A stretch of 64,000 bases of DNA from Dehalococcoidia bacterium (GTDB taxonomy: Bacteria > Chloroflexota > Dehalococcoidia > Lucifugimonadales > GCA-2712585): positions 2,356,615 to 2,420,614 of the forward strand of contig CBDCSX010000002.1 of assembly GCA_965221895.1 (NCBI GenBank). The letters are read 5' to 3'. The notes beneath the pieces were generated by a model. It was given only the letters and a program-made list of their open reading frames with translations, searched no databases and was not told the DNA's origin. Below, in pieces: positions 1 through 64,000 of the stretch. Within the stretch, counting starts at the first letter, position 1, and every line of letters starts with the position of its first letter. Both the position numbers and the translations under genes were made by a program.

Positions 1-3000
1 GGCGTCATCCGCAACCTGGGCCTGGTCAATGCCACCGTTACCGCGAAGTCGGTTGTGGGGCCGCTGGCGGGCTTGGTCGCCGGCACGGTGGAAAGCAGCT
101 ACGTCACCGGCAGCGTCACCGGCAGCGGCAATAACGTCGGCGGGCTGGTGGGCAGCGTACCCGCCGGCGGCCGGGTCCTCCGCAGCTACACAACGGCCAG
201 CGTCTCCAGCTCTGGCACTAGCGTCGGCGGACTGGCGGGCTTCCTCGGAGGAACAATTAAAGCCAGCTACGCTGCCGGCAACATCTCCGGCTCCGGCGCT
301 AGCGTCGGCGGGCTGGTGGGCGAAGTCAATAGAGGAACGGTGACGGCCAGCTACGCCCGGGGCGAAGTGCAAGGCGCCAATCTCGTAGGCGGGCTGGTCG
401 GGCGGCAGCGCGGCAGCGAGACAGTCACCAACAGCTACTGGGACGTCACCACCAGCAGCATCGCCGACGACAACGATCCGGAAACCGGCGTGGGCAAGAC
501 CACGTCCGAGCTGCAGGCGCCCACGCAGACCGACGGCTACGCGGGCATCTACGCCAACTGGAACCTCGACCTGGACGGCGATTCCAACACCGATGACGAC
601 CCTTGGGACTTCGGCACGGGCAGCGAGTACCCTGCCCTGAAGGTGGAGTGGGACGGCGACAACACGCCCAGCGCCTACGAGTTCGGACGCCAGGGCCGCT
701 CCGCGCCGGCGGCGCCGGTGCAGCCGCCGGCCAACGCCCCGCCGACCTTCAACGCCGGGTACAACGCGTCGCCCAACATTGCGGAGGGCGCAACGGCGGT
801 GGGAAGCTACGCCGCCACCGACCCGGACAGCGACTCACTGACCTACGCGGTGACCGGCACGGACGCAGGCGAATTCGCCATCTCCGGCTTGGGAGTACTG
901 ACCCTGAATAACGCGGCGAACCACGAGACGAAGGAGGACTACAGCATCAGCGTTACCGTGCACGACGGCAAGAACGCCGCCGGCTCCGCCGACACCACGG
1001 TGGACATCACCCTCGCGATCACGGTAACCGTTGACGACACGCTCGAGCCGCCAACGGTTCCCACGAGCGTCGGGATCGTCCTGGCGGTCAACGGGCTGAC
1101 GGTCTCCTGGACGGCGCCGGTGATGCCACCCACCTACCCGCCTCTCTCGGACTACGACGTGCAGCACAGGGTGCGTACCAGCGCCGACGGCGACTCCGTT
1201 ACGTGGGGCGCCTGGGTGGCCTTCGCCCACGTTGGAACCGGAACCACCGCCGCGATAACCGGCCTCGCCGCCGGGTCGACCTACGAGGTGCAGGTGCAGG
1301 CGAAGAACGCCGAGGGCAGCAGCCCATGGACGGCGGCCGTCAACGGCGTACCTGCGGCGCCGGTGGGCGTGAACGTGGACTACGACATGGACAACGACTC
1401 CTTCATCGAGGTGCGGACCCTGGCGCAGCTGAACGCCATCCGCTGGGACCTGGACGCCGACGGCGCCCCGGTGACGGCCAACGCCAACGACTACGCGCTG
1501 GCCTTCGCCGGCGCGGTGGCGGACATGGGCTGTCCCGACACCGACAGCGATGCCGCGACGCCCAACTGCCTCGGCTACGAGTTGGAGGCGGACCTGACCT
1601 TCGACGAGAACGGCGACGGCCAGATGACCGAGGCCGGCGACCCCACCTACTGGAACGGGGGGCTGGGCTGGGACCCGATCGGCGGTAACGGGAGCCCCTT
1701 CGTGGCCGGGAAGGAATTCCAGGGCAACGGCCACACCATATCCAACCTGTTTATAGACCGGCCCACTGAGAACTTTGTGGGGCTGTTCGGGAACCTCGAA
1801 GGCTCGATCAGCAAAGTGGGGCTGGAGCTCGTCAGCGTGCATGGCCAGGACAAGGTCGGCGCGCTGGTGGGGCTCAACGAGGGCGAGGTCTACTGGAGCT
1901 ACGCCGCCGGCATCCTGGTGCAGGGCAGGAACAGGGTCGGCGGGTTGGTGGGGGAGAACGGCTGGAGGGACGGCGGCAGCAGCAATGCCGGCCTCATCAG
2001 GGGCAGCTACTCCACCGTCAACGTCATCGGCAACGAAGAGGTCGGCGGTCTGACCGGCTACAACAACAGGAATAGCGAAGTCACCGCCTCCTACGCCCAG
2101 GGGGGCAGTGTCAGCGGTAGTGAAAAGGTCGGCGGGCTGGTCGGCGCCGCCTTCAGGGGCTCCATCCAGCAGAGCTACGCCGCCGCCCAGATACGCGGCG
2201 GCAAGAAGCGCTTCCACCCCCTCCAGGGCTACAACGAGGGCAATACGAACAATACGCCGGTGACCGACAGCTACGGTGACCATACCATCTTCGGCAGACT
2301 CGTCACCAATTTTGGCAAGACCACGTCCGAGTTGCGAACGCCGGCGCAGACCGGCGGCTACGCGGGCATCTACGCCAACTGGAACGTGGACGTGGACGGC
2401 GACAGCAACCCCGACGATCCGTGGGACTTTGGGACGTCCACCGAGTACCCGGCCTTGAAGGTGGACTTCAATGGAGACGGCGCCGCCACCGTGCACGAGT
2501 TCGGCAGTCAGGGCCGTTTGCCGCCGGTGGTCCAGTTCTCCAACGAGAAGCCGGCCTTCGACGACGGACAGTCCACGACGCGGACGATCGCTGAGAACGC
2601 ACTTGCGGGGGCGGCTGTGGGCGCTCCCGTGTCCGCGACGGACCCGGACAAGGACAGGCTGACCTATAGGTTGGTGGGAACCGACGGCGCGAATTTCACA
2701 ATAGATGAGACCACCGGGCAGATCAGGGTCAGGACCGTTCTCGACTACGAGACCACGACGAGCTACACCGTCATCATCGAGACGCTCGACGGCGAGGACG
2801 ATAAGGGTATCCCGGATAGCTATTTTGATGCAGGCGTGGATGACACCATCACCGTAACCATCACCGTCCTCAACGACGCCGCCGAGACGGGGTCGGGGTC
2901 GGTGGACTACGACACGGACGGAAACGGGCTGATCGAGGTCGACAGCCTGGCGAAATTGAACGCGATGCGCTGGGACATGAACGGCGACGGCGGCTTCACG

Positions 3001-6000
3001 CACGCCGATTACCTGACTGCGTTCCCCACTCCGGAGGAAGGCATGGGGTGCCCCACGGTTGACCACGACCTGGACGGCGGGGCAGCCGGCGCCGCTGCGC
3101 GGGTCGCCGCCGGCGGCGCCGACGGGTCCTACACGGCCCCCCAGTTCACGTGCAAAGGCTACGAGCTGACGGATGACCTGACCTTCGACGAGAACACCGA
3201 CGGCGCCATCACCTCCGCCGACGCCGCCTATTGGGACGGAGGGGAGGGCTGGGAGCCCATCGGCGACGACGCCAAAGAGGACGACGCCCAGCGGTACAAC
3301 GCTGTGTTCGAAGGCGGCGGCCACAGCATATCCCGCCTGTTCATCAACCGTCCGGGCAGCGATTACGCAGGGCTGTTCGGGGCCATAGGACCGCACGGCT
3401 CTATTCGAAACGTAGCGCTCCTGGACGCGGACGTAACCGGCAGGAGGTCTGTGGGCGCACTGGCGGGGATGGCCTACGGCATAACCGCAAGGGTCTACGC
3501 CACGGGCAGCGTCAGTGGGTCGAAGGCCGGTGGACTGGCGGGCGAGCTCGGGGGGTACGTCTCGACTAGCTACTCCAACGTCGCCGTATCCGGCTCCGGC
3601 AACTACGTGGGGGGGCTCGTTGGCCTCGCCCAACACGCCGCCGTCATCAAGGCAAGCTACGCCCGGGGAGCAGTGGCTGGGGGCAGCCATGACTTCGTCG
3701 GCGCGCTGGTGGGCAGCAACGACGGCAGCATCACGGCGAGCTACGCTGTAGGGCTCGTATCCGGCACTGGCGGCGACCGCGGGGGACTCGTGGGCGCCAA
3801 CAGAAGAGGCACGATTACCGACAGCTACTGGGACGTCACCACCACCGGCATCGCCGGCGACAGCGACGCCGCCACCGGCGTGGGCAAGACCACGTCCGAC
3901 CTCCAGACGCCCACCGCCTACGGCTCCGGCTCGGACATCTACGCCAACTGGAACCTCAACCTGGACGGGGACGCTAACACAGACGACGACCCGTGGGACT
4001 TCGGCACGACGAGCGAGTACCCGGTCCTCAAGGTCGACTTCGACAACGACAAGGCGCCCACGTTCGCCGAGTTCGGCGCACAGCCCCGCTCGGCCCTAAC
4101 CCCTGCCCAGGTGACCAACGGGCAGCCGGTGTTCCCCGCCATTATCGCTGCGTTCACGCCTGCTGAGGGCCAGACTGCGGCGGGGACGGTTCCGGCGGCG
4201 ACGGACCCGGATAACGACTCGCTGACCTACGAGATGATGTCGGGCGCAAGCGACGGCGATCACGCCCTCTTCAACTTCAACGCCGGCACGAGGGAGCTCA
4301 CCTTCAAGACTGCCCCGGACTACGAGTTTCCTCCGTTGGGGAAGACGACCTACACGGTCAAGATCCGGGTGCGGGACAGCAAGAACGCCGTCGGCACGGC
4401 GGACACGGCTTGGGACACCACGGCAACGGTGACGATCAACCTGCAGAAAGCGGTCGCCGGCGCCAACGGGAAGCCCGTGTTCCCGGTTATCGATGCGTTC
4501 GAGCCTGATGAGAACCAGACGGCGGTGGGGACGATTCCGCAGGCGACGGACCCGGAGAACGACTCGCTGACCTACGAGATGATGTCGGACGCAGGCGACG
4601 GCGACCACGCCCTGTTCACCTTCGTCCCGGGCACGAGGGTTCTCACCTTCAAGGCTGCCCCGAACTACGAGGCGACTCCGACGAAGACGACCTACACGGT
4701 CAAGATCCGGGTGCGGGACAGCTTGAACGCCGGGGGCACGGCGGACACTGGGTGGGACGACACCGTCACGGTGACGATCAACCTGCAGAACGTGAACGAA
4801 GCGCCGACGTTCGGGGTTGTCGGGCCGTACACGCCTGATGAGAACCAGACTGCGGTGGGGACGATTCCGGTGGCGACGGACCCGGACGCAGGCGCCACGC
4901 TGACCTACGAGATGATGATGGGCGCAGGCGACGGCGACCACGCCCTGTTCACCTTCGTCCCGGGCACGAGGGTTCTCACCTTCAAGACTGCCCCGAACTT
5001 CGAGAATCCTCCGTTGTCGAAGACGACCTACACGGTCAAGATCCGGGTGCGGGACAGCTTGAACGCCGGGGGCACGGCGGACACTGGGTGGGACGACACC
5101 GTCACGGTGACGATCAACCTGCAGAACGTGAACGAAGCGCCGACGTTCGGGGTTGTCGGGCCGTACACGCCTGATGAGAACCAGACTGCGGTGGGGACGA
5201 TTCCGGTGGCGACGGACCCGGACGCAGGCGCCACGCTGACCTACGAGATGATGATGGGCGCAGGCGACGGCGACCACGCCCTGTTCACCTTCGTCCCGGG
5301 CACGAGGGTTCTCACCTTCAAGACTGCCCCGAACTTCGAGAATCCTCCGTTGTCGAAGACGACCTACACGGTCAAGATCCGGGTGCGGGACAGCTTGAAC
5401 GCCGGGGGCACGGCGGACACTGGGTGGGACGACACCGTCACGGTGACGATCAACCTGCAGAACGTGAACGAAGCGCCGACGTTCGGGGTTGTCGGGCCGT
5501 ACACGCCTGATGAGAACCAGACTGCGGTGGGGACGATTCCGGTGGCGACGGACCCGGACGCAGGCGCCACGCTGACCTACGAGATGATGATGGGCGCAGG
5601 CGACGGCGACCACGCCCTGTTCACCTTCGTCCCGGGCACGAGGGTTCTCACCTTCAAGACTGCCCCGAACTTCGAGAATCCTCCGTTGTCGAAGACGACC
5701 TACACGGTCAAGATCCGGGTGCGGGACAGCTTGAACGCCGGGGGCACGGCGGACACTGGGTGGGACGACACCGTCACGGTGACGATCAACCTGCAGAACG
5801 TGAACGAAGCTCCGACGTTCGGGGTTGTCGGGCCGTACACGCCTGATGAGAACCAGACTGCGGTGGGGACGATTCCGGTGGCGACGGACCCGGACGCAGG
5901 CGCCACGCTGACCTACGAGATGATGATGGGCGCAGGCGACGGCGACCACGCCCTGTTCACCTTCGTCCCGGGCACGAGGGTTCTCACCTTCAAGACTGCC

Positions 6001-9000
6001 CCGAACTTCGAGAATCCTCCGTTGTCGAAGACGACCTACACGGTCAAGATCCGGGTGCGGGACAGCTTGAACGCCGGGGGCACGGCGGACACTGGGTGGG
6101 ACGACACCGTCACGGTGACGATCAACCTGCAGAACGTGAACGAAGCTCCGACGTTCGGGGTTGTCGGGCCGTACACGCCTGATGAGAACCAGACTGCGGT
6201 GGGGACGATTCCGGTGGCGACGGACCCGGACGCAGGCGCCACGCTGACCTACGAGATGATGATGGGCGCAGGCGACGGCGACCACGCCCTGTTCACCTTC
6301 GTCCCGGGCACGAGGGCGCTCACCTTCAAGAATGCCCCGAACTTCGAGGCGAAAGACAGCTACACGGTCAGCATTCAGGTGCGGGACAGCTTGAACGCCG
6401 CCGGCGTTGGGGACACGGCCTGGGACGACACGGTCGTGGTGACGATCAACCTGCAGGACGTGAACGAGGAGCCGGAGTTCATGTCGCCCGCCACCACGGA
6501 CGTGGATGGAAACCCGGTGCCGCCGGCGCCCATCGCCACGGACACGCGGAGCTTCCGCGAGGATGCGGCGGCGGACGCGGCCATCGGCGCCCCCGTCGCG
6601 GCCACGGACCCCGACACCGAAGTCGACCCCCTGGACACACTGACCTACGCCTTGGCCGCCTCCGGGGACCATGCGTCCTTCGCCATCGACACCGCCACCG
6701 GGCAGCTGAAGACCAAGGCGGGAGTAACCTACGACTACGAGGCGAAGGACACCTACACGGTCACGGTGACCGTGCATGACGGCAAGAACGCCGCCGCCGC
6801 CGTGGACGCCGCCGTGGACGCCACCATTGATGTGACCATCAACGTAACGGACGCGCTCGAACGGTGGACCCCGCCCACCAATATGCACATCGACGTGGTA
6901 ACGCTGGCCAACAGGATCAGGGTCACTTGGACGGCCCCCGCGGCGGCGGATAACACGGGCAAGCCGGCCCTCACCGGCTACAAAGTGGAGTGGAGGCAGA
7001 AGTACAGCGCCAACGCTGCCTGGGCGCCGGACTGGGTCGACTTCCCGCGCAGTGGCCTCGGCACGACCACCGATATCACCACGTACACTGTTAATGCTGC
7101 CGATGGCACGCCCACAACGCATACCGTTGCCACGGGCGGCGGGCGCATCCATGAGGTGCGGGTGTGCTCCCTGAACGAGGACGGGGCGAAGAGCGCGGAC
7201 AATCCGAAGGCGGAACAGTGCGGCAGCTGGACCGGCAACGCTCTGCCGGCCTTCACGGAAGGCACAGAGGCGTCGCGCAGCGTGGCGGAGAACACCGCCG
7301 CCAACACCGACATCGGCCTGCCCGTCGGGGCCGCGGACTCCGACGCAGGGGACACCCTGGTCTACTCGATGACCCAAGGGACACACAGCGCGAAGTTCAC
7401 GATAGACACCGCCACCGGCCAGCTGAAGACCAAGGACCCGCTGGACCACGAGACGGCGGGCTCCTACGATGTCTATGTGAAGGTGAACGACGGAAACAAC
7501 GGCATAGACGGAATCATGGTGACGATCACGGTCACCGACGTAAACGAGCCGCCGGCGTTCGACGACGGGGCCGGCCCCACAACCCGGAGCGTGAGCGAAG
7601 GCGCGGCGGCCGGGGACGCCATCGGCGACCCGGTCGAGGCGACAGACCCGGACACCAAGGCCGACCCCCTGGACACGCTGACCTACGCGCTGGACACCAC
7701 CACCGGCGACCACGCTAACTTCGAGATCGATACGGGCACGGGCCAGCTGAAGGTCAAGGACGCCCTGGACTACGAGACGAAATCCAGCTACACCGTCACC
7801 GTGCAGGTGCGGGACAGCCTGAGCGCTGCGGGCGTGGCGGACACGGTTTGGGACGACACGATCGTGGTCAACATCTCGGTCGGCGACGTGAACGAGGCGC
7901 CGGTGTTCACCGCCGGGGCGGGCCCGCTCAACCGCAGCGTGGCAGAGAACGCGGGCGCCAACGCCAACGTGGGCCTTCCCGTCCCGGCCACGGACGTGGA
8001 CGACGGAGACTCGGTCACCTTATCGATGAGCGGCACGGGCGCGAACCTCTTCAGCATCGACTCCAACGGACAGATCAAGGCTAAAGCCTCGCTGGACTAC
8101 GAAACGGCGGTCTCCTACGCGATCACCGTCACGGCCACCGACACCAGCAGCGCGACGGACACGATCCTGGTGAACATCAGTGTCACCGACGTGGACGAGC
8201 CGCCGACCGCCCCAACGGGCGTCGAGGCCGGTGGGATAGCCAACGGGCTGCGGGTCACCTGGACGGCGCCGGTAATGACGAACAAGCCGGCCCTCGAAGG
8301 CTACGACGTGGAGTACGCCCTGCGCACCGCCGTCGCCGTCGGCGCGACCCCGGCAACCTGGGGCGCCGCGACCACAAGCGCAATCGGGGTCGTGGAAGCC
8401 TACGAGATAACCGGCCTCACCCCGGACTCGACCTACCGGGTGCGGGTGCGGGCCGAGAACGGCGAGGGCAAGGGCACCTGGTCGTCGTACGTCAACGGCG
8501 TGCCCAACGAGCCGCCCCTCATCAACGCGGCCCCGTCCTTCAGCGACGGCGCCAGCACGACGCGCAGTGTGGCGGAGAACACCGCAGCCGGGACCGCCAT
8601 CGGCAATCCCCTGACGGCCACGGACGCGGACGCCGGGGACACGCTGGTGTACGCCATCGACGGCGCCACCGGCGACTACGCCCACTTCGCCATCGACACG
8701 GGCACGGGCCAGCTGAAGGCCAAAGGCGCCCTGGACTACGAGAGCGGGACGACCAGCTACTCGATCACGGTGACCGTCTCCGACGGCAGCGGCGGGGCGG
8801 ACAGCATCGACGTGACCATCACCGTCACCAACGTGAACGAGAAGCCGGCCTTCCCCGCCGGCGCCCAGACGCTCACGCCGAACGAGAACCAGACCGCCGC
8901 GGGGACCGTCACGGCCGCCACCGACCCGGAGGGCGACACGCTGACCTACCGGATGCTTCCCGACACCGGCGACGACGACTCCTTCAACTTCAACGCGGGC

Positions 9001-12000
9001 ACGAGGACGCTCACCTTCAAGACTGCCCCGGACTTCGAGGCGAAGGACACCTACACGGTCAGCATCCAGGTGAAGGACAGCAAGAACGCCGCGGGCGCGG
9101 CGTCCCTGACCTGGGACGCCACGGTCGTGGTGACCGTCGACGTCCAGGACGTGAGCGAGCGGCCGTCGGCGCCCACCGGTCTCGGGGTACTCGCGGCGGC
9201 CAACGGGCTGCGGGTCTCGTGGACGGCGCCGGACATGACGGGCAAGCCGCCCGTCACCGGCTACAAGCTGCACTACAGCCGGCGCGATTTCGCCGCGGGC
9301 CCCGGCCAGTGGGGTAACTGGGTGGACCACGCCCACGCCGGGACCGGGACCTCGACCACGATAACCGGCCTCACCGCCGGCGATACCTACCGGGTGCAGG
9401 TGCGGGCCGCCAACGACGACGGCGACGGTTCCTGGACGTCGCCTGACACCGGCGTGCCCACCGCGCCGCCCGTCAGCAATGCCGTCCCGGTCTTCACCGA
9501 CGGCGCCAGCACGACGCGCAGCGTGGCGGAGAACACCGCAGCCGGGACCAACATCGGGTTGCCCATAGCAGCCACCGACGCGGACGCTGGGGACACGCTC
9601 GTTTACGCCATCGACGCCACCACCGGCGACCACGGCCACTTCGCCATCGACTGGGCCTCCGGTCAGTTGAAGACCAAGAGCGCCCTGGACTACGAGAGCA
9701 ATAACCGCTACACCGTCGTCGTGACCGTCTCCGACGGGAACGGCGGGACGGACAGCATCACCGTGACCATCGACGTCACCGACGTCGCGAACGAGACGCC
9801 GGGAGTGGTCCCGCCGCAGGCCAACCGCGCCCCGGCCTTCGACGAGGGATCGAGCGCCAGCCGGAGCGTGGCGGAGAACACGGCGTCCGGCCAGGACATC
9901 GGTCTCCCCTTGGCGGCCACAGACCCCGACAGCGACTCGCTGAGCTACGCGCTGGGCGGAACGGACTCGGGCCACTTCGCCCTCTCCGGCAACCGGCTCC
10001 GGACCAGCGGCGCCCTGGACTACGAGGGCAAGAGCTCCTACTTGGTGACCGTGACCGTCTCCGACGGCCGCGGCGGGACGGACACCATCGCCGTGACCAT
10101 CACCGTCACCAACGTGGACGAAGCGCCGACGGTCACGCCGACGCCGGTGGCGCCCACCGGGACCCTGGCCTTCGACAAGGTGGGCGTCGCCAGACGCACG
10201 GTTGACGCCTACGCTCCCGTCGGCACGGCCGTGGGCGCCCCGGTCACGGCGACCGTCTCCGCCGGCATGGCAGGGCCCTTCTATAGCGTCTACACCAGGT
10301 CGTCGCCTTTCACCGTGGACCGGCTGACCGGTCAACTGAGGACTGCCAGGAAGCTGGGGCCCGCGGACGAGTACACCATCCAACTGCTCGCTACGGACGG
10401 AAAGGGCAGGCTCGACGTTATCGGGGTCATCATCACGGTAACCGGAGGCCGCGCCAACAGGGACCCGGTCTTCCGGGAAGGCGCCTCGGCGACCCGCAGC
10501 GTGGTGGCGGGGTCCTCGCGGGGCGTCCGCGTGGGCAGGCCCGTCACGGCTACCGACCCGGATGGCGACGCCCTCTTCTACATGGTCAGTGGAGCGGACT
10601 CCAGCCACTTCAGCATCGGCAGCGGGAGCGGCCAGATCAAAGTCGGCAGGCCCCTGACCAAGAGCTCGTATTCGTTCGAGGTGGTCGTGGGCGACCTCAA
10701 GGGCGGAGTGGACGTCCTCGACATCACCATCACCGTCACCGCCGTGGACGCGCCGCCGGTGGCGACGACGCCCACACCGACGCCAAACCGCGCGCCGTCC
10801 TTCGACGAGGGCGCCGGCGCCAGCCGCAGCGTGGCGGAGAACACGCCGGCGGGCAGGAACATCGGCCTGCCCCTGGCGGCCACCGACCCCGACAGCGACT
10901 CGCTGACCTACGCGCTGGGCGGAACGGACTCCGGCCACTTCGTTCTCTCCGGCAACCGGCTGCGCACCAGCGGGGCCCTGGACTACGAGGGGGTCAAGAA
11001 CTCCTACGCGGTGACCGTGACCGTGAGCGACGGCCGCGGCGGGACGGACACCATCGACGTGACCATCACCGTCACCAACGTGAACGAGGCGCCGGTGGTG
11101 GCCCCGCCGCCGGCCAACCGCGCGCCGTCCTTCGACGAGGGCGCCAGCGCCAGCCGCAGCGTGGCAGAGAACACGCCGGCCGGGACCGACATCGGCCTGC
11201 CCCTGGCGGCCACCGACCCCGACGGCGACTCGCTGACCTACGCGCTGAGCGGAACGGACTCCGGCCACTTCGCTCTCTCCGGCAACCAACTGCGGACCAG
11301 CGGGGACTATGCGGGGGTCAAGAGCTCCTACTCGGTCACCGTGTACGTCTCCGACGGCCGCGGCGGGACGGACAGCATCGACGTGACCGTCACCGTCATC
11401 AACGTGGACGAGGCGCCGGTGGAGCCGACGCCGCAGGCCAACCGCGCCCCGTCCTTCGACGAGGGCGCCAACACGACGCGCAGCGTGGCGGAGAACACGG
11501 AGGCCGGCCAAGACATCGGCCTCCCCCTGGCGGCCACCGATCCCGACAGCGACTCGCTGACCTACGCGCTGAGCGGCGCCGACTCCGGCCACTTCGCCCT
11601 CTCCGGCAACCGGCTCCAGACCAGCGGAGCGCTGGACTACGAGGGCCAGAACTCCTATTCGGTGACCGTGAACGTGAGCGACGGGAATGGCGGCTCGGAC
11701 ACCACCGCCGTGACCATCACCGTCACCAACGTGAACGAGCCGCCGGGCGCGCTCCCGGGCTTAGCGGTGTTTGAAGAGGTCAACGGGATACGGGTCTCCT
11801 GGTCCGCGCCGGACATGACGGGAAAGCCGCCCATCACCGGCTACGACGTACAGTACAAGTTGGTCACGGCCACTGACTGGAACAATCACTCCCACAGCGG
11901 CACAGGCACAACGATCCAGGGCCTCACCGCCGGTTCCACGTACAACGTGCGGGTGCGGGCCAAGAACGATGAGGGGCACAGCGTCTGGGCCAGCGCACAG

Positions 12001-12324
12001 GCCACGCCCACGGCGCCCACGGCGCCGCCGGTTACGCCCGTGCCGCCGGACGCAATCACTAACCTCGAGGTGACCCCAGGGTGGTCCAAACTGGGGCTCA
12101 CCTGGAACATGCCGGACATGACGGGCAAACCGCCCATCACCCACTATGAGGTGCAGTACAAGCTGAGCATCGACAAATACTGGGGTGATTTCCCCCACGA
12201 CAGCACGGTCAGGAGGGTCACGATTGACTTCCTCGGCGGAGGCCTCTCCTATGACGTGCGGGTGCGGGCCGTCAACTCCGCGGGGAGTAGCGACTGGGTG
12301 TCGTCGAGCGGCACGACCAAGTAG
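1..12324 (+). CDS. Giant secreted/cell-surface repeat protein, 5' partial (GLUG-type beta-solenoid modules + cadherin-like + FN3 repeats)
   Basis: Frame 1 is open from nt 1 (GVIRNLGLVNATVTAKSVVG precedes the first start in the ORF track), so the gene continues upstream. Stop TAG at 12322-12324. The translation shows VGGLVG/GLUG-type repeats. By my manual count it has about 22 cadherin-like units (RSVAEN..ATDPD..LTY..LDYE..TVT.VNEAP) and 6 FN3-like units (W.AP.MTGKP.TGY...Y.VRVRA.N..G.S.W). There is no C-terminal hydrophobic anchor. Confidence 0.9.
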   Translation, partial: GVIRNLGLVNATVTAKSVVGPLAGLVAGTVESSYVTGSVTGSGNNVGGLVGSVPAGGRVLRSYTTASVSSSGTSVGGLAGFLGGTIKASYAAGNISGSGASVGGLVGEVNRGTVTASYARGEVQGANLVGGLVGRQRGSETVTNSYWDVTTSSIADDNDPETGVGKTTSELQAPTQTDGYAGIYANWNLDLDGDSNTDDDPWDFGTGSEYPALKVEWDGDNTPSAYEFGRQGRSAPAAPVQPPANAPPTFNAGYNASPNIAEGATAVGSYAATDPDSDSLTYAVTGTDAGEFAISGLGVLTLNNAANHETKEDYSISVTVHDGKNAAGSADTTVDITLAITVTVDDTLEPPTVPTSVGIVLAVNGLTVSWTAPVMPPTYPPLSDYDVQHRVRTSADGDSVTWGAWVAFAHVGTGTTAAITGLAAGSTYEVQVQAKNAEGSSPWTAAVNGVPAAPVGVNVDYDMDNDSFIEVRTLAQLNAIRWDLDADGAPVTANANDYALAFAGAVADMGCPDTDSDAATPNCLGYELEADLTFDENGDGQMTEAGDPTYWNGGLGWDPIGGNGSPFVAGKEFQGNGHTISNLFIDRPTENFVGLFGNLEGSISKVGLELVSVHGQDKVGALVGLNEGEVYWSYAAGILVQGRNRVGGLVGENGWRDGGSSNAGLIRGSYSTVNVIGNEEVGGLTGYNNRNSEVTASYAQGGSVSGSEKVGGLVGAAFRGSIQQSYAAAQIRGGKKRFHPLQGYNEGNTNNTPVTDSYGDHTIFGRLVTNFGKTTSELRTPAQTGGYAGIYANWNVDVDGDSNPDDPWDFGTSTEYPALKVDFNGDGAATVHEFGSQGRLPPVVQFSNEKPAFDDGQSTTRTIAENALAGAAVGAPVSATDPDKDRLTYRLVGTDGANFTIDETTGQIRVRTVLDYETTTSYTVIIETLDGEDDKGIPDSYFDAGVDDTITVTITVLNDAAETGSGSVDYDTDGNGLIEVDSLAKLNAMRWDMNGDGGFTHADYLTAFPTPEEGMGCPTVDHDLDGGAAGAAARVAAGGADGSYTAPQFTCKGYELTDDLTFDENTDGAITSADAAYWDGGEGWEPIGDDAKEDDAQRYNAVFEGGGHSISRLFINRPGSDYAGLFGAIGPHGSIRNVALLDADVTGRRSVGALAGMAYGITARVYATGSVSGSKAGGLAGELGGYVSTSYSNVAVSGSGNYVGGLVGLAQHAAVIKASYARGAVAGGSHDFVGALVGSNDGSITASYAVGLVSGTGGDRGGLVGANRRGTITDSYWDVTTTGIAGDSDAATGVGKTTSDLQTPTAYGSGSDIYANWNLNLDGDANTDDDPWDFGTTSEYPVLKVDFDNDKAPTFAEFGAQPRSALTPAQVTNGQPVFPAIIAAFTPAEGQTAAGTVPAATDPDNDSLTYEMMSGASDGDHALFNFNAGTRELTFKTAPDYEFPPLGKTTYTVKIRVRDSKNAVGTADTAWDTTATVTINLQKAVAGANGKPVFPVIDAFEPDENQTAVGTIPQATDPENDSLTYEMMSDAGDGDHALFTFVPGTRVLTFKAAPNYEATPTKTTYTVKIRVRDSLNAGGTADTGWDDTVTVTINLQNVNEAPTFGVVGPYTPDENQTAVGTIPVATDPDAGATLTYEMMMGAGDGDHALFTFVPGTRVLTFKTAPNFENPPLSKTTYTVKIRVRDSLNAGGTADTGWDDTVTVTINLQNVNEAPTFGVVGPYTPDENQTAVGTIPVATDPDAGATLTYEMMMGAGDGDHALFTFVPGTRVLTFKTAPNFENPPLSKTTYTVKIRVRDSLNAGGTADTGWDDTVTVTINLQNVNEAPTFGVVGPYTPDENQTAVGTIPVATDPDAGATLTYEMMMGAGDGDHALFTFVPGTRVLTFKTAPNFENPPLSKTTYTVKIRVRDSLNAGGTADTGWDDTVTVTINLQNVNEAPTFGVVGPYTPDENQTAVGTIPVATDPDAGATLTYEMMMGAGDGDHALFTFVPGTRVLTFKTAPNFENPPLSKTTYTVKIRVRDSLNAGGTADTGWDDTVTVTINLQNVNEAPTFGVVGPYTPDENQTAVGTIPVATDPDAGATLTYEMMMGAGDGDHALFTFVPGTRALTFKNAPNFEAKDSYTVSIQVRDSLNAAGVGDTAWDDTVVVTINLQDVNEEPEFMSPATTDVDGNPVPPAPIATDTRSFREDAAADAAIGAPVAATDPDTEVDPLDTLTYALAASGDHASFAIDTATGQLKTKAGVTYDYEAKDTYTVTVTVHDGKNAAAAVDAAVDATIDVTINVTDALERWTPPTNMHIDVVTLANRIRVTWTAPAAADNTGKPALTGYKVEWRQKYSANAAWAPDWVDFPRSGLGTTTDITTYTVNAADGTPTTHTVATGGGRIHEVRVCSLNEDGAKSADNPKAEQCGSWTGNALPAFTEGTEASRSVAENTAANTDIGLPVGAADSDAGDTLVYSMTQGTHSAKFTIDTATGQLKTKDPLDHETAGSYDVYVKVNDGNNGIDGIMVTITVTDVNEPPAFDDGAGPTTRSVSEGAAAGDAIGDPVEATDPDTKADPLDTLTYALDTTTGDHANFEIDTGTGQLKVKDALDYETKSSYTVTVQVRDSLSAAGVADTVWDDTIVVNISVGDVNEAPVFTAGAGPLNRSVAENAGANANVGLPVPATDVDDGDSVTLSMSGTGANLFSIDSNGQIKAKASLDYETAVSYAITVTATDTSSATDTILVNISVTDVDEPPTAPTGVEAGGIANGLRVTWTAPVMTNKPALEGYDVEYALRTAVAVGATPATWGAATTSAIGVVEAYEITGLTPDSTYRVRVRAENGEGKGTWSSYVNGVPNEPPLINAAPSFSDGASTTRSVAENTAAGTAIGNPLTATDADAGDTLVYAIDGATGDYAHFAIDTGTGQLKAKGALDYESGTTSYSITVTVSDGSGGADSIDVTITVTNVNEKPAFPAGAQTLTPNENQTAAGTVTAATDPEGDTLTYRMLPDTGDDDSFNFNAGTRTLTFKTAPDFEAKDTYTVSIQVKDSKNAAGAASLTWDATVVVTVDVQDVSERPSAPTGLGVLAAANGLRVSWTAPDMTGKPPVTGYKLHYSRRDFAAGPGQWGNWVDHAHAGTGTSTTITGLTAGDTYRVQVRAANDDGDGSWTSPDTGVPTAPPVSNAVPVFTDGASTTRSVAENTAAGTNIGLPIAATDADAGDTLVYAIDATTGDHGHFAIDWASGQLKTKSALDYESNNRYTVVVTVSDGNGGTDSITVTIDVTDVANETPGVVPPQANRAPAFDEGSSASRSVAENTASGQDIGLPLAATDPDSDSLSYALGGTDSGHFALSGNRLRTSGALDYEGKSSYLVTVTVSDGRGGTDTIAVTITVTNVDEAPTVTPTPVAPTGTLAFDKVGVARRTVDAYAPVGTAVGAPVTATVSAGMAGPFYSVYTRSSPFTVDRLTGQLRTARKLGPADEYTIQLLATDGKGRLDVIGVIITVTGGRANRDPVFREGASATRSVVAGSSRGVRVGRPVTATDPDGDALFYMVSGADSSHFSIGSGSGQIKVGRPLTKSSYSFEVVVGDLKGGVDVLDITITVTAVDAPPVATTPTPTPNRAPSFDEGAGASRSVAENTPAGRNIGLPLAATDPDSDSLTYALGGTDSGHFVLSGNRLRTSGALDYEGVKNSYAVTVTVSDGRGGTDTIDVTITVTNVNEAPVVAPPPANRAPSFDEGASASRSVAENTPAGTDIGLPLAATDPDGDSLTYALSGTDSGHFALSGNQLRTSGDYAGVKSSYSVTVYVSDGRGGTDSIDVTVTVINVDEAPVEPTPQANRAPSFDEGANTTRSVAENTEAGQDIGLPLAATDPDSDSLTYALSGADSGHFALSGNRLQTSGALDYEGQNSYSVTVNVSDGNGGSDTTAVTITVTNVNEPPGALPGLAVFEEVNGIRVSWSAPDMTGKPPITGYDVQYKLVTATDWNNHSHSGTGTTIQGLTAGSTYNVRVRAKNDEGHSVWASAQATPTAPTAPPVTPVPPDAITNLEVTPGWSKLGLTWNMPDMTGKPPITHYEVQYKLSIDKYWGDFPHDSTVRRVTIDFLGGGLSYDVRVRAVNSAGSSDWVSSSGTTK
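4684..6315 (+). repeat. Near-perfect 336-bp (112-aa) tandem array, ~4.9 units, inside giant gene 1
   Basis: Five identical antisense ORFs in the track start at 4692, 5028, 5364, 5700 and 6036, spaced 336 bp apart. The unit NVNEAPTFGVVGPYTPDENQ...TVTVTINLQ occurs 4 times identically in the translation, plus partial flanking copies. The only difference I found is a synonymous third-position change: G at 4803/5139/5475 versus T at 5811/6147. Confidence 0.95.
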
Positions 12325-12368
12325 CGGGGCCGCGAAAAAAAGTCGAACGTTGGGGGCAGGGGATCCGC

Positions 12369-12450
12369 TGGGCGTGCCCAGCCGGGCCCGTAGCGGGGTG
12401 GGTGTATACTGAGGGTATGCCCGCCCCCTTGGGCGTGCCCAGCCGGGCCC
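12369..12450. repeat. Pair of perfect 21-bp direct repeats (TGGGCGTGCCCAGCCGGGCCC) in the intergenic region between the giant genes
   Basis: Copies at 12369-12389 and 12430-12450. They are bracketed by GAACGTTGGGGG at about 12344 and about 12461. Confidence 0.85.
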
Positions 12451-12565
12451 CTGTTGCACGGAACGTTGGGGGGGCAATCACGGCGGCAGCAGGACGGGGA
12501 CCACCTCAGGTCTCACGGGAAATTGTTGCGGTGGCGAACTTGACAATGTGGAGTAGCCCAACAAG

Positions 12566-15500
12566 ATGAACCCCTGCTTTCGCCGGGTTAGTGGTGCAGG
12601 ACGCCGGGGATTAGCGGGCTTCGGTCTCCTTCTGGCGGCTCTGGCCGTTGCAACGATGCTGCTCTCTCAATCCCCGGCGGCAGCACAGGATGCCGTTGCT
12701 GACTACGACGCCGACGGCGACGGTCTCATAGACGTGGGCAAGCTGGAGCAGCTCAGCGCAATCCGTTGGGATCTCGACGGCGACGGCGCGCCGGAACCGG
12801 CCAATGCCGCTGACTACCAAGCCGCCTTCCCCAGCCCCGTTCCGGGGATGGGTTGTCCAGATACCGACAGCGCCCCCGACACACCCAGCTGTATTGGGTA
12901 CGAGCTGGCAGGGGACCTCGACTTCCAGGACGACTCCAGCTACACAACCGCGTCCAACAAAACCGGTTGGACTCCTGGCATCTCTATTTTCAGTCCCAGC
13001 GCGGGCTGGGAGCCCATCGGCGCCGATACCGGGAAGTTCAGCGCTGCCTTCAAGGGCAACGGCCGCATCATTTCGAACCTGTACATCAATCGCCCCGCCA
13101 CCGACTATATCGGCCTGTTTGGCGCTATCGATGCCTCCGCGGAGGTTAACGGCGTGCGCTTGAGCGGCGGCACGGTGTTGGGGCAGAACTACACCGGCAG
13201 CCTGGCCGGGTCGAACGAGGGCAAAGTCAGCGAGTCCCACTCCACGACCGGCGTAACAGGAGGGGCAGACGGTGGGCACGCCGGTGGTCTGGTGGGGCTG
13301 AGTAGCGGGAGCGGCGCGCTCATCGAAAAGAGCGCTTACCTGGGCAGGGTGAGCGGCTCTGGCAATGGGGTGAACGTGGGCGGGCTGGCCGGCGCTGCTA
13401 TGGGCGGCGCCGTCAGCGACTCCCACGCCGCCGGCAGCGTCACCAGCACGGAAAGCGCTGGGGATGCGGCCATAGGCGGCCTGATCGGACACCTTGGAGA
13501 AGAAGGCGGCTCATCGGCCACGGTCAGCAGGAGCTATGCCACCGGCCTGGTGACGGCCGCTGTGACCACCGGGACCGCAAGCGTGGGCGGCTTGATTGGA
13601 AGCGTTGCGGCGGACGCTGCTGCCGTCGACAGCTACTGGGACACGGCAACAGCGGCCCAGGCCGCCAGCGCGGCCGGTGGCGGGAAGACCACCGCGGAAC
13701 TGCAGACCCCCACCACCGCCGGCGGCATCTATCAGAACTGGGACGCCAATGTGTGGGACTTTGGGACAACCGCCCAGTATCCGGCGTTGAAGGTGGACTC
13801 CAACGGCGACGGGATGGCCGGCGTGGCGGAGCTCGGCCCCCAGGTGCGCGCCTTCGCGGATTACGACGTGGACGATGACGGGCTCATCGAAGTCGCCACG
13901 CTTGACCAGTTGAATGCCCTACGCTGGGACCTGGACGGTGACGGCACGACGACGGCAGCGGGTTACGTCGAGACCTTCCCCTCCGGCATCAACGATATGG
14001 GTTGCCCCACTGCGGGCTGCACTGGGTACGAGCTAACGCGGAGCCTGGACTTCGATGATGCCGCCAGCTATGGGGATCAGTCGAACAAGAGCAAGTGGAC
14101 ATCCGGCCGCGGCTGGCTCCCCATCGGGGACAGCAGCGCCGGCAATTTCGCCGCCACCTTCCACGGCGGCGGAAACACGATTTCCAACCTGTTCATCGAC
14201 CGCCCCGAAGTTGAGTACGTTGGGCTCTTCGGGAATACCCACAGGGACACGGAGATTCGGAACGTCGGGCTGATCGGTGGGCGAGTCATCGGCGGATTCT
14301 ACGTTGGTGCTCTCGTGGCGCACAACCAGGGCGCCTTGAGCGCCGCATACTCCACCGCCAATGTGATCGGGGTGGGGAAGACCACCTACGTGACTAAGTC
14401 GGAGGCCGGCCTCAGGGTTAGGACCCCAGCGGGGAAGACCAGCTACGTGGGTGGGCTGGTGGGCGCCAACTCCGGCGCCATCGAAAGCAGCTACGCCCAA
14501 GGCGATGTTACCGCAGAGTCCATAGAACGGGGCACAGCCGGCGGGCTGGTGGGTAGCAGCAACAGAACGGTTACCGACTCTTACGCCACCGGAACAGTGA
14601 CGGTAGAAGCAAGCGAATTGGTGATCGCGGGAGGACTGATAGGACTCAACCACCGGGCCATCGTCAACAGCTACGCCACTGGCGCAGTCGTGGGAGCCGG
14701 GTTCAAGGTGGGCGGGTTGGTGGGACATGGCAACGGCGCCGCGGCCAACAGCTACTGGGACACCGTCACCAGCGGTCGGGCCGCCAGCCGAATGGGCGAA
14801 GGGAAAACCACCCGCGAACTGAGAACGCCCACCACCCACGCCGGCATCTACGCCAACTGGAACGCCGACACCGACAACGCAGACAACGACGGTGACACAG
14901 CCACGGGCCGGGAGGTGGTATGGGACTTTGGGACCAACATCCAGTATCCGGCGTTGGCATTGGACTTTGACGGGGACGGCAACGTCACCGCGGCGGAATT
15001 CAATGCCCGCGGGGCCCAGCCGCCCGTGGAGTTTCTGGACGGCACCGCGGCTCCCCGCAGCGTCCTCGAGGATACGCCCGCCGCCCAAGACATCGGCGCG
15101 CCGGTGGGCGCGGTCGACGCCGATGGCGACGCGTTGACGTATACCATGAACGGCGCGGACGCGGGCCACTTCACCATCGACGCCAACACTGGCCAGTTGC
15201 AGACCAGGGACCCGGTGGACTACGAGACCACGAGTTCCTACTCCCTCACCGTAACGGCCAGCGATGGCAGCGGCAACACCAAAGACATCCCGGTAACCAT
15301 TCAAGTGATTGATGACGCCATCGACTATGACACAGATGACGATGGCCTCATTGAGATAGATACCCTAACCGAGCTCCACGCCATCCGCTGGGACCTGAGC
15401 GGCAACGGGCTGCCGGCGCCTGCCCATGCCGCCTTGTATCTCGCCACGTTCCCCAACCCCGTCATCTACATGGGCTGTCCCACCGACGACACCACTGACG

Positions 15501-18500
15501 CAAATGGGGATGGAAATTACGTCGACCGTACCGACGATGCGGACCCGAATGACTGCACAGGGTATGAGCTGACCGCCGATTTGGACTTCGATGAGAACGG
15601 CGACAAGGCGATAACCGACGCAGACAGCGCCTGGTGGAACGGTGGAAGCGGCTGGGAGCCCATCGGCGGCGGGGACGACAAGTTCGGCGGTGTTTTCGAC
15701 GGTGGCGGCAACACCATAGCCAACCTGTACATCAACCGCAGCAGCGCCGACGACATCGGGCTGTTTGGCGCGACCGACACGACGGCTGAAATCCGCAACG
15801 TGGGGCTTGAGGGCGGCAGCGTGACGGGCCAAACCAACGTGGGGAGCCTCGTGGGAACCCACGAGGGCAAGCTGAGCTCTGTTTACTCCACCGCTTCCGT
15901 GAGCGGCGCGGCAGAAAATGGCTATGCAGGCGGCCTGGTGGGGGCGCTCAAGAACAGCAACGTGGGTCTGCACCACGCCATTATAGAAAAGAGCTACTTC
16001 GCCGGCGAGGCCGCCGCTGCAGGGAGCGGCAGCGCCGTCGGCGGGCTGGCCGGCGGCAACCTTGGCGACCATATCGGCGGACTGATCCGTGATTCGTATT
16101 CCACGGGCACGGTTTCCAACAATGAGACCACCGGACCGAGTATGGCCGGCGGGTTGGTCGGCAACAACTTGGGGAAGATAAGCACCAGCTACGCCACCGG
16201 CGTGGTGACGGGCGCCTTTGCTGTCGGCGGACTCACCGGGCGCAACACCGGCGTTATCGTCAGCTTTACCCCAAGCTTCTACGACAAGATCACCACCGGC
16301 CAGAGCGGCGGCCCGGAAGCCAAGACCACCCGGGAGATGCGAACGCCGTTCGGCACATCCTGGAGCGACAAAGGCATTTTCCGGTCATGGTCGCGAAGCT
16401 GGGACCTGGGGACAAACATCGAGTATCCGGCCCTCATGGCAGACTACGATGGCGACGGCATGGCGACGTGGCAGGAGTTCGGAGACCAGCGCCAGCCCGC
16501 CCCTCCCCTCGAGTTCCTCGACGGCACAGCCGCCTTCCGCACCGTTCCGGAGGGCGCCGCTTCGGGGCAAGCCATAGACCCGCCCGTCGACGCAAAAGAC
16601 GCAGACGGAGACGCGCTGACCTATGCCTTGAGCGGCGCCGACCAGGGCCATTTCGCCATCGTCGCAGGCAGCGGCCAGCTGCAGACGTCGGGTTCGCTCG
16701 ATCGGGCAGTCAAAACCTCCTACGAGGTGACCGTCACCGTCGCTGATGGCAATGGCAATTCGCGCAGCATCCCGGTTTCCATCACCGTGACGGCCCCGCT
16801 CGTGGCGCCAAACCCGCGGAACAAGCCGCCGGCATTCAGCAGACGCGGTGACAGCCGGAACATCGCCGAGAACGTTCCGCAAGACACCGCCGTCGGGGCG
16901 CCGGTCGTTGCCGTCGACCCGGATGGCGACACGCTCACCTACACGCTCAGACCGCTTCAAGCCGATGCCCACGCCGAATACTTCAGCATCGCGTTCGACA
17001 CCGGGCAGTTGCGCACGAACGCCCCGTTGGACTACGAGACCAGGAACTCGTACCTGATGTTTGTGACGGCCACCGATGGCAACGGCGCCACCGACACCGT
17101 ACGGATATACGTCTACGTGAACGACGTAACCGTGGAGGGGCAACTGCCGGATGAAATTGTCGGCGATTACGACCGCGACAACGACGGCCTGATTGAGATA
17201 ACGAACCTGGAACAACTCGACGCCATCCGCTATGACCTCAATGGATCTGGAATCGGCGACGGCGGCGCGGGGAAGGCAGGTTTCAACCCCGCTTTCCCCA
17301 ACCCCGTCGCATCAATAGGGCCGGCGCACATCGGCTGCGCACGCAGCGACGGTACGGCTTCGGTGTGCCGGGGCTTCGAGTTGACCAGAGACCTGGACTT
17401 CAATGACGACGAAAGCTACGCCGACCCAGCGGCCCACAGGGAGGCTTGGACATCGGGCGCAGGCTGGCAGCCGATTGGGACACTGAGCAGGGCGTTCACC
17501 GCCATTTTCGAGGGCAACGGCAAGACTATATCCAACCTGTTCATCAACCGCCCCACCGGAACGCATATCGGACTATTCGGGCGCCTTACAAAAACCAGCC
17601 CAATCCGCAGATTAGGATTAGTGGGCGGCAGCGTGACTGGGTTAACCAACGTTGGAAGTTTTGCCGGGTCGAGTCAACGCACATATCGACCGAGCCAACC
17701 AAACAACGGCGGCATCTATAAGTCTTACTCCTCAGTAGACGTCACCGGCGGCCCGGGTTTCGAGGCCCGTGTTGGCGGCATGATCGGGCTCCTCCACGAG
17801 GGCAGGGTAATGGAGAAGTGCTATTACACCGGCACCGTGCGCGGGTCCGGCGCAAACAGCGAAGTGGGAGGCTTGGTTGGCGCCAGCAACGGCAGCGTCA
17901 ACGACTGTTACTTCGCCGGCGACGTAGAAAACACTCAGGATAGCGCAAACAACCTCCTGGGCGGCTTGGTGGGAAAGAACTTGGTTGCCGCGGCTATACG
18001 GGACAGCTACTCGATAGGCCGCACAGCCCAGAGTACGGTATCGGATTCCGGCGGAGGCCTCACCGGTCACAACGACAGCGCATCGGTCCACAACAGCTAC
18101 TGGAACACGGAGACCACCGGTCAAGCCGTTTCCAGGAAGGGCGCCGGGGACGGGGCTGGCGAGGGCAAGACCACCGCCGAGCTGCAGTCGCCCACCGGTC
18201 TTACCGGTCCCTACGAACGGTGGAACAACGAGCACCGTGGAGCAGTCTGGGACTTTGGCGCCGACGATCAGTATCCCGCATTGGTGGTGGACTTCGATGG
18301 CGACGGCACGCCCACGGTCTCCGAATTCGGCCGGCAGAGGCGGGCCGTCGAAGCGGCGAACGGACCGCCAACCTTCGACGAGGGGGCGACGGCGACGCGC
18401 GAGGTGGTGGAGAACACCGACGCCGACGCCGCCATCGGCAACCCCCTCTCCGCCACCGACCCCGACGCGGGCGCATCGCTAACCTATGGCCTTGAGGCGT

Positions 18501-21500
18501 CGGACGACCACGTCCACTTCGCCATAGACACCGCCACCGGGCAGCTGAAGACCAAGGCGGGAGTAACCTACGACTACGAGACGAAGGACACCTACACCGT
18601 CACGGTGACCGTGCATAACGGCAAGAACGCCGCGGGCGCCGCGGACGCCACCGTGGACGACACCATCGACGTGACCATCAACGTAACGGACGCGAGCGAG
18701 CGGTGGACCCCGCCCACCGGTCTGACCATCGATGGGAGAGCGGAGCCCGGCACGTTCAAGGTCCGTTGGACGGCGCCCGCGGCGGCGGACAACACGGGCA
18801 AGCCGGCCCTCACCGGCTACAAAGTGCAGTGGAGGCAGAAGCTCAACGCCATCCTCCCCTGGGCGCCGGACTGGATCGACTTCCCGCACACGGGCCTCGG
18901 CGTGACCGCCGTTATCACCGGCAGCACTGCTACGGATGGCACCGTATATACCATTACCGGCCGTTCCGGCTCGCGCATATCGGCGGTGCGGGTGTGCTCC
19001 CTGAACACGGACGGGGCGAAGCACACGGAGGATCCGAAGGTGGAACAGTGCGGGGCCTGGATCGGCAACGCCGTGCCGGCTTTCGCGGAACCCATAACTG
19101 CGTCGCGCAGCGTGGCGGAGAACAGCCCCCCCAACACCAACATCGGCCCGCCCGTCGTGGCCGTGGACACCGACGCAGGGGACACCCTGGTCTACTCGTT
19201 GATCAAGTTGACCAAAGAGACACACAGCGCGAGGTTCACGATAGACAGCGCCACCGGCCAGCTGAAGACCAAGGCCCCGCTGGACCACGAGGGGGTGAAG
19301 AATTCCTACCTCCTCGAGGTGAACGTGAGCGACGGCAACAACGGCGCGAACAGCATCCTCGTCCTCATCACGGTCACCGACGTGAACGAGCCGCCGGAGT
19401 TCATGTCCGCCGCCTACACGGACCCTGACGGAAACCCGGTGCTCCCGGCGCCCATCGCCACGGCCACGCGGAGCTTCCGGGAGGATGCGGCGGCGGACGC
19501 GGCCATCGGCGGTCCCGTCGCGGCCACAGACCCCGACACCAAAGCCGACCCCAGGGACACGCTGACCTATGCGCTGGACACCTCGTCCGGGGACCATGCG
19601 TCCTTCACGATAGACACCGCCACCGGGCAGCTGAAGACCAAGGCGGGAGTGACCTACAACTACGAGGCGGTCAAGAACTCCTACACCGTCACCGTGCAGG
19701 TGCGCGACAGCAAGAACGCCAACGGCGACGCCGACACCGCGTGGGACGCCACCATCGAGGTGACGATCACCGTGACCGACGTCAACGAGCCCCCAACCTT
19801 CACCGACGGGGTCAGCAAGCGCATCTCGGTGAAGGAGGGCGCCACATCCGCGGGAATCGTGGCCGCCACCGACCCCGAGGATGACATGCTGACCTACGCC
19901 CTGGACACCACAACCGGCGACCACGCCGACTTCACCATCGTCCCCGGCACGGGCGCGTTGACCCTCAACGTTCCGGCGAGTTTCAGCAAGCTCAGCTACA
20001 CCGTCGTCATCCAGGTGCGCGATAGCTTGAACGCCGCCGGCGCTGGCGACACCGTGTGGGACGCCACCATTGAGGTGACGATCACCGTAACCAACGTGAA
20101 CGATCCGCCAACCTTCAACGAGGGGCCGACGGCGACGCGCGAGGTGGCGGAGAACACGGTGGCCGAAACCGCCATAGGGAACCCGATAGCGGCCACTGAG
20201 GTAGATACGCGCGACACCCTCGTCTACAGTCTGGCCGCAACCAGCGACTACGCCCACTTCGCCATCGACACCGGCACCGGGCAATTGAAGACGGGTGGCG
20301 CGCTGAACTACGAGGCGGCCAAGAACACCTACACCGTCACGGTGCAGGTGAGCGACGGCAAGGACGCCGACGACAACCCCGACGTCAGCGTCGATGACAG
20401 CATCGCCGTGACGATCACCGTCACCGACGTGAACGAGCCGCCGGACAGGCCATCGACGCCGACCGTTTCGGCGGCTTCGGCCAGCAGCCTGACCGTGAGG
20501 TGGAGCGCCCCGGCGAACACCGGCCCGGCGATCACGGGCTACGACTACCGGTACAAGAAGACTTCGGAGAACAGTTGGATCGAGGTCACCGGCGGCTCGG
20601 CGAGCGCTCTCTTGACGGCCGTCATCGCGTCGCTCGACGGCGGCACATCCTATGACGTGCAGGTGCGGGCAACCAATCCCGAGGGCACTGGCCGCTGGTC
20701 CCCCACTACCAGCGCCACCACCGGGACCGTCGCGCCCGAGGCTGTCGACGACCTTGCGGCCACGGCGACGAGCGCCAGCGCCATCAACCTCGCCTGGACG
20801 GCGCCCGGCGACGGCGGCAGCGCCATCACCCGCTACCGACTGGAACGGAAGACGGGGGGCGGGAGCTTCTCCCCCGTCTCGTCGAGCATCGCGGCGGACG
20901 CCACGAGCCATACAGACAGCGGCCTGAACGCCGGGACAACCTACACCTACCGGATACGCGCGGTGAACGCCGTGGGCAACGGGGGCTGGTCCAGCGAGGC
21001 CAGCGCCACTACCGGGAGCACCATGCCGGGAGCGCCAACCAGCCTGGGAGCGGCGGCCAACGGGCAGACGCAGATCGATCTCTCGTGGACGGCCCCGTCC
21101 AGCGACGGCGGCGCAGCCATTTCCGGCTACAAGATTGAGGTGTCCGACGACGGCGGCACGAGCTGGGCGAATCTGGTCACCAACACCAGCTCCGCCGCGA
21201 CGACGTACCGCCACACCGGCCTGACCGCCGACGCGACGCGGCACTACCGCGTGTCGGCGATCAACGCGGCGGGCACGGGCGCCGCCTCCAGCGCGGCCAG
21301 CGCCACCACGGCCGCTCCCGACGTGCCGGGAGCGCCGACGGGTCTGGGAGCGACGGCAAACGGCCAGACGCGGATCAACCTCACGTGGACGGCGCCCGGC
21401 GACGGCGGCAGCGCCATCACCCGCTACCGACTGGAACGGAAGACGGCATCCGGGAGCTACAGCGTCGTCTCGTCGAGCATCGCGGCCAACGCTACGAGCT

Positions 21501-22735
21501 ATGCAGACAGTAGCCTGAGCGCGGGGACGGCCTACACCTACCGGATACGCGCCGTGAACGCCGTGGGCAACGGCGGTTGGTCCAACGAGGCCAGCGCCAC
21601 CACCGCGAACACCGCGAACACCGCGCCCGAAGCCGTCGACGACCTCGCGGCCACGTCGGCGGGCGCCAGCGTCATCAACCTGATGTGGACGGCGCCCGGC
21701 AACGGCGGCAGCGCCATCACCGGCTACCGCCTGGAACGCAAGACGGGCGCCGGGAGCTACGCCGTCGTCTCGTCGAGCATCGCGGCCAACGCTACGAGCT
21801 ATGCAGACAGTAGCCTGAGCGCGGGGACGGCCTACACCTACCGGATACGCGCCGTGAACGCCGTGGGCAACGGCGGTTGGTCCAACGAGGCCAGCGCCAC
21901 CACCGGGAACGTGGCGCCACCGCCCCCCGTCACGCCACCGGGCGGCGGCGGCGGTGGCGGCGGCATCGGTGGTGGCGCCCCGGCAAACCAGGGGCCGGTG
22001 TTTATAGACCGGCCCAAGGCGAGCCGCTCCGTGCCAGAGGGCACGAGCGAAGGGGCCAGCTTCGGCGATCCGGTGGCCGCCACCGATCGCGACAACGATG
22101 CTCTGACCTACACGCTGAGGGGCGGTGATGCCGACTCCTTTGACATCGACAGGCAAACCGGCCAGCTACTAGTCAAGGCCGCCCTCGACTACGAGACCAA
22201 GGCCAGCTACAGCCTTCGGGCGCGCGTATCCGACGGAGAGGGCGGCAGCGACCTCATCGACCTGACCGTCATGGTCACCGACGTGGATGAGCCACCGGCG
22301 ATAGCGGGGCCAGTCGCGACAGAGTACGAGGAGAACAGTGTCGAAGCCATCGCCGCCTACACGGCCATGGACCCTGAAGGGACAGAGGTGACGTGGTCGC
22401 TTGGAGGTGATGACGCTGGCGCGTTCACCGTCAGCGGCGCCGGAGTGCTGGCATTCAATGCGCCACCCGACTACGAAGCCCCGGCGGACGCGGATACGGA
22501 CAATGTGTATCAGGTGATGCTGCAGGCTACCGACCTAAAGGGCATGATGGGTATGCTCCATATGGTCGTCAGCGTCACCGACGTAGAGAACGAGGGTATA
22601 TGGACCAGGTACGACTTCAACAACAACGGGCTGATCGAGAGGGGCGAGGCCCTAGCCGCCGTCTTTGATTACTTTGCAGACCTCATTACCAAGCAGCAGG
22701 CGCTAGGGGTGGTGTTCCGCTACTTCGCCAGCTGA
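12566..22735 (+). CDS. Giant secreted repeat protein 2 (signal peptide, 4 Ca-loop/GLUG supermodules, cadherin-like, FN3 array, poly-Gly, C-terminal EF-hand/dockerin-like tail)
   Basis: 3389-aa ORF. The N-terminus (MNPCFRRVSGAGRRGLAGFGLLLAALAVATMLLSQSPAAAQD) looks like a signal peptide with an AxA site. There are four modules starting DYD.D.DGLIE...L..L.AIRWDL.G.G. About 10 cadherin-like units and 6 FN3-like units follow, then GGGGGGGGIGGG. The C-terminal tail is YDFNNNGLIERGEALAAVFDYFADLITKQQALGVVFRYFAS. Confidence 0.9.
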   Translation: MNPCFRRVSGAGRRGLAGFGLLLAALAVATMLLSQSPAAAQDAVADYDADGDGLIDVGKLEQLSAIRWDLDGDGAPEPANAADYQAAFPSPVPGMGCPDTDSAPDTPSCIGYELAGDLDFQDDSSYTTASNKTGWTPGISIFSPSAGWEPIGADTGKFSAAFKGNGRIISNLYINRPATDYIGLFGAIDASAEVNGVRLSGGTVLGQNYTGSLAGSNEGKVSESHSTTGVTGGADGGHAGGLVGLSSGSGALIEKSAYLGRVSGSGNGVNVGGLAGAAMGGAVSDSHAAGSVTSTESAGDAAIGGLIGHLGEEGGSSATVSRSYATGLVTAAVTTGTASVGGLIGSVAADAAAVDSYWDTATAAQAASAAGGGKTTAELQTPTTAGGIYQNWDANVWDFGTTAQYPALKVDSNGDGMAGVAELGPQVRAFADYDVDDDGLIEVATLDQLNALRWDLDGDGTTTAAGYVETFPSGINDMGCPTAGCTGYELTRSLDFDDAASYGDQSNKSKWTSGRGWLPIGDSSAGNFAATFHGGGNTISNLFIDRPEVEYVGLFGNTHRDTEIRNVGLIGGRVIGGFYVGALVAHNQGALSAAYSTANVIGVGKTTYVTKSEAGLRVRTPAGKTSYVGGLVGANSGAIESSYAQGDVTAESIERGTAGGLVGSSNRTVTDSYATGTVTVEASELVIAGGLIGLNHRAIVNSYATGAVVGAGFKVGGLVGHGNGAAANSYWDTVTSGRAASRMGEGKTTRELRTPTTHAGIYANWNADTDNADNDGDTATGREVVWDFGTNIQYPALALDFDGDGNVTAAEFNARGAQPPVEFLDGTAAPRSVLEDTPAAQDIGAPVGAVDADGDALTYTMNGADAGHFTIDANTGQLQTRDPVDYETTSSYSLTVTASDGSGNTKDIPVTIQVIDDAIDYDTDDDGLIEIDTLTELHAIRWDLSGNGLPAPAHAALYLATFPNPVIYMGCPTDDTTDANGDGNYVDRTDDADPNDCTGYELTADLDFDENGDKAITDADSAWWNGGSGWEPIGGGDDKFGGVFDGGGNTIANLYINRSSADDIGLFGATDTTAEIRNVGLEGGSVTGQTNVGSLVGTHEGKLSSVYSTASVSGAAENGYAGGLVGALKNSNVGLHHAIIEKSYFAGEAAAAGSGSAVGGLAGGNLGDHIGGLIRDSYSTGTVSNNETTGPSMAGGLVGNNLGKISTSYATGVVTGAFAVGGLTGRNTGVIVSFTPSFYDKITTGQSGGPEAKTTREMRTPFGTSWSDKGIFRSWSRSWDLGTNIEYPALMADYDGDGMATWQEFGDQRQPAPPLEFLDGTAAFRTVPEGAASGQAIDPPVDAKDADGDALTYALSGADQGHFAIVAGSGQLQTSGSLDRAVKTSYEVTVTVADGNGNSRSIPVSITVTAPLVAPNPRNKPPAFSRRGDSRNIAENVPQDTAVGAPVVAVDPDGDTLTYTLRPLQADAHAEYFSIAFDTGQLRTNAPLDYETRNSYLMFVTATDGNGATDTVRIYVYVNDVTVEGQLPDEIVGDYDRDNDGLIEITNLEQLDAIRYDLNGSGIGDGGAGKAGFNPAFPNPVASIGPAHIGCARSDGTASVCRGFELTRDLDFNDDESYADPAAHREAWTSGAGWQPIGTLSRAFTAIFEGNGKTISNLFINRPTGTHIGLFGRLTKTSPIRRLGLVGGSVTGLTNVGSFAGSSQRTYRPSQPNNGGIYKSYSSVDVTGGPGFEARVGGMIGLLHEGRVMEKCYYTGTVRGSGANSEVGGLVGASNGSVNDCYFAGDVENTQDSANNLLGGLVGKNLVAAAIRDSYSIGRTAQSTVSDSGGGLTGHNDSASVHNSYWNTETTGQAVSRKGAGDGAGEGKTTAELQSPTGLTGPYERWNNEHRGAVWDFGADDQYPALVVDFDGDGTPTVSEFGRQRRAVEAANGPPTFDEGATATREVVENTDADAAIGNPLSATDPDAGASLTYGLEASDDHVHFAIDTATGQLKTKAGVTYDYETKDTYTVTVTVHNGKNAAGAADATVDDTIDVTINVTDASERWTPPTGLTIDGRAEPGTFKVRWTAPAAADNTGKPALTGYKVQWRQKLNAILPWAPDWIDFPHTGLGVTAVITGSTATDGTVYTITGRSGSRISAVRVCSLNTDGAKHTEDPKVEQCGAWIGNAVPAFAEPITASRSVAENSPPNTNIGPPVVAVDTDAGDTLVYSLIKLTKETHSARFTIDSATGQLKTKAPLDHEGVKNSYLLEVNVSDGNNGANSILVLITVTDVNEPPEFMSAAYTDPDGNPVLPAPIATATRSFREDAAADAAIGGPVAATDPDTKADPRDTLTYALDTSSGDHASFTIDTATGQLKTKAGVTYNYEAVKNSYTVTVQVRDSKNANGDADTAWDATIEVTITVTDVNEPPTFTDGVSKRISVKEGATSAGIVAATDPEDDMLTYALDTTTGDHADFTIVPGTGALTLNVPASFSKLSYTVVIQVRDSLNAAGAGDTVWDATIEVTITVTNVNDPPTFNEGPTATREVAENTVAETAIGNPIAATEVDTRDTLVYSLAATSDYAHFAIDTGTGQLKTGGALNYEAAKNTYTVTVQVSDGKDADDNPDVSVDDSIAVTITVTDVNEPPDRPSTPTVSAASASSLTVRWSAPANTGPAITGYDYRYKKTSENSWIEVTGGSASALLTAVIASLDGGTSYDVQVRATNPEGTGRWSPTTSATTGTVAPEAVDDLAATATSASAINLAWTAPGDGGSAITRYRLERKTGGGSFSPVSSSIAADATSHTDSGLNAGTTYTYRIRAVNAVGNGGWSSEASATTGSTMPGAPTSLGAAANGQTQIDLSWTAPSSDGGAAISGYKIEVSDDGGTSWANLVTNTSSAATTYRHTGLTADATRHYRVSAINAAGTGAASSAASATTAAPDVPGAPTGLGATANGQTRINLTWTAPGDGGSAITRYRLERKTASGSYSVVSSSIAANATSYADSSLSAGTAYTYRIRAVNAVGNGGWSNEASATTANTANTAPEAVDDLAATSAGASVINLMWTAPGNGGSAITGYRLERKTGAGSYAVVSSSIAANATSYADSSLSAGTAYTYRIRAVNAVGNGGWSNEASATTGNVAPPPPVTPPGGGGGGGGIGGGAPANQGPVFIDRPKASRSVPEGTSEGASFGDPVAATDRDNDALTYTLRGGDADSFDIDRQTGQLLVKAALDYETKASYSLRARVSDGEGGSDLIDLTVMVTDVDEPPAIAGPVATEYEENSVEAIAAYTAMDPEGTEVTWSLGGDDAGAFTVSGAGVLAFNAPPDYEAPADADTDNVYQVMLQATDLKGMMGMLHMVVSVTDVENEGIWTRYDFNNNGLIERGEALAAVFDYFADLITKQQALGVVFRYFAS
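21463..21905 (+). repeat. Recent FN3-unit duplication (143-bp perfect repeat at 300-bp offset) in giant gene 2
   Basis: 21463-21605 is identical to 21763-21905 by direct comparison of the lines. The antisense ORFs 21538..21720 and 21838..22095 share the same C-terminal peptide. Confidence 0.9.
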
Positions 22736-22768
22736 TCCAACCGGACGCCAGGAGGCAGCGAGTTTCCG

Positions 22769-24253
22769 ATGAGCAGAATGATGAGCTTGGCGCAAAGAGT
22801 TGCCGCGGCAGCGCTTGTTGTGAGCATAGCGATGGGGCTGGCGAGCATACTTCACACAAGTCCCGTCGCCGCCACGGAGCACAGCGCCACCAGGCGCTTC
22901 TCCCAGTCGTGGACGCTGACGGGCGGTGAGTTGACGGTAACCATTACCCCCACCGGATACGGAAGTTTGGGGCAGGTGGTGGAGACATTGCCCATGGGTT
23001 TCACCTACATGAGGTCCAGCTTGGAAGCCGCAAGACCCGAGGGCCGTACCGTCGTCTTCACCCTGCTGGGAGATGAGAGTTTCACCTACACGGTAGCAGC
23101 GCCCGCGGAAGAGGGCGTTTACGCCTTTTCGGGGGTACTGAAAGACTCGACGAAGGCGGAAGAGCAGGTGGGAGGCCACTCCGAGATGGTAGTGAGATCC
23201 ACTTCGCCGCCTACACCTACACCAACTCCCACACCCACGGAGCCCAGCGCCACCAGGCGCTTCTCCCAGTCGTGGGCTCTATTAGGTGGCGAATTCGTGG
23301 TAACCATCACAGCTGAAAGGTACGGCGGTCTGGGCCGGGTCGTGGAGACACTCCCCGCTGGCTTCACCTATGTCTCATCCAGCCTGGAGGCGGCCATGGT
23401 CGAGGGCCAGACCGTCAATTTCACCCTAATGGGCGATGACACCTTCACCTACACCGTTATCGCATCCGCAGAGGAAGGCTCTCACTCCTTTGCCGGGGTC
23501 CTGCATGACTCGAACAAGGTCGAACAGCCAGTGGGAGGCTATTCTGCAATAATCGTCAGGGCCACTCCGCCGCCAGCTCCCACCTCAACTCCTACGCCCG
23601 TGGAACCCAACGCCAGCAGGCGCTTCTCCCAGTCGTGGGCTCTTCCGGGCGGTGAGCTTACGGTAACGATCACTGCCACCGGATACGGAGGTTTGGGGCA
23701 GGTCGTGGAGACATTGCCCACCGGCTTCAGCTATGCATCGTCCAGCCTGCCGGATGCGACCGTGGTCGAAGGCCAGACCGTCACCTTCACCCTGCTGGGC
23801 GATGCGGCATTCTCTTACACCGTGACGGCCTCCGCCGAGGAGGGGGGCCACGCTTTTGCCGGAGTCTTGAAAGACGCAGACAGGACCGAACAACCGGTGG
23901 GAGGCTCTTCCCGGATAGTTGTCAGCGTCACTCCCCCAGCGACGCCTACACCCATCCCGACCTCTACGCCCACGCCTGAGCCTACCCCGCCCCCGACGCC
24001 CACGCCTGCGTTGACCCCAACGCCGACCCCGGCGCCAACGCCCACGTTGACCCCAACCCCGGCGCCCACGCCGACCTCTACGCCCATGCCTGCCCCGGCG
24101 CCGACCCCGGCGCCCACGGCGGCGCCCACTCCCACGGTTGCTCCGGCAGTGGTCGAGCGGGAAGAGGAGGGCGGTCTTCCCTGGCTGTGGATCATCGTCG
24201 TGGCCGGGGCAATCTTGGCGATAGGTGGCACAATTGTGTCTGTGCGTCGGTAG
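22769..24253 (+). CDS. Membrane-anchored surface protein: signal peptide, three tandem ~120-aa domains, Pro/Thr-rich stalk, C-terminal TM helix + RR
   Basis: N-terminus [28 protein letters not shown]. The domain [17 protein letters not shown]...YG.LG.VVETLP.GF.Y..SSLE...VEGQTV.FTL.GD..FTYTV.A..EEG.H.F.GVL.D occurs 3 times, separated by PTPTP linkers. A long TPTPxP tract follows. The protein ends [27 protein letters not shown]. It starts 33 nt after giant gene 2. Confidence 0.85.
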
Positions 24254-24775
24254 TACATTCCAGGGGGCCACGACTTCCGGCCACGCGCCCCCGTACCAAC
24301 CTGCCCCCACAGGGGAAAGGGACTCTTCGTCCATATGAGGAATGGGTTAGCCTCCTCCTCCTGAGTTGAGGGGGAGGATTTGAGGTGGGGGACAGCGAAG
24401 CCGTTGTAGGACACCTGGCGCATGCCGCCGCACCCGTTGCGCGCTAGCCTGGGGCTGAGCCGCTTCTCGCACCGGGGGGAGCGGTGGCGAAACCGCTATG
24501 ACCGGCCTTATCTTCACGAGATGCAGAGGAACAGCGACGGCTGGGATCTCCTCCCCTCCGCAGGTGGGATGGCGTGGCCGCCCGCGACCGGATGGAGGTT
24601 CGGGCAGCTTGGCGCTGGGTCACCTGACCCCTTCCTTACAGCGTCACCTCCCACCGAAAAGTTCGCAGTACAGTACGCCCCGGCCCACCATCCCCAAATT
24701 AAGATTCTATCAGCGCCTCGTGATTCGGGGTTTGCATGTCATCGAGGAGGAACCGCGGTGGCGCCTGCTGTCCAC

Positions 24776-25209
24776 ATGAAAGAACGTGCCCTCTCTCGGC
24801 TTCGCGCCGCAATGTCGTACTGGCTTGCGACTACCCGCCCCGACGGTCGGCCCCACTCGATGCCCGTATACGGCGTCGTGATAGGAAATGAGTTTTGGTT
24901 CGGTACTATGGGACAAAAGTCTCGTAACCTGCGTCATCTCAGCCCTACGCCATTCTGCACCACGAAAGCGCCGATGACGTGGCCATCGTCGAGGGTATCG
25001 TTCAGCGATTGGCCATAGCAGATGCCCCTAAAGGCGTCGTGGACGCCTTCCGAGAGAAATACATCGACCCACAAACCGGCCAGCCTTTCGATTTTCTGGG
25101 CGTTCAGCCCCTTGACGTCAAAGCCTGGTTGTACGTGTTGCGTATCAAGGTAGGACATGCATGGCTGGAAGGAGCATTCCCGGAAACTCAGACCCGTTGG
25201 GAGACTTGA
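24776..25209 (+). pseudogene. Pyridoxamine 5'-phosphate oxidase (PPOX)-family gene with an apparent 1-nt frameshift
   Basis: In the first frame, ATG at 24776 gives MKERALSRLRAAMSYWLATTRPDGRPHSMPVYGVVIGNEFWFGTMGQKSRNLRHL. After about 24940 the homology continues in another frame as QPYAILHHESADDVAIVEGIVQRL...YVLRIKVGHAWLEGAFPETQTRWET*. Joined together, the two pieces read like one PPOX-fold protein. Confidence 0.6.
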
Positions 25210-25397
25210 CCGCAGCGGTGCAGGGGAAATAGGGGCGTGTGTATAATATCGCCATGACAACTCCCTCCGCATCTGAATTGGAAACTACTGGATGGGCCTT
25301 GAACTTGAGCAGGGACGCGCGCTGCTGGTGAGGTTTCTCCACAGACTGGAAATCTACTGCTCCCTGCCATAGCTTTGGCCGTTTGAACTGCAATACC

Positions 25398-25991
25398 ATG
25401 AACATCACCAACGGTTTCTTCGACATTCCCCGCGGCAAGATTGCCGCTGTCGTTACATACTTGCAGATGTGCCAACGTCCGACGGCCCGTACGGAACCTT
25501 CGGAAGTGCCATGGAGTCTGCAAAAAACCGAGTTCCCCAACCTTAAAGACTACCGTGCCCTGTTCCGACGAATAGGCCAGGAATGGCTCTGGTTTTCGCG
25601 GCTCCAGTTAAACGACGGCGAGCTTGGCGAAATTCTCAACCATCCTCTCTACGAGACCCACGTGTTCAACGCCTGTGGTGACATGCGAGGTCTGGCGGAA
25701 CTCGACTTTCGATTTGAGGGAGAATGTGAGATCAGCTTCTTCGGGTTGACCTCAGAGATGATCGGCCAAGGGGCTGGCCGGTGGATGATGTACCAGGCGT
25801 TGCAAATCGCATGGTCGCGTCCCATCCGGAGGCTATGGTTGCACACCTGTACCTTTGACCACCCAGGTGCAGTGGCCTTCTACATCCGGTCCGGGTTTGC
25901 GCCCTATCGTCGTCAGATAGAGGTTGCCGACGACCCCAGAACCACTGGTTTGATGCCGAAGAGCGCGGCGTCGCACGTTCCGTTGATATGA
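25398..25991 (+). CDS. GNAT-family N-acetyltransferase
   Basis: GQGAGRWMMYQALQIAWSRPIRRLWLHTCTFDHPGAVAFYIRSGF resembles the GNAT acetyl-CoA-binding core. I chose ATG 25398 over the TTG at 25383 used by the ORF track. Confidence 0.7.
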   Translation: MNITNGFFDIPRGKIAAVVTYLQMCQRPTARTEPSEVPWSLQKTEFPNLKDYRALFRRIGQEWLWFSRLQLNDGELGEILNHPLYETHVFNACGDMRGLAELDFRFEGECEISFFGLTSEMIGQGAGRWMMYQALQIAWSRPIRRLWLHTCTFDHPGAVAFYIRSGFAPYRRQIEVADDPRTTGLMPKSAASHVPLI

Positions 25992-26015
25992 AGAGGGGGC
26001 TAATCACTAGCCCTA

Positions 26016-27226
26016 GGAACACTCTGAACAAGCCCCACTCGTCCATATCGTAGTAGAATGCTAAACAGAGAACAGGAGACGCTTGGGGTGAAATCACGAT
26101 GCACCAGCCGACCTTTGGAGACCTGGAGTACGAGAGCAAGAAGCGTAAGACCCGTCGGGAGATATTCCTTGAGAGGATGGATGGCCTGATCCCGTGGGGG
26201 ATGCTGGAAGAGCGGATCCGGCCGCACTATCCGAAGGCGGGCCGGGGCCGGCGGCCCTACGAGTTGTCAGCGATGCTGCGGATACACTGTGTGCAGTTGT
26301 TCTACAATCTGAGCGACCCTGGGATGGAGGACCTGCTCTACGAGGCGGAGTCGGTGAGACGGTTCGTGGGACTGAGACTCTCAGGCCCGTTGCCGGACGA
26401 GACAACGATACTGAACTTCCGACATCTGCTGGAAGAGCGCCAGTTGGGGCAGGGACTGATGGAGGAGATCAACCGCCACCTGGCAACCCAGGGGCTGCGG
26501 CTGCGGGAGGGGACCATAGTGGACGCCAGCATCATAGAGGCGCCGTCGTCGACGAAGAATGGCGCTGGAGAGCGAGACCCACAGATGCGTCAGACGAAGA
26601 AGGGAAACGAGTGGCATTTTGGTATGAAAGTGCACATCGGGGTGGACTCAGAGACGGGAGTGGTGCATAGCATGAGCGCCACATCCGCCAACGTGCATGA
26701 CGTGACGGAGGCGCACCGGCTGTTGCACGGAAGGGAGAAACGGGTGTGGGGAGATGCGGGGTATCAGGGAGTGGCCAAGAGGGATGAGAATGGGGGGTTG
26801 GACGTGGAGTGGCGGGTGGCCATGAGGCCAGGTAGGCGACGACAATTGGAGCCTGGGAGTGAAGCAGCGGTGGAGGAAAGGCGGAAGGCGTCTATCAGGG
26901 CCAAGGTGGAGCATCCGTTCCTGTGGGTGAAGCGACGCTTTGGGTACGCCAAGGTTCGATACCGGGGATTGGCCAAGAACACGCAACGGCTGGCGTTGCT
27001 GTTGGGGCTGACCAACCTGATAACGGCGGAGCGTCACCTGGCGGCTTCATAGGGCCTAGGTGCGCCCAACTACGAGGTGTGGTCACTACCACGCCCCGAC
27101 TGAAGTGACTTGGGGCCTCACGGGCTTCCCCGCGTACACGGTAAGAACCCCATGTGAGGCTCCTGCGTCTCTTACAACCCCCACGAACTATTATATGTAA
27201 CCCGTGCCACGTTGTTCAGAGGTTCC
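26016..27226 (+). mobile_element. IS5-family insertion sequence (~1.2 kb) with terminal inverted repeats and CTA(G) flanking duplication
   Basis: Left end GGAACACTCTGAACAAG (26016-26032). The reverse complement of the right end is GGAACCTCTGAACAAC (27211-27226). CTA precedes the left end (26013-26015) and follows the right end (27227-29). A single DDE transposase ORF lies inside. Confidence 0.85.
26099..27052 (+). CDS. IS5-family DDE transposase
   Basis: 317 aa. Motifs typical of IS5-group transposases include RRPYELSAMLRIHCVQLFYNLSDPGMEDLLYE, GTIVDASIIEAPSSTKN, WHFGMKVHIGVD, DAGYQG and VEHPF..VKRRFGY.KVRYRGLAKN. Confidence 0.9.
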   Translation: MHQPTFGDLEYESKKRKTRREIFLERMDGLIPWGMLEERIRPHYPKAGRGRRPYELSAMLRIHCVQLFYNLSDPGMEDLLYEAESVRRFVGLRLSGPLPDETTILNFRHLLEERQLGQGLMEEINRHLATQGLRLREGTIVDASIIEAPSSTKNGAGERDPQMRQTKKGNEWHFGMKVHIGVDSETGVVHSMSATSANVHDVTEAHRLLHGREKRVWGDAGYQGVAKRDENGGLDVEWRVAMRPGRRRQLEPGSEAAVEERRKASIRAKVEHPFLWVKRRFGYAKVRYRGLAKNTQRLALLLGLTNLITAERHLAAS

Positions 27227-27278
27227 CTAGTTGAATGCCATCCTCCCATTGAGATATCATTTCTGCTCAGGAGGGCAG

Positions 27279-28202
27279 ATGAACCCGCCAAGATTTCTAT
27301 CCGTCACAGATCTTAACTCGCCGGAGATACTCGCCGTCGTCGAAAGGGCCACTGCCATGAAGAAGGGCGAAGCGTCGAAGGCCCTGGCGGGCCGTACCGT
27401 AGCCTTGCTGTTTGAGAAGCCTTCCCTGCGTACCCGAGGAAGCTTTGAGGTAGGGATTCACCAGCTGGGCGGTCACTGCTTCTACACCGGCGGTCAGGAA
27501 GTGGGTCTGGGCGTTCGGGAGCCGGTGTCCGACGTTGCGAAGGTACTTTCGCGCTACGTGGATGTCATAGTCGCCCGGGTGAACTCCCATTCGGCATTGG
27601 AAGAGTTTGCCTCCAACGCCTCGGTAATGGTCGTGAACGCCTTGTCGGATTGGGAGCACCCCTGTCAGACCTTGGCGGATTTGCAGACCATGAAAGAGGT
27701 GAAAGGACGGCTCGAAGGTCTTCGGGTGGCCTTCGTCGGTGACGGGAACAACGTGGCGCGGAGTCTGGCCTTGGGTGTTGCCTCGGTCGGCGGCAGCTTC
27801 GTTATAGCATCGCCGCCCGGGTATCAGTTGGACGGGGCAAGCTTGGAGGAAGCGGCTGTACGGGCGGCTGAGGCCGGCGCACCGCCGCCCTTGATGCTCA
27901 CGGAGCCGGGAGAGGCCGTGGTGGACGCCGACGTGGTCTATACGGACGTTTGGATCAGCATGGGGGACGAACAGGACCGGGCCGCCCGGCTGTCGGATTT
28001 TCGAGGATACACCGTAACCCCGGAACTCCTGTCGCTGGCTCGCCCCGATGCCATCTTCATGCACGACATGCCCGCCCACTACGGTGAGGAGGTGCCGCCA
28101 GGAATGCTGGATCATCCGCAGTCAGTAGCATTTGACCAGGCGGAAAATCGTCTCCACGCGCAAAAGTCGCTCTTGGAATATCTCAACCGCCATGGAAACT
28201 AA
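27279..28202 (+). CDS. argF: Ornithine carbamoyltransferase-like transcarbamylase (divergent motifs)
   Basis: ATG 27279 is preceded by AGGAGG. Motifs seen: FEKPSLRTRGSFE, HPCQTLADL, DVWISMG, FMHDMPAHYGEEV and FDQAENRLHAQK. The overall pattern is OTC-like. Confidence 0.8.
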   Translation: MNPPRFLSVTDLNSPEILAVVERATAMKKGEASKALAGRTVALLFEKPSLRTRGSFEVGIHQLGGHCFYTGGQEVGLGVREPVSDVAKVLSRYVDVIVARVNSHSALEEFASNASVMVVNALSDWEHPCQTLADLQTMKEVKGRLEGLRVAFVGDGNNVARSLALGVASVGGSFVIASPPGYQLDGASLEEAAVRAAEAGAPPPLMLTEPGEAVVDADVVYTDVWISMGDEQDRAARLSDFRGYTVTPELLSLARPDAIFMHDMPAHYGEEVPPGMLDHPQSVAFDQAENRLHAQKSLLEYLNRHGN

Positions 28203-28242
28203 CTCAAAAGCTGAAAGTCCGCCGGGTCCCCTTCGAACTAAT

Positions 28243-29568
28243 ATGATGACTAAACCGCTTGTAGCCATAATTGGCAGGCCGAACGTCGGCAAGTCCACGC
28301 TGTTCAACCGTCTGGTGGGCCGACGGGAGGCGGTAGTGACCGACGTTCCGGGCACCACTCGCGATAGAATTATCGGGCAGGTAGAGTGGGACGATCTCTC
28401 CTTCACGTTGGTGGACACGGGTGGGCTCGAACCTCCGGGCGAAGACCCCCTCAAGGGTAAGGTGCGGGCACAGGTCGAAACGGCCATCGTGGATGCGGAC
28501 CTGCTGTTCTTCCTGGTAGATGGCGCGGAGGGAATTAACCCGGTTGACCAGGATATAGCCTTGCAGATTCGCCGCCGCGAGAAGCCCGCCATTACAATCG
28601 TTAACAAGGTGGACAATCAGAAGCGTGAGCTTTCGGCGGCGGAGTTCTACGGCTTGGGATTGGACGAGCCATTATACGTCAGCGCCTACCACAATCTCGG
28701 CATACACGACCTGATGGAGCGTACGGCGGAGCTTCTTCCCCTGCAAGAGCCGGAAGAGGAGGAGGATGGCGTCCCACGCGTGGCCATCTTAGGGCGGACC
28801 AACGTGGGCAAGTCCATGCTGTTGAACGCCATTCTGGGAGAGGAACGGGCCATTGTAAGCGAGATTGCGGGGACAACTCGGGACAGCTTGGACACCCGCT
28901 TCGAGTTTGAGGGGCGTCCCATGGTTCTGATAGATACGGCGGGTATCCGGCGTCGGGGACAGGTTCGGCAGGGAATCGAGCGGTATAGTGTGCTGCGGGC
29001 CTTTCGTGCCATTCAGCGCTGCGACGTTGCTTTTCTTATCATGGACGCTTCGGAGTTAGCCACGGCCCAGGACGCCCACGTCTTCGGCTACGCGTCGGAG
29101 AGCTTCAAGGGGGTTGTGGCCGTCGTCAACAAGTGGGACCTGGTGGATGATCCCATCGGCACGGCCCAGGAGGAGGCCCTCTGGACGGTTCGGCGCCGGC
29201 TTCACTTCATGCCCTACGTACCTATCGTATTCACGTCGGCTCTGAATGAGGAGGGAATTGGCGACCTGCTGAGGCTTGCCTTGGACGTCCACCAGGAGCG
29301 GCAGCGAGTGGTACCCCACGGAAAGCTTCAGCGAGTGCTTCTGGACGCTATGGCCAACCAGCCGCCGGCTTCAATGGGCAGGCGTCGAGTGGCCATTCGA
29401 AACGTTCGGCAGGTCGGAGTGAACCCTCCGACTTTTGTATTGAACGTCAACGACACTAAGATCCATTTCTCGTATCGTCGGTACCTTGAGAACCGGATAA
29501 GGGCTGCCTTCGACTTTCGCCAAACCCATCTGAGGCTGGTATTCAAGCGTGGCAAGAGGTCTCGATGA
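28243..29568 (+). CDS. der: Ribosome-associated GTPase Der (EngA), two GTPase domains + KH-like C-terminus
   Basis: First domain: MMTKPLVAIIGRPNVGKSTLFNRL, DTGG, NKVD. Second domain: GRTNVGKSMLLN, DTAG, NKWD. The start is moved to ATG 28243, which removes overlap with argF. Confidence 0.9.
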   Translation: MMTKPLVAIIGRPNVGKSTLFNRLVGRREAVVTDVPGTTRDRIIGQVEWDDLSFTLVDTGGLEPPGEDPLKGKVRAQVETAIVDADLLFFLVDGAEGINPVDQDIALQIRRREKPAITIVNKVDNQKRELSAAEFYGLGLDEPLYVSAYHNLGIHDLMERTAELLPLQEPEEEEDGVPRVAILGRTNVGKSMLLNAILGEERAIVSEIAGTTRDSLDTRFEFEGRPMVLIDTAGIRRRGQVRQGIERYSVLRAFRAIQRCDVAFLIMDASELATAQDAHVFGYASESFKGVVAVVNKWDLVDDPIGTAQEEALWTVRRRLHFMPYVPIVFTSALNEEGIGDLLRLALDVHQERQRVVPHGKLQRVLLDAMANQPPASMGRRRVAIRNVRQVGVNPPTFVLNVNDTKIHFSYRRYLENRIRAAFDFRQTHLRLVFKRGKRSR

Positions 29569-30275
29569 AGTACGCGCTGCCCTTGGCGGTTCCGCCGCTT
29601 CTGGCGGCGTGGGTGCTGGCCATAGCGCTGGGCATGGACACCTCGCAACCGCTGGCCCAGTACCTGATTCTGGCCCCTTTGGCCTACGTGCTGGGTTCGG
29701 TGCCCTGGGGATTTCTGGTGGTCAGACTCTTCCATGGGGTGGACGTGCGAGAGCACGGGAGTGGTCGGACCGGCACCAGCAACGTCCTGCGTACGGGCGG
29801 TCTGAAAAGCGCCGCGCTGGTGCTCATTCTTGATCTGAGCAAAGGCGCGCTCGCGGTCTTGCTGGCGAAGGTTGTTTCCGGGGACGCCGCGGCGAACGTG
29901 ACAGCCGGCCTGCTTGTGTTGGTTGGGCACAACTGGTCGTTATTTCTTGGCTTAAAAGGAGGTCGTGGCATCATGCCGGCCGCCGGTGCCGTCCTGGTCA
30001 TTGCTCCCATAGCATTGGCCCTTTGCGTACTGGCCTGGGCCCCGACTGCGTTCCTCACCAAGTATGTATCTCTGGCGTCTCTGGCTGGTGTGACCACGGC
30101 CGTAGCCGCCGGAGTTGTACAGATAATCTTTTTCGATTTCTCCGTCGTGTATGTCGTCTACTTTGGAATTGGCGGGTTCATCATCTTTTGGCAACACTCC
30201 GATAATATCCGGAGGCTAAGGGATGGGACGGAGCCTCGATTGGGTGAACGGGCGAAGCCCAGCGAGTCCGGCTAG
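29565..30275 (+). CDS. plsY: Glycerol-3-phosphate acyltransferase PlsY
   Basis: Multi-TM protein with GSGRTGTSNVLRTGG and GHNWSLFLGLKGGRG. It overlaps the der stop by 4 nt (ATGA). Confidence 0.85.
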   Translation: MKYALPLAVPPLLAAWVLAIALGMDTSQPLAQYLILAPLAYVLGSVPWGFLVVRLFHGVDVREHGSGRTGTSNVLRTGGLKSAALVLILDLSKGALAVLLAKVVSGDAAANVTAGLLVLVGHNWSLFLGLKGGRGIMPAAGAVLVIAPIALALCVLAWAPTAFLTKYVSLASLAGVTTAVAAGVVQIIFFDFSVVYVVYFGIGGFIIFWQHSDNIRRLRDGTEPRLGERAKPSESG

Positions 30276-30278
30276 CAG

Positions 30279-31280
30279 ATGTCGACCAAGGCTGCCGTAG
30301 TCGGGACTACCACCTGGGGCACCACGCTCGCTCTTCAACTGTGCAGAAACGGCGTTCGGACCGCGCTGTTGGCACGGACGGAGGATGAAGCGCACCAATT
30401 GCGGAAGGAAGGGGAGAACCGCCGTTTTCTTCCTGGAACGCCTCTGCCGTCCGCTCTGGAAATTACCGCCTCGACGTCGGAGGCCCTCGCCGATGCCGAA
30501 GTGGTCATGCTGGCCGTCCCTTCTCAGAGGTTCCGCCGGAATCTGCTCTGGATCCGGGACAGCTTGGGTGCCAAGGCTATTGCTGTGAGCGCCGCAAAAG
30601 GGTTGGAGATGCAGACCGGAAAGCCCATGAGCGTCGTCTTTGCCGAAGAGATGCCAATAAGCTTGGCCCGTCGGTATTGTGTTCTTTCTGGCCCCAATCT
30701 GGCTAAGGAAATAATTGCCGGCAAACCCGCCTCGACGGTTGTTGCCAGCGGTGACCTCGAGTCAGCCAAGAGCGTGCAGCGGCTGCTAATGTCCACTAGT
30801 TTCAGGGTATATACCAACGACGACGTTATCGGCGTGGAGCTGGCGGGCGCACTGAAGAACATCATCGCTCTGGGCAGCGGCATCTGTGACGGTCTGGGTT
30901 ACGGTGACAACGCGAAGGCGGCGTTCATTTCCCGGGGTCTGGCGGAGATTACCCGTTTGGGGGTAGATGCGGGCGCCAATCCTCTGACCTTTGCTGGTCT
31001 GGCGGGCTTGGGGGACCTGGCGGCCACCTGCTTCAGCCGTCTCAGCCGGAACAGATCCGTGGGAGAGGAACTGGCCAGGGGCCGAACACTCGCCGAGATT
31101 CTGGAGTCTATGAAAAACGTGGCGGAGGGGGTGCACACAACGGCGGCGGCCCTGACGCTGGCGCAGAGGCTGGACGTCGAAATGCCCATCGTAGAGGCCA
31201 CCCACCAGATTCTCTTTGAGGGATTGGAGTTGAACGAAGCTGTCGCCCGGCTGATGGGACGCCCTCCCCGTTCCGAGTAG
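30279..31280 (+). CDS. gpsA: NAD(P)H-dependent glycerol-3-phosphate dehydrogenase
   Basis: Motif GALKNIIALGSGICDGLGYGDNAKAAFISRGLAEITRLG. It lies in the conserved der-plsY-gpsA neighbourhood. Confidence 0.9.
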   Translation: MSTKAAVVGTTTWGTTLALQLCRNGVRTALLARTEDEAHQLRKEGENRRFLPGTPLPSALEITASTSEALADAEVVMLAVPSQRFRRNLLWIRDSLGAKAIAVSAAKGLEMQTGKPMSVVFAEEMPISLARRYCVLSGPNLAKEIIAGKPASTVVASGDLESAKSVQRLLMSTSFRVYTNDDVIGVELAGALKNIIALGSGICDGLGYGDNAKAAFISRGLAEITRLGVDAGANPLTFAGLAGLGDLAATCFSRLSRNRSVGEELARGRTLAEILESMKNVAEGVHTTAAALTLAQRLDVEMPIVEATHQILFEGLELNEAVARLMGRPPRSE

Positions 31281-31306
31281 ACGGGCGTCGTATCAACGGA
31301 GGGCCG

Positions 31307-32173
31307 TCAGCCCGCCGCTGGCTTCATCGCTTCCAGCGTCACCCAGTCCTCCATGGCGTGGCGGTCTCCAATGCAAAATCCCACGTCCCTGAGCCGCTGC
31401 GCCACCTGTTCCTCCTGCTTATCGAGGAATCCGCCCGTCACTAGAATGCCTCCTGCTCCAAGGCAGCGAAGTATTTCTGGCGCCAAGTTAGATATCACCT
31501 TCGCGCTGATGTTGGCCACGGCAAGGTCAAATGCGCTGGCGGGGGCCAGGCTGTGAGGGAGGGAACCGCGGCCCAAGCTCACCCTATCGGCCACCTTGTT
31601 GGCCCTGATAGCTTGACGGGCCATCCTGACGGCGGTTGGGTCAACGTCCAACGCTGCCACCCTCATAGCGCCCAACCTGACCGCGGCTATGCTGAGTACG
31701 CCGGAACCCGTCCCCACGTCCAGGACCCTCTTTCCTTTGGGAGATAACCTCTCGAGCTCTTCCAGGACCATTTGCGTTGTAGGGTGATGACCGGTGCCGA
31801 AGGCCAACCCCGGGTCGATCTCCAATACGAGTTCGCTGTCGTGTGCCTCGTAAGAAATCCAGGGGGGCTTGATAACCAGTCGGCGGCCCACACGCAGCAG
31901 GGTGAACTGGTCCTTCCAGGCCTCCTGCCAGTTGGTTTCCTCAATCTTCCTGACGCACAGTCCTATTATTGGTCGCAGAGAGCCGATGAGCTTCACGCCT
32001 ATCTCTATTCTGGCGCGCTTCTGGGTGGCGGTCGAGGTTACGTAGGTTCTGAGCAGCACCTCGCCGTTTTCCACCTTCTCCATGGAAAGCCCATTGCCGT
32101 AACGCCCGAAGAGGTAGGAGACCGGCTCTACGAACTCGGGCGGTACCTGAACGCTGAGCTCTAGCCACTCCAC
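31307..32173 (-). CDS. prmA: Ribosomal protein L11 methyltransferase
   Basis: FGTGHHPTTQMVLEELE, plus the SAM-binding motif VLDVGTGSGVLSIAA. Confidence 0.9.
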   Translation of the reverse strand: MEWLELSVQVPPEFVEPVSYLFGRYGNGLSMEKVENGEVLLRTYVTSTATQKRARIEIGVKLIGSLRPIIGLCVRKIEETNWQEAWKDQFTLLRVGRRLVIKPPWISYEAHDSELVLEIDPGLAFGTGHHPTTQMVLEELERLSPKGKRVLDVGTGSGVLSIAAVRLGAMRVAALDVDPTAVRMARQAIRANKVADRVSLGRGSLPHSLAPASAFDLAVANISAKVISNLAPEILRCLGAGGILVTGGFLDKQEEQVAQRLRDVGFCIGDRHAMEDWVTLEAMKPAAG

Positions 32174-32246
32174 CGTATCAAAAACAGCGGAGACAGCGGG
32201 AGAAAATGCTTAAGTTGGCATCGGTCATACAGAGAGGGGTTTCGGC

Positions 32247-33389
32247 TTAAGAGCCGGTGAAGGCATCCTTCATCCGGTCGAAGATCCCCTTGCCCCTGAG
32301 GAAATTGCCGTTATTCCAAGCCATGGTCTCGGCTAGAGCCTCCAAGGCCAGTGTCTGCTCCGAGTCCAGCTTGGTGGGAATATCCAACGAAATCGTCACC
32401 AGCAAGTCTCCGCGGCCGCGAGCGCCGATTTTGGGCATACCCTTGGCCCTCAGTGCAAAAACGACCCCGGGCTGAGTTCCCGCGGGCACCTTAAAAGTCT
32501 CACTCCCGTTTATAAGCGGGATGGTTAATTCCGCTCCCAGCACGGCTTGAGCGAAGTTTATTGGGACTTCCAGATGCAGATTTGCCCCGTTCCTCTGGAA
32601 TAGGCTATGTGGGAGCACCGAGATGTCTACGTAGAGGTTGCCGGCGGGTCCGCCGTTGTAGCCCACGTCGCCTTGTTCGGTGAGGCGCACCTGCATGCCG
32701 TCCTCGACGCCCGGGGGCACCTTCACTACCCGTGAAAACTCGACCTTCTCCCTGCCCATGCCTCTGCACTCCGCGCACGGAGTTTCGATAGTGGAACCTT
32801 CCCCTCGGCAGGTGGGGCACGGTACTACCTGAACGAACTGGCCGAAAAGTCCCCGTTGGGCACGACGAACGCTCCCACTTCCGCGGCAAGGGTCGCACTT
32901 GTTGACGGCGGTTCCCGGCTCGCTGCGGAGTCCCTTGCAGCGACCACACACCTCCGTGCGATGAACCGTCACTTCCTTGTCCGCGCCAAAGTAGGCTTCC
33001 TCAAAAGTGAGCACCACCCGGTCCCGAAGGTCAGCGCCCTGGCGGGGGGCGTTCCTTGCCTGGGAACTGAAGCCGCCAAAGAAGGAATCAAAGACATCCC
33101 CTAGGCCTCCGAAGATGTCGAATCCCTCGAAGTCCCTGGCGAATCCGGCCTCTGGTCCCAGACCGGCATGGCCGTACCGGTCGTATCGTGCCCGCTTCTC
33201 CGAGTCCATGAGGATCTGGTAGGCTTCGTTCACCTCTTTGAACTTCTGCTCCGCGCCGGGATCCTTGTTCCGGTCGGGGTGAAATTCCAAGGCCTTCTTT
33301 CGGAAGCTCTTCCGGACATCCTCTTCTGAAGCTTCCTTGGAGATCCCCAATATCTCGTAGTAGTCTTGCTTTGTCAAAATCCGCCCCAA
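32247..33389 (-). CDS. dnaJ: Molecular chaperone DnaJ
   Basis: J domain DYYEILGISKEASEEDVRKSFRKKALEFHPDRNK, a G/F region, and four CxxCxG zinc-finger repeats. Confidence 0.95.
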   Translation of the reverse strand: MGRILTKQDYYEILGISKEASEEDVRKSFRKKALEFHPDRNKDPGAEQKFKEVNEAYQILMDSEKRARYDRYGHAGLGPEAGFARDFEGFDIFGGLGDVFDSFFGGFSSQARNAPRQGADLRDRVVLTFEEAYFGADKEVTVHRTEVCGRCKGLRSEPGTAVNKCDPCRGSGSVRRAQRGLFGQFVQVVPCPTCRGEGSTIETPCAECRGMGREKVEFSRVVKVPPGVEDGMQVRLTEQGDVGYNGGPAGNLYVDISVLPHSLFQRNGANLHLEVPINFAQAVLGAELTIPLINGSETFKVPAGTQPGVVFALRAKGMPKIGARGRGDLLVTISLDIPTKLDSEQTLALEALAETMAWNNGNFLRGKGIFDRMKDAFTGS

Positions 33390-33482
33390 TTCGATGGATG
33401 CAACTTCCCCTAGTATACGAATAATTGGGCGTTTGTCTCAAGCGGCGTGAGCCAGGCGGTTTCGGGAGTTGGTAGCGGGGTG

Positions 33483-34520
33483 CTAGCGGGCGTGGGCGAT
33501 CAAGTCCCCCATGTAGTTGGAGAGAAAGCGCATTCCGCTGATCACGTTGGCGTATTCCATCCGAGGCGGGCCTACCACGGCCACGGCGCCGGAACTCTCT
33601 TCAGGTGCGCCATACTGGCATAGGACTATGCTGAACGGTTTAAGGCTTTCTTCGTCATTTTCGTCCCCCACGACAAGTGTCACGTCGCCATGGACAGGCG
33701 CTCCGGCAAGGATGCGATTAACTAGAGTCCGCTCCTCCAGCACCTCCAGCACTTCCAGCGCCTTTCCCCGGCCGTCGAACTCCGGTTGACTCAGGAGAAG
33801 CCGCAGGCCGTTGAGGATGTACTCGGCGGCGGACCTTTTGGCGTCCTCTTTAAGCGCAGAGAGGGCCCCCTGGGTAACTACGGACTCTAAGGGGGTAAGC
33901 TCTACGGTCTTCGCCATAATCTCTTTATAGGTGAGGCCGGTATACACGTCGGTAAGCTTGTTCGCCACGGTGGTCAGGTTCTCCTGGTCTCCCGGGCTTT
34001 CCAATGGGATCAGGTGCTTCTTGAGGCGAGACTCTTCCAACACTAGAATCAGCAGGGCAAGAAACTCCTCGATGAGCACTAAATGAACGTAGCGCACGCG
34101 AGGCGCTGGGGTTTTGGGATAGGTGACTATGGCCACGTTGCGCGAGAGCTCTGAAAGTATCGTAGAGGCCATCCCAATCCAGGCCTCCGCCTCCCGCTCT
34201 ACCCGCTGGAATCGGTTAACTATCCAACGCTTGGTCTCCTGGGGTGGCTCTAACCCCTCGTCTAGAGTGTCTATATAGAAGCGGTACGCCTTGCTAGAAG
34301 GGATGCCTCCGGAGGAGATGTGAGGTCGGAGTATGTAGCCCTCCTCCTCCAACTCCGCCATCTTGTTTCTGACCGTGGCGGAACTCACCTTGATCGGAGA
34401 GCGACGGGCGATAATCTCCGAAGGTACTGGAGAAGCAGTACCGATGTACTCTTCAACCAGAGTTCTGAGGATGGCATAGGTCCGGCGTCTCGATGCCGGC
34501 ATGTCTTGCTGTGGAGTCAT
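33483..34520 (-). CDS. hrcA: Heat-inducible transcription repressor HrcA
   Basis: The N-terminal winged-helix region reads MTPQQDMPASRRRTYAILRTLVEEYIGTASPVPSEIIARR...ATVRNKMAELEEEGYI. I chose ATG 34520 (17 codons inside the track ORF). Confidence 0.85.
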   Translation of the reverse strand: MTPQQDMPASRRRTYAILRTLVEEYIGTASPVPSEIIARRSPIKVSSATVRNKMAELEEEGYILRPHISSGGIPSSKAYRFYIDTLDEGLEPPQETKRWIVNRFQRVEREAEAWIGMASTILSELSRNVAIVTYPKTPAPRVRYVHLVLIEEFLALLILVLEESRLKKHLIPLESPGDQENLTTVANKLTDVYTGLTYKEIMAKTVELTPLESVVTQGALSALKEDAKRSAAEYILNGLRLLLSQPEFDGRGKALEVLEVLEERTLVNRILAGAPVHGDVTLVVGDENDEESLKPFSIVLCQYGAPEESSGAVAVVGPPRMEYANVISGMRFLSNYMGDLIAHAR

Positions 34521-34557
34521 TGGGCACTCCAGCCGAATGTCTTGAGGGGATTTTTCG

Positions 34558-34587
34558 ACTCTAGCACCCACTACGGAATGGTGTCAA
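34558..34587 (-). promoter_or_regulatory. Putative sigma70-type promoter of hrcA
   Basis: On the minus strand: TTGACA (34582-34587), an 18-nt spacer, then TAGAGT (34558-34563). This lies about 40 nt upstream of the hrcA ATG. Confidence 0.4.
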
Positions 34588-35062
34588 GACGTTGGCCACT
34601 CCTCGTACGCAACTCCCCTTTACCCTAAAAGTGTTGCGTCACCCCTTAACTTTCCAGTGCCCACTCTTTTCCTCTGCCATTTCCCCATTGTCGGACCGCT
34701 GCCCCCTCTGCTAACCTACCTCCATGAACAAACCCGCTGCACCATCACGCCCCGAATCGACGCCAACAGGTCTGCCATACATGGGACAGCCTTGTAAAAT
34801 TCTACGAGTCGTTTCCACCACAGAAAAAAACGAATCGCCCCCCCAAATTAAATTGATAGACGCCTGACCTACCTTAATTAGCCCCAATTATTGTTCTTAG
34901 GTTCCAATCTTCCTCAAAGCTAGGGTTAATGAAGTGAATATCCGGAAACCCCATTGCCTTCAGGCACCGAATCTAAGCCATCCTACCCTTCACCGGCACC
35001 CTCTTCCCCACCATCGCCTTAGCCCTACGCTGTCCTAAAAAGAATCGAAAGCCCCTCAGCCG

Positions 35063-35092
35063 TTGACTGCCAAAGGAGGCGGTCATTATACT
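35063..35092 (+). promoter_or_regulatory. Putative sigma70-type promoter of the bioY-like gene
   Basis: TTGACT (35063-35068), an 18-nt spacer, then TATACT (35087-35092). An AGGAGG sequence lies just before the TTG start at 35127. Confidence 0.45.
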
Positions 35093-35126
35093 TCAGCCAA
35101 TATCTCGTCCTCGGCAGGAGGCGTAT

Positions 35127-35990
35127 TTGTTAACTAAGGAAAGAACGGCAACCCTCTCCCAGGCGATTCTACCTAAGCCTAATATAACCACTTATGCGGG
35201 CCTCGCCTTGTTGTTGGGGTTATTGGCGGCGGCCTTTGAAGCACTTTTCCCCACGTCCTTCTCTCTGGTAAGTCCCTTCTCTTATTCGAGCGTACTAAAG
35301 GACGGCGCGAAGAATCTGGGCATCGTTCTGGGCATTGGTCTTGGGTTGGCGTATGTAGGGCACGTGGCGAGAGGACTCGTTGGCTCTACTTCTGGCCGAG
35401 TGGCGACGTTCACTGCGGCTCCCATAGGGTCCTCAGTTTGGACGGAACTCCTGGGAGACGCCGTTCGTGTCATCGCCTTTAGTTTCCTCATAACCCTCTT
35501 CGCCCGTATTTCTATACACTTCGGGGATAACCCTGTGCCGATTACGGGACAGACCCTGGCAGTCCTCCTCACTGGGGCCGTGCTGGGCGCCCGTCTGGGG
35601 ATGCTCGCCACTCTAATGTATCTGGTCCAGGGCATGGCCGGGATGCACGTCTACGCTGGCGGATCCTTCGGGCTCGTGTGGCAGCTCAGCAGCGGAGGCT
35701 ACATCATAGGCTTCGTAGCGGCGGCGTTTCTGGTAGGATTCATGGTCGAGCAAGGCTGGAACAAGGGCGCGCCCCTTCTCGTCGCAATGCTCTTGGGCAA
35801 CGTCCTGCTCTACGTGCCTGGTTTGCTCCAGTTGGGCTTCTTCGTAGAATGGAAGAATGTTCTCCCGTGGGGACTTTACCCCTTTATCCCCGGTGACCTC
35901 GCCAAGCTCTACGTGGCTTCCCTCCTGGTGCCCGCCGTGTCTTGGGCGTTGTTGCGCTACCGTCTAGGGGAACGGCCGGCATGGACGTAA
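35127..35990 (+). CDS. bioY: BioY-family biotin transporter S component with N-terminal extension
   Basis: The C-terminal ~180 aa carry VPITGQTLAVLLTGAVLG...GGYIIGF...PFIPGDLAKL, typical of BioY. The first ~100 aa add extra hydrophobic segments. Confidence 0.75.
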   Translation: MLTKERTATLSQAILPKPNITTYAGLALLLGLLAAAFEALFPTSFSLVSPFSYSSVLKDGAKNLGIVLGIGLGLAYVGHVARGLVGSTSGRVATFTAAPIGSSVWTELLGDAVRVIAFSFLITLFARISIHFGDNPVPITGQTLAVLLTGAVLGARLGMLATLMYLVQGMAGMHVYAGGSFGLVWQLSSGGYIIGFVAAAFLVGFMVEQGWNKGAPLLVAMLLGNVLLYVPGLLQLGFFVEWKNVLPWGLYPFIPGDLAKLYVASLLVPAVSWALLRYRLGERPAWT

Positions 35991-36640
35991 CTTGGCTGGG
36001 CCACTCATGCTTTCGACTTCGGGGCAGTAGTGCCACCATTCTGACGGACCCCTTCCCCGATTCTCTGGGCGGCTCCGTGACCAAGGTCGAATCCGGCCCG
36101 AACATCGTAACTGTGAGCAACAGCCACCCAAACCATAACCACCTGACAGCCTTGGATCCAGGCTTTCGGCTGATGGAGGGGCCCGGCGAGTACGGGGCCT
36201 CCGGCGTGTACATCCGGGGTTTCATGACTCCGCCAACGTCGATCCCAACCGAGGAGCCCCCTCCACGCAACACCGCCTACCTCTTCGAGTTCGACAATCT
36301 ACGCGTGTGCCATCTGGGAGACCTGGCCACCCTTCTGCCCAATAACATGGTGGACGAACTTAGCCCTATGGACGTTCTGTTCATGCCAGTGGGCGGTGGG
36401 TGCACCCTCGACTTGGACCAGGCAGCCGCCGTGATTCGGCAGCTGGAGGCCCGCATAGTGATACCCATGCACTACAAGGTGCCGGGTGCAGCGGTGGAAC
36501 TTGAGGGCCTGGACCCCTTCCTGCGCGAGATGGGTTTGAGGGACGTGGAGGCCCAGCCCCGATTTTCGGTGACTGCTACCAGCCTTCCGGCGGAAACTAG
36601 GGTTGTGGTGCTGCGGCCCATGGCCATCCCGGAAGGCTGA
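35981..36640 (+). CDS. MBL-fold metal-dependent hydrolase (UPF0173-like)
   Basis: MDVTWLGHSCFRLRG..ILTDPF and SNSHPNHNH (a variant of HxHxDH). The ATG at 35981 overlaps the bioY stop. Confidence 0.7.
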   Translation: MDVTWLGHSCFRLRGSSATILTDPFPDSLGGSVTKVESGPNIVTVSNSHPNHNHLTALDPGFRLMEGPGEYGASGVYIRGFMTPPTSIPTEEPPPRNTAYLFEFDNLRVCHLGDLATLLPNNMVDELSPMDVLFMPVGGGCTLDLDQAAAVIRQLEARIVIPMHYKVPGAAVELEGLDPFLREMGLRDVEAQPRFSVTATSLPAETRVVVLRPMAIPEG

Positions 36641-36658
36641 ACTAACTTTCCAACGCGT

Positions 36659-37999
36659 CTACGGGGATTTCGGGCGGTTTCGCCATCGTGCCAGCCGGCG
36701 TTCAATCTCCTGTTCCGCGCCCTGACTGCTGGGACGGTAGTACCTTCTCCCCTTGAGCGATGTGGGCAGAAACTCCTGCTCCACGTAGTTGTCGGTGTAG
36801 TCGTGGGCGTACTTGTATCCCTTCCCGTAGCCTTCCGTCCGCATCAACCCCGTTACGGCGTTACGCAGGTGCAGGGGGACAGGAGCGTTCGACGTGTTGC
36901 GTACATCCGCAATGGCCCGGTCGAGGGCCGCGTAGGCGGAGTTGCTCTTGGGGCAGGTTGCAAGGTAGACGGTGGCTTCCGCCAGGGGAATCCTTCCCTC
37001 CGGCATGCCGATAAAATGAACAGCCTGCTGGGCGGCCACGGCGATGGATAGGGCGGTTGGGTCGGCCAGGCCAATATCTTCTGCCGCCAGTATCACCAGC
37101 CTCCGGGCGATGAACATGGGGTCTTCGCCCGCCTCTATCATCCGGGCCAACCAGTAGAGGGCGCCGTCGGGGTGGGAGCCGCGAACGGACTTGATGAATG
37201 CGGAGATAACGTCGTAGTGCTGGTCTCCCGCCTTGTCGTAGAGCATTGCCCGTCGCTGCATGGTGTCTTCGGCAATTCGCAAGGTGATCCGGCGCACGCC
37301 TTCGCTGTCCGGCCTGGTGGCGTGGACGGCGAACTCCAGAGTGTTGAGAGCCGCACGCGCGTCGCCGTTGGACATGTCCACCAGAAAATCGAGGGCGTCG
37401 GAATCCAGAAGTAGCTTCAGGTGTCCCATGCCCCGTTCGGGAATTGTGATGGCCCTTTCTACCAGGGTTCGCACCTGCTCACCGGTAAGCTGTTTGAGGG
37501 TGAATACGCGGGAACGGGATAGAAGGGGCGCGATGACTTCAAAGGAAGGGTTTTCCGTCGTGGCCCCGATTAGCGTGACCGCGCCGTTCTCCACGTGTGG
37601 CAGGATAACGTCCTGTTGCGCCTTGTTGAAGCGGTGGATTTCGTCGATGAACAGGATAGTGCGCTGATTGTGGAGGCCCAACCGATCTTTAGCGTCCGCG
37701 ACGGCTTTGCGGAGTTGGGCCACGCCGGAGCCGACGGCGCTGATCGGTTCGAAGTGGGCGCTGGTGAGACCCGCGATTACGTGGGCCAGGGTAGTCTTCC
37801 CGCTGCCGGGTGGCCCCCAAAGAATGAGCGACGGAATGCGGTCCGACTCAATGGCGCGCCGCAAGGCGCTCTCGGCCCCCACAAGATGCTCTTGGCCGAT
37901 GAATTCTTCCAAAGTTCGGGGGCGGATGCGGGCGGCCAGTGGAGCGTTGGCTTCCTGGCGCCTCCGGCCGCGCTGTTCGAAAAGGTCCATGCCGCTCAT
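36659..37999 (-). CDS. rarA: Replication-associated recombination protein A (AAA+ ATPase RarA/MgsA)
   Basis: Walker A LWGPPGSGKTTLAHVIA and Walker B ILFIDEIHRFNKAQQD. The C-terminal region includes RGSHPDGALYWLARMIEAGEDP. Start moved to ATG 37999 (MSGMDLFEQ). Confidence 0.9.
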   Translation of the reverse strand: MSGMDLFEQRGRRRQEANAPLAARIRPRTLEEFIGQEHLVGAESALRRAIESDRIPSLILWGPPGSGKTTLAHVIAGLTSAHFEPISAVGSGVAQLRKAVADAKDRLGLHNQRTILFIDEIHRFNKAQQDVILPHVENGAVTLIGATTENPSFEVIAPLLSRSRVFTLKQLTGEQVRTLVERAITIPERGMGHLKLLLDSDALDFLVDMSNGDARAALNTLEFAVHATRPDSEGVRRITLRIAEDTMQRRAMLYDKAGDQHYDVISAFIKSVRGSHPDGALYWLARMIEAGEDPMFIARRLVILAAEDIGLADPTALSIAVAAQQAVHFIGMPEGRIPLAEATVYLATCPKSNSAYAALDRAIADVRNTSNAPVPLHLRNAVTGLMRTEGYGKGYKYAHDYTDNYVEQEFLPTSLKGRRYYRPSSQGAEQEIERRLARWRNRPKSP

Positions 38000-38089
38000 C
38001 TGGAGAGTCCTGCCTTTCCCAGTGTTCCTGGGAGAATTGTAGCACCTGATTCTATTGTGAGGGACGTAGAGGCGTGATAGCTTTATCTC

Positions 38090-38914
38090 ATGACAATGCC
38101 GAAAGATCAGGGGAATACCCCGACGGAATCCGCAGGTCCCGCACCCATGCCCCAGAACGAGTACCATGTCCCACCGCCAGAAGGGGACGAGAGTTGGGTA
38201 GCCGCTCCCTCAGGCGACACCAGCGCCGATGAGACGCTGATTCCCCCAGTGTCCTGGGGTCTGACGGCTGTCGCGGCAGCCATTCTTGTGGCCCTCGCCG
38301 GCTTGGGATTGAGCCTGATATTTCTTCGCTTGGCAGTGGGTAATGAAGGCGTGGAATCCGCCCTAGCCTTTAACGTCAGCCTGATGGTGATCGTCGTCAT
38401 GATGTTTTCGACGGCGTGGTTCTTTGGCCCGGCAATGCACGGCGGAGGTGCCCGTTCCCTCGGATTGATTCAGAGCTCCCGCAGCATGTCGTGGCTGCTT
38501 CCTCCGGCGGTCCTGGTAGCTGTACTGCTGTTCAACGCCGCCTACGTGGCCGTCGTCACCCAGCTTGGAATAGACCTTCTCAAGCCGCAGGAACTCCCCT
38601 TCGACGATTACAGCCCTCCGGCATTAGCCATCACTGGGGTCATGGTAATCCTGGCCGGACCATTTGCAGAGGAGGTCTTCTTCCGGGGGTTTGTCCTTTC
38701 GGGGCTAACTCGCCGGTGGGGGCCGGTGGTGGGCCTTCTGGTCAGCGCAGCTATATTCAGTTTGGCCCATGCCAGCGTGGCGATTATCATTCCGATCTTT
38801 GTAGCTGGAGCGCTGCTGGGCTGGCTCTACCTTCGAACTGGCTCCCTATGGAGCTGCGTTTGGGTACATGGAGCGCAGAACGTCGTCGCTTTCGTTGCTG
38901 TCCTACTTCTTTGA
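38090..38914 (+). CDS. CPBP-family intramembrane glutamic endopeptidase (CAAX protease-like)
   Basis: Multi-TM protein with GPFAEEVFFRGF, FSLAHA and HGAQN motifs. Confidence 0.8.
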   Translation: MTMPKDQGNTPTESAGPAPMPQNEYHVPPPEGDESWVAAPSGDTSADETLIPPVSWGLTAVAAAILVALAGLGLSLIFLRLAVGNEGVESALAFNVSLMVIVVMMFSTAWFFGPAMHGGGARSLGLIQSSRSMSWLLPPAVLVAVLLFNAAYVAVVTQLGIDLLKPQELPFDDYSPPALAITGVMVILAGPFAEEVFFRGFVLSGLTRRWGPVVGLLVSAAIFSLAHASVAIIIPIFVAGALLGWLYLRTGSLWSCVWVHGAQNVVAFVAVLLL

Positions 38915-38981
38915 CGGAAGTAAAAGCGTCGACTCTTGGCGCGTGTGTTATACTTCCCCCCGTTAGAAATTGTGAGCCGAA

Positions 38982-39803
38982 GTGATCAAAAGCCGAATTG
39001 AAGCTAAGTTCGCCCAATTAAGGGCCGAGGGAAGAACGGGCCTCATCCTCTACATGATGGCGGGTCATCCCAGCCTGGAGGTGACGGAACGGCTGATTCC
39101 CGCCTTGGTAGAGGCGGGCGCCGATGCCATTGAAGTTGGCGTGCCCTTCAGCGACCCTCTGGCCGATGGCGCTACGATCCAAGCGGCGGGGTTTCACGCC
39201 CTCCAGCAAGGCGTCACCCTGTCAGACTGCGTAGATCTGGTTGCGCGTCTTCGTTCCAAGCTGCCGGATACGCCCATGCTCCTCATGGGCTATTACAACC
39301 CCATTCTGAACATCGGCGTGGAGCGTTTCTGCCGTGAAGCGGGAGAAGCAACTGTGGATGGCCTGATTGTAGTAGACCTGCCGGCCGAGGAAGCCGGACC
39401 TTTGGCCCACAACGCAGGCCGGTTTGGTATCGACCTCATTCCTCTGTTGGCTCCAACTAGCACCGAGGAGCGCATCGAAAAGGTCTGCGCCACCGCGTCC
39501 GGTTTTATCTATTGCGTCAGCGTCACCGGAGTCACCGGAGCGCGAAGCTCCGTCAGCTCCCAAGCGCCCCTGCTGGTTGAGCGGGTCCGCCGCCATACTA
39601 GTCTGCCGGTCGCGGTGGGCTTTGGTGTCTCAAAACGGGAGCATTTTCAGGAAGTAGGTAGGATGGCTGACGCAGCAGCTGTTGGGAGCGCGCTAGTTCG
39701 TATGGTCCAGCAATCGACTCCGGAAGAAGCAGTGGAAAGAGCATCCGCCTTCGTGTCCGAGATGGTCGGCGGATCTCCTGCGTTGATGGAAGGAGTGGCC
39801 TGA
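38982..39803 (+). CDS. trpA: Tryptophan synthase alpha chain
   Basis: Motifs GADAIEVGVPFSDPLADGATIQAA and GFIYCVSVTGVTG. Confidence 0.9.
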   Translation: MIKSRIEAKFAQLRAEGRTGLILYMMAGHPSLEVTERLIPALVEAGADAIEVGVPFSDPLADGATIQAAGFHALQQGVTLSDCVDLVARLRSKLPDTPMLLMGYYNPILNIGVERFCREAGEATVDGLIVVDLPAEEAGPLAHNAGRFGIDLIPLLAPTSTEERIEKVCATASGFIYCVSVTGVTGARSSVSSQAPLLVERVRRHTSLPVAVGFGVSKREHFQEVGRMADAAAVGSALVRMVQQSTPEEAVERASAFVSEMVGGSPALMEGVA

Positions 39804-40171
39804 TGTCGGAATGCTGGGGAATTAGGGGTGCTACGACGGTCGAAGAAAACGGCAGGGAAGCTATTCTCGACGCCACCAAGGAACTGCTACAGTACATTGT
39901 CGTCGAAAATGACCTGGACAAGTCGCAAGTAGCAGCGATTTGGTTCACCACCACCCAAGACCTAAATACGGAGTACCCCGCGCTGGCGGCCCGGCGGTTG
40001 GGGTGGATGAATGTGGCCCTGCTTTGCGCCCACGAGATGCTGGTGCCCAACAGTTTGCCCATGTGCATCAGGGTGCTTATGCTCGTGAACACGGAGAAGG
40101 CGCCACAGGACCTGAAATACGTGTATTTGAAGGGGGCCGTGGGCTTGAGAACCCAGGGCCTCGACTGTTAG
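39803..40171 (+). CDS. aroH: AroH-type chorismate mutase
   Basis: 122 aa. GIRGATTVEENGREAILDATKELL...CIRVLMLVN matches the small trimeric AroH class. The ATG overlaps the trpA stop (TGATG). Confidence 0.85.
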   Translation: MSECWGIRGATTVEENGREAILDATKELLQYIVVENDLDKSQVAAIWFTTTQDLNTEYPALAARRLGWMNVALLCAHEMLVPNSLPMCIRVLMLVNTEKAPQDLKYVYLKGAVGLRTQGLDC

Positions 40172-40225
40172 TCTCGCCGGAGGGCGGGAGTGGGCAGCGA
40201 ACATGACGTTTGGAGCGGCACTCAC

Positions 40226-41251
40226 ATGATTGTGGTAATGAAGGCAGACAGCACTGACTCGGAAATTGACAACGTTAGGAAGCGCATCGAGAGCCACGGC
40301 CTCCAGGGGCATCTATCCCAGGGAGCGGAACGAACGGTAATCGGTGTCGTAGGGCAGATACATTCGGACCTGCAGGCGGAGATGGAGTTGCTCCCTGGCG
40401 TAGCGGAAGTAGTAAGAATCTCCAAGCCATTCAAGCTGGCAACTCGGGAGTTCAAAGAGGGCGATACCATTGTAAGGCTAGGCGACGTGACCATTGGCGG
40501 CGAGAAGCCGGTGATGATTGCCGGCCCTTGCGCGGTTGAGAGTGAAGAGCAGGCGATGGCGACGGCCGAAGTGGTGAAGGAGCAGGGTGCGCAGATTCTT
40601 CGCGGTGGCGCGTTCAAACCTAGAAGCTCCCCCTACAGCTTCCGGGGCATGGGCGTGCAGGGGCTGAAGATTCTGGCTGCGGCCGGTCGAGAGTTCGACA
40701 TGCCCGTGGTAACGGAGGTCATGTCGCCGGAGGATGTGGGGATGGTCGCTTCCTACGCCGATGTGCTGCAAATAGGAACGCGAAACGCCCAGAATTTTAA
40801 TCTGCTGGACGCGGTGGGGAAGCTGGACAAGCCGGTCCTGTTGAAACGGGGCTTCTCATCCTCCTACGAAGAGTGGCTGTTGGCCGCTGAGTACGTGCTC
40901 TCCGGAGGAAACAGCCAGGTGATTCTGTGCGAACGGGGCATACGCACCTTCGAGCCGTACACCCGCTTCACGGTGGACCTGGCGGCTGTGCCGGTCATAA
41001 AGAAGCTGAGCCATCTGCCCATCATCGTGGATCCCAGCCATAGCACTGGTTCCTGGGAGTTGGTGACGCCCATATCGTTGGCAGCAATAGCAGCAGGCGC
41101 CCACGGAATCATTGTGGACGTGCATCCGAACCCGTCTACTGCCAAGTGCGATGCCGCCCAGGCCCTCAGCTTTGACAAATTCCGTACGCTATCTAGGCAG
41201 GTGAAGGCCATCGCGGAAGCCATGAGCCGCGCAATGGCCGCCACCGGCTAG
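40226..41251 (+). CDS. 3-deoxy-7-phosphoheptulonate (DAHP) synthase, type I-beta with N-terminal regulatory domain
   Basis: The N-terminal ACT/ferredoxin-like segment is MIVVMKADSTDSEIDNVRKRIE. The catalytic core carries AGPCAVES, LRGGAFKPRSSPYSFRG, KRG and DPSH. Confidence 0.85.
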   Translation: MIVVMKADSTDSEIDNVRKRIESHGLQGHLSQGAERTVIGVVGQIHSDLQAEMELLPGVAEVVRISKPFKLATREFKEGDTIVRLGDVTIGGEKPVMIAGPCAVESEEQAMATAEVVKEQGAQILRGGAFKPRSSPYSFRGMGVQGLKILAAAGREFDMPVVTEVMSPEDVGMVASYADVLQIGTRNAQNFNLLDAVGKLDKPVLLKRGFSSSYEEWLLAAEYVLSGGNSQVILCERGIRTFEPYTRFTVDLAAVPVIKKLSHLPIIVDPSHSTGSWELVTPISLAAIAAGAHGIIVDVHPNPSTAKCDAAQALSFDKFRTLSRQVKAIAEAMSRAMAATG

Positions 41252-41264
41252 GAAGTCGAAAAGG

Positions 41265-41495
41265 TCACCTCCCCCGAATCTCTTCGATGTAGTCGTCCAC
41301 GCTGACGCCCTTGCCAAGGGCGTCCCTGCCCAGGATTCCGACGACTTTATCGACAGGGTGTTTCACCTTAGTCCTCTTGCGAAGAAGCAGCCCGTCCGCA
41401 GTTGGAATAATCTCCACTTCGACGTTTGGGTTCAACGCATAACGCTCCCTCAGGTGTTTGGGAATCGTGATCTGTCCTCGCTTGGAAATCCGCAA
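41265..41495 (-). CDS. AbrB/MazE/SpoVT-family DNA-binding protein (antitoxin-like)
   Basis: (M)RISKRGQITIPKHLRERYALNPNVEVEIIPTADGLLLRK is a swapped-hairpin AbrB-type motif. I favour the TTG at 41495, preceded by GAGGAA, which gives 76 aa. The track ORF extends to 41627. Confidence 0.7.
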   Translation of the reverse strand: MRISKRGQITIPKHLRERYALNPNVEVEIIPTADGLLLRKRTKVKHPVDKVVGILGRDALGKGVSVDDYIEEIRGR

Positions 41496-41589
41496 GTTTT
41501 CCTCGGTATGTGAATTGAATGTCTGAATTCGAACTAGGTGGGCCGCACGCCGCAACTGGTTTAATCCAGTCAGGTAATAGCAAAGATGA

Positions 41590-42582
41590 CTATGCGTGGG
41601 CTTCCGGGCCCTCTCCAATAACTGCAAGGATTCGGTTCTTCAACATCTCGCGTAATCCCGCTGGCGTCTTCCATACAATGTGGTTGTAATGGTTAGTGTC
41701 AAAATGCAGTGTTTTCACGGAATCTTCGCTGCAGGCGAAAATTACCGGCAAACCAAGTCCATGCGCGAATCCGGCCTCATAGTATACGCCTCCCCTTGCC
41801 CCGTCATTGCCGTGGGTGAAGTCGGCCACCAAAAATCTTGAGCGACGAAGCTCTGCAATAATCTCATCGTCAATCTTGTTGATGTGTTCCTTTCGGTCGA
41901 CCCTAAGGGGCTTATATCCCGCCTCCCTAATGGCCGGGACAATGCCCTTTTCATAAGCGTCATTTGTGCTGTCATGGAACCACATGGCTACGAATGCTTG
42001 GGTTGAGTCTGTATTTGTCCCTTGTAGTTCGATTTGACTGTGGCCTTCCACCGAAACCATCACTTCATATGGAATCTCAGTGGTATCTACGAGTGGCGGG
42101 AACGCACCGATTGGGATTTCCAAAGCTTTAGCTTTGAATAAGTAATGAATTAGATATTGGATCTCACTTTTACCTATTGACTCAGACCAAGCATAAGCAG
42201 CTGGATTCTCGTTACTGGTGTTATAAGCCGTTCCGATGGTCTTTGTTTGTTCAGCGATGAATCGCAGGAGTCTATTGGCCCTCTCATGTATCGGAAGAGG
42301 GGGTCTGCTTCTAACCTCTTCAAAAATGTCTTCAGACACCAGTGGATATCGGACACCCATGTTCCGCTGGTCTATGAGCCAGGTAGTCAGGCGCGCCTTC
42401 TCAGAGTCGTCCAACCACCCTTCGGGGAGTTTGAACTGCGCGTCTTGAGTAATAGCATAATTGCCGCCAGCTCGAGGTGAGTGATGAACTTCGTAAATCA
42501 TGTCCGAACTTCCTCTAGTGCGCCCTCCAACCCTTGCTTCATAACCGTTGCCCCAAATTAAGCATATATTCCCGTTAGCCAT
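41590..42582 (-). CDS. Two-domain protein: unknown N-terminal domain + C-terminal nucleoside 2-deoxyribosyltransferase/TIR-like Rossmannoid domain
   Basis: The C-terminal ~130 aa read AFVAMWF......YEKGIVPAIREAGYKP.RVD......I.DEIIAELRRSRFLVADFTHG.....GGVYYEAGFAHGLGLPVIFAC......LHFD. From memory, this matches the F-x-A-M-x-F ... ADxT ... YExG pattern of NDT-like/TIR-like domains. The region is visibly AT-richer. Confidence 0.6.
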   Translation of the reverse strand: MANGNICLIWGNGYEARVGGRTRGSSDMIYEVHHSPRAGGNYAITQDAQFKLPEGWLDDSEKARLTTWLIDQRNMGVRYPLVSEDIFEEVRSRPPLPIHERANRLLRFIAEQTKTIGTAYNTSNENPAAYAWSESIGKSEIQYLIHYLFKAKALEIPIGAFPPLVDTTEIPYEVMVSVEGHSQIELQGTNTDSTQAFVAMWFHDSTNDAYEKGIVPAIREAGYKPLRVDRKEHINKIDDEIIAELRRSRFLVADFTHGNDGARGGVYYEAGFAHGLGLPVIFACSEDSVKTLHFDTNHYNHIVWKTPAGLREMLKNRILAVIGEGPEAHA

Positions 42583-42717
42583 AGTAGTCCTTATACTCAG
42601 ATTCGTGTTCCAGACTGTTTGCTTGCCCTTTAGAAGATTATCGTCTCTTCACCAGAGCTTCCGAGTCTCCCAGATTTGACAGGGATACGAGTTTCTGGTG
42701 GACCAGGTTGGAGGGTT

Positions 42718-43215
42718 CTACGAGCCAGATACTTCCGCCAACCGCCCAGTTTCCACGTCGTAGATGAAACCGCGGATTCCGTCCTTTGACGGTATAAACG
42801 GGCTGGCTTTGATGCGGGCCATCGACTGTCGCACGTCCTGCTCCAGCTCCCTGAAAGCCTCAAGCGCGAAGGAGGGACGCAGTCCCGTTTCTTCCTCTAT
42901 GGCGTCCTTCAAGTCATCGTCCCGGAAGGTCGCCATGCCACAGCCGGTATGGTGAATCACCATAACCTCGCGGGTTCCCAGAAGGCGCTGGGAAATAAGC
43001 AGGGAGCGTACAACGTCGTCGCTGACCACGCCCCCAGCGTTGCGTATCACGTGGGCGTCCCCCTCGGAGATGCCCAGCAGGCTGTGAGTGTCTAGCCGGG
43101 CGTCCATACACGTGACGACTGCCAGCTTGAGGGCAGGAGGAGCAGTTAGAAGGCCTTTGTTGAAACTCTCAGCATGGCTGGCGTTCTTCGCCAACAGGTC
43201 GTCGGTGGCCGACAT
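42718..43215 (-). CDS. Beta-class carbonic anhydrase
   Basis: Zinc-ligand motifs VTCMDARLD and HHTGCGM. Confidence 0.85.
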   Translation of the reverse strand: MSATDDLLAKNASHAESFNKGLLTAPPALKLAVVTCMDARLDTHSLLGISEGDAHVIRNAGGVVSDDVVRSLLISQRLLGTREVMVIHHTGCGMATFRDDDLKDAIEEETGLRPSFALEAFRELEQDVRQSMARIKASPFIPSKDGIRGFIYDVETGRLAEVSGS

Positions 43216-43261
43216 GCGGTCCTCCTCGAGTGCACCAATTCGATGGCGCAGCTAGGGTTGT

Positions 43262-46200
43262 TTAAGGGTTAGGGTTTAGGGCCGAAACCTCCAGCTCCGC
43301 GACTAGAGCATTGAACTTAGCCACGTCCTCGTCGAGAACCGTTTTCAAAGCGTCCAGTTGCACGTTTACCTGGTCGGAAAGAAGTCCGAAGACTTCCCGC
43401 GACTGCTGGGTCGGCTTCTCGTCTGAGCTGGTGACCCAGGAGATGAGGCCGTTGATCTTCCCGTTGATCTTGGCGGGGTATTTCAGCCGGTCAATCTGGG
43501 CGTTGGCCTTGGTTTGTGCCAGTTCTCCTTCAATGGCGGCAAGCTTCTCATTAAGGTCTTTGGACGCATCGGCGACGGCCTGGGCGTTGGTCCGCCCGGT
43601 CCACTCGTCCACCTGCGTGCGAATACTGCGTATCTGCTCAACGGCTGCGTGGGTTTGAGTGAGCTTGTCACGCATGCGGATGAGGAAGCTGAACTGCTCT
43701 TGCATCTCCTCTTGGGTGGCCTGCAGTCTGGGGTCTTTGATGATTTCGAAGGATTGGGTAATGGTGCGGTCGCCCACCTGGAGGCGGACGCCGTAGCTGC
43801 CCGGCGGTGCGGTAGGGCCGGTGATGGAGGGGGGGTGCAGCGATTCGGTGAGGGGGTCTCCAGGGAGGGGCTGGGCCTTGGGATAGCGCATGTTCCAGAC
43901 GAAGCGGTTTAGGCCGGGCCGGGGCTTCGAGCCGCGTTCTTCGCCGAGGGCCAGGGAGGGAGCGTCGGCGTCGTCCTGAAACCTGTAGCGGATGATAGGC
44001 TGGCCGGAGGCGTCCAGGAAGGTGATGGACACAGGGTCTTCGGTGGCGTCATCCAGGTAGTAGTGGACGTAGACGCCACTGTGCGGGTTGGCGCCGCCGT
44101 CCATATAGCTGCGTATGACGCCGCCATCATCGTCGGGGCGCTGTGCGTAGGCGACGACGAGGGTACCCGTGCGTTCGTAGCCCCAAGGGGCTTTAGAGGG
44201 CAGGCCAAAAGTTTCGGGCGGGGTGTGCCTGTGGGTGGTGCGCGGCTTGAAGAGTCGTACGGAGGGTCCGGTGGGGTCAGCAGCGGTCTGACGCAGGGGC
44301 GAAAGGTCGTCCATTATCCAGAAGGAACGCCCGTGGGTGGCCGCGACGAGGTCGTCGTCCTTCACCTCCAGATCGTGGATGGGGACAATGGGCAGGTTCT
44401 GCTGGAGTGGCTGCCACCGGTCCCCGCCGTTGAAGGAGACCCATGCGCCATATTCAGTTCCAGCGTAAAGAAGACCTGGCTGCTCCGTGTCTTCCCGAAT
44501 CACCCGGGTGAAGTGGTTCGACGGTATGCCTTCTACGATCCGTTCCCAGGTCTTTCCGCAGTCCGTCGTGCGGTAAAGGTAAGGGGCTTCGTCGTCCAGC
44601 TTGTAGCGGGTTGCTGCCAAATAGGCAGTTGCGGGATCGTGGGGGGAGGCTTCGATGATGCTTATGAGGGCCCAAGGGGGAAGGTCAGGCGGGGTGACAT
44701 TCTGCCAAGACTCTCCGTTGTCAGTTGAAAGTTGGACGAGGCCGTCGTCCGATCCGGCCCAGAGTAATCCGGCTTTAACGGGGGATTCCGCGAGGGCGAA
44801 TACGGTGCCGTAGTATTCTGCGTTGGTGCCGTCGAGAGAGACGGGCCCGCCGGAAACTTCCATCTTGGAATGATCATTACGGGTGAGGTCCGGGCTTATG
44901 GGTTCCCAGGAGTTGCCCTGGTCGGTGGAGCGGAAGACGTGGTTGCCCGCCGTGTAGAGAACGTTGGAGTCGTGGGGGGAGAAGTGGATGGGGAAGGTCC
45001 ATTGGAAGCGGTACTTCATGTCTCTAGCGGCGATGGCGGAGGAAGATTCCGGCCAGACCATGACGTTGTGCACCTGGTGGGTTCGGTGGTTGTAGCGGCT
45101 GAGGTAGCCATTGGAGTGGTTGCCCGCGTAGACTATGTCGGGGTCGTCGGGGTTGACGGCGATGTAGCCACTCTCTCCGCCGCCTACGGTGTGCCAGTCG
45201 GCCATCGAGATTGCGCCGGTATAGGAGCGACTGGGCAGACTCATGGTGGTGTTGTCTTGCTGGGCGCCATAGACGCGGTAGGGGAAGCGGGTGTCGGTGG
45301 TTACATGGTAGAACTGGGAGGTGGGCTGGTTGTAGATAGTTGACCAGGTTTCGCCTCCGTTGAAGGAGACGCAGGCGCCGCCGTCGTTGCCTTCAATCAT
45401 GCGCCGGGGGTTGGCCGGGTCTATCCAAAGGTCGTGGTTGTCGCCGTGGGGCATATAGACCGGGGAGAAGTTGCGGCCCCCATCGACGGACTTGTAGGTG
45501 CCACCTTCCATGATGTATACCGTTTCGGGGTCTTGGGTGTCGGCGACGACGTGGCTGTAATACCAGGGGCGTCCTCGTATATCTGCGTCGTCGGAGACTA
45601 TTTCCCAAGTGTCGCCACCGTCGTCGGAGCGGAATAGGCCACCCTCTTGGGATTCAATCATTGCCCAAATGCGGCCCGACTTCGCCGGAGAGATGGCGAC
45701 GCCCATGCGCCCTTTCAGTCCCTTTGGCAGGCCGGGATTGTCGGTAATGTCCTCCCATGTGTCGCCGCCGTCGGTGGAGCGGTAGAGGCCGCTGTCGGGG
45801 CCGCCGCTGATGTTTATCCAGGGGTAGCGCTGCGTCTCATAGATGGCGGCGAAAAGAATTCTGGGGTTGTTCGGATCCATGGACAGGTCGGCGGCGCCGG
45901 CGCTGGGACTCTTGTACAGGACCTTCTCCCAGGAACTGCCGCCGTTGGTGGAGCGGAAGATGCCACGCTGTTCGTTGGGGCCGTAGGCGTGGCCCATGGC
46001 TGCCGCGTAGACCAGGTCCGGGTTTTGCGGGTGGACGCGGACGCGGGAGACATGGTGAGTGTCTTCGAGGCCCAGGTGGGCCCAGGTCTGGCCGCTGTCG
46101 GTGGACCGGTAAACGCCGTCACCGTGACAGACATTGGCTCGGAGGCAGGCCTCGCCCGTGCCTACGTAGATAACATTAGAGTCGGAGGGGGCCAATGCGA

Positions 46201-46417
46201 CGGCTCCCACGGCAGAGACGTTGAGGAAACCGTCGGTGACGTTTCGCCAATAGGTCCCGCCATCGGTAGTCTTCCAGACCCCGCCGGCGCAGGCGCCGAA
46301 GTAGAAGGTCATTGGGTCATGAGGATCACCGGCGACGGCTACGACGCGACCGCCGCGGTGCGGGCCGATCAAGCGCCATTCCATTGAGCTAAAGAGGGCG
46401 GGATTGACGGTTTCCAT
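43262..46417 (-). CDS. Large BNR/Asp-box repeat protein (sortilin/VPS10-like beta-propeller, glycoside-hydrolase-like)
   Basis: 1051 aa with many Asp-box repeats: KTTDGGTYW, RSTDSGQTW, RSTNGGSSW, RSTDGGDTW, RSDDGGDTW, KSVDGGRNF, SFNGGETW, RSTDQGNSW, STDNGESW, RTTDCGKTW. No obvious signal peptide. Confidence 0.8.
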   Translation of the reverse strand: METVNPALFSSMEWRLIGPHRGGRVVAVAGDPHDPMTFYFGACAGGVWKTTDGGTYWRNVTDGFLNVSAVGAVALAPSDSNVIYVGTGEACLRANVCHGDGVYRSTDSGQTWAHLGLEDTHHVSRVRVHPQNPDLVYAAAMGHAYGPNEQRGIFRSTNGGSSWEKVLYKSPSAGAADLSMDPNNPRILFAAIYETQRYPWINISGGPDSGLYRSTDGGDTWEDITDNPGLPKGLKGRMGVAISPAKSGRIWAMIESQEGGLFRSDDGGDTWEIVSDDADIRGRPWYYSHVVADTQDPETVYIMEGGTYKSVDGGRNFSPVYMPHGDNHDLWIDPANPRRMIEGNDGGACVSFNGGETWSTIYNQPTSQFYHVTTDTRFPYRVYGAQQDNTTMSLPSRSYTGAISMADWHTVGGGESGYIAVNPDDPDIVYAGNHSNGYLSRYNHRTHQVHNVMVWPESSSAIAARDMKYRFQWTFPIHFSPHDSNVLYTAGNHVFRSTDQGNSWEPISPDLTRNDHSKMEVSGGPVSLDGTNAEYYGTVFALAESPVKAGLLWAGSDDGLVQLSTDNGESWQNVTPPDLPPWALISIIEASPHDPATAYLAATRYKLDDEAPYLYRTTDCGKTWERIVEGIPSNHFTRVIREDTEQPGLLYAGTEYGAWVSFNGGDRWQPLQQNLPIVPIHDLEVKDDDLVAATHGRSFWIMDDLSPLRQTAADPTGPSVRLFKPRTTHRHTPPETFGLPSKAPWGYERTGTLVVAYAQRPDDDGGVIRSYMDGGANPHSGVYVHYYLDDATEDPVSITFLDASGQPIIRYRFQDDADAPSLALGEERGSKPRPGLNRFVWNMRYPKAQPLPGDPLTESLHPPSITGPTAPPGSYGVRLQVGDRTITQSFEIIKDPRLQATQEEMQEQFSFLIRMRDKLTQTHAAVEQIRSIRTQVDEWTGRTNAQAVADASKDLNEKLAAIEGELAQTKANAQIDRLKYPAKINGKINGLISWVTSSDEKPTQQSREVFGLLSDQVNVQLDALKTVLDEDVAKFNALVAELEVSALNPNP

Positions 46418-46594
46418 GAATGCGGCCTCCGTTTAATGTTTGTGAATGGTATTGGACTGATTCTATTCAGGGAGACCCTTTGTGTCCAGTGGGCGGGGTC
46501 AGGGATGGCATAAGTCCGGACTGGCTTGATATGAGGCATTGAATTGCAATAGAGTAACTGCAAGCTAGAACAAAAGACACGCCCTGGAGGAGCC

Positions 46595-46903
46595 ATGCCA
46601 AGAGTAATACTGACAGGAGTGGCGGAAAAAGACGGCAACCAGTTCACCGCCCTATGCCCGGAGTTGGACGTAGCCAGTTGCGGCGATACGGTGGAAGAAG
46701 CCCTGGATATGCTGGAAGAAGCCCTCGGAGTGTATCTGGAAGATTTGGCGGATATTGGCAATCTTGACCGGGAATTGAAGGAATGCGGCGTCACGGTTCG
46801 AGAAGACATTCTCGGCGAGGGGGAGGAAGTAATGGTGCCTGCGCTCCCGGGACAGATCTACCGAGCATACGTTATGAAGATTCCCGCTCTCGCAACTCGC
46901 TAA
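46595..46903 (+). CDS. hicB: HicB-like antitoxin
   Basis: DGNQFTALCPELDVASCGDTVEEALDMLEEALGVYLEDL matches the HicB/UPF0150 N-terminal fold pattern. A HicA-like ORF follows directly. Confidence 0.7.
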   Translation: MPRVILTGVAEKDGNQFTALCPELDVASCGDTVEEALDMLEEALGVYLEDLADIGNLDRELKECGVTVREDILGEGEEVMVPALPGQIYRAYVMKIPALATR

Positions 46904-46917
46904 ACCGGTATTTCTAA

Positions 46918-47157
46918 GTGGCGAGATTACCCCGCTGCTCCAGCAGACAGGTTGTCAACGCTCTCGTGAGGTTAGGCTGCTACAAGGGTAAGAGTGGTAG
47001 AGGCAGTCATCAGTCCTATCGACGCAGGCTTCCCAATGGACACGTTCTATCAAGCCCGGTTGTTTTAGGTCAACGCGAGTTTTCCCGAGGTACACTTAGG
47101 GCTGTACTAAGACAACTCCAAATCTCTGATGACGAGTTCATAGTCGCCCTTCGATAG
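46918..47157 (+). CDS. hicA: HicA-family mRNA interferase toxin
   Basis: 79 aa. The HicA/YcfA-like pattern is SSRQVVNALVRLGCYKGKSGRGSHQSYRR...GTLRAVLRQLQISDDEF. Confidence 0.7.
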   Translation: MARLPRCSSRQVVNALVRLGCYKGKSGRGSHQSYRRRLPNGHVLSSPVVLGQREFSRGTLRAVLRQLQISDDEFIVALR

Positions 47158-47251
47158 CTTGCCCCGGACACAACGCCTACCCCGTCCTGAATCCTTCGTC
47201 TTGTTCTTGTGTTAGAATGCCGGCAGATTCCTGGGTTGGGGAGGTTGTTCA

Positions 47252-47728
47252 GTGAGAATTCCTGGTAGTCGGCGGAGTAGCGCCCCCGACGCTTGTGGCC
47301 TGGCAGCCGGTCGTTTCGCTGAGGCAGTCCGCGACGGCAGTATGCCTGCAGCGTGGGAGATGCTTTCCAAGGAGTCGCGGGGTGTGCGGCAGGGGGTGTG
47401 GGCCACGGAACGGGGCATTGACCTTCAGGCGGTCTACCAAGCGGCCAACGATCACTCCCATCCTCTATTCCATCCAATGCTGGAGGACTTTCGGAAAGCT
47501 GTGCTCAAGTACTGGCCGTTGGAGGACCTGTTCGACTTGGGCGTAGCGCCGACCAGCTACGTGGACGACTTTCATGCCTTTGCATTTCTGCCCATGGGAA
47601 TTGACGATGATCAGGAGGAGATGCCGGGGCCCGTTCTGAAGGCTGGGTTGATTATTCCGATGTTGCTGGAAGATGGTGCATGGAGGGTGAACCTTCCCGG
47701 ATGGAGACTGGCGTGGCGTCAGAAATGA
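47252..47728 (+). CDS. Hypothetical protein
   Basis: 158-aa ORF (GTG start). Its stop overlaps the ATG of the downstream amidohydrolase (ATGA), which suggests translational coupling. I recognise no motif. Confidence 0.45.
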   Translation: MRIPGSRRSSAPDACGLAAGRFAEAVRDGSMPAAWEMLSKESRGVRQGVWATERGIDLQAVYQAANDHSHPLFHPMLEDFRKAVLKYWPLEDLFDLGVAPTSYVDDFHAFAFLPMGIDDDQEEMPGPVLKAGLIIPMLLEDGAWRVNLPGWRLAWRQK

Positions 47729-48858
47729 TCAAGAAGGCCGAATACAGGTTGGTGTCTTCGGACTCCCACGTGATGGAGCCGCCGGATCTCTGGACGCGCT
47801 TCATAGACCCCGAATACCGACACAGGGCTCCGCGGGTAGTACGTGAGGATGGCTTCGATAGGTGGTACGCTGACGGTGACGTTAGCTTTGGCATCGTCGG
47901 GTCGGACACCCAGGCGGGACGGCGGTTCGATGCGCCGGAAAGCATCCGGATTGAAGGCGTCTACGAGGACGTACGGCGGGGCGGCTACGACCCTCATGCC
48001 CACGTGGAGGACATGGACTTGGACGGCGTATCCGGGGACGTGGTGTATCCCTCGGTGGGCTTGGAGACGTGGCTCATCCCTTCAACGGACCTGCTCTCGG
48101 CTGTGTTCAGGGCATATAACAACTGGCTGGCAGAGTTCTGCGCCCCCTACCCGGACAGGATCAAGGGGATGGCGATGGTGAACGTGGACGTGGTCGCCGA
48201 CGGGGTGGGTGAACTTCGGCGGGCGGCTTCGCTGGGATTGGCTGGCGCGACTATTCCACAGCGGCCTCTCTTTGGCCGGTACGACAGCCCGATGTACGAG
48301 TCGTTGTGGGAGGTGGCTGAGAAATTGGGTATGCCCCTGACCATGCACAGCGGCACGTCGCGTTGGAGTCCCAACGAGAAGGTCACCTTTGGCAACAGCC
48401 GGGGGATGGTGGAGTTCATTAACCAGGAATACGACATGCGGGACAACGTGGTGGCCATGATTTTCTCCGGCGTGTTCGAACGTCACCCCGGCCTTAAGGT
48501 TGGTCTGGTGGAGTACGAGGTTTCGTGGGCGCCCTACCTGCTCTACCGGATGGACGTGGCGTACCAGGAGATCCGCCGTCCTGAGCGTTTTGGGGGCCGC
48601 CGGTTTGGCGGGGATATGCTTCCCAGCGATATGTTTCGACGGAACATGTTCATCTGCTTCCAGGAAGACGAGTTGGGGATGCAGATGCGGGAGTACATAG
48701 GGGTGCAGACGCTCATGTGGGGCAACGATTATCCCCATGCGGAATCCACTTTCCCCCGATCCAGGGAGATTGTCGAGCGGATTTTGGAGGGCGTGCCGCT
48801 GGAGGAAAAGCGGCTGATAGCGGGCGAGAATTGCGCCCGCCTGTTTAAGATGGGCTGA
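47725..48858 (+). CDS. Amidohydrolase-2 family metal-dependent hydrolase (ACMSD-like)
   Basis: YRLVSSDSHVMEPPDLW, YNNWLAEFC and WGNDYPHAESTFP. Start moved to ATG 47725. Confidence 0.8.
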   Translation: MIKKAEYRLVSSDSHVMEPPDLWTRFIDPEYRHRAPRVVREDGFDRWYADGDVSFGIVGSDTQAGRRFDAPESIRIEGVYEDVRRGGYDPHAHVEDMDLDGVSGDVVYPSVGLETWLIPSTDLLSAVFRAYNNWLAEFCAPYPDRIKGMAMVNVDVVADGVGELRRAASLGLAGATIPQRPLFGRYDSPMYESLWEVAEKLGMPLTMHSGTSRWSPNEKVTFGNSRGMVEFINQEYDMRDNVVAMIFSGVFERHPGLKVGLVEYEVSWAPYLLYRMDVAYQEIRRPERFGGRRFGGDMLPSDMFRRNMFICFQEDELGMQMREYIGVQTLMWGNDYPHAESTFPRSREIVERILEGVPLEEKRLIAGENCARLFKMG

Positions 48859-49534
48859 CGGGCAACCCCTGCCAAATTTGATGTAATTCCGCCAGGCTCT
48901 CGACTATCAGGCTTACGTTGGCGTCGGTGAATGTGTTTTCCTTGCCGGGGGAAATTCGTCCGATGAAGGGTACACTCGTAGCCTGTGCGCCCTTGTAGTC
49001 GTCGATGGAGTCGCCGACGAAGATTATCTGGTTGGGCCGCCACCCGTTCTCAGCCATCACGTCTCGTAGGATCGCGGCCTTGTCCCTGGGCGAGCCGTAG
49101 ACTCCGGCGAAGAATCCTGACATTCCCCGACGTTCGATAAGCGGCTGCATCTCGTCTTCAGGAGTGCCGGTGGCTATGAACAGAGGACAGAGGGCAGAGT
49201 AGATTTGCAGGAACTCCGGTGCCCCGGGAGTGAAGGGGCAGGCCATCATAGCGTCGTCTGCCAGCCTTCCAAATTCCTTGCTTAAACGTCGAATGCCGTC
49301 CTCGTCGACGGACACACCAAGGATATCTTCGCAGATGATTCGCAGCTTTTCTTGGCGGGGCATGCCGCCATGGTCTCGATGGAGTTTGACTATGGGTTCG
49401 GCGTGTTGGGGATACTGGCTGAATAGTCGACGGAAAGTCTCTGCCTTGACGTGGTTGGACTCCAGAATGACGCCGTCAAAGTCCAGCACTATCGCTTCTA
49501 TACGCGGGCTGTCTTCTGTGTAGGCACCGGTCAT
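48845..49534 (-). CDS. HAD-superfamily hydrolase (subfamily IA-like)
   Basis: Motif I IVLDFDGVILES and motif IV FVGDSIDD. The start is uncertain: ATG 49534, or the TTG 49558 used by the track. Confidence 0.75.
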   Translation of the reverse strand: MTGAYTEDSPRIEAIVLDFDGVILESNHVKAETFRRLFSQYPQHAEPIVKLHRDHGGMPRQEKLRIICEDILGVSVDEDGIRRLSKEFGRLADDAMMACPFTPGAPEFLQIYSALCPLFIATGTPEDEMQPLIERRGMSGFFAGVYGSPRDKAAILRDVMAENGWRPNQIIFVGDSIDDYKGAQATSVPFIGRISPGKENTFTDANVSLIVESLAELHQIWQGLPVSPS

Positions 49535-49541
49535 CTGGGAG

Positions 49542-50636
49542 TTAGGCTGCTTTTGCAACTCGCCCGATCACGGCGTCGCCCATGGCTTCGGTAGAGAGAG
49601 GCGTTTCGCCGGGGCGGGTGATGTCGGCGGTGCGGCAGCCGTCTTCCAGAGCGCGGGTCACGGCGTCTTCCAGGGCAAGAGCCTCCTGCTCCAAGCCAAG
49701 AGAGAGGCGCAGCAGCAGGGCGGCGCTGAGGATGGCGGCAACCGGGTTCGCGATGCCCCGGCCAGCGATGTCCGGCGCGCTCCCGTGTATGGGTTCGTAG
49801 AGGCCCAGTGGGTTCGCGCCTCCGGTATGGCCCAGGCTTGCCGAGGGCAGCATTCCCATGGACCCGGATAGGACAGCGGCTTCGTCGGTGAGAATGTCTC
49901 CGAAGGTGTTTTCGGTGACGATGACGTCGAATTGGGAGGGACTGCGGATGAGCTGCATGGCGGCGTTGTCCACCAGCATGTGTTCCAGGGACACGTCCGG
50001 GTAATCGTCGGCGACGCTGTCAGCCAGTTCTCTCCATAGTCGGGAAGTTTCCAGCACGTTGGCCTTGTCGACGGAAGTGACACTCCGACGGCGGGTCTGG
50101 GCCAGTCGGAAGGCGGCGTGGAGAATCCGGCGAATCTCCGCTTCCGTGTAGACCAGGGTGTCCACGGCGGCCTGGCCGTCGGCATCCGTCCAACGCTTCT
50201 TTGGCTGGGCGAAATAAAGCCCACCCGTAAGTTCCCGCACTACTACCAGGTCTACTCCCTGGAGCACTTCCGGCTTTAGCGGGCTGGCGTCGATAAGAGC
50301 GGGATGAAGCTTCACGGGCCGGAGGTTGGCGAAGAGTTGAAGGGACTTGCGAAGGGCCAGCAGGCCGTCTTCCGGCCTCACAGCAGCCTGCGGGTCGTCC
50401 CACTTGGGACCGCCGACGGCTCCAAGAAGGACGGCGTCGCTCCGCCGACAGAGTTCGAGGGTTTCCGGCGGGAAGGGGTCTCCAAACTCGTCTATGGCCC
50501 CGCCGCCTATGGCACCGTACTGGATTTCAAAGGTGTGACCGAAACAGTCGCCTATGGCGTGGAGGGCTTTGACGGCCTGGGCTGTTACCTCAGGGCCGAC
50601 GCCGTCCCCCGGCAGCACGGCGATACGAAAGTTCAT
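49542..50636 (-). CDS. leuB: 3-isopropylmalate dehydrogenase
   Basis: [17 protein letters not shown] and the [13 protein letters not shown] motif. It lies in a leu-cluster context. Confidence 0.95.
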
Positions 50637-50658
50637 CGGCGGGTCTCCGTGGCAGCTG

Positions 50659-51258
50659 TCAAGCAGCCAGTCCCATCTGTCGCTCGTAGGCGCTTATTTT
50701 TTCCTCATGCAGCAACGTCAAGCCTATTTCGTCCAAGCCGTCCAGGAGGCAGCGCTTTCGAAAAGGATCAACCTCAAAGGAGAATACAAGCTCGTTGTCG
50801 TCGCTCCAAAGCCGTTGCTTCTCCAGGTCTACGGAGAGGGTTGCGCCTGGACTTTGATTGAGCTTGTCCATGAGCGCGCTGACCTGCTCTTCCGGCAGTG
50901 TTACGGGCAGCAGGCCGTTCTGGAAGCAGTTGTTGAAGAAGATGTCGGCGAAGCTGGGGGCGATGATGCATCGAAAGCCGTAGTCCTCCAGCGCCCACGG
51001 CGCGTGCTCCCGGGAGGAGCCGCATCCGAAGTTCCGTCCCGCGACGAGGAACTTGGGGTTCTGAATACTGGGGTGGTTGAGAATGAAATCGGGGTTCGGT
51101 TCGCCGTTGGCGTCGAATCGCCACGGGCCAAAGAGAAACTGCCCGTAGCCGGTGCGTTCGATGCGCTTGAGATGGATTGCGGGGATTATCTGGTCGGTGT
51201 CCACGTTGACCCTGTCCAGGGGCATGGCTACGCCGGTGAGTTTTGTGAAGGGTTCCAT
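50659..51258 (-). CDS. leuD: 3-isopropylmalate dehydratase small subunit
   Basis: [29 protein letters not shown]. Adjacent to leuC. Confidence 0.95.
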
Positions 51259-51291
51259 CTTACGCTGGCACGCTCCTCAGAGGTGGATGGT

Positions 51292-52701
51292 TCAAGTTGA
51301 CTTCCACTCGCGGATGTCCACGAAGTGGCCGGCTATCGCGGCGGCGGCGGCCATGGGCGGGCTGACCAGGTGTGTCCGTCCGCCCTTGCCCTGCCGGTTT
51401 TCAAAGTTTCGGTTGGAGGTGGAGGCGCACCGCTCTCCCGGTTGGAGGACGTCCGGGTTCATGCCGAGGCACATGGAGCATCCCGCAATGCGCCAATCGA
51501 AGCCCGCGTCGGCGAAGATACGGTCAAGGCCCTCTTCCTCCGCCTCGGCCTTCACCCGGGCAGAGCCGGGGACTACCATCGCGTAGACGCCTTCGTTGAC
51601 CTGCCTGCCCTTGATTACAGAGGCGGCGGCCCGCAAGTCTTCGATGCGGCTGTTGGTGCAGGCGCCAATGAATACCCGGTCTATGGGAATGTCCTGGATG
51701 GGGGTGTCCGGCTCCAGGGCCATATAGCTGAGCGCCCGTTCGGCGGCCTCTCGCTCAGCAGCCTCCTGGAAGGAGGACGGGTCCGGAACGCGGTCCGTTA
51801 TCTTCGCGACCATGCCGGGGTTGGTGCCCCAGGTGACGAAGGGTTCGAGGTCGGCGGCGTCGATGATCACCTGCTTATCGAAGGCGGCGCCGTCGTCGGA
51901 CGGCAGCTTGCGCCACCGGTCCACGGCAGCCTCGAAATCGTCCCCCTTAGGGGCGAAGGTCCGGCCTCGGACATAGTCGAAGGTGGTATCGTCGGGGGCA
52001 ATCATGCCGGCTCGGGCGCCCCCTTCTATGCTCATGTTGCAAACGGTCATGCGTCCGTCCATGGAAAGGGAACGGACGGCCTCGCCGGTGTATTCGATGA
52101 CGTGGCCGATGCCGCCGTTGATGCCTATCTGCCCGATGATGCCGAGAATTAGGTCTTTGGCCTCCACGCCGGCGGGAAGCGGACCGTCCACCCTCACCTC
52201 CATGGTCTTGGGTTTGAACTGGCGCAGGGTTTGGGTGGCCAATACGTGCTCCACCTCCGACGTGCCGATGCCGAGGGCGAAGCACCCCAACGCGCCGTGG
52301 GTGGACGTGTGGCTGTCGCCGCAGACCACGGTCATGCCCGGCTGGGTATATCCCAGGTCCGGGCCGATGACGTGGACTATGCCCTGGTTGCGGCTGTACC
52401 GGTCGTAGAAGGCTATGTCGGTGCCCTTGATGTTGTCGGACAGGGCGTCCAACTGGCGTTTGGAGATGGGGTCAACCACGGGGCGGGTAAGCTCCCAGGT
52501 GGGGGTGTTGTGGTCAACGGTAGCGACGGTCAGGTCAGGCTGTCGTACGCTTCGGCCAGCCAGCCGGAGTCCCTCGAAGGCCTGGGGCGAGGTGACCTCG
52601 TGCACCAGGTGCAGGTCTATGTAGATGAGGGCGGGCGCACCGGGTTCCTGGTGCACCACGTGGGCGTCCCAGATCTTCTGAAACATCGTTTTAGGAGGCA
52701 T
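51292..52701 (-). CDS. leuC: 3-isopropylmalate dehydratase large subunit
   Basis: [12 protein letters not shown], the aconitase-family motif VCGDSHT, and [12 protein letters not shown]. The start is uncertain (ATG 52701 or 52686; the track gives 52746). Confidence 0.9.
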
Positions 52702-53635
52702 CTTTTTCCCCTTTGGCATTCGGTGGAGGCCGGCCTGTGGCCCCATTCACTGAATCCTCGAAAATGGTTAGGAACCTGTGAGCTGCTCCGTGCAGCCAGT
52801 CAATCATCCGAGGCCAGTTTGCACGATCACGGGCGTCAATTTGCAAGTCGGAAATCCGATGTGTTCCCCAACTTGTTCGGCCCCCTAATGCGATATCAAA
52901 TCGGTTCTGCAATATCCCCTTGTACCGCTCTACCCTATCGGTGACCTTTTCAGCGTCAACGCCGCGCTTTCCGCGCATGAATATGCCTACGCTGCCTTGG
53001 GCCAAATATAGGCTGAGGAGCATCTCGGGATCTGCGGTCTCATACCACACTGAACTGGCCGCTCCAGGTGAGAAGCCATCATCCGGATATCGCTCGGCGT
53101 AAGCGGTCCAAAATTCCTTGCGAAAGCGTCCGATTTCGCTCAATCCTTGCGCGGTCACTGCACGAAGTCCACGCTCCCACTCGCTAGGGCGTTCCAGAAC
53201 CTCGAATACCGGAGCGATGGGAGAATCGCCTATACGCACTACCTTGACGCGCACGGCGAAAAAAGCGTACTTGTCCGGCGTGTGGCCATTGAGCCATCGA
53301 ACGGCGGAAAGATGGGCTTCGTGAAACTCGCGGGCAATCCAAATCACCCTATTTGCGTCAAGGCCCGCAAGATAGGTCATGATTTGACCCAGGTGGGTAT
53401 GATCCGAGCCTTCAAGCTGGTTTTCGATTAGCACCAAGCTATCGTCCAGCGAGTCGCGGGCCATCAGGTCCGCCGAAAACCCCTCAACGTCAACTTCCGT
53501 GTCTTCCAGCCTCAGTCTGAGTTCCGTAACCTCTGAAAGGGCGTCCAGATTCTCCGCAAGCCACGGGGTGAAGTCCTTAGCCTCGTGAGGCCATGCCTTG
53601 CGCAGATCGACTGGCTGCAATCTACTGAATTGCAT
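52691..53635 (-). CDS. PD-(D/E)XK nuclease-like N-terminal domain + DUF4268-like C-terminal domain protein
   Basis: [21 protein letters not shown]...FSADLMARD...[45 protein letters not shown] matches, from memory, the family usually annotated DUF4268. It sits between leuA and leuC. I chose ATG 53635 over the TTG at 53674. Confidence 0.65.
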
Positions 53636-53706
53636 AATTTCTTTCTTATCCAAGAATGAACCCTTGGAAGGCAAGAACAGGCACGTAAAGATCCCGAGCC
53701 GGGGCC

Positions 53707-55266
53707 TTAAGGATTGGGTGCTCCTACGGCGGACTCCTTCTTCGCTTCCTCCATTGCCAAGAGGCGGTTGAGGGCGTTCAGGTAGGCCTTGGCGCTGGCT
53801 ACGAGGATGTCCGTATCGGAACCTCGGCCCACGTACACCCCGTCGTCCTTCTGGATGCGAATCGTCACCTCTCCGATGGCGTCAATGCCTCCGGTAACGG
53901 ACTTAACGGTGAATTCAGCGAGGGTATTGGGCACCTGAACGATGCGGTTGATGGCCTTGTAGATTGCGTCCACGGGACCGGTGCCGGTGGCGGCGTCGGT
54001 CGTCGTGAACCCGTCCGGGCCGGTGAGCTTGACCGTAGCGGTGGGTATTTCGTGGTCGCCGCAGGACACCTGGATGTGCTCCATGGTGAAGCTGGGGTTC
54101 TCGCTGATGATTCTTCGCTGGTCGGACATGAGGGCTTCCAGGTCCAGGTCGGTTATCTCCCGCTTCTTGTCGGCCAGAAGCTTGAATCCCTCGAAAGCCT
54201 GGGCCAGCTCGTCGGCGGTCAGGTGATATCCAAGTTCGTCGAGCCGGGAGCGGAGACCGGCGCGGCCGCTGAGTTTGCCGAGGACCAGAGAGCTGCCGGG
54301 CCAGCCGATGGACGCTGGGTCCATCACCTCGTAGGTGGAACGTTCCTTCAGGATGCCGTCCTGGTGGATGCCGGAGGCGTGGCGGAAGGCGTTTAGACCG
54401 ACCACTGCCTTGTTGGGCTGAATGGGGAAGCCGGTAACGTCGCTGACCAGCCGGCTGGTGCGGTAAATCTGGGTGGTGTCCACGTTGGTCCGGACGCCAA
54501 GGAAGTCTTTGCGGGTTTCGATGCTCATGATTATCTCTTCGAGGGCGGCGTTGCCTGCCCGCTCGCCGAGACCGTTGATGCAGCCCTCCACCTGCCGCGC
54601 GCCTACCTGGATGGCGGCCATGCTGTTGGCGACGCCGAGTCCGAGATCGTTGTGGCAATGGACGCTGAGGACGGCCTTGTGGATATTCGGCACGTTCTCC
54701 TGAATGTCCTTCAGAAGCTGGGCGAACTCTTCCGGAATGGAGTAGCCGACGGTGTCGGGGATGTTGATGGTCGTTGCTCCTGCGTCTATGACGGCTCTGA
54801 GCATGGTGTAGAGATATTCGGGCTCCGTGCGGGAGGCGTCCATCGCCGAGAATTCCACGTCTTCGCAGTAGCCCTTGGCCCTGGAGACCATAGTTACCGC
54901 CATGTCCATGACTTCTTCCCGGTTCTTGCGAAGCTGGTGCATCAGGTGGATGTCGGAACTGGAGAGGAAAACGTGGATGCGGGGTTGGGCTGCTCCCTTC
55001 AGAGCGCCCCATGCATGGTCTACGTCGTTGGGGTGGGCGCGGGCCAGGGATGCAATGATGGGCCTGCGGATCTCCCGTGCGACTGTTGCGACTGCTTCGA
55101 AGTCGCCGGGTGAGCTGGCGGCGAATCCGGCTTCGATAACGTCGACGCCAAGGCGGTCAAGCTGCCGGGCGATTTCCAGTTTTTCGGGGGTGGTCATTCC
55201 GGCTCCGGCGGCCTGCTCGCCGTCGCGGAGGGTGGTGTCGAAGATTATTACCTGTTCCTGAGCCAC
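53707..55266 (-). CDS. leuA: 2-isopropylmalate synthase
   Basis: IFDTTLRDGEQAAG, HCHNDLGLGVANS, and a C-terminal LeuA dimerisation/regulatory region. GTG start, preceded by AAGAGGAGG. Confidence 0.95.
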   Translation of the reverse strand: MAQEQVIIFDTTLRDGEQAAGAGMTTPEKLEIARQLDRLGVDVIEAGFAASSPGDFEAVATVAREIRRPIIASLARAHPNDVDHAWGALKGAAQPRIHVFLSSSDIHLMHQLRKNREEVMDMAVTMVSRAKGYCEDVEFSAMDASRTEPEYLYTMLRAVIDAGATTINIPDTVGYSIPEEFAQLLKDIQENVPNIHKAVLSVHCHNDLGLGVANSMAAIQVGARQVEGCINGLGERAGNAALEEIIMSIETRKDFLGVRTNVDTTQIYRTSRLVSDVTGFPIQPNKAVVGLNAFRHASGIHQDGILKERSTYEVMDPASIGWPGSSLVLGKLSGRAGLRSRLDELGYHLTADELAQAFEGFKLLADKKREITDLDLEALMSDQRRIISENPSFTMEHIQVSCGDHEIPTATVKLTGPDGFTTTDAATGTGPVDAIYKAINRIVQVPNTLAEFTVKSVTGGIDAIGEVTIRIQKDDGVYVGRGSDTDILVASAKAYLNALNRLLAMEEAKKESAVGAPNP

Positions 55267-55439
55267 TTTGGTTCCTCCTCTTACTGCCTTTGATTTATGA
55301 ACTAACGGTTGGGGGTTGGACTGCTCAAAGGCTGCGTAAGGGGAACGCAGGCCGCCCGCTGGAGCCGTGCCAACACCCCAACGTTCCGGCGGTCTACGCG
55401 CTTTGCCTCCATTACCTGTCTCCGAACCAAGTTTTTTGT

Positions 55440-55475
55440 GCGGCTGCTCCCGGGTTAGGGGCCGCCGCGTTTTTT
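55440..55475 (+). terminator. Strong GC hairpin followed by T6 on the plus strand (orphan intrinsic terminator inside the leuA upstream region)
   Basis: GCGGCTGCTCCCGGGTTAGGGGCCGCCGC spans 55440-55468. I paired it by hand as an 11-position stem with one mismatch and one G-U pair, and a 7-nt loop. GTTTTTTGC follows. On the minus strand the same hairpin is followed by A-runs only. Confidence 0.5.
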
Positions 55476-55508
55476 GCTTTAGTTAGTCGTGGCTGTATGT
55501 CTGCGTGA

Positions 55509-55538
55509 ATTTAACATAAATAAGGACAAGTTTGTCAA
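55509..55538 (-). promoter_or_regulatory. Putative sigma70-type promoter for leuA
   Basis: On the minus strand: TTGACA (55533-55538), an 18-nt spacer, then TTAAAT (55509-55514). This implies a 5' leader of about 235 nt. Confidence 0.4.
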
Positions 55539-55779
55539 TATGGTGGCGGATTGTGAAGGGACTCGTTTTCGCGGACTCAGGCGTGAAAGTTACTCGTTTT
55601 GGAAATCGAGTCGGAGTGAATTCGTGCCTGAGATTATTCGTTTCAGGCGTGGGGACTCGTTTCAAAAAAGTTAGGCAAACGAGTCCGGTTCTGGGGCGAC
55701 TTTTTCTGCTGGGCTGTTAAAGTGCATAGTTCGGCTGAGGGAGGGTAGCAGAGGAGTGGAAGTTTCGGCAATGAAAAGA

Positions 55780-55822
55780 TGTCACTTCGCCTTTTAGGGT
55801 GTTGAAAGATTGGATTGAAAGA
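55780..55822 (+). repeat. 43-bp imperfect direct repeat, copy A
   Basis: TGTCACTTCGCCTTT...GTTGA...ATTGGATTGAAAGA matches copy B at 56299-56341 at 36 of 43 positions by my alignment. Confidence 0.8.
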
Positions 55823-56123
55823 AGGAAGTCCCAGGGGCAGCGGCCACTAAAGTATAGGGAAAGGAGAAGATTGGGAATTAAATGCTCGACTGTACAAAGA
55901 TTCAGAGTCTGGTCGAAGAAACTTTCGCAAAGGGGCTCAGTTACGAAAGACTGATTGACGACAAAAGAAAAATCCCGCCTGCTTGCGCTAGGGCGAGAAT
56001 TTCCCGAGTTAGCCAATGAATATCGGCTGAACACTACCTTGCCACGGTGAGTAAATCCTACATACCTTGTGATGATTTGTCCAGGTTGATCCGAAAAGAA
56101 TTTCCTTTACTGGACTGTATGAA

Positions 56124-56196
56124 CACCCCTGACGAGATTCGAATTCGCATCCTCTACCGTGGCAAGATAGCGCTCTATCCATTGAGCTACAGGGGG
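56124..56196 (-). tRNA. tRNA-Gly(GCC)-like gene, possibly a pseudo-tRNA
   Basis: The reverse complement is CCCCCTGTAGCTCAATGGATAGAGCGCTATCTTGCCACGGTAGAGGATGCGAATTCGAATCTCGTCAGGGGTG. It folds as a cloverleaf with anticodon GCC. It has a C1/U72 mismatch and an A53/C61 mismatch in the T arm. It is about 88% identical to the tRNA at 58625-58697. Confidence 0.5.
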
Positions 56197-56298
56197 AAAG
56201 CCGGTATACATCTACTGCGCCTTCATGTCGATTTTGGGGTCCTTTTTCCCTTACGTAGTCAAGCAGGTAAATCTCGGGGAATCTTGGCAACCAGAAGG

Positions 56299-56341
56299 TG
56301 TCACTTCGCCTTTGTTGGCGTTGATGAATTGGATTGAAAGA
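56299..56341 (+). repeat. 43-bp imperfect direct repeat, copy B
   Basis: See copy A. This copy lies upstream of the lipoprotein gene, whose ATG I place at 56461 (it ends 12 nt before the track ORF start at 56353). Confidence 0.8.
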
Positions 56342-56460
56342 CGCGGATTCCTATGGCTCGCTGCTGCTGTGGATGGGGAAAGAAAAAAGATTTGGTAGAA
56401 TTGCAAGCCGATGGTAGGAAAATTTTGAATCCCCTGGTGGTGCTTATGCGTAATCTACAT

Positions 56461-57426
56461 ATGAAATACGCAGCTTTATTGACATTTGCAGCCGTCGTTG
56501 TCGCGGGTCTTCTGGCCGGTTGCGGCGCCGACGAGTCGACGCCAGCCCCGACGGCCACGCAGACCCCAACGCCCGAAATGACGGCGTCCACACCCGCAGC
56601 GACCATTGCGACGCCGGAGGTCGAGACGGATTGGGACGGCATTTTGGGCACCACGGTCTTGCGTCCGGGTAGCCAGCGAGTGGCCTTCCTGCTAGTGGGG
56701 GCAAAGGCTCTGGTCACTGTGCCGGAGGTGGAAATAGCTACCTTCTTTGTCGGAGAGGACGGCTCTGCAGATGGGCCTCACGAGGTGATTAAGGCGGATT
56801 TTAACCTCTGGCCCTACGGCACCCGCGGCAGCTACACCACGGACCTGTCTTTCGATAGGACGGGCTTGTGGAAGCTGGAGATAGTCGGCCAGGAAGAAGG
56901 GGCAGACCGGAGGGCGGTAATGGAAGTGGAAGTCACGGACGGGTTCGAGGTGGTGGACGTGGGGCAGAAGGCCCCCGCCAGCATGAACAGGACGGTGGGC
57001 GATGGAGCGCCGCTGGAGGAGTTGTCCTCCGCTCACGAGGCAGACCCGGAACTGTACTCCACCAGAATCGCCGACGCTCTGGAGCAGGGCCTTCCAACGA
57101 TGGTCGTATTCTCCACGCCGTCATTCTGCACCTCGGCAACTTGCGGGCCCCAGGTGGAGACGGTCAGCGAGGTCCGCCGCAAATTCGAGGGGCAGGCAAG
57201 CTTCATTCACGTTGAGGTCTACGAGAATCCCCACGAGGTGGAGGGAGACCTGACCCGCGCGCGAACTTCGCCCATCATGGACGAGTGGGGCCTGACCAGC
57301 GTCCCGGAGTGGACCAACGAATCGTGGGTGTTCCTGGTGGACGAGACTGGTGTTGTACGCTCAAGGTTTGAGGCGTACACCTCCGCCGATGAGTTGGAGG
57401 CGGCTCTGGAGGACGTTCTGAGCTAG
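56461..57426 (+). CDS. Lipoprotein with C-terminal thioredoxin-like fold (FCTSATCGP motif)
   Basis: MKYAALLTFAAVVVAGLLAGCGADE is a lipoprotein signal peptide with an LAGC lipobox. A T/P-rich linker follows. TMVVFSTPSFCTSATCGPQ resembles a TlpA/SCO-like redox motif. Start moved to ATG 56461. Confidence 0.7.
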   Translation: MKYAALLTFAAVVVAGLLAGCGADESTPAPTATQTPTPEMTASTPAATIATPEVETDWDGILGTTVLRPGSQRVAFLLVGAKALVTVPEVEIATFFVGEDGSADGPHEVIKADFNLWPYGTRGSYTTDLSFDRTGLWKLEIVGQEEGADRRAVMEVEVTDGFEVVDVGQKAPASMNRTVGDGAPLEELSSAHEADPELYSTRIADALEQGLPTMVVFSTPSFCTSATCGPQVETVSEVRRKFEGQASFIHVEVYENPHEVEGDLTRARTSPIMDEWGLTSVPEWTNESWVFLVDETGVVRSRFEAYTSADELEAALEDVLS

Positions 57427-57515
57427 GGCCCTAGCTCCGGGAACAATTCGCGCTCTTGAGGTTCGCCCCCCTTCGGTAGTACCCTCGCCACAACACTGCT
57501 AAGTAAGAGGGTACA

Positions 57516-58571
57516 ATGCAGAAGGTTCGTCTTTGGGAAGTAATCGATGAGAAGACTTTGCGGATAGTTCCGGGCAGCCAGATAGCCTTCGAAGAACGTT
57601 TGGAGGGCTGGCTCGCCAGGGATATCTCTGTATTGGACTCAAGTCTGTTGGTGATTGGTAGGCAGGTCCGCACTGACTTTGGAGGCTACATAGACCTTTT
57701 GTGTTTGGACAATCTTGGAAATACGGTAGTAGTCGAACTAAAGAGAGGCCAAACGCCAAGGGATACGGTTGCCCAGGCATTGGAATATGCATCGTGGGTT
57801 AAGCACCTTTCCCCCGAAAACATTACGGTAATTGCAGATGAATATCTTAAAGGAATAGGCTCATGTCCACTTAAGGAAGCCTTTAAGGAAAGGTTTGGTG
57901 TGGAAGTGCCGGACGAGCTCAACCGAGAGCATCGCAGCCTGATAATGGCGGAATCCATCGACGACCGTACCGATCGAATAGTGCGATATCTGGATGATAT
58001 GGATGTGCCAATCAACGTGGTCACCGTGCAGCATTTTCAAGGCAGCAACGGCAGGCGTCTTCTCGCGCGGGTATTCCTGGTAGAACCCGTAAAGAATGAA
58101 GCGAAATCACGCTCCACATCCAGAAGGGGTCCGCGACAAACTATCCCCGGCCTTCAGGCGATGGCAGCAGAGAATGGAATTGGCGAATTGTACGATCTAG
58201 TGAGGGAGGGAGTCCGCGGTGTCCTGCGAGCCTATCCATATACGGACAGGGTGTTTTATCAGTTGGAGCGGAAAGACGGTAGCCTTCGTACGGTGTTGAT
58301 TGTTGGCGCTACCCCGCATGAAGAGCACGGCGGCTTAGGATTCACAATACATGTAACTCGCTTGGAGAATCAGTGGGGCGTCGATAAGGAGACGGTGCAA
58401 GAATGGCTTCCTTCAAATTCCCGAGAGCTAAAACTCTCGGGTTGGTCGGGAAGCTCTGAGGAAGAAAAAAGGAACGCTGTGGGATTTAATGGGGCATTCC
58501 AAAATGAAGGCGAGGTGGACAAGTTCCTAGACGGTCTCAAGTCCGCCTTCGAGGCCAGTACCCGAACCTAA
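57516..58571 (+). CDS. PD-(D/E)XK nuclease-family protein (NucS/DUF91-like core)
   Basis: GYIDLLCLDNLGNTVVVELKRGQTPRDTVAQALEYASWV shows the D...E-x-K core, followed by the Q..Y helix typical of NucS-like domains. Confidence 0.6.
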   Translation: MQKVRLWEVIDEKTLRIVPGSQIAFEERLEGWLARDISVLDSSLLVIGRQVRTDFGGYIDLLCLDNLGNTVVVELKRGQTPRDTVAQALEYASWVKHLSPENITVIADEYLKGIGSCPLKEAFKERFGVEVPDELNREHRSLIMAESIDDRTDRIVRYLDDMDVPINVVTVQHFQGSNGRRLLARVFLVEPVKNEAKSRSTSRRGPRQTIPGLQAMAAENGIGELYDLVREGVRGVLRAYPYTDRVFYQLERKDGSLRTVLIVGATPHEEHGGLGFTIHVTRLENQWGVDKETVQEWLPSNSRELKLSGWSGSSEEEKRNAVGFNGAFQNEGEVDKFLDGLKSAFEASTRT

Positions 58572-58624
58572 CGCATAAACCTGTGGCTAAAGACAAGAAG
58601 GGCAAGTAGGCGTATAGTTGTTCT

Positions 58625-58697
58625 GCCCCTGTAGCTCAATGGATAGAGCACTACTTTGCCAAGGTAGAGCATGCGGGTTCGAATCCCGTCAGGGGTG
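58625..58697 (+). tRNA. tRNA-Gly (anticodon GCC)
   Basis: GCCCCTG TA GCTC AATGGATA GAGC A CTACT TTGCCAA GGTAG AGCAT GCGGG TTCGAAT CCCGT CAGGGGT G. This is a 73-nt cloverleaf with the canonical GTTCGAATC T-loop. Pair 1-72 is G-U, and CCA is not encoded. Confidence 0.85.
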
Positions 58698-58933
58698 TAA
58701 TTGCAAGCATTGACAGTGTACCACGGGTTGCATAGACTATAGACACCTTGGCGAAGTAGTGTTCGGTCAACAGCCGTTGGCTAACTCGGAAACGTCCCGC
58801 TCGACGAAAGTCAAATAGGGCGGGATTTTTCTTTTGATCCGGAATCAGCCTTTCGTAAGTGAGCCGCTTTCCGAGGGTTCCTTTGGCTTGGCTATGAGCC
58901 TTTCCGCAGTTAATTATAGTATTCCCAAAGCTT

Positions 58934-58965
58934 AGGGGCGGGACGAATCCAATCGTCCCGCCCCT
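58934..58965 (-). terminator. Perfect 13-bp GC-rich hairpin downstream of the amidohydrolase gene
   Basis: AGGGGCGGGACGA, loop atccaa, TCGTCCCGCCCCT. It lies 22 nt past the stop at 58988. Only a weak T tract (CTTT) follows on the minus strand. Confidence 0.5.
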
Positions 58966-58987
58966 AATTCGTTAACGCAACTCGGGC

Positions 58988-60142
58988 CTAGCTGCCGTTG
59001 AAGCCCTTCAGCAGGCGGGGGCCGTAGAGACGGATGGAGTTGTCCCACATGATCTTTCGTTTTGACTCGTCGGAGATGGGTTGGGCCATCATGTTGGGCA
59101 CCGGTTCCCACGGGTCGGGAGCGTCGGCGTGGGGATAGTCGGTGTTGAAGACGATGTTCTCGTCCCCCACGTGCTCGATGCAGAACTTGATGCCCGGCTC
59201 GTCGGCGTCGCAGGCGATGAAGCACTGTCGGTCGAAATACTCGTAGGGCGTGGCCTTTAAGGGTTCGGCGTCGAAAGTCACGGCCTGCCGTCCGTCGCTG
59301 CAATTCTCCAGTCGGCTCAACCAGAAGGGCAGCCAGCCGCAGTTGGCCTCCAGGATGGACAGCTTCATCTTGGGGTAGCGGTCCAGGATTCCGGAGAGCA
59401 TGAAGTGGGCGACGCCAATCATGTTCTCCATGGGGAAGTTGATGGCGTGGTGGATGGCCTCGAAGGGGCCGCCCATGCCGTTGTACCGGTCGTAGGTGGC
59501 GGGCTCGCCCGTCTTGGTCTCGTTGCCGTGCAGTGAGAGGGGCGCGTCGAGCTCTGTAGCTACCTCCCAGACCGGGTCGAATTCCGGGGTGTGCCACCAG
59601 TGGCCCACGGCGGGGGTGGACATGATGAAGGACACGGCGCCCAGTTCTTCCACGGAGCGGCGCGCTTCCACGGCGACTTCTGTGGCGTCGCCGCCGGGCA
59701 CGACTGAGACGAATTTGACCCTGTCGGGGGATTCGCCGCAGTAGTCGCGGGCCCAGTTGTTGTAGGCGCGGACCACCGCAGACCCCAGCTTGACGTCAGT
59801 GCGGGACATCTGCGCCCCCACGTGGCCGGCGGTGGGCAGGCAAACCTGAATGTCCCAACCGTATTTGTCCATGTCGTTGATGCGGCTCTCGCAGTTCCAC
59901 CAGGAGCGGTAGGCGTCCCCGTACTTCTCCTCCTGGCTGGCGTAGCGCTTGGTGGTGGCGGAGGTAATTTTCGACTTGTGGAAGAATACACCGTCTACCT
60001 CGAAGTCCATGCGGGATCGTCCGAAGATTTCGCGGACCCTGGGGCGGCGGTCGTAGAATGCCGGCTCCACGTACCGGTCCCAGATATCTCTCGGCTCGTA
60101 GAAATGGCCATCGGCGTCGATAACTCTGTAACCTTCGTACAT
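58988..60142 (-). CDS. Amidohydrolase-2 family metal-dependent hydrolase (paralogue of 47725..48858)
   Basis: MYEGYRVIDADGHFYEPRDIW, YNNWARDYC, FNTDYPHADAPDPW. ATG 60142 is preceded by AGGAGG. Confidence 0.8.
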   Translation of the reverse strand: MYEGYRVIDADGHFYEPRDIWDRYVEPAFYDRRPRVREIFGRSRMDFEVDGVFFHKSKITSATTKRYASQEEKYGDAYRSWWNCESRINDMDKYGWDIQVCLPTAGHVGAQMSRTDVKLGSAVVRAYNNWARDYCGESPDRVKFVSVVPGGDATEVAVEARRSVEELGAVSFIMSTPAVGHWWHTPEFDPVWEVATELDAPLSLHGNETKTGEPATYDRYNGMGGPFEAIHHAINFPMENMIGVAHFMLSGILDRYPKMKLSILEANCGWLPFWLSRLENCSDGRQAVTFDAEPLKATPYEYFDRQCFIACDADEPGIKFCIEHVGDENIVFNTDYPHADAPDPWEPVPNMMAQPISDESKRKIMWDNSIRLYGPRLLKGFNGS

Positions 60143-60376
60143 GGGGGCCTCCTTGCGGGAAGTTGTGGATATTGCATTTGTACCAACGGGGTGGGAAACA
60201 GTCAAGGGGTTTCGTTAGCGACATCGGCTTCTTGCGGCGAATCGAACGTTTTGCATAGCCGACGAGGGTTGAATGAAGAAAAGGGAAAGAAAAATGATTC
60301 TGTTGTTACCGAATTGGGCTAGTGCTATGCTTGCGGCGCAGACGGATGGTAAAGTCCTACCGAAAGGGAAATAAAA

Positions 60377-61270
60377 ATGGCTGAAAAGCGGATTCTGTGC
60401 GCCTACGGGGTGCATGTGGACGCGGTGGCAGGGTGGTTGGGTTCCTACGGGGGCGAGGACTCGCCGGGCGACATCTCCAGAGGCGTCTTTGCCGGAGAAG
60501 TGGGCACACCGCGCCTTTTGAAGCTCTTTGATCGGCTGGGCATCAAGACTTCCTGGTTCATCCCGGGGCATTCCATCGAGTCCTTCCCCACGGAAACGCG
60601 CATGGTGGCGGAGGCGGGTCACGAAATTGGCATCCACGGCTATTCCCACGAGAACCCCATCGCCTTGACCCGGGAGCAGGAAGAAGCGGTGCTTGTTCGA
60701 TGCATCGAGCTCGTGGAAGAATTTTGGGGGAGAAAACCCTGCGGATACGTCGCGCCCTGGTGGGAGTTCAGCCACGCAACGGCGGAGCTGCTGCTGAAGC
60801 ACGGCATCCTGTACGACAATAGCTTGATGCACCGGGATTTCGAGTGCTACTACGTGCGGGTTGGGGATAGGTGGACGAAGATCGACTTTTCCAAGCCGGC
60901 CCATACCTGGATGACCCGCCTGGAGCGTGGCCAAGAGACGGACCTCATAGAGATTCCCGCCAGCTGGTATCTGGACGATCTGCCTCCGATGATGTTCATC
61001 AAGGCGTCGCCCAACAGCCACGGATTCGTCAACCCGCGGGACATCGAAGAGTTGTGGCGGGACCAGTTCGACTACGTGTACCGGGAGTACGACGAGGCCG
61101 TGTTTCCCATCACCATCCACCCGGACGTGGCGGGCCGCCCCCAGGTGATTCTTATGCTGGAAAGGCTGACCTCGTATATCATGAGCCACCCCGGAGTTAG
61201 CTTCTGCACCTTTGAGGAGATGGCAAAGGACTTCGCCGCCCGTCATCCGAGGCGGAAGACACCAGGATAA
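60377..61270 (+). CDS. Polysaccharide deacetylase (NodB-homology, PuuE-like) family protein
   Basis: [28 protein letters not shown]...[14 protein letters not shown]...[14 protein letters not shown]. Confidence 0.75.
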
Positions 61271-61323
61271 CCGGAGGCTGATAGTTAGAAGAGTAAACAG
61301 ACCAATAGGGGGAATAAAGAGAA

Positions 61324-62361
61324 ATGACGCAGACCGCAAGTATCGAGACGCTATCGAATATCGCCAGGGCGCTGGTGGCGCCGGGCAAGGGCATCTTGGC
61401 GGCGGACGAAAGTACCGGCACCATCAAGCGCAGGTTCGACAGCATCGGCGCTGAGAGCACCGAGACGAACCGTCGCGATTACCGCGAGATGCTGTTTCGC
61501 ACTCCAGGTGTTTCCGAGTTCGTCAGCGGAGTTATTCTGTACGACGAGACCATTCGGCAAAAAAGCGACGACGGTACGCCCATTGTGAAGGTCCTATCGG
61601 ATGCGGGCATGATGCCGGGCATCAAGGTGGACACGGGGGCCAAGGATCTGGCGGGCGCACCCGGTGAAAGCGTCACCGAGGGGTTGGACGGCCTGCGGGA
61701 GCGGCTGGCGGAGTACGCGGTGTTGGGCGCACGGTTCACTAAATGGCGTGCGGTCATCACCATCGGGCCGGGCATGCCCAGCGCCTACTGCCTGGACGTA
61801 AACGCCCACGCGCTGGCCCGCTTTGCCGCGCTGACTCAGGAGGCGGGGATGGTCCCGATGGTGGAACCGGAAGTGCTTATGGACGGAGGTCACAACATCG
61901 ACCAGTGCTACGACGCCACCGAAGCGGCATTGGCGGAGATGTTCCACCAGTTGCGGGGTCAAGGTGTTGCGATGGACGGCATCCTGCTAAAGGTCAACAT
62001 GGTGCTTTCAGGTGCGTCCGCAGAGGGTCGCGCCGGGCGTGAGGAAGTGGCTGAGATGACGGTGCAATGTCTGAAGAGCACAGTGCCCGCGACTGTGCCG
62101 GGCATCGTCTTCCTCTCCGGTGGTCAGGGCGACGACGAGTCGACAACGAACCTGGACGCGATAAACGGGTACGCTCAGCGCGTCGGCGCGCCGTGGGAGT
62201 TGAGCTTCTCCTACGGCCGAGGCCTTCAGGGCGCGCCCCTACGGACATGGTCAGGCAACAACGAAAACCGGGCGGAAGTGCAGCGCGTCTTCCACCACCG
62301 CGCGAGGGTGACGGCGGCGGCGCGGCAGGGGCGGTATGACGTGGGGATGGAGGCGGGGTAG
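61324..62361 (+). CDS. fba: Class I fructose-bisphosphate aldolase
   Basis: LVAPGKGILAADESTGTIKRRF, PGIKVDTG, LLKVNMV (Schiff-base Lys region), LSGGQ, SFSYGRGLQ. Confidence 0.9.
   Translation: MTQTASIETLSNIARALVAPGKGILAADESTGTIKRRFDSIGAESTETNRRDYREMLFRTPGVSEFVSGVILYDETIRQKSDDGTPIVKVLSDAGMMPGIKVDTGAKDLAGAPGESVTEGLDGLRERLAEYAVLGARFTKWRAVITIGPGMPSAYCLDVNAHALARFAALTQEAGMVPMVEPEVLMDGGHNIDQCYDATEAALAEMFHQLRGQGVAMDGILLKVNMVLSGASAEGRAGREEVAEMTVQCLKSTVPATVPGIVFLSGGQGDDESTTNLDAINGYAQRVGAPWELSFSYGRGLQGAPLRTWSGNNENRAEVQRVFHHRARVTAAARQGRYDVGMEAG
62325..62352 (+). repeat. 28-nt direct repeat, copy 1 (inside the 3' end of fba)
   Basis: GCAGGGGCGGTATGACGTGGGGATGGAG is identical to 63042-63069. The similarity continues imperfectly for about 12 more nt (GGGGTAGG is shared). 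Confidence 0.95.
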
Positions 62362-62483
62362 GCCGGTTGGGTTTACTGGATGACTAATGCATCCCCACTT
62401 GCTTGTCAACGGTGTAGATCGGTACTATCCTTTAGCAAATATGCTCGCAAGCCAGCCATAGGAGAAACGCGGGAGGAGAGGCT

Positions 62484-62780
62484 ATGCCCCCAGCAAAGCG
62501 ACACTTTACGCTAAATACGAAAGTGGAAAAACATGATGAGGTCTACGTCGGCTACTGCGTTGAATTAGGCACCGTCACCCAAGGAGATTCTCTGGAGGAA
62601 GTCTGCGAGAATCTAAAGGATGCCATCTACGTTCACCTATCCGTACTCGACGAAATCGGAGAACGCGAGCGAGTCTTTCGCGAAAAAGGTATCGTCATGC
62701 TTCCAGCAATCGATGATACTGTCGAATTCGCCGCCGCTGTTTCAGAGAAGACCGAGACTCCCATATTCGTATATGCCTAG
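62484..62780 (+). CDS. hicB: HicB-like antitoxin (second module)
   Basis: KHDEVYVGYCVELGTVTQGDSLEEVCENLKDAIYVHLSVLDEIG has the same fold pattern as 46595..46903. Confidence 0.65.
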   Translation: MPPAKRHFTLNTKVEKHDEVYVGYCVELGTVTQGDSLEEVCENLKDAIYVHLSVLDEIGERERVFREKGIVMLPAIDDTVEFAAAVSEKTETPIFVYA

Positions 62781-63024
62781 AATACCTGCGAGCAATTTGC
62801 CGCTATTGTCCAGCAGGAAGTTGCTCGCCGTTTTGAAGAGAATAGGGTGTTTGGAGCACAAGCGGAGAGGTGGGTCTCACTTGGGAATTTCAAGACGGAT
62901 TTCTGAAGGAAGAATTCTTACAACCACATTGGTACTGAGCAAAAGAGAAATACACAGGGTCGCTCTCAGCAGGATGTTAAGGTCCTTGGGAATTGACCTT
63001 GACACTTTCAGAAAACATCTCTAA
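62773..63024 (+). CDS. hicA: HicA-family toxin (second module)
   Basis: MPRIPASNLPLLSSRKLLAVLKRIGCLEHKRRGGSHLGISRR... ATG 62773 overlaps the hicB stop by 8 nt. The track ORF 62620..63024 starts too early. Confidence 0.65.
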   Translation: MPRIPASNLPLLSSRKLLAVLKRIGCLEHKRRGGSHLGISRRISEGRILTTTLVLSKREIHRVALSRMLRSLGIDLDTFRKHL

Positions 63025-63041
63025 TACCCACAGTAACCTCC

Positions 63042-63069
63042 GCAGGGGCGGTATGACGTGGGGATGGAG
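63042..63069 (+). repeat. 28-nt direct repeat, copy 2
   Basis: Identical to 62325-62352. Read in the fba frame it would end ...GRYDVGME followed by TAA. Confidence 0.95.
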
Positions 63070-63094
63070 TAAGGGGGTAGGGCTGAGGAGCAGG

Positions 63095-64000
63095 TTAAGC
63101 CTCTGAGCGATTGATGATTAGAGATTCTTTTGCGTAACCCAAACGCTCAACTATCTTTCTGCAGCGATCTTCGAGTGATTTTGCGTTACCGTGGACAGAA
63201 ACGGCGACATCAGACTCTCCAATCTGCTCGTGCCCGTTCTTCATTTCACCTACTGGAGAGATCCATGCTTGGCCGATGCTCAAGACACTTTTGCTGAAGG
63301 AATCAGGATGATGGTCATAAAGTATTGCGCAAACCTTACGAAGAAGGTCAGCCCAGTTCTGAACAAGCTCAGAATTCCCCATACCCTCAAAGGTGAAAGA
63401 TGTTGGTTTCTGAGATGGTGAACGAGGTGGCGTTACTGCAACCTCGTTGAACAAAGAGTAATGGTTTTGTTTAAGAAAAGCCTGAACAAGTCCTTCTTCT
63501 GCTTCAATGCCTTGGCTATGAGCAAAGTGCAAGACTAGTCGCCTTTGTTCTCCATGACTATTGGCACTGGCTAGCCTGTCCCAAGCTCTATGTAACCTTG
63601 TCCAGATGTCTCTTCTTTTTTCGAAATCCTTGTGGCGTTTGCGCGCTGCTTTAAGTGTCTTCTCGGTGGGTTCACCCGGTCTGACGTTATTGCGGGATAG
63701 GAAGTCCATAAAGTAATTTTGCACCCAGGTCTTGTCGCGATTGACTATGTCTATCTCAGGATCCATTTGTCTGAGTTTATGGTTGTTTTTTTCGGGGGCG
63801 ACATAGAATCGCCAAATGCGACCGTTTGTCAGAATAGCAAGACGTGGCACGTCGCAATTCGCGGCCATCTGCTCGTCCTTTAGTGCGGTCAGGCAGTATC
63901 CGTGCAGCTGATTTCTATTGTTGTCAGTCAGAGGTTTGTCCCACTCCTTTGCCTCCAAGAAAATCCGACTCTTGCCATCTATTTTGAGAGAATAGTCAAC
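63095..64000 (-). CDS. PD-(D/E)XK nuclease-like protein with HsdR-N-terminal-type core, 5' partial (continues past the window end)
   Basis: The frame stays open from 63958 to 64000, adding VDYSLKIDGKSRIFLEAKEWDKPL. It carries a D...E-A-K motif, followed by Q..GY and LAILTNGRIWRFY, as in type I restriction R-subunit N-terminal-like domains. The region is AT-richer. Confidence 0.6.
   Translation of the reverse strand, partial: VDYSLKIDGKSRIFLEAKEWDKPLTDNNRNQLHGYCLTALKDEQMAANCDVPRLAILTNGRIWRFYVAPEKNNHKLRQMDPEIDIVNRDKTWVQNYFMDFLSRNNVRPGEPTEKTLKAARKRHKDFEKRRDIWTRLHRAWDRLASANSHGEQRRLVLHFAHSQGIEAEEGLVQAFLKQNHYSLFNEVAVTPPRSPSQKPTSFTFEGMGNSELVQNWADLLRKVCAILYDHHPDSFSKSVLSIGQAWISPVGEMKNGHEQIGESDVAVSVHGNAKSLEDRCRKIVERLGYAKESLIINRSEA

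What the first reader, a model, noticed from the sequence alone, without database searches (positions are those of the whole stretch)
12698..18340. Recurrent ~400-500-aa 'supermodule' combining a dockerin/EF-hand-like Ca loop pair, a Cys pair and a GLUG solenoid
Giant gene 2 has four copies, starting at roughly aa 45, 432, 915 and 1530. Giant gene 1 has at least three, at nt 1-700 (partial), about 1375-2510 and about 2900-4080.

Every copy follows the same order:
1. DYD.D.DGLIE(V/I)..L.QL.A(I/L)RWDL.GDG
2. MGCP...C.GYEL..DL(D/T)F
3. GW.PIG...F.G.F.G(N/G)G.TISNL(F/Y)I.R
4. GLFG...IRNVGL
5. A run of (V/A)GGL(V/I)G repeats
6. SYWD..T.G...GKTT.EL(Q/R).PT...GIY..W
7. WDFGT..(Q/E)YPAL.VDF(D/N)GDG

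The fixed order and the conserved Cys pair suggest a discrete structural or functional unit, not loose repeats. The terminal DGDG motifs suggest Ca-dependent rigidification or binding.
Basis: seen in the sequence. Interest (0 to 1): 0.6.

Follow-up and report, generated by a model that had tools for sequence, protein, structure and literature searches.

The report
Capped GLUG beta-helix module in giant surface proteins
The repeated unit of about 385 amino acids is real: it is a self-contained beta-helix domain with its own start and end caps, used many times in two giant secreted, adhesin-like proteins of a Dehalococcoidia bacterium. It belongs to a very large but barely described branch of the known GLUG beta-helix family, so it is useful to catalogue but not a new kind of biology.

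Summary
The window holds six complete copies and one cut copy of a module of about 380-395 aa, at the stated places. All seven motifs appear in the same order. Copies are 39-58% identical, and the most divergent pair still gives BLASTP E = 4e-58.

The module has three parts:
- **N-cap (about 130 aa):** two DxDxDG loops, a near-universal cysteine pair closing a loop of 2-38 residues, and GWxPIG...GNGxTISNLFI.
- **Core:** GLUG coils of about 27 aa each, in variable number.
- **C-cap:** SYWD...GKTT.EL...WDFG..YPxL.

AlphaFold2 gives a confident beta-helix (pLDDT 84, pTM 0.85). Its best structural matches are 3n6z (Bacteroides BACOVA_03286) and the beta-helix of streptococcal IgA1 protease.

The three parts behave as one unit: in 150 proteins found with the N-cap alone, 823 of 845 N-caps are followed by a core.

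The family is very large. The N-cap alone finds 16,756 clusters, and at least 568 loci in reference genomes, mostly Dehalococcoidia but spanning six phyla. Pfam and NCBIfam model only the 28-aa GLUG motif.

The dockerin and EF-hand resemblance is limited to loops of about 12 residues. The terminal DFDGDG..E loop is an optional appendix, present in 28% of C-caps.

The most likely role is a Ca2+- and disulfide-stabilised rigid binding or spacer module of surface fibres. That role is inferred, not shown.

The parts
1..12324 (+). Giant ORF g1 (4107 codons in the window; its 5' end lies outside). It carries one cut and two complete modules, followed by cadherin, Big_9, PKD and FN3 domains.
1..693 (+). 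g1 module 0, cut by the window edge (core 1-426, C-cap 427-693).
   Evidence: core E = 2.5e-42, C-cap E = 1.3e-38
1375..2511 (+). g1 module 1 (N-cap 1375-1797, GLUG core 1798-2247, C-cap 2263-2511). Cys pair at 1531-1533 and 1567-1569.
2902..4083 (+). g1 module 2 (N-cap 2902-3387, core 3394-3810, C-cap 3817-4083). The Cys pair at 3049-3051 and 3151-3153 closes a 33-residue loop.
12566..22735 (+). Giant ORF g2 (3389 aa): signal peptide, four modules interspersed with cadherin-like domains, then cadherin and FN3 arrays and a short C-terminal tail.
12566..12688 (+). Signal-peptide-like N-terminus of g2: basic stretch, hydrophobic run GLAGFGLLLAALAVA, then AAAQ just before the first module.
   Evidence: read from the translation; hydrophobic run found; no signal-peptide predictor was run
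12695..13843 (+). g2 module 1 (N-cap 12695-13132, core 13136-13618, C-cap 13628-13843). Cys pair at 12854-12856 and 12890-12892.
13856..15007 (+). g2 module 2, the copy that was modelled. N-cap 13856-14242, with DxDxDG loops at 13859-13894 and 13928-13945 and Cys pair at 14003-14005 and 14018-14020. Core 14246-14743. C-cap 14747-15007, with an EF-type loop D800-E811 at 14963-14998.
15320..16489 (+). g2 module 3 (N-cap 15320-15778, core 15782-16255, C-cap 16268-16489). The Cys pair at 15476-15478 and 15554-15556 closes a 25-residue acidic loop that contains a further DANGDG motif.
17162..18337 (+). g2 module 4 (N-cap 17162-17587, core 17594-18082, C-cap 18089-18337). Cys pair at 17336-17338 and 17366-17368.
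15010..15316 (+). Cadherin-like domain between g2 modules 2 and 3. It is not part of the module.
   Evidence: (sequence), for the family type in g2
16492..17158 (+). Two cadherin-like domains between g2 modules 3 and 4. They are not part of the module.

Best explanation
Each copy is one autonomous extracellular domain: a right-handed beta-helix built from GLUG coils of about 27 aa, closed at both ends by dedicated caps.

**N-cap (about 130 aa).** It starts with a DxDxDG loop that runs into a short strand and a helix (LIEV..L.QL.AIRW). A second DxDGDG loop follows, then a loop of variable length closed by the conserved cysteine pair (most likely a disulfide). The strand CxGYEL and the GWxPIG...F.G.F.GNGxTISNLFI turn then seed the first coil.

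**C-cap.** SYWD..T.G...GKTT.EL...GIY..W...WDFG..YPxL terminates the helix. In this subfamily a single 12-residue EF-type loop follows (DFDGDGxxTxxE).

**Context.** Two neighbouring giant secreted proteins string these domains together with cadherin-like, Big_9, PKD and FN3 domains. They are very acidic and have no enzyme domain.

**Proposed mechanism.** The modules are rigid building blocks, stiffened by Ca2+ and a disulfide, in long cell-surface fibres. The flat faces of the beta-helix would bind a partner, either protein or glycan, in the way the homologous beta-helix of streptococcal IgA1 protease binds the Fab of IgA1.

**What is shown:** the domain boundaries, the fold, the relationship to GLUG, 3n6z and the IgA1 protease N-terminal domain, unit-like inheritance, and the size of the family.

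**What is inferred:** secretion, the disulfide, Ca2+ binding, and an adhesive rather than purely spacer role.
For: **Domain anatomy**
- Full-length alignment of the seven copies and of 24 modules with C51/C56 invariant.
- Part-HMM coordinates in the window.

**Fold**
- Pfam GLUG scores 25-45 bits against a cut-off of 20.5 in all six full copies.
- The module profile hits IgA1 protease chains 6xjb, 6xja and 7jgj at E = 1.3e-12 over module positions 135-285.
- AlphaFold2 gives pLDDT 83.9 and pTM 0.85, with regular three-stranded coils from residue ~100 to ~303 and a confident N-cap (pLDDT 84-97).
- Foldseek best hit is 3n6z: E = 1.5e-5, 327 aligned columns out of 339 residues, TM 0.58. IgA1 proteases 7uvl, 7uvk and 7jgj follow.
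- The IgA1 protease N-terminal beta-helix folds on its own, and the N-terminal domain containing it binds the IgA1 Fab (PMC7695701).

**Behaves as a unit**
- All 120 homologues have the order N-core-C.
- The 79 genome loci are strictly (N-core-C)n, with up to about six tandem copies.
- In 150 representatives found with the N-cap only, 823 of 845 N-caps are followed by a core and 796 cores by a C-cap.
- Coil period peaks at 26-28 aa over 3226 coils. Module length ranges from 337 to 585 aa through coil number.

**Disulfide**
- The Cys pair is present in 787 of 798 N-caps.
- g1 has only 6 Cys in 4107 aa and g2 has 12 outside the signal peptide. All occur as closely spaced pairs.

**Extracellular adhesin context**
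- Signal-peptide-like N-terminus.
- Cadherin, FN3, Big_9 and PKD arrays.
- Acidic residues outnumber basic ones by about 2 to 1, and there is no HExxH.

**A real gene evolving fast, as surface proteins do**
- 93% nucleotide identity and an intact frame over 5.3 kb in two Dehalococcoidia MAGs.
- Ka/Ks of about 0.5 overall, with the C-caps the most conserved part.
Against: - No experiment or structure shows Ca2+ binding. The N-terminal loops lack the acidic residue at position 12 of canonical EF-hand or dockerin loops, and no Ca-binding family is matched above threshold.
- The last ~60 residues, including the EF-type loop, are modelled at pLDDT of only about 50. That loop is absent from about 72% of family members, so it cannot be essential to the module.
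- No ligand is known for any GLUG domain outside IgA1 protease. The literature calls the motif 'of unknown function' (PMC9723798).
- The outward-facing positions of the coils are not conserved, so there is no family-wide binding site. This fits a passive spacer equally well.
- No anchor to the cell was identified.
Confidence: 0.6

Rival explanations
1. Passive extender. The module only adds rigid length, about 3-4 nm per beta-helix, to project the cadherin and FN3 parts away from the cell. It binds nothing itself.
For: - Only the inward-facing coil positions (V-G-G-L-V-G, I, S-Y-A) are conserved, while outward positions vary freely.
- Coil number varies widely between modules, giving 337-585 aa.
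- Modules are often strung in direct tandem.
Against: - The only characterised relative, the IgA1 protease beta-helix, lies in the domain that contacts the substrate.
- Ka/Ks is highest in the cores. That fits surfaces under changing selection better than an inert rod.
- Neither point is decisive.
Confidence: 0.25
2. Enzymatic beta-helix. The module would be a polysaccharide lyase, hydrolase or epimerase, like the pectate-lyase-fold enzymes and phage tailspikes.
For: The general fold class is shared. Pectate lyases, polygalacturonases and tailspikes appear low in the Foldseek lists.
Against: - Those matches have E > 0.4, probability of 0.25 or less and TM < 0.3.
- No polar residue of the helix face is conserved. 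The invariant residues are Gly, Leu, Val, Ser, Tyr and Trp, plus the loop Asp residues.
- No carbohydrate-active Pfam family is hit.
Confidence: 0.05
3. Dockerin-like docking. The N-terminal pair of DxDxDG loops would be a true dockerin that plugs, with Ca2+, into a cohesin-like partner to assemble a multi-protein surface complex.
For: - Two Asp-rich loops lie about 21 residues apart, each followed by a helix.
- One copy gives a weak Dockerin_1 hit at E = 0.6.
Against: - The Pfam dockerin score is 10.8 bits against a cut-off of 22.9, and only one of six copies hits.
- hhalign probability is 0.4%.
- The segment is modelled at pLDDT 90-97, and it is never found without the core (823 of 845 N-caps).
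- No cohesin was seen among the neighbouring genes scanned.
Confidence: 0.05
4. Self-association module. The beta-helices of neighbouring cells or fibres would zip together, as in Ag43, to drive aggregation or biofilm formation.
For: It is a beta-helix surface domain present in many copies. Ag43 and TibA appear in the Foldseek lists.
Against: - Those matches have probability of 0.02 or less.
- There is no autotransporter barrel or TPS domain.
- No evidence bears on oligomerisation either way.
Confidence: 0.05

Closest known systems
PDB 3n6z, BACOVA_03286 of Bacteroides ovatus ('putative immunoglobulin A1 protease', structural-genomics entry, no function tested)
   Same: It is the best structural match. 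Foldseek gives E = 1.5e-5, with 327 aligned columns covering nearly the whole 339-residue chain, TM 0.52/0.58, rmsd 3.8 A and 21% identity. It is a small beta-helix whose repeats were recognised as distant GLUG repeats (PMC4021314).
   Different: - There is no detectable sequence match with the module or N-cap profiles.
- Whether it has the DxDxDG loops, the Cys-closed loop or the WDFG..YPxL end could not be checked, because coordinates and alignment were not available.
Beta-helix of the N-terminal domain of Gram-positive M26 IgA1 metalloproteases (S. pneumoniae 6xja, 6xjb, 7jgj; G. haemolysans 7uvk, 7uvl)
   Same: - The GLUG coils are homologous (profile E = 1.3e-12 over module positions 135-285; Foldseek probability 1.0).
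- It is a small, independently folding beta-helix without protruding subdomains, in the domain that binds the IgA1 Fab.
   Different: - Only the core aligns, not the caps.
- g1 and g2 have no HExxH, no M26 catalytic domains, no G5 and no LPXTG anchor.
- The NCBIfam ZmpA score is 19.7 bits against a cut-off of 3000.
Pfam PF07581 GLUG motif
   Same: All six complete copies score above the gathering threshold, with 1-4 matched stretches each.
   Different: The Pfam model is a 28-residue motif. It describes neither the domain boundaries nor the N-cap and C-cap that make up about 55% of the module.
DxDxDG calcium-binding loops as in EF-hands, dockerins and related folds (recalled from the literature, not tested here)
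   Same: - Loop 1 (D-Y-D-x-D-x-D-G-L-I-E) and loop 2 (D-L-D-G-D-G) fit the motif.
- The C-terminal loop D-F-D-G-D-G-x-x-T-x-x-E fits the canonical 12-residue EF loop, including Glu at position 12, in all seven copies.
   Different: - There is no helix-loop-helix pair and no domain-level similarity.
- The loops are embedded in a beta-helix cap.
Giant Ca2+-dependent bacterial surface adhesins built from cadherin-like or Ig-like extender domains (general class; comparison from background knowledge)
   Same: They share giant size, a signal peptide, highly acidic composition, long arrays of cadherin, Big_9 and FN3 domains, and near-identical tandem repeats.
   Different: - No RTX or type-I secretion signal and no known anchor was identified here.
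- Interspersed capped GLUG beta-helices are not a described feature of those adhesins.

Membership tests
GLUG-motif beta-helix domain (PF07581; fold of 3n6z and the IgA1 protease N-terminal domain) | Pfam GLUG HMM above the gathering score | tested here: met
   25.4-44.8 bits against a cut-off of 20.5 in all six complete copies.
GLUG-motif beta-helix domain (PF07581; fold of 3n6z and the IgA1 protease N-terminal domain) | Beta-helix fold that superposes on solved GLUG-type helices | tested here: met
   AlphaFold2 pLDDT 83.9 and pTM 0.85. Foldseek gives 3n6z at E = 1.5e-5 and TM 0.58, and IgA1 proteases at probability 1.0. Sequence profile E = 1.3e-12.
M26 IgA1-specific metalloprotease (ZmpA, ZmpB, ZmpC) | HExxH zinc site and M26 catalytic domains | tested here: not met
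   No HExxH anywhere in g1 or g2. Pfam finds only cadherin, FN3, Big_9 and PKD outside the modules. ZmpA scores 19.7 bits against a cut-off of 3000.
M26 IgA1-specific metalloprotease (ZmpA, ZmpB, ZmpC) | LPXTG cell-wall anchor and G5 domain | tested here: not met
   The only LPxTG string is internal, at g1 aa 2986. There is no G5 hit.
Type I dockerin (PF00404) | Dockerin HMM above the gathering score, or profile similarity over both repeated segments | tested here: not met
   10.8 bits against 22.9, and in only one of six copies. hhalign probability is 0.4% with 12 aligned columns.
Type I dockerin (PF00404) | A cohesin partner | not tested
   Only the ten ORFs downstream of g2 were scanned, and none is a cohesin. 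No genome-wide search was possible.
EF-hand domain (pair of helix-loop-helix motifs) | EF-hand HMMs above the gathering score, or a paired helix-loop-helix | tested here: not met
   The best score is 15 bits against cut-offs of 25-30. hhalign probability is 3.8% over 13 columns. The model shows no entering helix before loop 1.
EF-hand domain (pair of helix-loop-helix motifs) | Canonical 12-residue loop with Asp at positions 1, 3 and 5, Gly at 6 and Glu at 12 | tested here: inconclusive
   The pattern is present in the C-terminal loop of all seven copies. It is modelled at pLDDT of about 50 and is found in only 205 of 724 C-caps in the family. The N-terminal loops lack an acidic residue at position 12.
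Ca2+-binding DxDxDG loop | Actual Ca2+ coordination | not testable with these tools
   The sequence pattern is present in 749 of 798 N-caps for loop 1. No metal-aware modelling or experiment was available.
Autotransporter or two-partner-secretion beta-helix adhesins (Ag43, TibA, FHA) | Beta-barrel translocator or TPS domain, and fold similarity | tested here: not met
   No such Pfam domain was found. Foldseek probability is 0.02 or less.
Pectate-lyase-fold enzymes and phage tailspikes | Close fold match and conserved catalytic residues on the helix face | tested here: not met
   Foldseek gives E > 0.4 and TM < 0.3. No polar residue is conserved in the coils.

The most novel reading that the evidence does not exclude
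The capped GLUG module is a host-interaction cassette. It is exchanged horizontally among unrelated bacteria that share sponge and coral holobionts, and it serves as a Ca2+-dependent recognition or adhesion device for the host matrix.

**Points in favour**
- It occurs in Chloroflexota, Acidobacteriota, Actinomycetota, Latescibacterota, Binatia and Gammaproteobacteria.
- Identity across phyla (40-45%) is about the same as between copies within one protein.
- Some carriers are named sponge symbionts, for example Oxydemutator.
- GC3 of the two giant genes is 0.82-0.90 against about 0.71 for neighbouring housekeeping genes, and an IS transposase lies 3.4 kb downstream.

**Points against**
- The habitat of most carriers, and of this window, is not documented in anything I could read.
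- The Cys-closed loops are not hypervariable between close relatives.
Probability: 0.2. Interest if true: 0.6.

Novelty: new variant of a known kind. Interest (0 to 1): 0.33.

Why it matters
- **Annotation gap.** A domain family found in at least 16,756 protein clusters (at 50% identity), often 5-14 times per protein, is annotated today only through a 28-residue motif. More than half of each module is therefore left as unannotated sequence. Defining the true unit would improve annotation of thousands of giant proteins in Dehalococcoidia and other uncultured lineages. That unit is N-cap with two DxDxDG loops and a Cys-closed loop, GLUG coils, and a WDFG..YPxL C-cap.
- **Experimental handle.** It also gives experimenters a clean construct boundary for the first biochemical test of what GLUG beta-helices bind.
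- **Possible wider relevance.** If the family proves to be enriched in sponge and coral symbionts, it would join ankyrin, cadherin and FN3 repeats as a candidate symbiosis factor.
- **Limits.** It does not change any current concept. The fold and the adhesin-like context are known.

Tried and rejected
- **C-cap alone against the 5.8-billion-protein index.** The 91-aa query gave only one candidate and was uninformative. This reflects a limitation of the word index for a short query, not absence. One capped search was wasted.
- **A2 profile against PDB sequences.** It lost the IgA1 protease hits and returned only chance lipase matches. The smaller A1 profile had found them.
- **N-cap profile against PDB.** It returned only chance xylanase matches to GW.P.G..F.GNG, so there is no solved relative at sequence level.
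- **NCBIfam.** Nothing beyond a 20-bit ZmpA fragment.
- **Exact-sequence look-ups of g2 and of the window's GpsA.** Neither is on record, so the source sample could not be identified.
- **Paper searches for MAG accessions.** No hits, so the sponge origin of the closest relatives could not be documented.
- **Hypothesis that the Cys-closed loop diversifies fast.** Rejected at short range: the loops are nearly identical in the two MAGs at 93% nucleotide identity.
- **Hypothesis that the C-terminal EF loop exists to form a junction with the next module.** Not supported. It is about as frequent whether or not another module follows (34% versus 26% and 25%).
- **'GxGKTT' as a P-loop.** Rejected on inspection. 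The spacing does not fit GxxxxGK[ST], and the context is extracellular.

Full report
**1. What is in the window**

Two very long ORFs lie head to tail on the + strand. g1 spans 1..12324, and its start is outside the window. g2 spans 12566..22735 and encodes 3389 aa.

g2 begins with a signal-peptide-like sequence: a basic stretch, the hydrophobic run GLAGFGLLLAALAVA, then AAAQ.

- four times in g2, starting at aa 46, 432, 920 and 1534;
- twice completely in g1, plus one copy cut by the window edge.

HMMs built from the three parts of the alignment were run over all six reading frames. They find exactly these seven copies and nothing else in the 64 kb.

The copies align end to end at 39-58% identity. 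The most divergent pair still gives BLASTP E = 4e-58.

One correction applies. The unit is about 380-395 aa. The longer distance between some starts is filled by cadherin-like domains that are not part of the unit.

**2. Anatomy of the module**

*N-cap, about 130 aa*
- DYDxDxDGLIEV (DxDxDG loop, then a strand), followed by the helix L.QL.AIRW.
- A second loop, DLDGDG.
- ..AFP...MGC-(loop)-CxGYEL..DLDF.
- GWxPIG...F.G.F.GNGxTISNLFI.

*Core*
- GLUG coils of the form xVGGLVGxNxGxIxxSYAxGxVxG.
- Over 3226 coils from 150 family members, the period peaks at 26-28 residues.
- Only the inward-facing positions are conserved.
- Coil number varies, so modules range from 337 to 585 aa.

*C-cap*
- SYWD..T.G...GKTT.EL..PT...GIY..W.
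- An optional acidic insert. Its length is bimodal at about 4 or about 13 residues.
- WDFG...YPxL.

*Appendix*
- In all seven window copies a 12-residue loop follows, with the canonical EF pattern D-x-D-x-D-G-x-x-x-x-x-E (for example DFDGDGNVTAAE).
- In the wider family only 205 of 724 C-caps carry it, regardless of what follows.
- It is therefore an appendix specific to a subfamily. The module proper ends at YPxL.

*Cysteine pair*
- It is invariant in a 24-module alignment and present in 787 of 798 complete N-caps.
- It closes a loop of 2-38 residues, with length modes at 3-4, 11 and 34.
- Cysteines are otherwise almost absent. g1 has 6 in 4107 aa and g2 has 12 outside the signal peptide, all in closely spaced pairs.
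- This is the signature of disulfides in a secreted protein. The bond itself is inferred.

**3. Fold and relatives**

- Pfam recognises only the GLUG motif, above its cut-off in all six full copies. EF-hand and dockerin models stay far below theirs.
- NCBIfam gives nothing except a 20-bit fragment of ZmpA.
- A profile of the seven copies hits the IgA1 metalloproteases of S. pneumoniae and G. haemolysans at E = 1e-12 to 6.5e-8. The match covers only module positions 135-290, which are the coils.
- AlphaFold2 with 7 sequences gave pLDDT 78.
- With 24 sequences it gave pLDDT 83.9 and pTM 0.85. The N-cap is confident, and the regular three-stranded coils run up to residue ~303 and the GKTT.EL helix. 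The last ~60 residues stay near pLDDT 50.
- Foldseek against the PDB ranks 3n6z first. This is BACOVA_03286, a structural-genomics 'putative IgA1 protease'. The match has E = 1.5e-5, 327 columns of a 339-residue chain, and TM 0.58. The IgA1 proteases follow.
- Pectate lyases, tailspikes, Ag43 and pentapeptide-repeat proteins appear only as noise.
- The viral library holds similar uncharacterised beta-helices in phages and giant viruses.

In the literature:
- The 3n6z repeats have been described as distant GLUG repeats (PMC4021314).
- The IgA1 protease beta-helix is part of an independently folding N-terminal domain that binds the IgA1 Fab and gates the active site (PMC7695701).
- GLUG proteins elsewhere are called 'of unknown function', possibly adhesive (PMC9723798).

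**4. Is it one unit?**

Yes.

| Data set | Result |
|---|---|
| 120 best homologues of one module | Every protein shows N-cap, then one or more core matches, then C-cap |
| 79 loci from reference genomes | Pattern is strictly (N-core-C)n, up to about six tandem units within 7 kb |
| 150 best representatives from an exhaustive search with the N-cap profile alone | 845 N-caps; 823 followed by a core; 796 cores followed by a C-cap; only 20 irregular transitions |

In that N-cap-only search of 1.84 billion representatives, the best hits are proteins of 1.2-7.4 kaa carrying up to 14 N-caps each.

**5. Dockerin or EF-hand?**

Profile-profile comparison of the N-cap gives:
- 3.8% probability against a calmodulin EF-hand pair.

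In both cases only the loop of 12-13 residues aligns.

The N-terminal loops have Asp at positions 1, 3 and 5, Gly at 6 and a hydrophobic residue at 8, but no conserved acidic residue at 12. They are best described as generic DxDxDG loops built into a beta-helix cap.

Ca2+ binding is plausible, given the acidic protein and the Ca-dependent cadherin neighbours, but it is untested.

**6. Distribution and evolution**

*Family size*
- The N-cap profile finds 16,756 representative clusters at E <= 1e-3, 6,566 at <= 1e-10 and 1,639 at <= 1e-30.
- In one genome per GTDB species, at least 568 loci encode a relative.

*Taxonomy of the best 79 loci*
- Most are Dehalococcoidia or Chloroflexota MAGs.
- Others are Acidimicrobiia, Latescibacterota, Acidobacteriota (Vicinamibacterales, Terriglobia, Versatilivoraceae), Binatia and Gammaproteobacteria (Oxydemutator).
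- All show 38-50% identity, the same range as between copies inside g2.

*Habitat*
- Oxydemutator is a named sponge symbiont (PMC11685487).
- Some isolate names suggest sponge or coral metagenomes.
- I could not document the habitat of the window or of its closest relatives.

*Closest relatives*
- Two Dehalococcoidia MAGs, OZ244924.1 and CBDCTF010000007.1, carry the same gene at 93% nucleotide identity over window 12697-18022, with an intact frame.
- Ka/Ks is about 0.5 overall and 0.30-0.78 per module.
- C-caps are the most conserved part, with 5-8% amino-acid differences. Cores are the most variable, with 9-17%.
- This is a functional but fast-evolving surface gene.

**7. Function**

Outside the modules, g1 and g2 contain only cadherin, Big_9, PKD and FN3 domains. 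There is no HExxH and no catalytic family. Acidic residues outnumber basic ones by about two to one.

My best reading, at confidence 0.6, is that each module is a rigid beta-helical block in a long surface fibre. It would be stiffened by Ca2+ and a disulfide and would offer helix faces for binding, by analogy with the IgA1 protease beta-helix.

The rivals are:
- **Pure spacer role (0.25).** This cannot be separated from the best reading with sequence data.
- **Enzyme (0.05).**
- **True dockerin (0.05).**
- **Ag43-like self-association (0.05).** The tests available argue against these last three.

**8. Novelty and verdict**

The fold and the GLUG motif are known, and so is the adhesin-like context. 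What is not described is the complete domain, with its specific caps, the two DxDxDG loops, the Cys-closed variable loop and the optional EF appendix. The size of this branch is also not described.

I file it as a new variant of a known kind, with modest interest (0.33). Its main value is for annotation and as a defined construct for the first binding studies of GLUG beta-helices.

The most novel reading still open is a horizontally exchanged host-interaction cassette of sponge and coral symbionts. I give it a probability of about 0.2.

Noticed in passing
window 4151-6474 (g1): There are 6.9 tandem copies of a 336-nt (112-aa) cadherin-like repeat at 93% matches. Several copies are identical at protein level (APTFGVVGPYTPDENQTAVGTIPVATDPDAGATLTYEMMMGAGDGDHALFTFVPGTRVLTFKTAPNFENPPLSKTTYTVKIRVRDSLNAGGTADTGWDDTVTVTINLQNVNE). 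This points to recent amplification or gene conversion, and the array may be an assembly-sensitive or length-variable region.
   Followed up: partly
window 10718-11746 (g1): A second tandem array, with a 324-nt period, 3.1 copies and 83% matches, made of cadherin-like or Big_9-like domains.
   Followed up: no
window 22598-22732 (C-terminus of g2): g2 ends in a short tail, YDFNNNGLIERGEALAAVFDYFADLITKQQALGVVFRYFAS. It is a DxNxNG loop followed by helices carrying a repeated DYF/RYF motif. No Pfam family matches it. Nearly the same tail ends only 2 of 150 other module-bearing giant proteins, P0145 and P0224. It could be a sorting, anchoring or docking signal.
   Followed up: partly
window 1-22735 versus 27231-33389: Third-codon-position GC is 0.90 in g1 and 0.82 in g2, against 0.70-0.73 in the adjacent housekeeping genes (OTCase, Der, PlsY, GpsA, PrmA, DnaJ). 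This is a clear compositional anomaly. It is compatible with foreign origin or with biased gene conversion in repeats.
   Followed up: partly
window 26099-27052: An IS-type DDE transposase (DDE_Tnp_1 with DUF772, E = 8e-31) lies about 3.4 kb downstream of g2, between the giant-gene block and the housekeeping genes. A single-module homologue, P0009, is also flanked by several transposases in its contig.
   Followed up: no
window 22769-24253: A 494-aa ORF immediately after g2 has a sub-threshold DUF11 match (E = 1e-4, 23 bits against a cut-off of 24.6). DUF11 (PF01345) also occurs in several module-bearing homologues, including P0010, P0014, P0051 and P0054. It may be a further surface protein of the same locus.
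   Followed up: no
window 7165-7221 (g1 aa 2389/2407) and 18995-19051 (g2 aa 2144/2162): The only other cysteines of both giant proteins form a conserved pair, VRVCSLN.DGAK....PK.EQCG.W. It sits in an FN3-like domain with the motif W.PDW.DFP..G that is shared by g1 and g2. This is probably another disulfide in a domain that was not examined.
   Followed up: no
window 17819-17908 (g2 module 4 core): Two cysteines, C1752 and C1781, lie 29 residues (one coil) apart. They replace the Ser of the SY ladder on adjacent coils (EKCYYTG and NDCYFAG). They could form an inter-coil disulfide unique to this copy.
   Followed up: no
window 14375-14440 (g2 module 2, module residues ~175-196): A 22-residue insertion, GVGKTTYVTKSEAGLRVRTPAGK, interrupts one coil of module 2 only. 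It is modelled at low confidence (pLDDT 55-77) and contains a second GKTT string.
   Followed up: no
window 15010-15316: The cadherin-like domain between modules 2 and 3 shows Ka/Ks of 1.76 against the closest MAG (102 codons, Ka 0.073, Ks 0.041). The sample is too small to claim positive selection, but it is the highest value in the region.
   Followed up: no

What the first reader, a model, noticed from the sequence alone, without database searches (positions are those of the whole stretch)
62325..63069. hicBA cassette bracketed by a 28-nt perfect direct repeat that duplicates the 3' end of the aldolase gene
GCAGGGGCGGTATGACGTGGGGATGGAG occurs at 62325-62352, which encodes the last residues of fba (...QGRYDVGMEAG*). 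It occurs again at 63042-63069, 717 bp downstream. There it would read ...GRYDVGME* in the same frame.

The interval holds only the AT-richer hicB-hicA pair. This is the signature of site-specific insertion into a gene's 3' end with att-site duplication. No integrase lies inside the 717 bp.

Immediately beyond copy 2, another AT-richer foreign-looking gene (PD-(D/E)XK/HsdR-N-like) runs off the window. The repeats may therefore mark tandem accretion of cassettes at one attachment site.
Basis: seen in the sequence. Interest (0 to 1): 0.65.

Follow-up and report, generated by a model that had tools for sequence, protein, structure and literature searches.

The report
Old hicBA insertion duplicating aldolase tail
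The two identical 28-base stretches are the best-kept core of a roughly 55-base duplication of the aldolase gene's end, made when a small toxin-antitoxin cassette was inserted there in an ancestor of this Dehalococcoidia group; it is a real but fairly ordinary insertion scar, not a growing array of mobile cassettes.

Summary
The 28-mer occurs exactly twice (62325-62352 and 63042-63069), against 0 expected by chance.

It is the perfect core of a longer, imperfect duplication of about 55 nt of the fba 3' end (62308-62362 and 63033-63081). This duplication brackets a 670-bp, low-GC hicB-hicA cassette that carries its own promoter.

Five other genomes of the same Dehalococcoidia clade show the same architecture. 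All 80 fba loci without hicBA that were examined carry a single tail copy. These include two outgroups and L089, the window's closest relative. So the duplication belongs to the insertion.

A tree of flanking genes fits one ancestral gain, followed by loss in L089 and decay in L084/L086.

Within each genome the two copies share lineage-specific codons, which implies sequence exchange between the copies. Among four lineages the cassette's synonymous divergence is 2-8 times lower than that of its flanks, which implies recent exchange between lineages.

No integrase and no third copy lie within 6-10 kb in relatives that cover the region beyond the window. The HsdR_N-like gene beyond copy 2 is already present at cassette-free outgroup sites, so tandem accretion is not supported.

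Verdict: a real insertion scar and a new member of a known kind. How the cassette was originally inserted remains unresolved.

The parts
61324..62361 (+). fba, class I fructose-bisphosphate aldolase (345 aa). Its last 18 codons plus the stop codon lie in copy 1 of the duplication.
   Evidence: Pfam PF00274, E = 7e-127; ORF listing; 580 confirmed relatives in genome contigs.
62308..62362 (+). Copy 1 of the ~55-nt duplicated fba tail (GTGAC...TAGG). It is functional and completes fba. It contains the perfect 28-mer at 62325-62352.
   Evidence: Block boundaries were defined by alignment with L085, L088, L001 and L002 and with the single-copy sites L089, L090 and L003.
62363..63032 (+). The inserted 670-bp low-GC cassette: a variable left end, a promoter region, hicB and hicA. 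It has no recombinase and no terminal inverted repeats.
   Evidence: GC 0.47-0.51. Present in the window, L085, L088, L001, L081 and L002 (pseudogenised in L084 and L086), and absent from L089, L090, L003 and 77 other loci.
62403..62431 (+). Promoter-like site TTGTCA-17-TATCCT upstream of hicB, conserved in the fba-context relatives.
   Evidence: the only hit in the region; conservation visible in alignment A2. Function is inferred.
62484..62780 (+). hicB-like antitoxin (98 aa; HicB/UPF0150-type N-domain only, with no recognisable DNA-binding domain).
   Evidence: A family profile hits TTHA1756 (E = 1.5e-5) and solved HicB antitoxin structures (E = 1.3e-3 to 0.04). The Pfam HicB_lk_antitox match is below threshold (E = 0.014). 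The family is tiny, with 13 clusters.
62776..63024 (+). hicA-like toxin (82 aa). It overlaps the end of hicB by 5 nt (62776-62780), and the G-S-H motif is invariant.
   Evidence: Pfam HicA_toxin 22.4 bits, below the 27-bit cutoff. It is 38-41% identical to a second HicA in the window that scores 34.9 bits.
63033..63081 (+). Copy 2 of the duplicated fba tail, a non-coding relic. It reads GTAACCTCCG, then an 8-nt deletion, then the perfect 28-mer at 63042-63069, then TAAGGGGGTAGG.
   Evidence: There is no significant RNA structure, terminator or Rfam hit.
63095..64000 (-). The 'slot gene': HSDR_N / PD-(D/E)XK-like nuclease family. It converges on hicA and runs off the window. It is an older, fast-diverging resident of the fba-glpX spacer, not part of the hicBA insertion.
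   Evidence: 35-38% aa identity to L002 and L003; 61% to L088. Present at the cassette-free sites L003, L089 and L090.

Best explanation
A 670-bp hicB-hicA type II toxin-antitoxin cassette with its own promoter was inserted at the very end of fba in the common ancestor of this Dehalococcoidia clade. fba and glpX are convergent genes, and the spacer between them is a variable slot.

The insertion duplicated about 55 nt of the fba 3' end, from the Val-Thr codons through the stop codon plus 1-2 nt. The proximal copy completes fba. The distal copy is a non-coding relic.

The cassette encodes no recombinase. It has since been inherited mostly vertically, lost in at least one lineage (L089), and pseudogenised in others (L084, L086).

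The two copies occasionally exchange sequence by gene conversion or unequal recombination. This keeps them alike within a genome while the fba tail diverges between genomes. The window's perfect 28-mer is such a homogenised, or simply undecayed, core between decayed flanks.

The cassette allele has also been exchanged between related lineages, most simply by homologous recombination into already occupied sites.

The repeats allow scarless loss that leaves fba intact. The addictive toxin-antitoxin pair would oppose such loss.

Shown: the duplication, its link to the cassette, the phylogenetic distribution, the similarity of copies within a genome, and the low cassette dS.

Inferred: the conversion mechanism, the homologous-recombination route, the loss pathway, toxin-antitoxin activity, and the way the original insertion created the duplication (unresolved).
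For: - The repeat is real and unique in the window.
- Six occupied genomes show a duplicated fba tail around hicBA: the window; L001 (54 nt, 85%) and L002 (38 nt, 92%); L085 (57 nt, 88%); L088; and L081, which keeps a decayed relic.
- All fba loci without hicBA have one tail copy: 77 loci, plus L089 and L090.
- A neighbour-joining tree of 3.1 kb of flanking genes gives outgroups L003 and L090 without the cassette and an ingroup that is all hicBA-positive except L089, which is sister to the window.
- Copies within a genome are 73-82% identical, against 47-66% for orthologous copies between clades. The variable codons (DVG, TPS/TLS, SPTP/TPTQ) are shared by both copies within a lineage.
- A tail variant sits in copy 2 of the window but in copy 1 of L088.
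- Cassette dS equals flank dS for L001-L002 and L001-L081. It is 2-8 times lower among the window, L088, L085 and L001. Third-position differences are 8-14% in the cassette against 28-34% in the flanks, Fisher p = 3e-5 to 8e-9.
- The young tracts have irregular ends: about 62290-63150 against L088, and about 62400-63040 against L001.
- No recombinase appears in the gene tables of L081, L088, L089 or L090.
- The slot gene is present at cassette-free sites.
- The fba-glpX spacer ranges from 51 bp to 1.4 kb with unrelated contents in other Dehalococcoidia.
Against: - How a ~55-nt duplication arose without a recombinase is not explained.
- The right junction (…CCCACA|GTAAC…) is the same in the window, L085 and L001. 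This is trivial under inheritance, but it would also fit precise site-specific re-insertion.
- Between the window and L001 the cassette interior is young while both repeats are host-specific. This needs both crossovers inside a 670-bp cassette, or re-insertion with target duplication.
- Gene conversion between repeats this short is near the minimal processing length known for E. coli (my own knowledge) and has not been studied in Dehalococcoidia.
- Several relatives are low-coverage long-read assemblies (2-9x), so single-base indels, including the TA versus TAA detail of the swapped variant, are uncertain.
- The source genome beyond 64000 was not seen directly.
Confidence: 0.6

Rival explanations
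1. CIME-like element. The two tail copies are attL and attR of a site-specific integrative element that targeted the fba 3' end. The element has decayed to its toxin-antitoxin module, or is a tiny cis-mobilisable cassette, and can still be excised and integrated in trans by a tyrosine or serine recombinase encoded elsewhere in the genome.
For: - Direct repeats formed from a gene's 3' end with the gene reconstituted, and an empty site with a single copy in a sister lineage.
- A fixed junction position in several genomes.
- A swapped variant between copy 1 and copy 2 in the window versus L088, as an excision-reintegration cycle with different crossover points would give.
- Cassette alleles younger than their flanks.
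- Precedents: ICESt1/ICESt3 and CIMEs at the fda 3' end (PMC3234194), and Dehalococcoides ssrA islands, some lacking integration modules (PMC3146451).
Against: - No recombinase lies in the cassette or within 6-10 kb in four relatives.
- The repeat sequence is not a conserved core. It tracks each host's fba tail.
- L081's copy 2 decays freely.
- The same cassette family downstream of tkt has no flanking duplication.
- The repeat core is absent from the viral and metagenome collections.
- A 670-bp remnant whose ends abut both att sites exactly would need two precise deletions.
Confidence: 0.2
2. The hicBA minicassette is a non-autonomous mobile unit. It re-inserts at a fixed position at the fba stop region and creates a new ~55-nt target-site duplication each time, through staggered cleavage by an unknown trans-acting enzyme. 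The glpX and ybaB tail duplications in relatives may be made by the same process.
For: - Both repeat copies are host-lineage-specific while the cassette interior is shared and young.
- The duplicated block has the same boundaries in all lineages.
- Similar 57-nt (glpX tail, L001) and 98-nt (ybaB tail, L087) 3'-end duplications bracket small inserts in the same clade.
- The cassette family also occurs at a second locus, after tkt.
Against: - For L001-L002 and L001-L081 the cassette co-diverges with the host, and the tree fits one gain.
- The left part of the window's copy 2 (GTAACC...) is not the window's own state (GTGACG...).
- The copies are imperfect in every genome.
- There are no terminal inverted repeats, and no duplication at the tkt site.
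- To my knowledge no transposition system makes 55-nt duplications.
- A scan of 1.47 Mb found few such cases.
Confidence: 0.1
3. Copy 2 is kept similar to the fba tail because it has a function of its own. It could be a terminator or processing signal between the convergent hicA and slot genes, or the source of an antisense RNA against the fba 3' end when the slot gene is read through.
For: The perfect 28-nt identity sits between decayed flanks in the window. Copy 2 lies in the 70-nt gap between convergent genes.
Against: - Fold z-scores are -1.0 to +0.3 on both strands and in the relatives. No terminator-like site and no Rfam match were found.
- Copy 2 is decayed in L081 and deleted in L084/L086.
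- L085's copy 2 has 3 substitutions in the 28-mer.
Confidence: 0.05
4. A chance match, a dispersed genomic repeat, or an assembly artefact.
For: None found.
Against: 0 of 100 shuffles give a match. There are only two copies in 64 kb. The same architecture appears in independent assemblies from different samples.
Confidence: 0.01

Closest known systems
ICESt1/ICESt3 and the related cis-mobilisable elements (CIMEs) integrated in the 3' end of fda in Streptococcus thermophilus (PMC3234194, which cites Pavlovic et al. 2004 on deletion and tandem accretion)
   Same: The target is the 3' end of a fructose-bisphosphate aldolase gene. The insert is flanked by direct repeats made from that 3' end, and the gene stays intact. 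Integrase-less derivatives flanked by att sites are known.
   Different: Those elements are tens of kb long, encode or depend on a known tyrosine integrase, have a conserved att core, and accrete in tandem. Here the insert is 670 bp with only a toxin-antitoxin pair and no recombinase nearby. The repeats vary by lineage. There is no third copy, and the neighbouring gene predates the insert. The aldolase is class I here; I recall the streptococcal fda being class II, which I did not check.
Dehalococcoides ssrA-specific genomic islands (PMC3146451)
   Same: The same bacterial class. Low-GC islands are bounded by a gene's 3' end and a direct repeat of it. Some islands lack integration modules and are proposed to be cis-mobilisable or fixed.
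   Different: Those islands target the tmRNA gene with a 20-bp repeat, occur in tandem arrays, and use a serine recombinase (DsiB) module next to attL. None of these features is present here.
Minimal mobile elements of Neisseria (Saunders & Snyder 2002; Snyder et al. 2007, as described in PMC3787668)
   Same: A slot between conserved flanking genes (here fba and glpX) holds different gene cassettes in close relatives. There are no mobility genes. Exchange is best explained by homologous recombination in conserved flanks. Mosaic identity and dS patterns fit this.
   Different: As defined in the passage read, minimal mobile elements carry no duplication of a flanking gene's end. Natural transformation is not documented for this lineage.
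Chromosomal HicAB/HicBA type II toxin-antitoxin modules
   Same: A small two-gene operon with overlapping reading frames. It has a HicA-type toxin with a conserved G-S-H motif, an antitoxin with a HicB/UPF0150-type N-domain, a patchy distribution, and pseudogenisation in some lineages.
   Different: The antitoxin gene comes first, and the antitoxin lacks a recognisable DNA-binding domain. Both proteins score below Pfam thresholds. The HicB-like family has only 13 clusters in 5.8 billion proteins. Activity is untested.

Membership tests
Site-specific integrative element / CIME (att-flanked) | Direct repeats derived from the target gene's 3' end flank the insert, and the target gene is reconstituted | tested here: met
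Site-specific integrative element / CIME (att-flanked) | A recombinase (tyrosine or serine integrase) is encoded in the element or beside it | tested here: not met
   Nothing but hicB and hicA lies in the 670 bp. No recombinase Pfam family appears in the gene tables of L081, L088, L089 or L090 within 6-8 kb. L001 and L002 downstream hold glpX, nadC and nadA.
Site-specific integrative element / CIME (att-flanked) | A conserved att core sequence is shared by all copies and hosts | tested here: not met
   The middle of the repeat is lineage-specific. The only invariant columns correspond to the conserved Q-G-R-Y codons and the stop codon. L081's copy 2 is decayed.
Site-specific integrative element / CIME (att-flanked) | Empty sites with a single att copy occur in relatives | tested here: met
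   L089 (sister to the window), L090, L003 and 77 others.
Site-specific integrative element / CIME (att-flanked) | An excised circular form, or mobilisation in trans by a cognate integrase | not testable with these tools
   This needs read data or the complete source genome. The exact proteins are not in the collections.
Tandem accretion array | Three or more att copies delimit successive cassettes | tested here: not met
   There are only two tail copies in L088, L085, L002 and L001 over up to 10 kb downstream. The gene beyond copy 2 is also present at cassette-free sites.
HicAB/HicBA type II toxin-antitoxin | HicA toxin domain (PF07927) with the conserved His | tested here: inconclusive
   22.4 bits against a 27-bit cutoff. 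It is 38-41% identical to a paralog in the window that scores 34.9 bits. G33-S34-H35 are invariant. There is no PDB hit by profile.
HicAB/HicBA type II toxin-antitoxin | HicB antitoxin N-domain | tested here: inconclusive
   The profile hits TTHA1756 (E = 1.5e-5) and solved HicB chains (E = 1.3e-3 to 0.044). The Pfam HicB_lk_antitox match (E = 0.014) is below the cutoff.
HicAB/HicBA type II toxin-antitoxin | Toxicity of HicA and its neutralisation by HicB | not testable with these tools
   This requires an experiment.
Minimal mobile element (cassette exchange by homologous recombination between conserved genes) | Different gene content between the same conserved flanking genes in close relatives, without mobility genes | tested here: met
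   The fba-glpX spacer holds, in different genomes: hicBA present or absent; slot-gene alleles 35-61% identical; a 52-aa ORF; purT; a DUF7002 gene; or nothing.
Minimal mobile element (cassette exchange by homologous recombination between conserved genes) | Mosaic ancestry that indicates recombination in or near the flanks | tested here: met
   Segmental identity jumps from 78.5% to 98.3% at the fba/cassette boundary against L088. See also the dS and third-position contrasts and the tract mapping.
Xer/dif-type modules (IMEX, pdif) | A 28-bp site with two imperfectly palindromic 11-bp arms around a 6-bp spacer | tested here: not met
   The 28-mer arms GCAGGGGCGGT and TGGGGATGGAG are not reverse complements of each other (read). 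The 28 nt are only the preserved part of a 55-nt coding duplication.
Transposon or insertion sequence with target-site duplication | Terminal inverted repeats and/or a transposase, with a short fixed duplication | tested here: not met
   No inverted repeats link the cassette ends and there is no transposase. The duplication is about 55 nt.

The most novel reading that the evidence does not exclude
The 670-bp hicBA unit is a non-autonomous mobile minicassette. It is inserted again and again at a fixed position at the end of fba, and related inserts may go in at the ends of glpX and ybaB. A trans-acting enzyme that makes a ~55-nt staggered target duplication would do this. That would be a new way of capturing genes at the 3' ends of convergent housekeeping genes in Dehalococcoidia.
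Probability: 0.1. Interest if true: 0.7.

Novelty: new member of a known kind. Interest (0 to 1): 0.35.

Why it matters
This is a clean, phylogenetically dated example of how a selfish toxin-antitoxin pair settles at the end of an essential-pathway gene without damaging it.

The duplicated gene end preserves the reading frame. It also keeps a scarless exit route open, and it then evolves in concert with the live gene end.

The case shows that a perfect short repeat around a cassette need not mean recent or integrase-driven insertion.

For uncultured Dehalococcoidia it also marks the fba-glpX spacer as a recombination-active slot that carries fast-evolving nuclease-like genes.

If the minority reading holds (repeated precise re-insertion with a 55-nt target duplication), it would point to an undescribed insertion mechanism.

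Tried and rejected
- Exact-protein look-ups of fba and HicB found no source contig.
- A metagenome scan with HicB peptide patterns gave no confirmed hits.
- Scans with the 24-nt repeat core gave no hits in metagenome or viral contigs. So no attP-bearing element and no closer strain was found there.
- RNA roles for the repeats were rejected: fold z-scores are not significant, and there is no terminator and no Rfam family.
- A dif/Xer-like reading of '28 bp' was rejected because the arms are not palindromic.
- A reading with terminal inverted repeats or a transposon was rejected.
- The cassette family downstream of tkt (L082, L083, L087) was examined for an analogous duplication of the tkt 3' end, and none was found. 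Its left boundary could not be defined because the intergenic regions are too diverged.
- A generic scan of 1.47 Mb for 3'-end duplications mostly returned internal protein repeats, paralogs or intergenic repeat families.
- The second candidate in the window (55767/56286) is not at a real gene end; the ORF it touches is spurious.
- PADLOC gave no system-level assignment for the slot gene or for hicBA.
- The idea that copy 2 is read in frame with hicA was dropped, because the frame is not conserved in L001 (read).
Full report
OBSERVATION. The 28-mer GCAGGGGCGGTATGACGTGGGGATGGAG occurs at 62325-62352 and 63042-63069 and nowhere else in the window, even allowing 3 mismatches. None of 100 dinucleotide-preserving shuffles gives a match (family D1). 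Copy 1 lies in the last codons of a class I fructose-bisphosphate aldolase (61324-62361; PF00274, E = 7e-127), which ends ...QGRYDVGMEAG*. Copy 2 is followed by TAA. Between the copies lie two overlapping small ORFs, hicB-like (62484-62780) and hicA-like (62776-63024). Their GC content is 0.47-0.51, against 0.61-0.67 for fba. Beyond copy 2, a minus-strand gene with a weak HSDR_N match runs off the window.

WHAT THE GENES ARE. HicA scores 22.4 bits on PF07927, below the 27-bit cutoff. It is 38-41% identical to a second HicA in the same window (46918-47157), which scores 34.9 bits. It keeps an invariant G-S-H motif. A profile of the HicB-like family hits TTHA1756 (E = 1.5e-5) and solved HicB antitoxins (E = 1.3e-3 to 0.04). 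The Pfam HicB_lk_antitox match is below threshold. The hicBA label is therefore reasonable but rests on weak homology. The HicB-like family is very small: 13 clusters at 76-97% identity in a database of 5.8 billion proteins. A promoter-like site (TTGTCA-17-TATCCT, 62403-62431) sits upstream of hicB and is conserved in relatives.

RELATIVES: THE DUPLICATION IS OLDER AND LONGER THAN 28 NT. The window belongs to an uncultured Dehalococcoidia lineage. Five further genomes have hicBA directly after fba with a recognisable second copy of their own fba tail after hicA:
- L001: 54 nt, 85%
- L002: 38 nt, 92%
- L085: 57 nt, 88%
- L088
- L081: a decayed relic

In L084 and L086 the cassette is pseudogenised and partly deleted. 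Alignment A7 shows that the duplicated block runs from GT.AC (the Val-Thr codons) through the stop codon to TAGG, about 55 nt. In the window this is 62308-62362 and 63033-63081. The window's copy 2 has an 8-nt deletion on the left and a changed tail on the right, so only the central 28 nt remain perfect.

THE DUPLICATION BELONGS TO THE CASSETTE. Of 80 fba loci from species-representative genomes, only L001 and L002 carry hicBA. Only those two carry a second tail copy. Three informative cassette-free sites were read base by base: L089, L090 and L003. Each has one tail copy, followed within about 10-60 nt by the end of the next gene.

PHYLOGENETIC DISTRIBUTION. A neighbour-joining tree was built from 3.1 kb of flanking housekeeping genes (amidohydrolase, deacetylase, fba). 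It places L003 and L090 (no cassette) as outgroups. The ingroup is all cassette-bearing except L089, which is sister to the window at 9% nt distance. Segment identities and dS values agree. One gain at the base of the ingroup, one loss in L089 and decay in L084/L086 is the most parsimonious history.

NOT TANDEM ACCRETION. The gene beyond copy 2 belongs to one collinear family, with an HSDR_N domain plus a conserved C-terminal region. The same family occupies the same position and orientation in L002, L088 and L085, and also at the cassette-free sites L003, L089 and L090. It therefore predates hicBA. It is extremely divergent: 35-38% aa identity between the window and L002 or L003, and 61% to L088. 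Flanks in the same comparisons are 80-90% nt identical. The gene behaves like a fast-turnover nuclease or defence-like locus. L088 carries the window's slot-gene lineage and shows what lies past 64000: the rest of that gene, then glpX, nadC and nadA. There is no third tail copy and no recombinase. The same holds for L001, L002, L081 and L085. The convergent fba/glpX pair is ancestral in Dehalococcoidia. Its spacer ranges from 51 bp to 1.4 kb and holds unrelated contents such as purT, a DUF7002 gene or nothing. It is a variable slot.

THE TWO COPIES EVOLVE TOGETHER. Copies within a genome are 73-82% identical over the block. Orthologous copies between clades are 47-66% identical. The variable middle is lineage-specific but shared by both copies: GACGTGGGG (DVG) in the window, L085 and L088; ACCC(C/T)CAGC in L001; A(G/C)CCCCACC in L002. 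These multi-nucleotide states cannot have arisen twice in parallel, so sequence has moved between the copies. The left edge of the window's copy 2 (GTAACC...) keeps the L001-like state rather than the window's own (GTGACG...). The perfect tract is thus a patch, as gene conversion would leave. A tail variant (GAG-TA...) sits in copy 2 of the window but in copy 1 of L088, and GAG-GC... is the other way round. This again points to exchange between copies. L088 is a 6x long-read assembly, so single-base details are uncertain. L081 shows what happens without exchange: its copy 2 has drifted to about 65% identity by eye.

THE CASSETTE HAS ALSO MOVED BETWEEN LINEAGES. For L001-L002 and L001-L081 the cassette's dS equals that of the flanks (0.54-1.0 against 0.59-0.94). 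Among the window, L088, L085 and L001, hicB dS is 0.08-0.24 and hicA dS is 0.21-0.38, against 0.48-0.87 for the deacetylase gene and fba. Third-position differences in synonymous-comparable codons are 8-14% in the cassette and 28-34% in the flanks (Fisher p = 3e-5 to 8e-9). The controls show no difference. Against L088, the young tract runs from about 62290 to about 63150, spanning both repeats and the end of the slot gene. Against L001, it is confined to about 62400-63040, inside the cassette. Irregular endpoints are what homologous-recombination imports give, so allelic replacement at already occupied sites is the simplest reading. The window-L001 pattern, a young interior between host-specific repeats, is also what re-insertion with target duplication would give. 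This is the main reason the mobile-cassette rivals stay alive.

OTHER CONTEXTS AND ANALOGUES. The same cassette family (HicB 76% identical) lies downstream of a transketolase subunit gene in L082, L083 and L087, followed by a methyltransferase-Mrr fusion. There the upstream gene's end is not duplicated. Two further 3'-end duplications occur in the clade. In L001 a 57-nt copy of the glpX tail brackets a 52-aa membrane ORF. In L087 a 98-nt copy of the ybaB tail is fused in frame to a lipoprotein-like ORF. An unrelated Pseudomonadota locus (L057) has a 77-nt, 99% identical duplication around a low-GC GajB-like helicase gene. Such scars are thus not unique, but they were rare in the 1.47 Mb scanned.

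MECHANISM. Shown: an insertion-associated ~55-nt direct duplication of the fba 3' end; absence of any recombinase in or near the cassette; one gain, with later loss and decay; exchange between the copies; and exchange of the cassette between lineages. Inferred: the proximal copy keeps fba functional; the distal copy is a relic with no RNA structure, terminator or Rfam signal; the repeats allow scarless deletion (L089 is consistent with this but does not prove it); and the toxin-antitoxin pair opposes its own loss. Unresolved: how the original duplication arose. Candidates are a decayed site-specific element, Campbell-type single-crossover integration of a circle carrying a fba-tail fragment, homology-facilitated illegitimate recombination, or staggered cleavage.

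COMPARISON WITH KNOWN SYSTEMS. The closest formal analogues are the ICESt1/ICESt3 family and its CIMEs, which integrate into the 3' end of fda in Streptococcus thermophilus and accrete in tandem (PMC3234194). Also close are the Dehalococcoides ssrA islands, bounded by 20-bp repeats of the ssrA 3' end (PMC3146451). The present locus shares the repeat geometry and the empty-site polymorphism with these. It fails the defining tests of a recombinase, a conserved core and tandem copies. Behaviourally the fba-glpX spacer matches the 'minimal mobile element' concept of cassette exchange by flanking homology (PMC3787668). The locus is best filed as a new member of known kinds: a chromosomal toxin-antitoxin insertion scar in a recombination-active slot.

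CAVEATS. L085-L090 are 2-9x long-read metagenome contigs, so indels and homopolymer lengths are unreliable. Presence or absence, and differences of several nucleotides, are robust. The source genome beyond 64000 was not available. The dS estimates for hicB and hicA rest on 98 and 82 codons.

Noticed in passing
window 46595-47157: There is a second hicB-hicA-like pair in the same gene order: HicB-like of 102 aa at 46595-46903 and HicA of 79 aa at 46918-47157. This HicA scores above the Pfam cutoff (34.9 bits) and is 38-41% identical to the cassette's HicA. No direct repeats flank the pair.
   Followed up: partly
window 63095-64000 (-); L088 9778-10857; L002 7558-8604; L003 11107-12150: The HSDR_N/PD-(D/E)XK-like 'slot gene' is collinear in all these genomes but only 35-61% identical in protein, while the flanking genes are 80-90% identical in DNA. 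Alleles also differ between the window, L085 and L089. This locus diverges very fast or is replaced often. PADLOC gives only weak matches to the nuclease region of type IIG enzymes.
   Followed up: partly
L001 11769-11825 and 12024-12080: A 57-nt, 84% duplication of the glpX 3' end (including the stop codon and 7 nt beyond) brackets a 52-aa predicted membrane ORF (11829-11987, minus strand). The distal copy keeps the state seen in the glpX tails of L081 and L086. L084 and L086 carry the same small ORF with a partial relic.
   Followed up: partly
L087 3670-3767 and 5178-5275: A 98-nt, 95% duplication of the ybaB 3' end lies 1.5 kb apart, next to the tkt-context hicBA. The distal copy is fused in frame to a 156-aa lipoprotein-like ORF. 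The contig has 2x coverage.
   Followed up: partly
L082 6001-7921; L083 5690-7619: The same hicBA family (HicB 76% identical) sits after a transketolase C-terminal subunit gene. It is followed by an N6/N4 methyltransferase fused to, or next to, an Mrr-type nuclease. In both genomic contexts the cassette neighbours a restriction-like gene.
   Followed up: partly
L057 1968-2044 and 4393-4469: In a Pseudomonadota MAG, a 77-nt, 99% duplication of a gene's 3' end brackets a 2.4-kb low-GC insert (GC 0.51 against 0.62-0.68). The insert encodes a GajB-like UvrD helicase (PADLOC E = 1e-48). No other ORF of 60 aa or more with an obvious function was seen in the insert, and no family search was run on the smaller ORFs.
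   Followed up: no
window 55767-55822 and 56286-56341: A 56-nt direct repeat (80%) lies in a low-GC intergenic region of about 1.1 kb, between leuA (minus strand) and a lipoprotein-like gene. It is not at a real gene end. Its nature is unknown.
   Followed up: partly
window 1-24150: This region holds very large repetitive coding sequence with many repeat families. Five tandem 336-nt units at 4682-6325 are 99-100% identical. A Pro/Thr-rich low-complexity run lies at 23942-24147. It looks like giant surface or adhesin-type proteins.
   Followed up: no
L002 2135-2473: A cluster of intergenic repeats of about 55 nt (two copies 100% identical, 155 nt apart, and a third at 75%) lies at the end of an ORF. 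It resembles a small dispersed repeat family.
   Followed up: no
window 62341-62349 with 62389-62397; window 63019-63032 with 63058-63069: The clade-specific GTGGGGATGGAG of each tail copy can pair with nearby cassette sequence: CATCCCCAC in the intergenic region for copy 1, and CTCTAATACCCAC at the hicA end for copy 2. Fold z-scores are not significant, and the pairing is absent in L001.
   Followed up: partly
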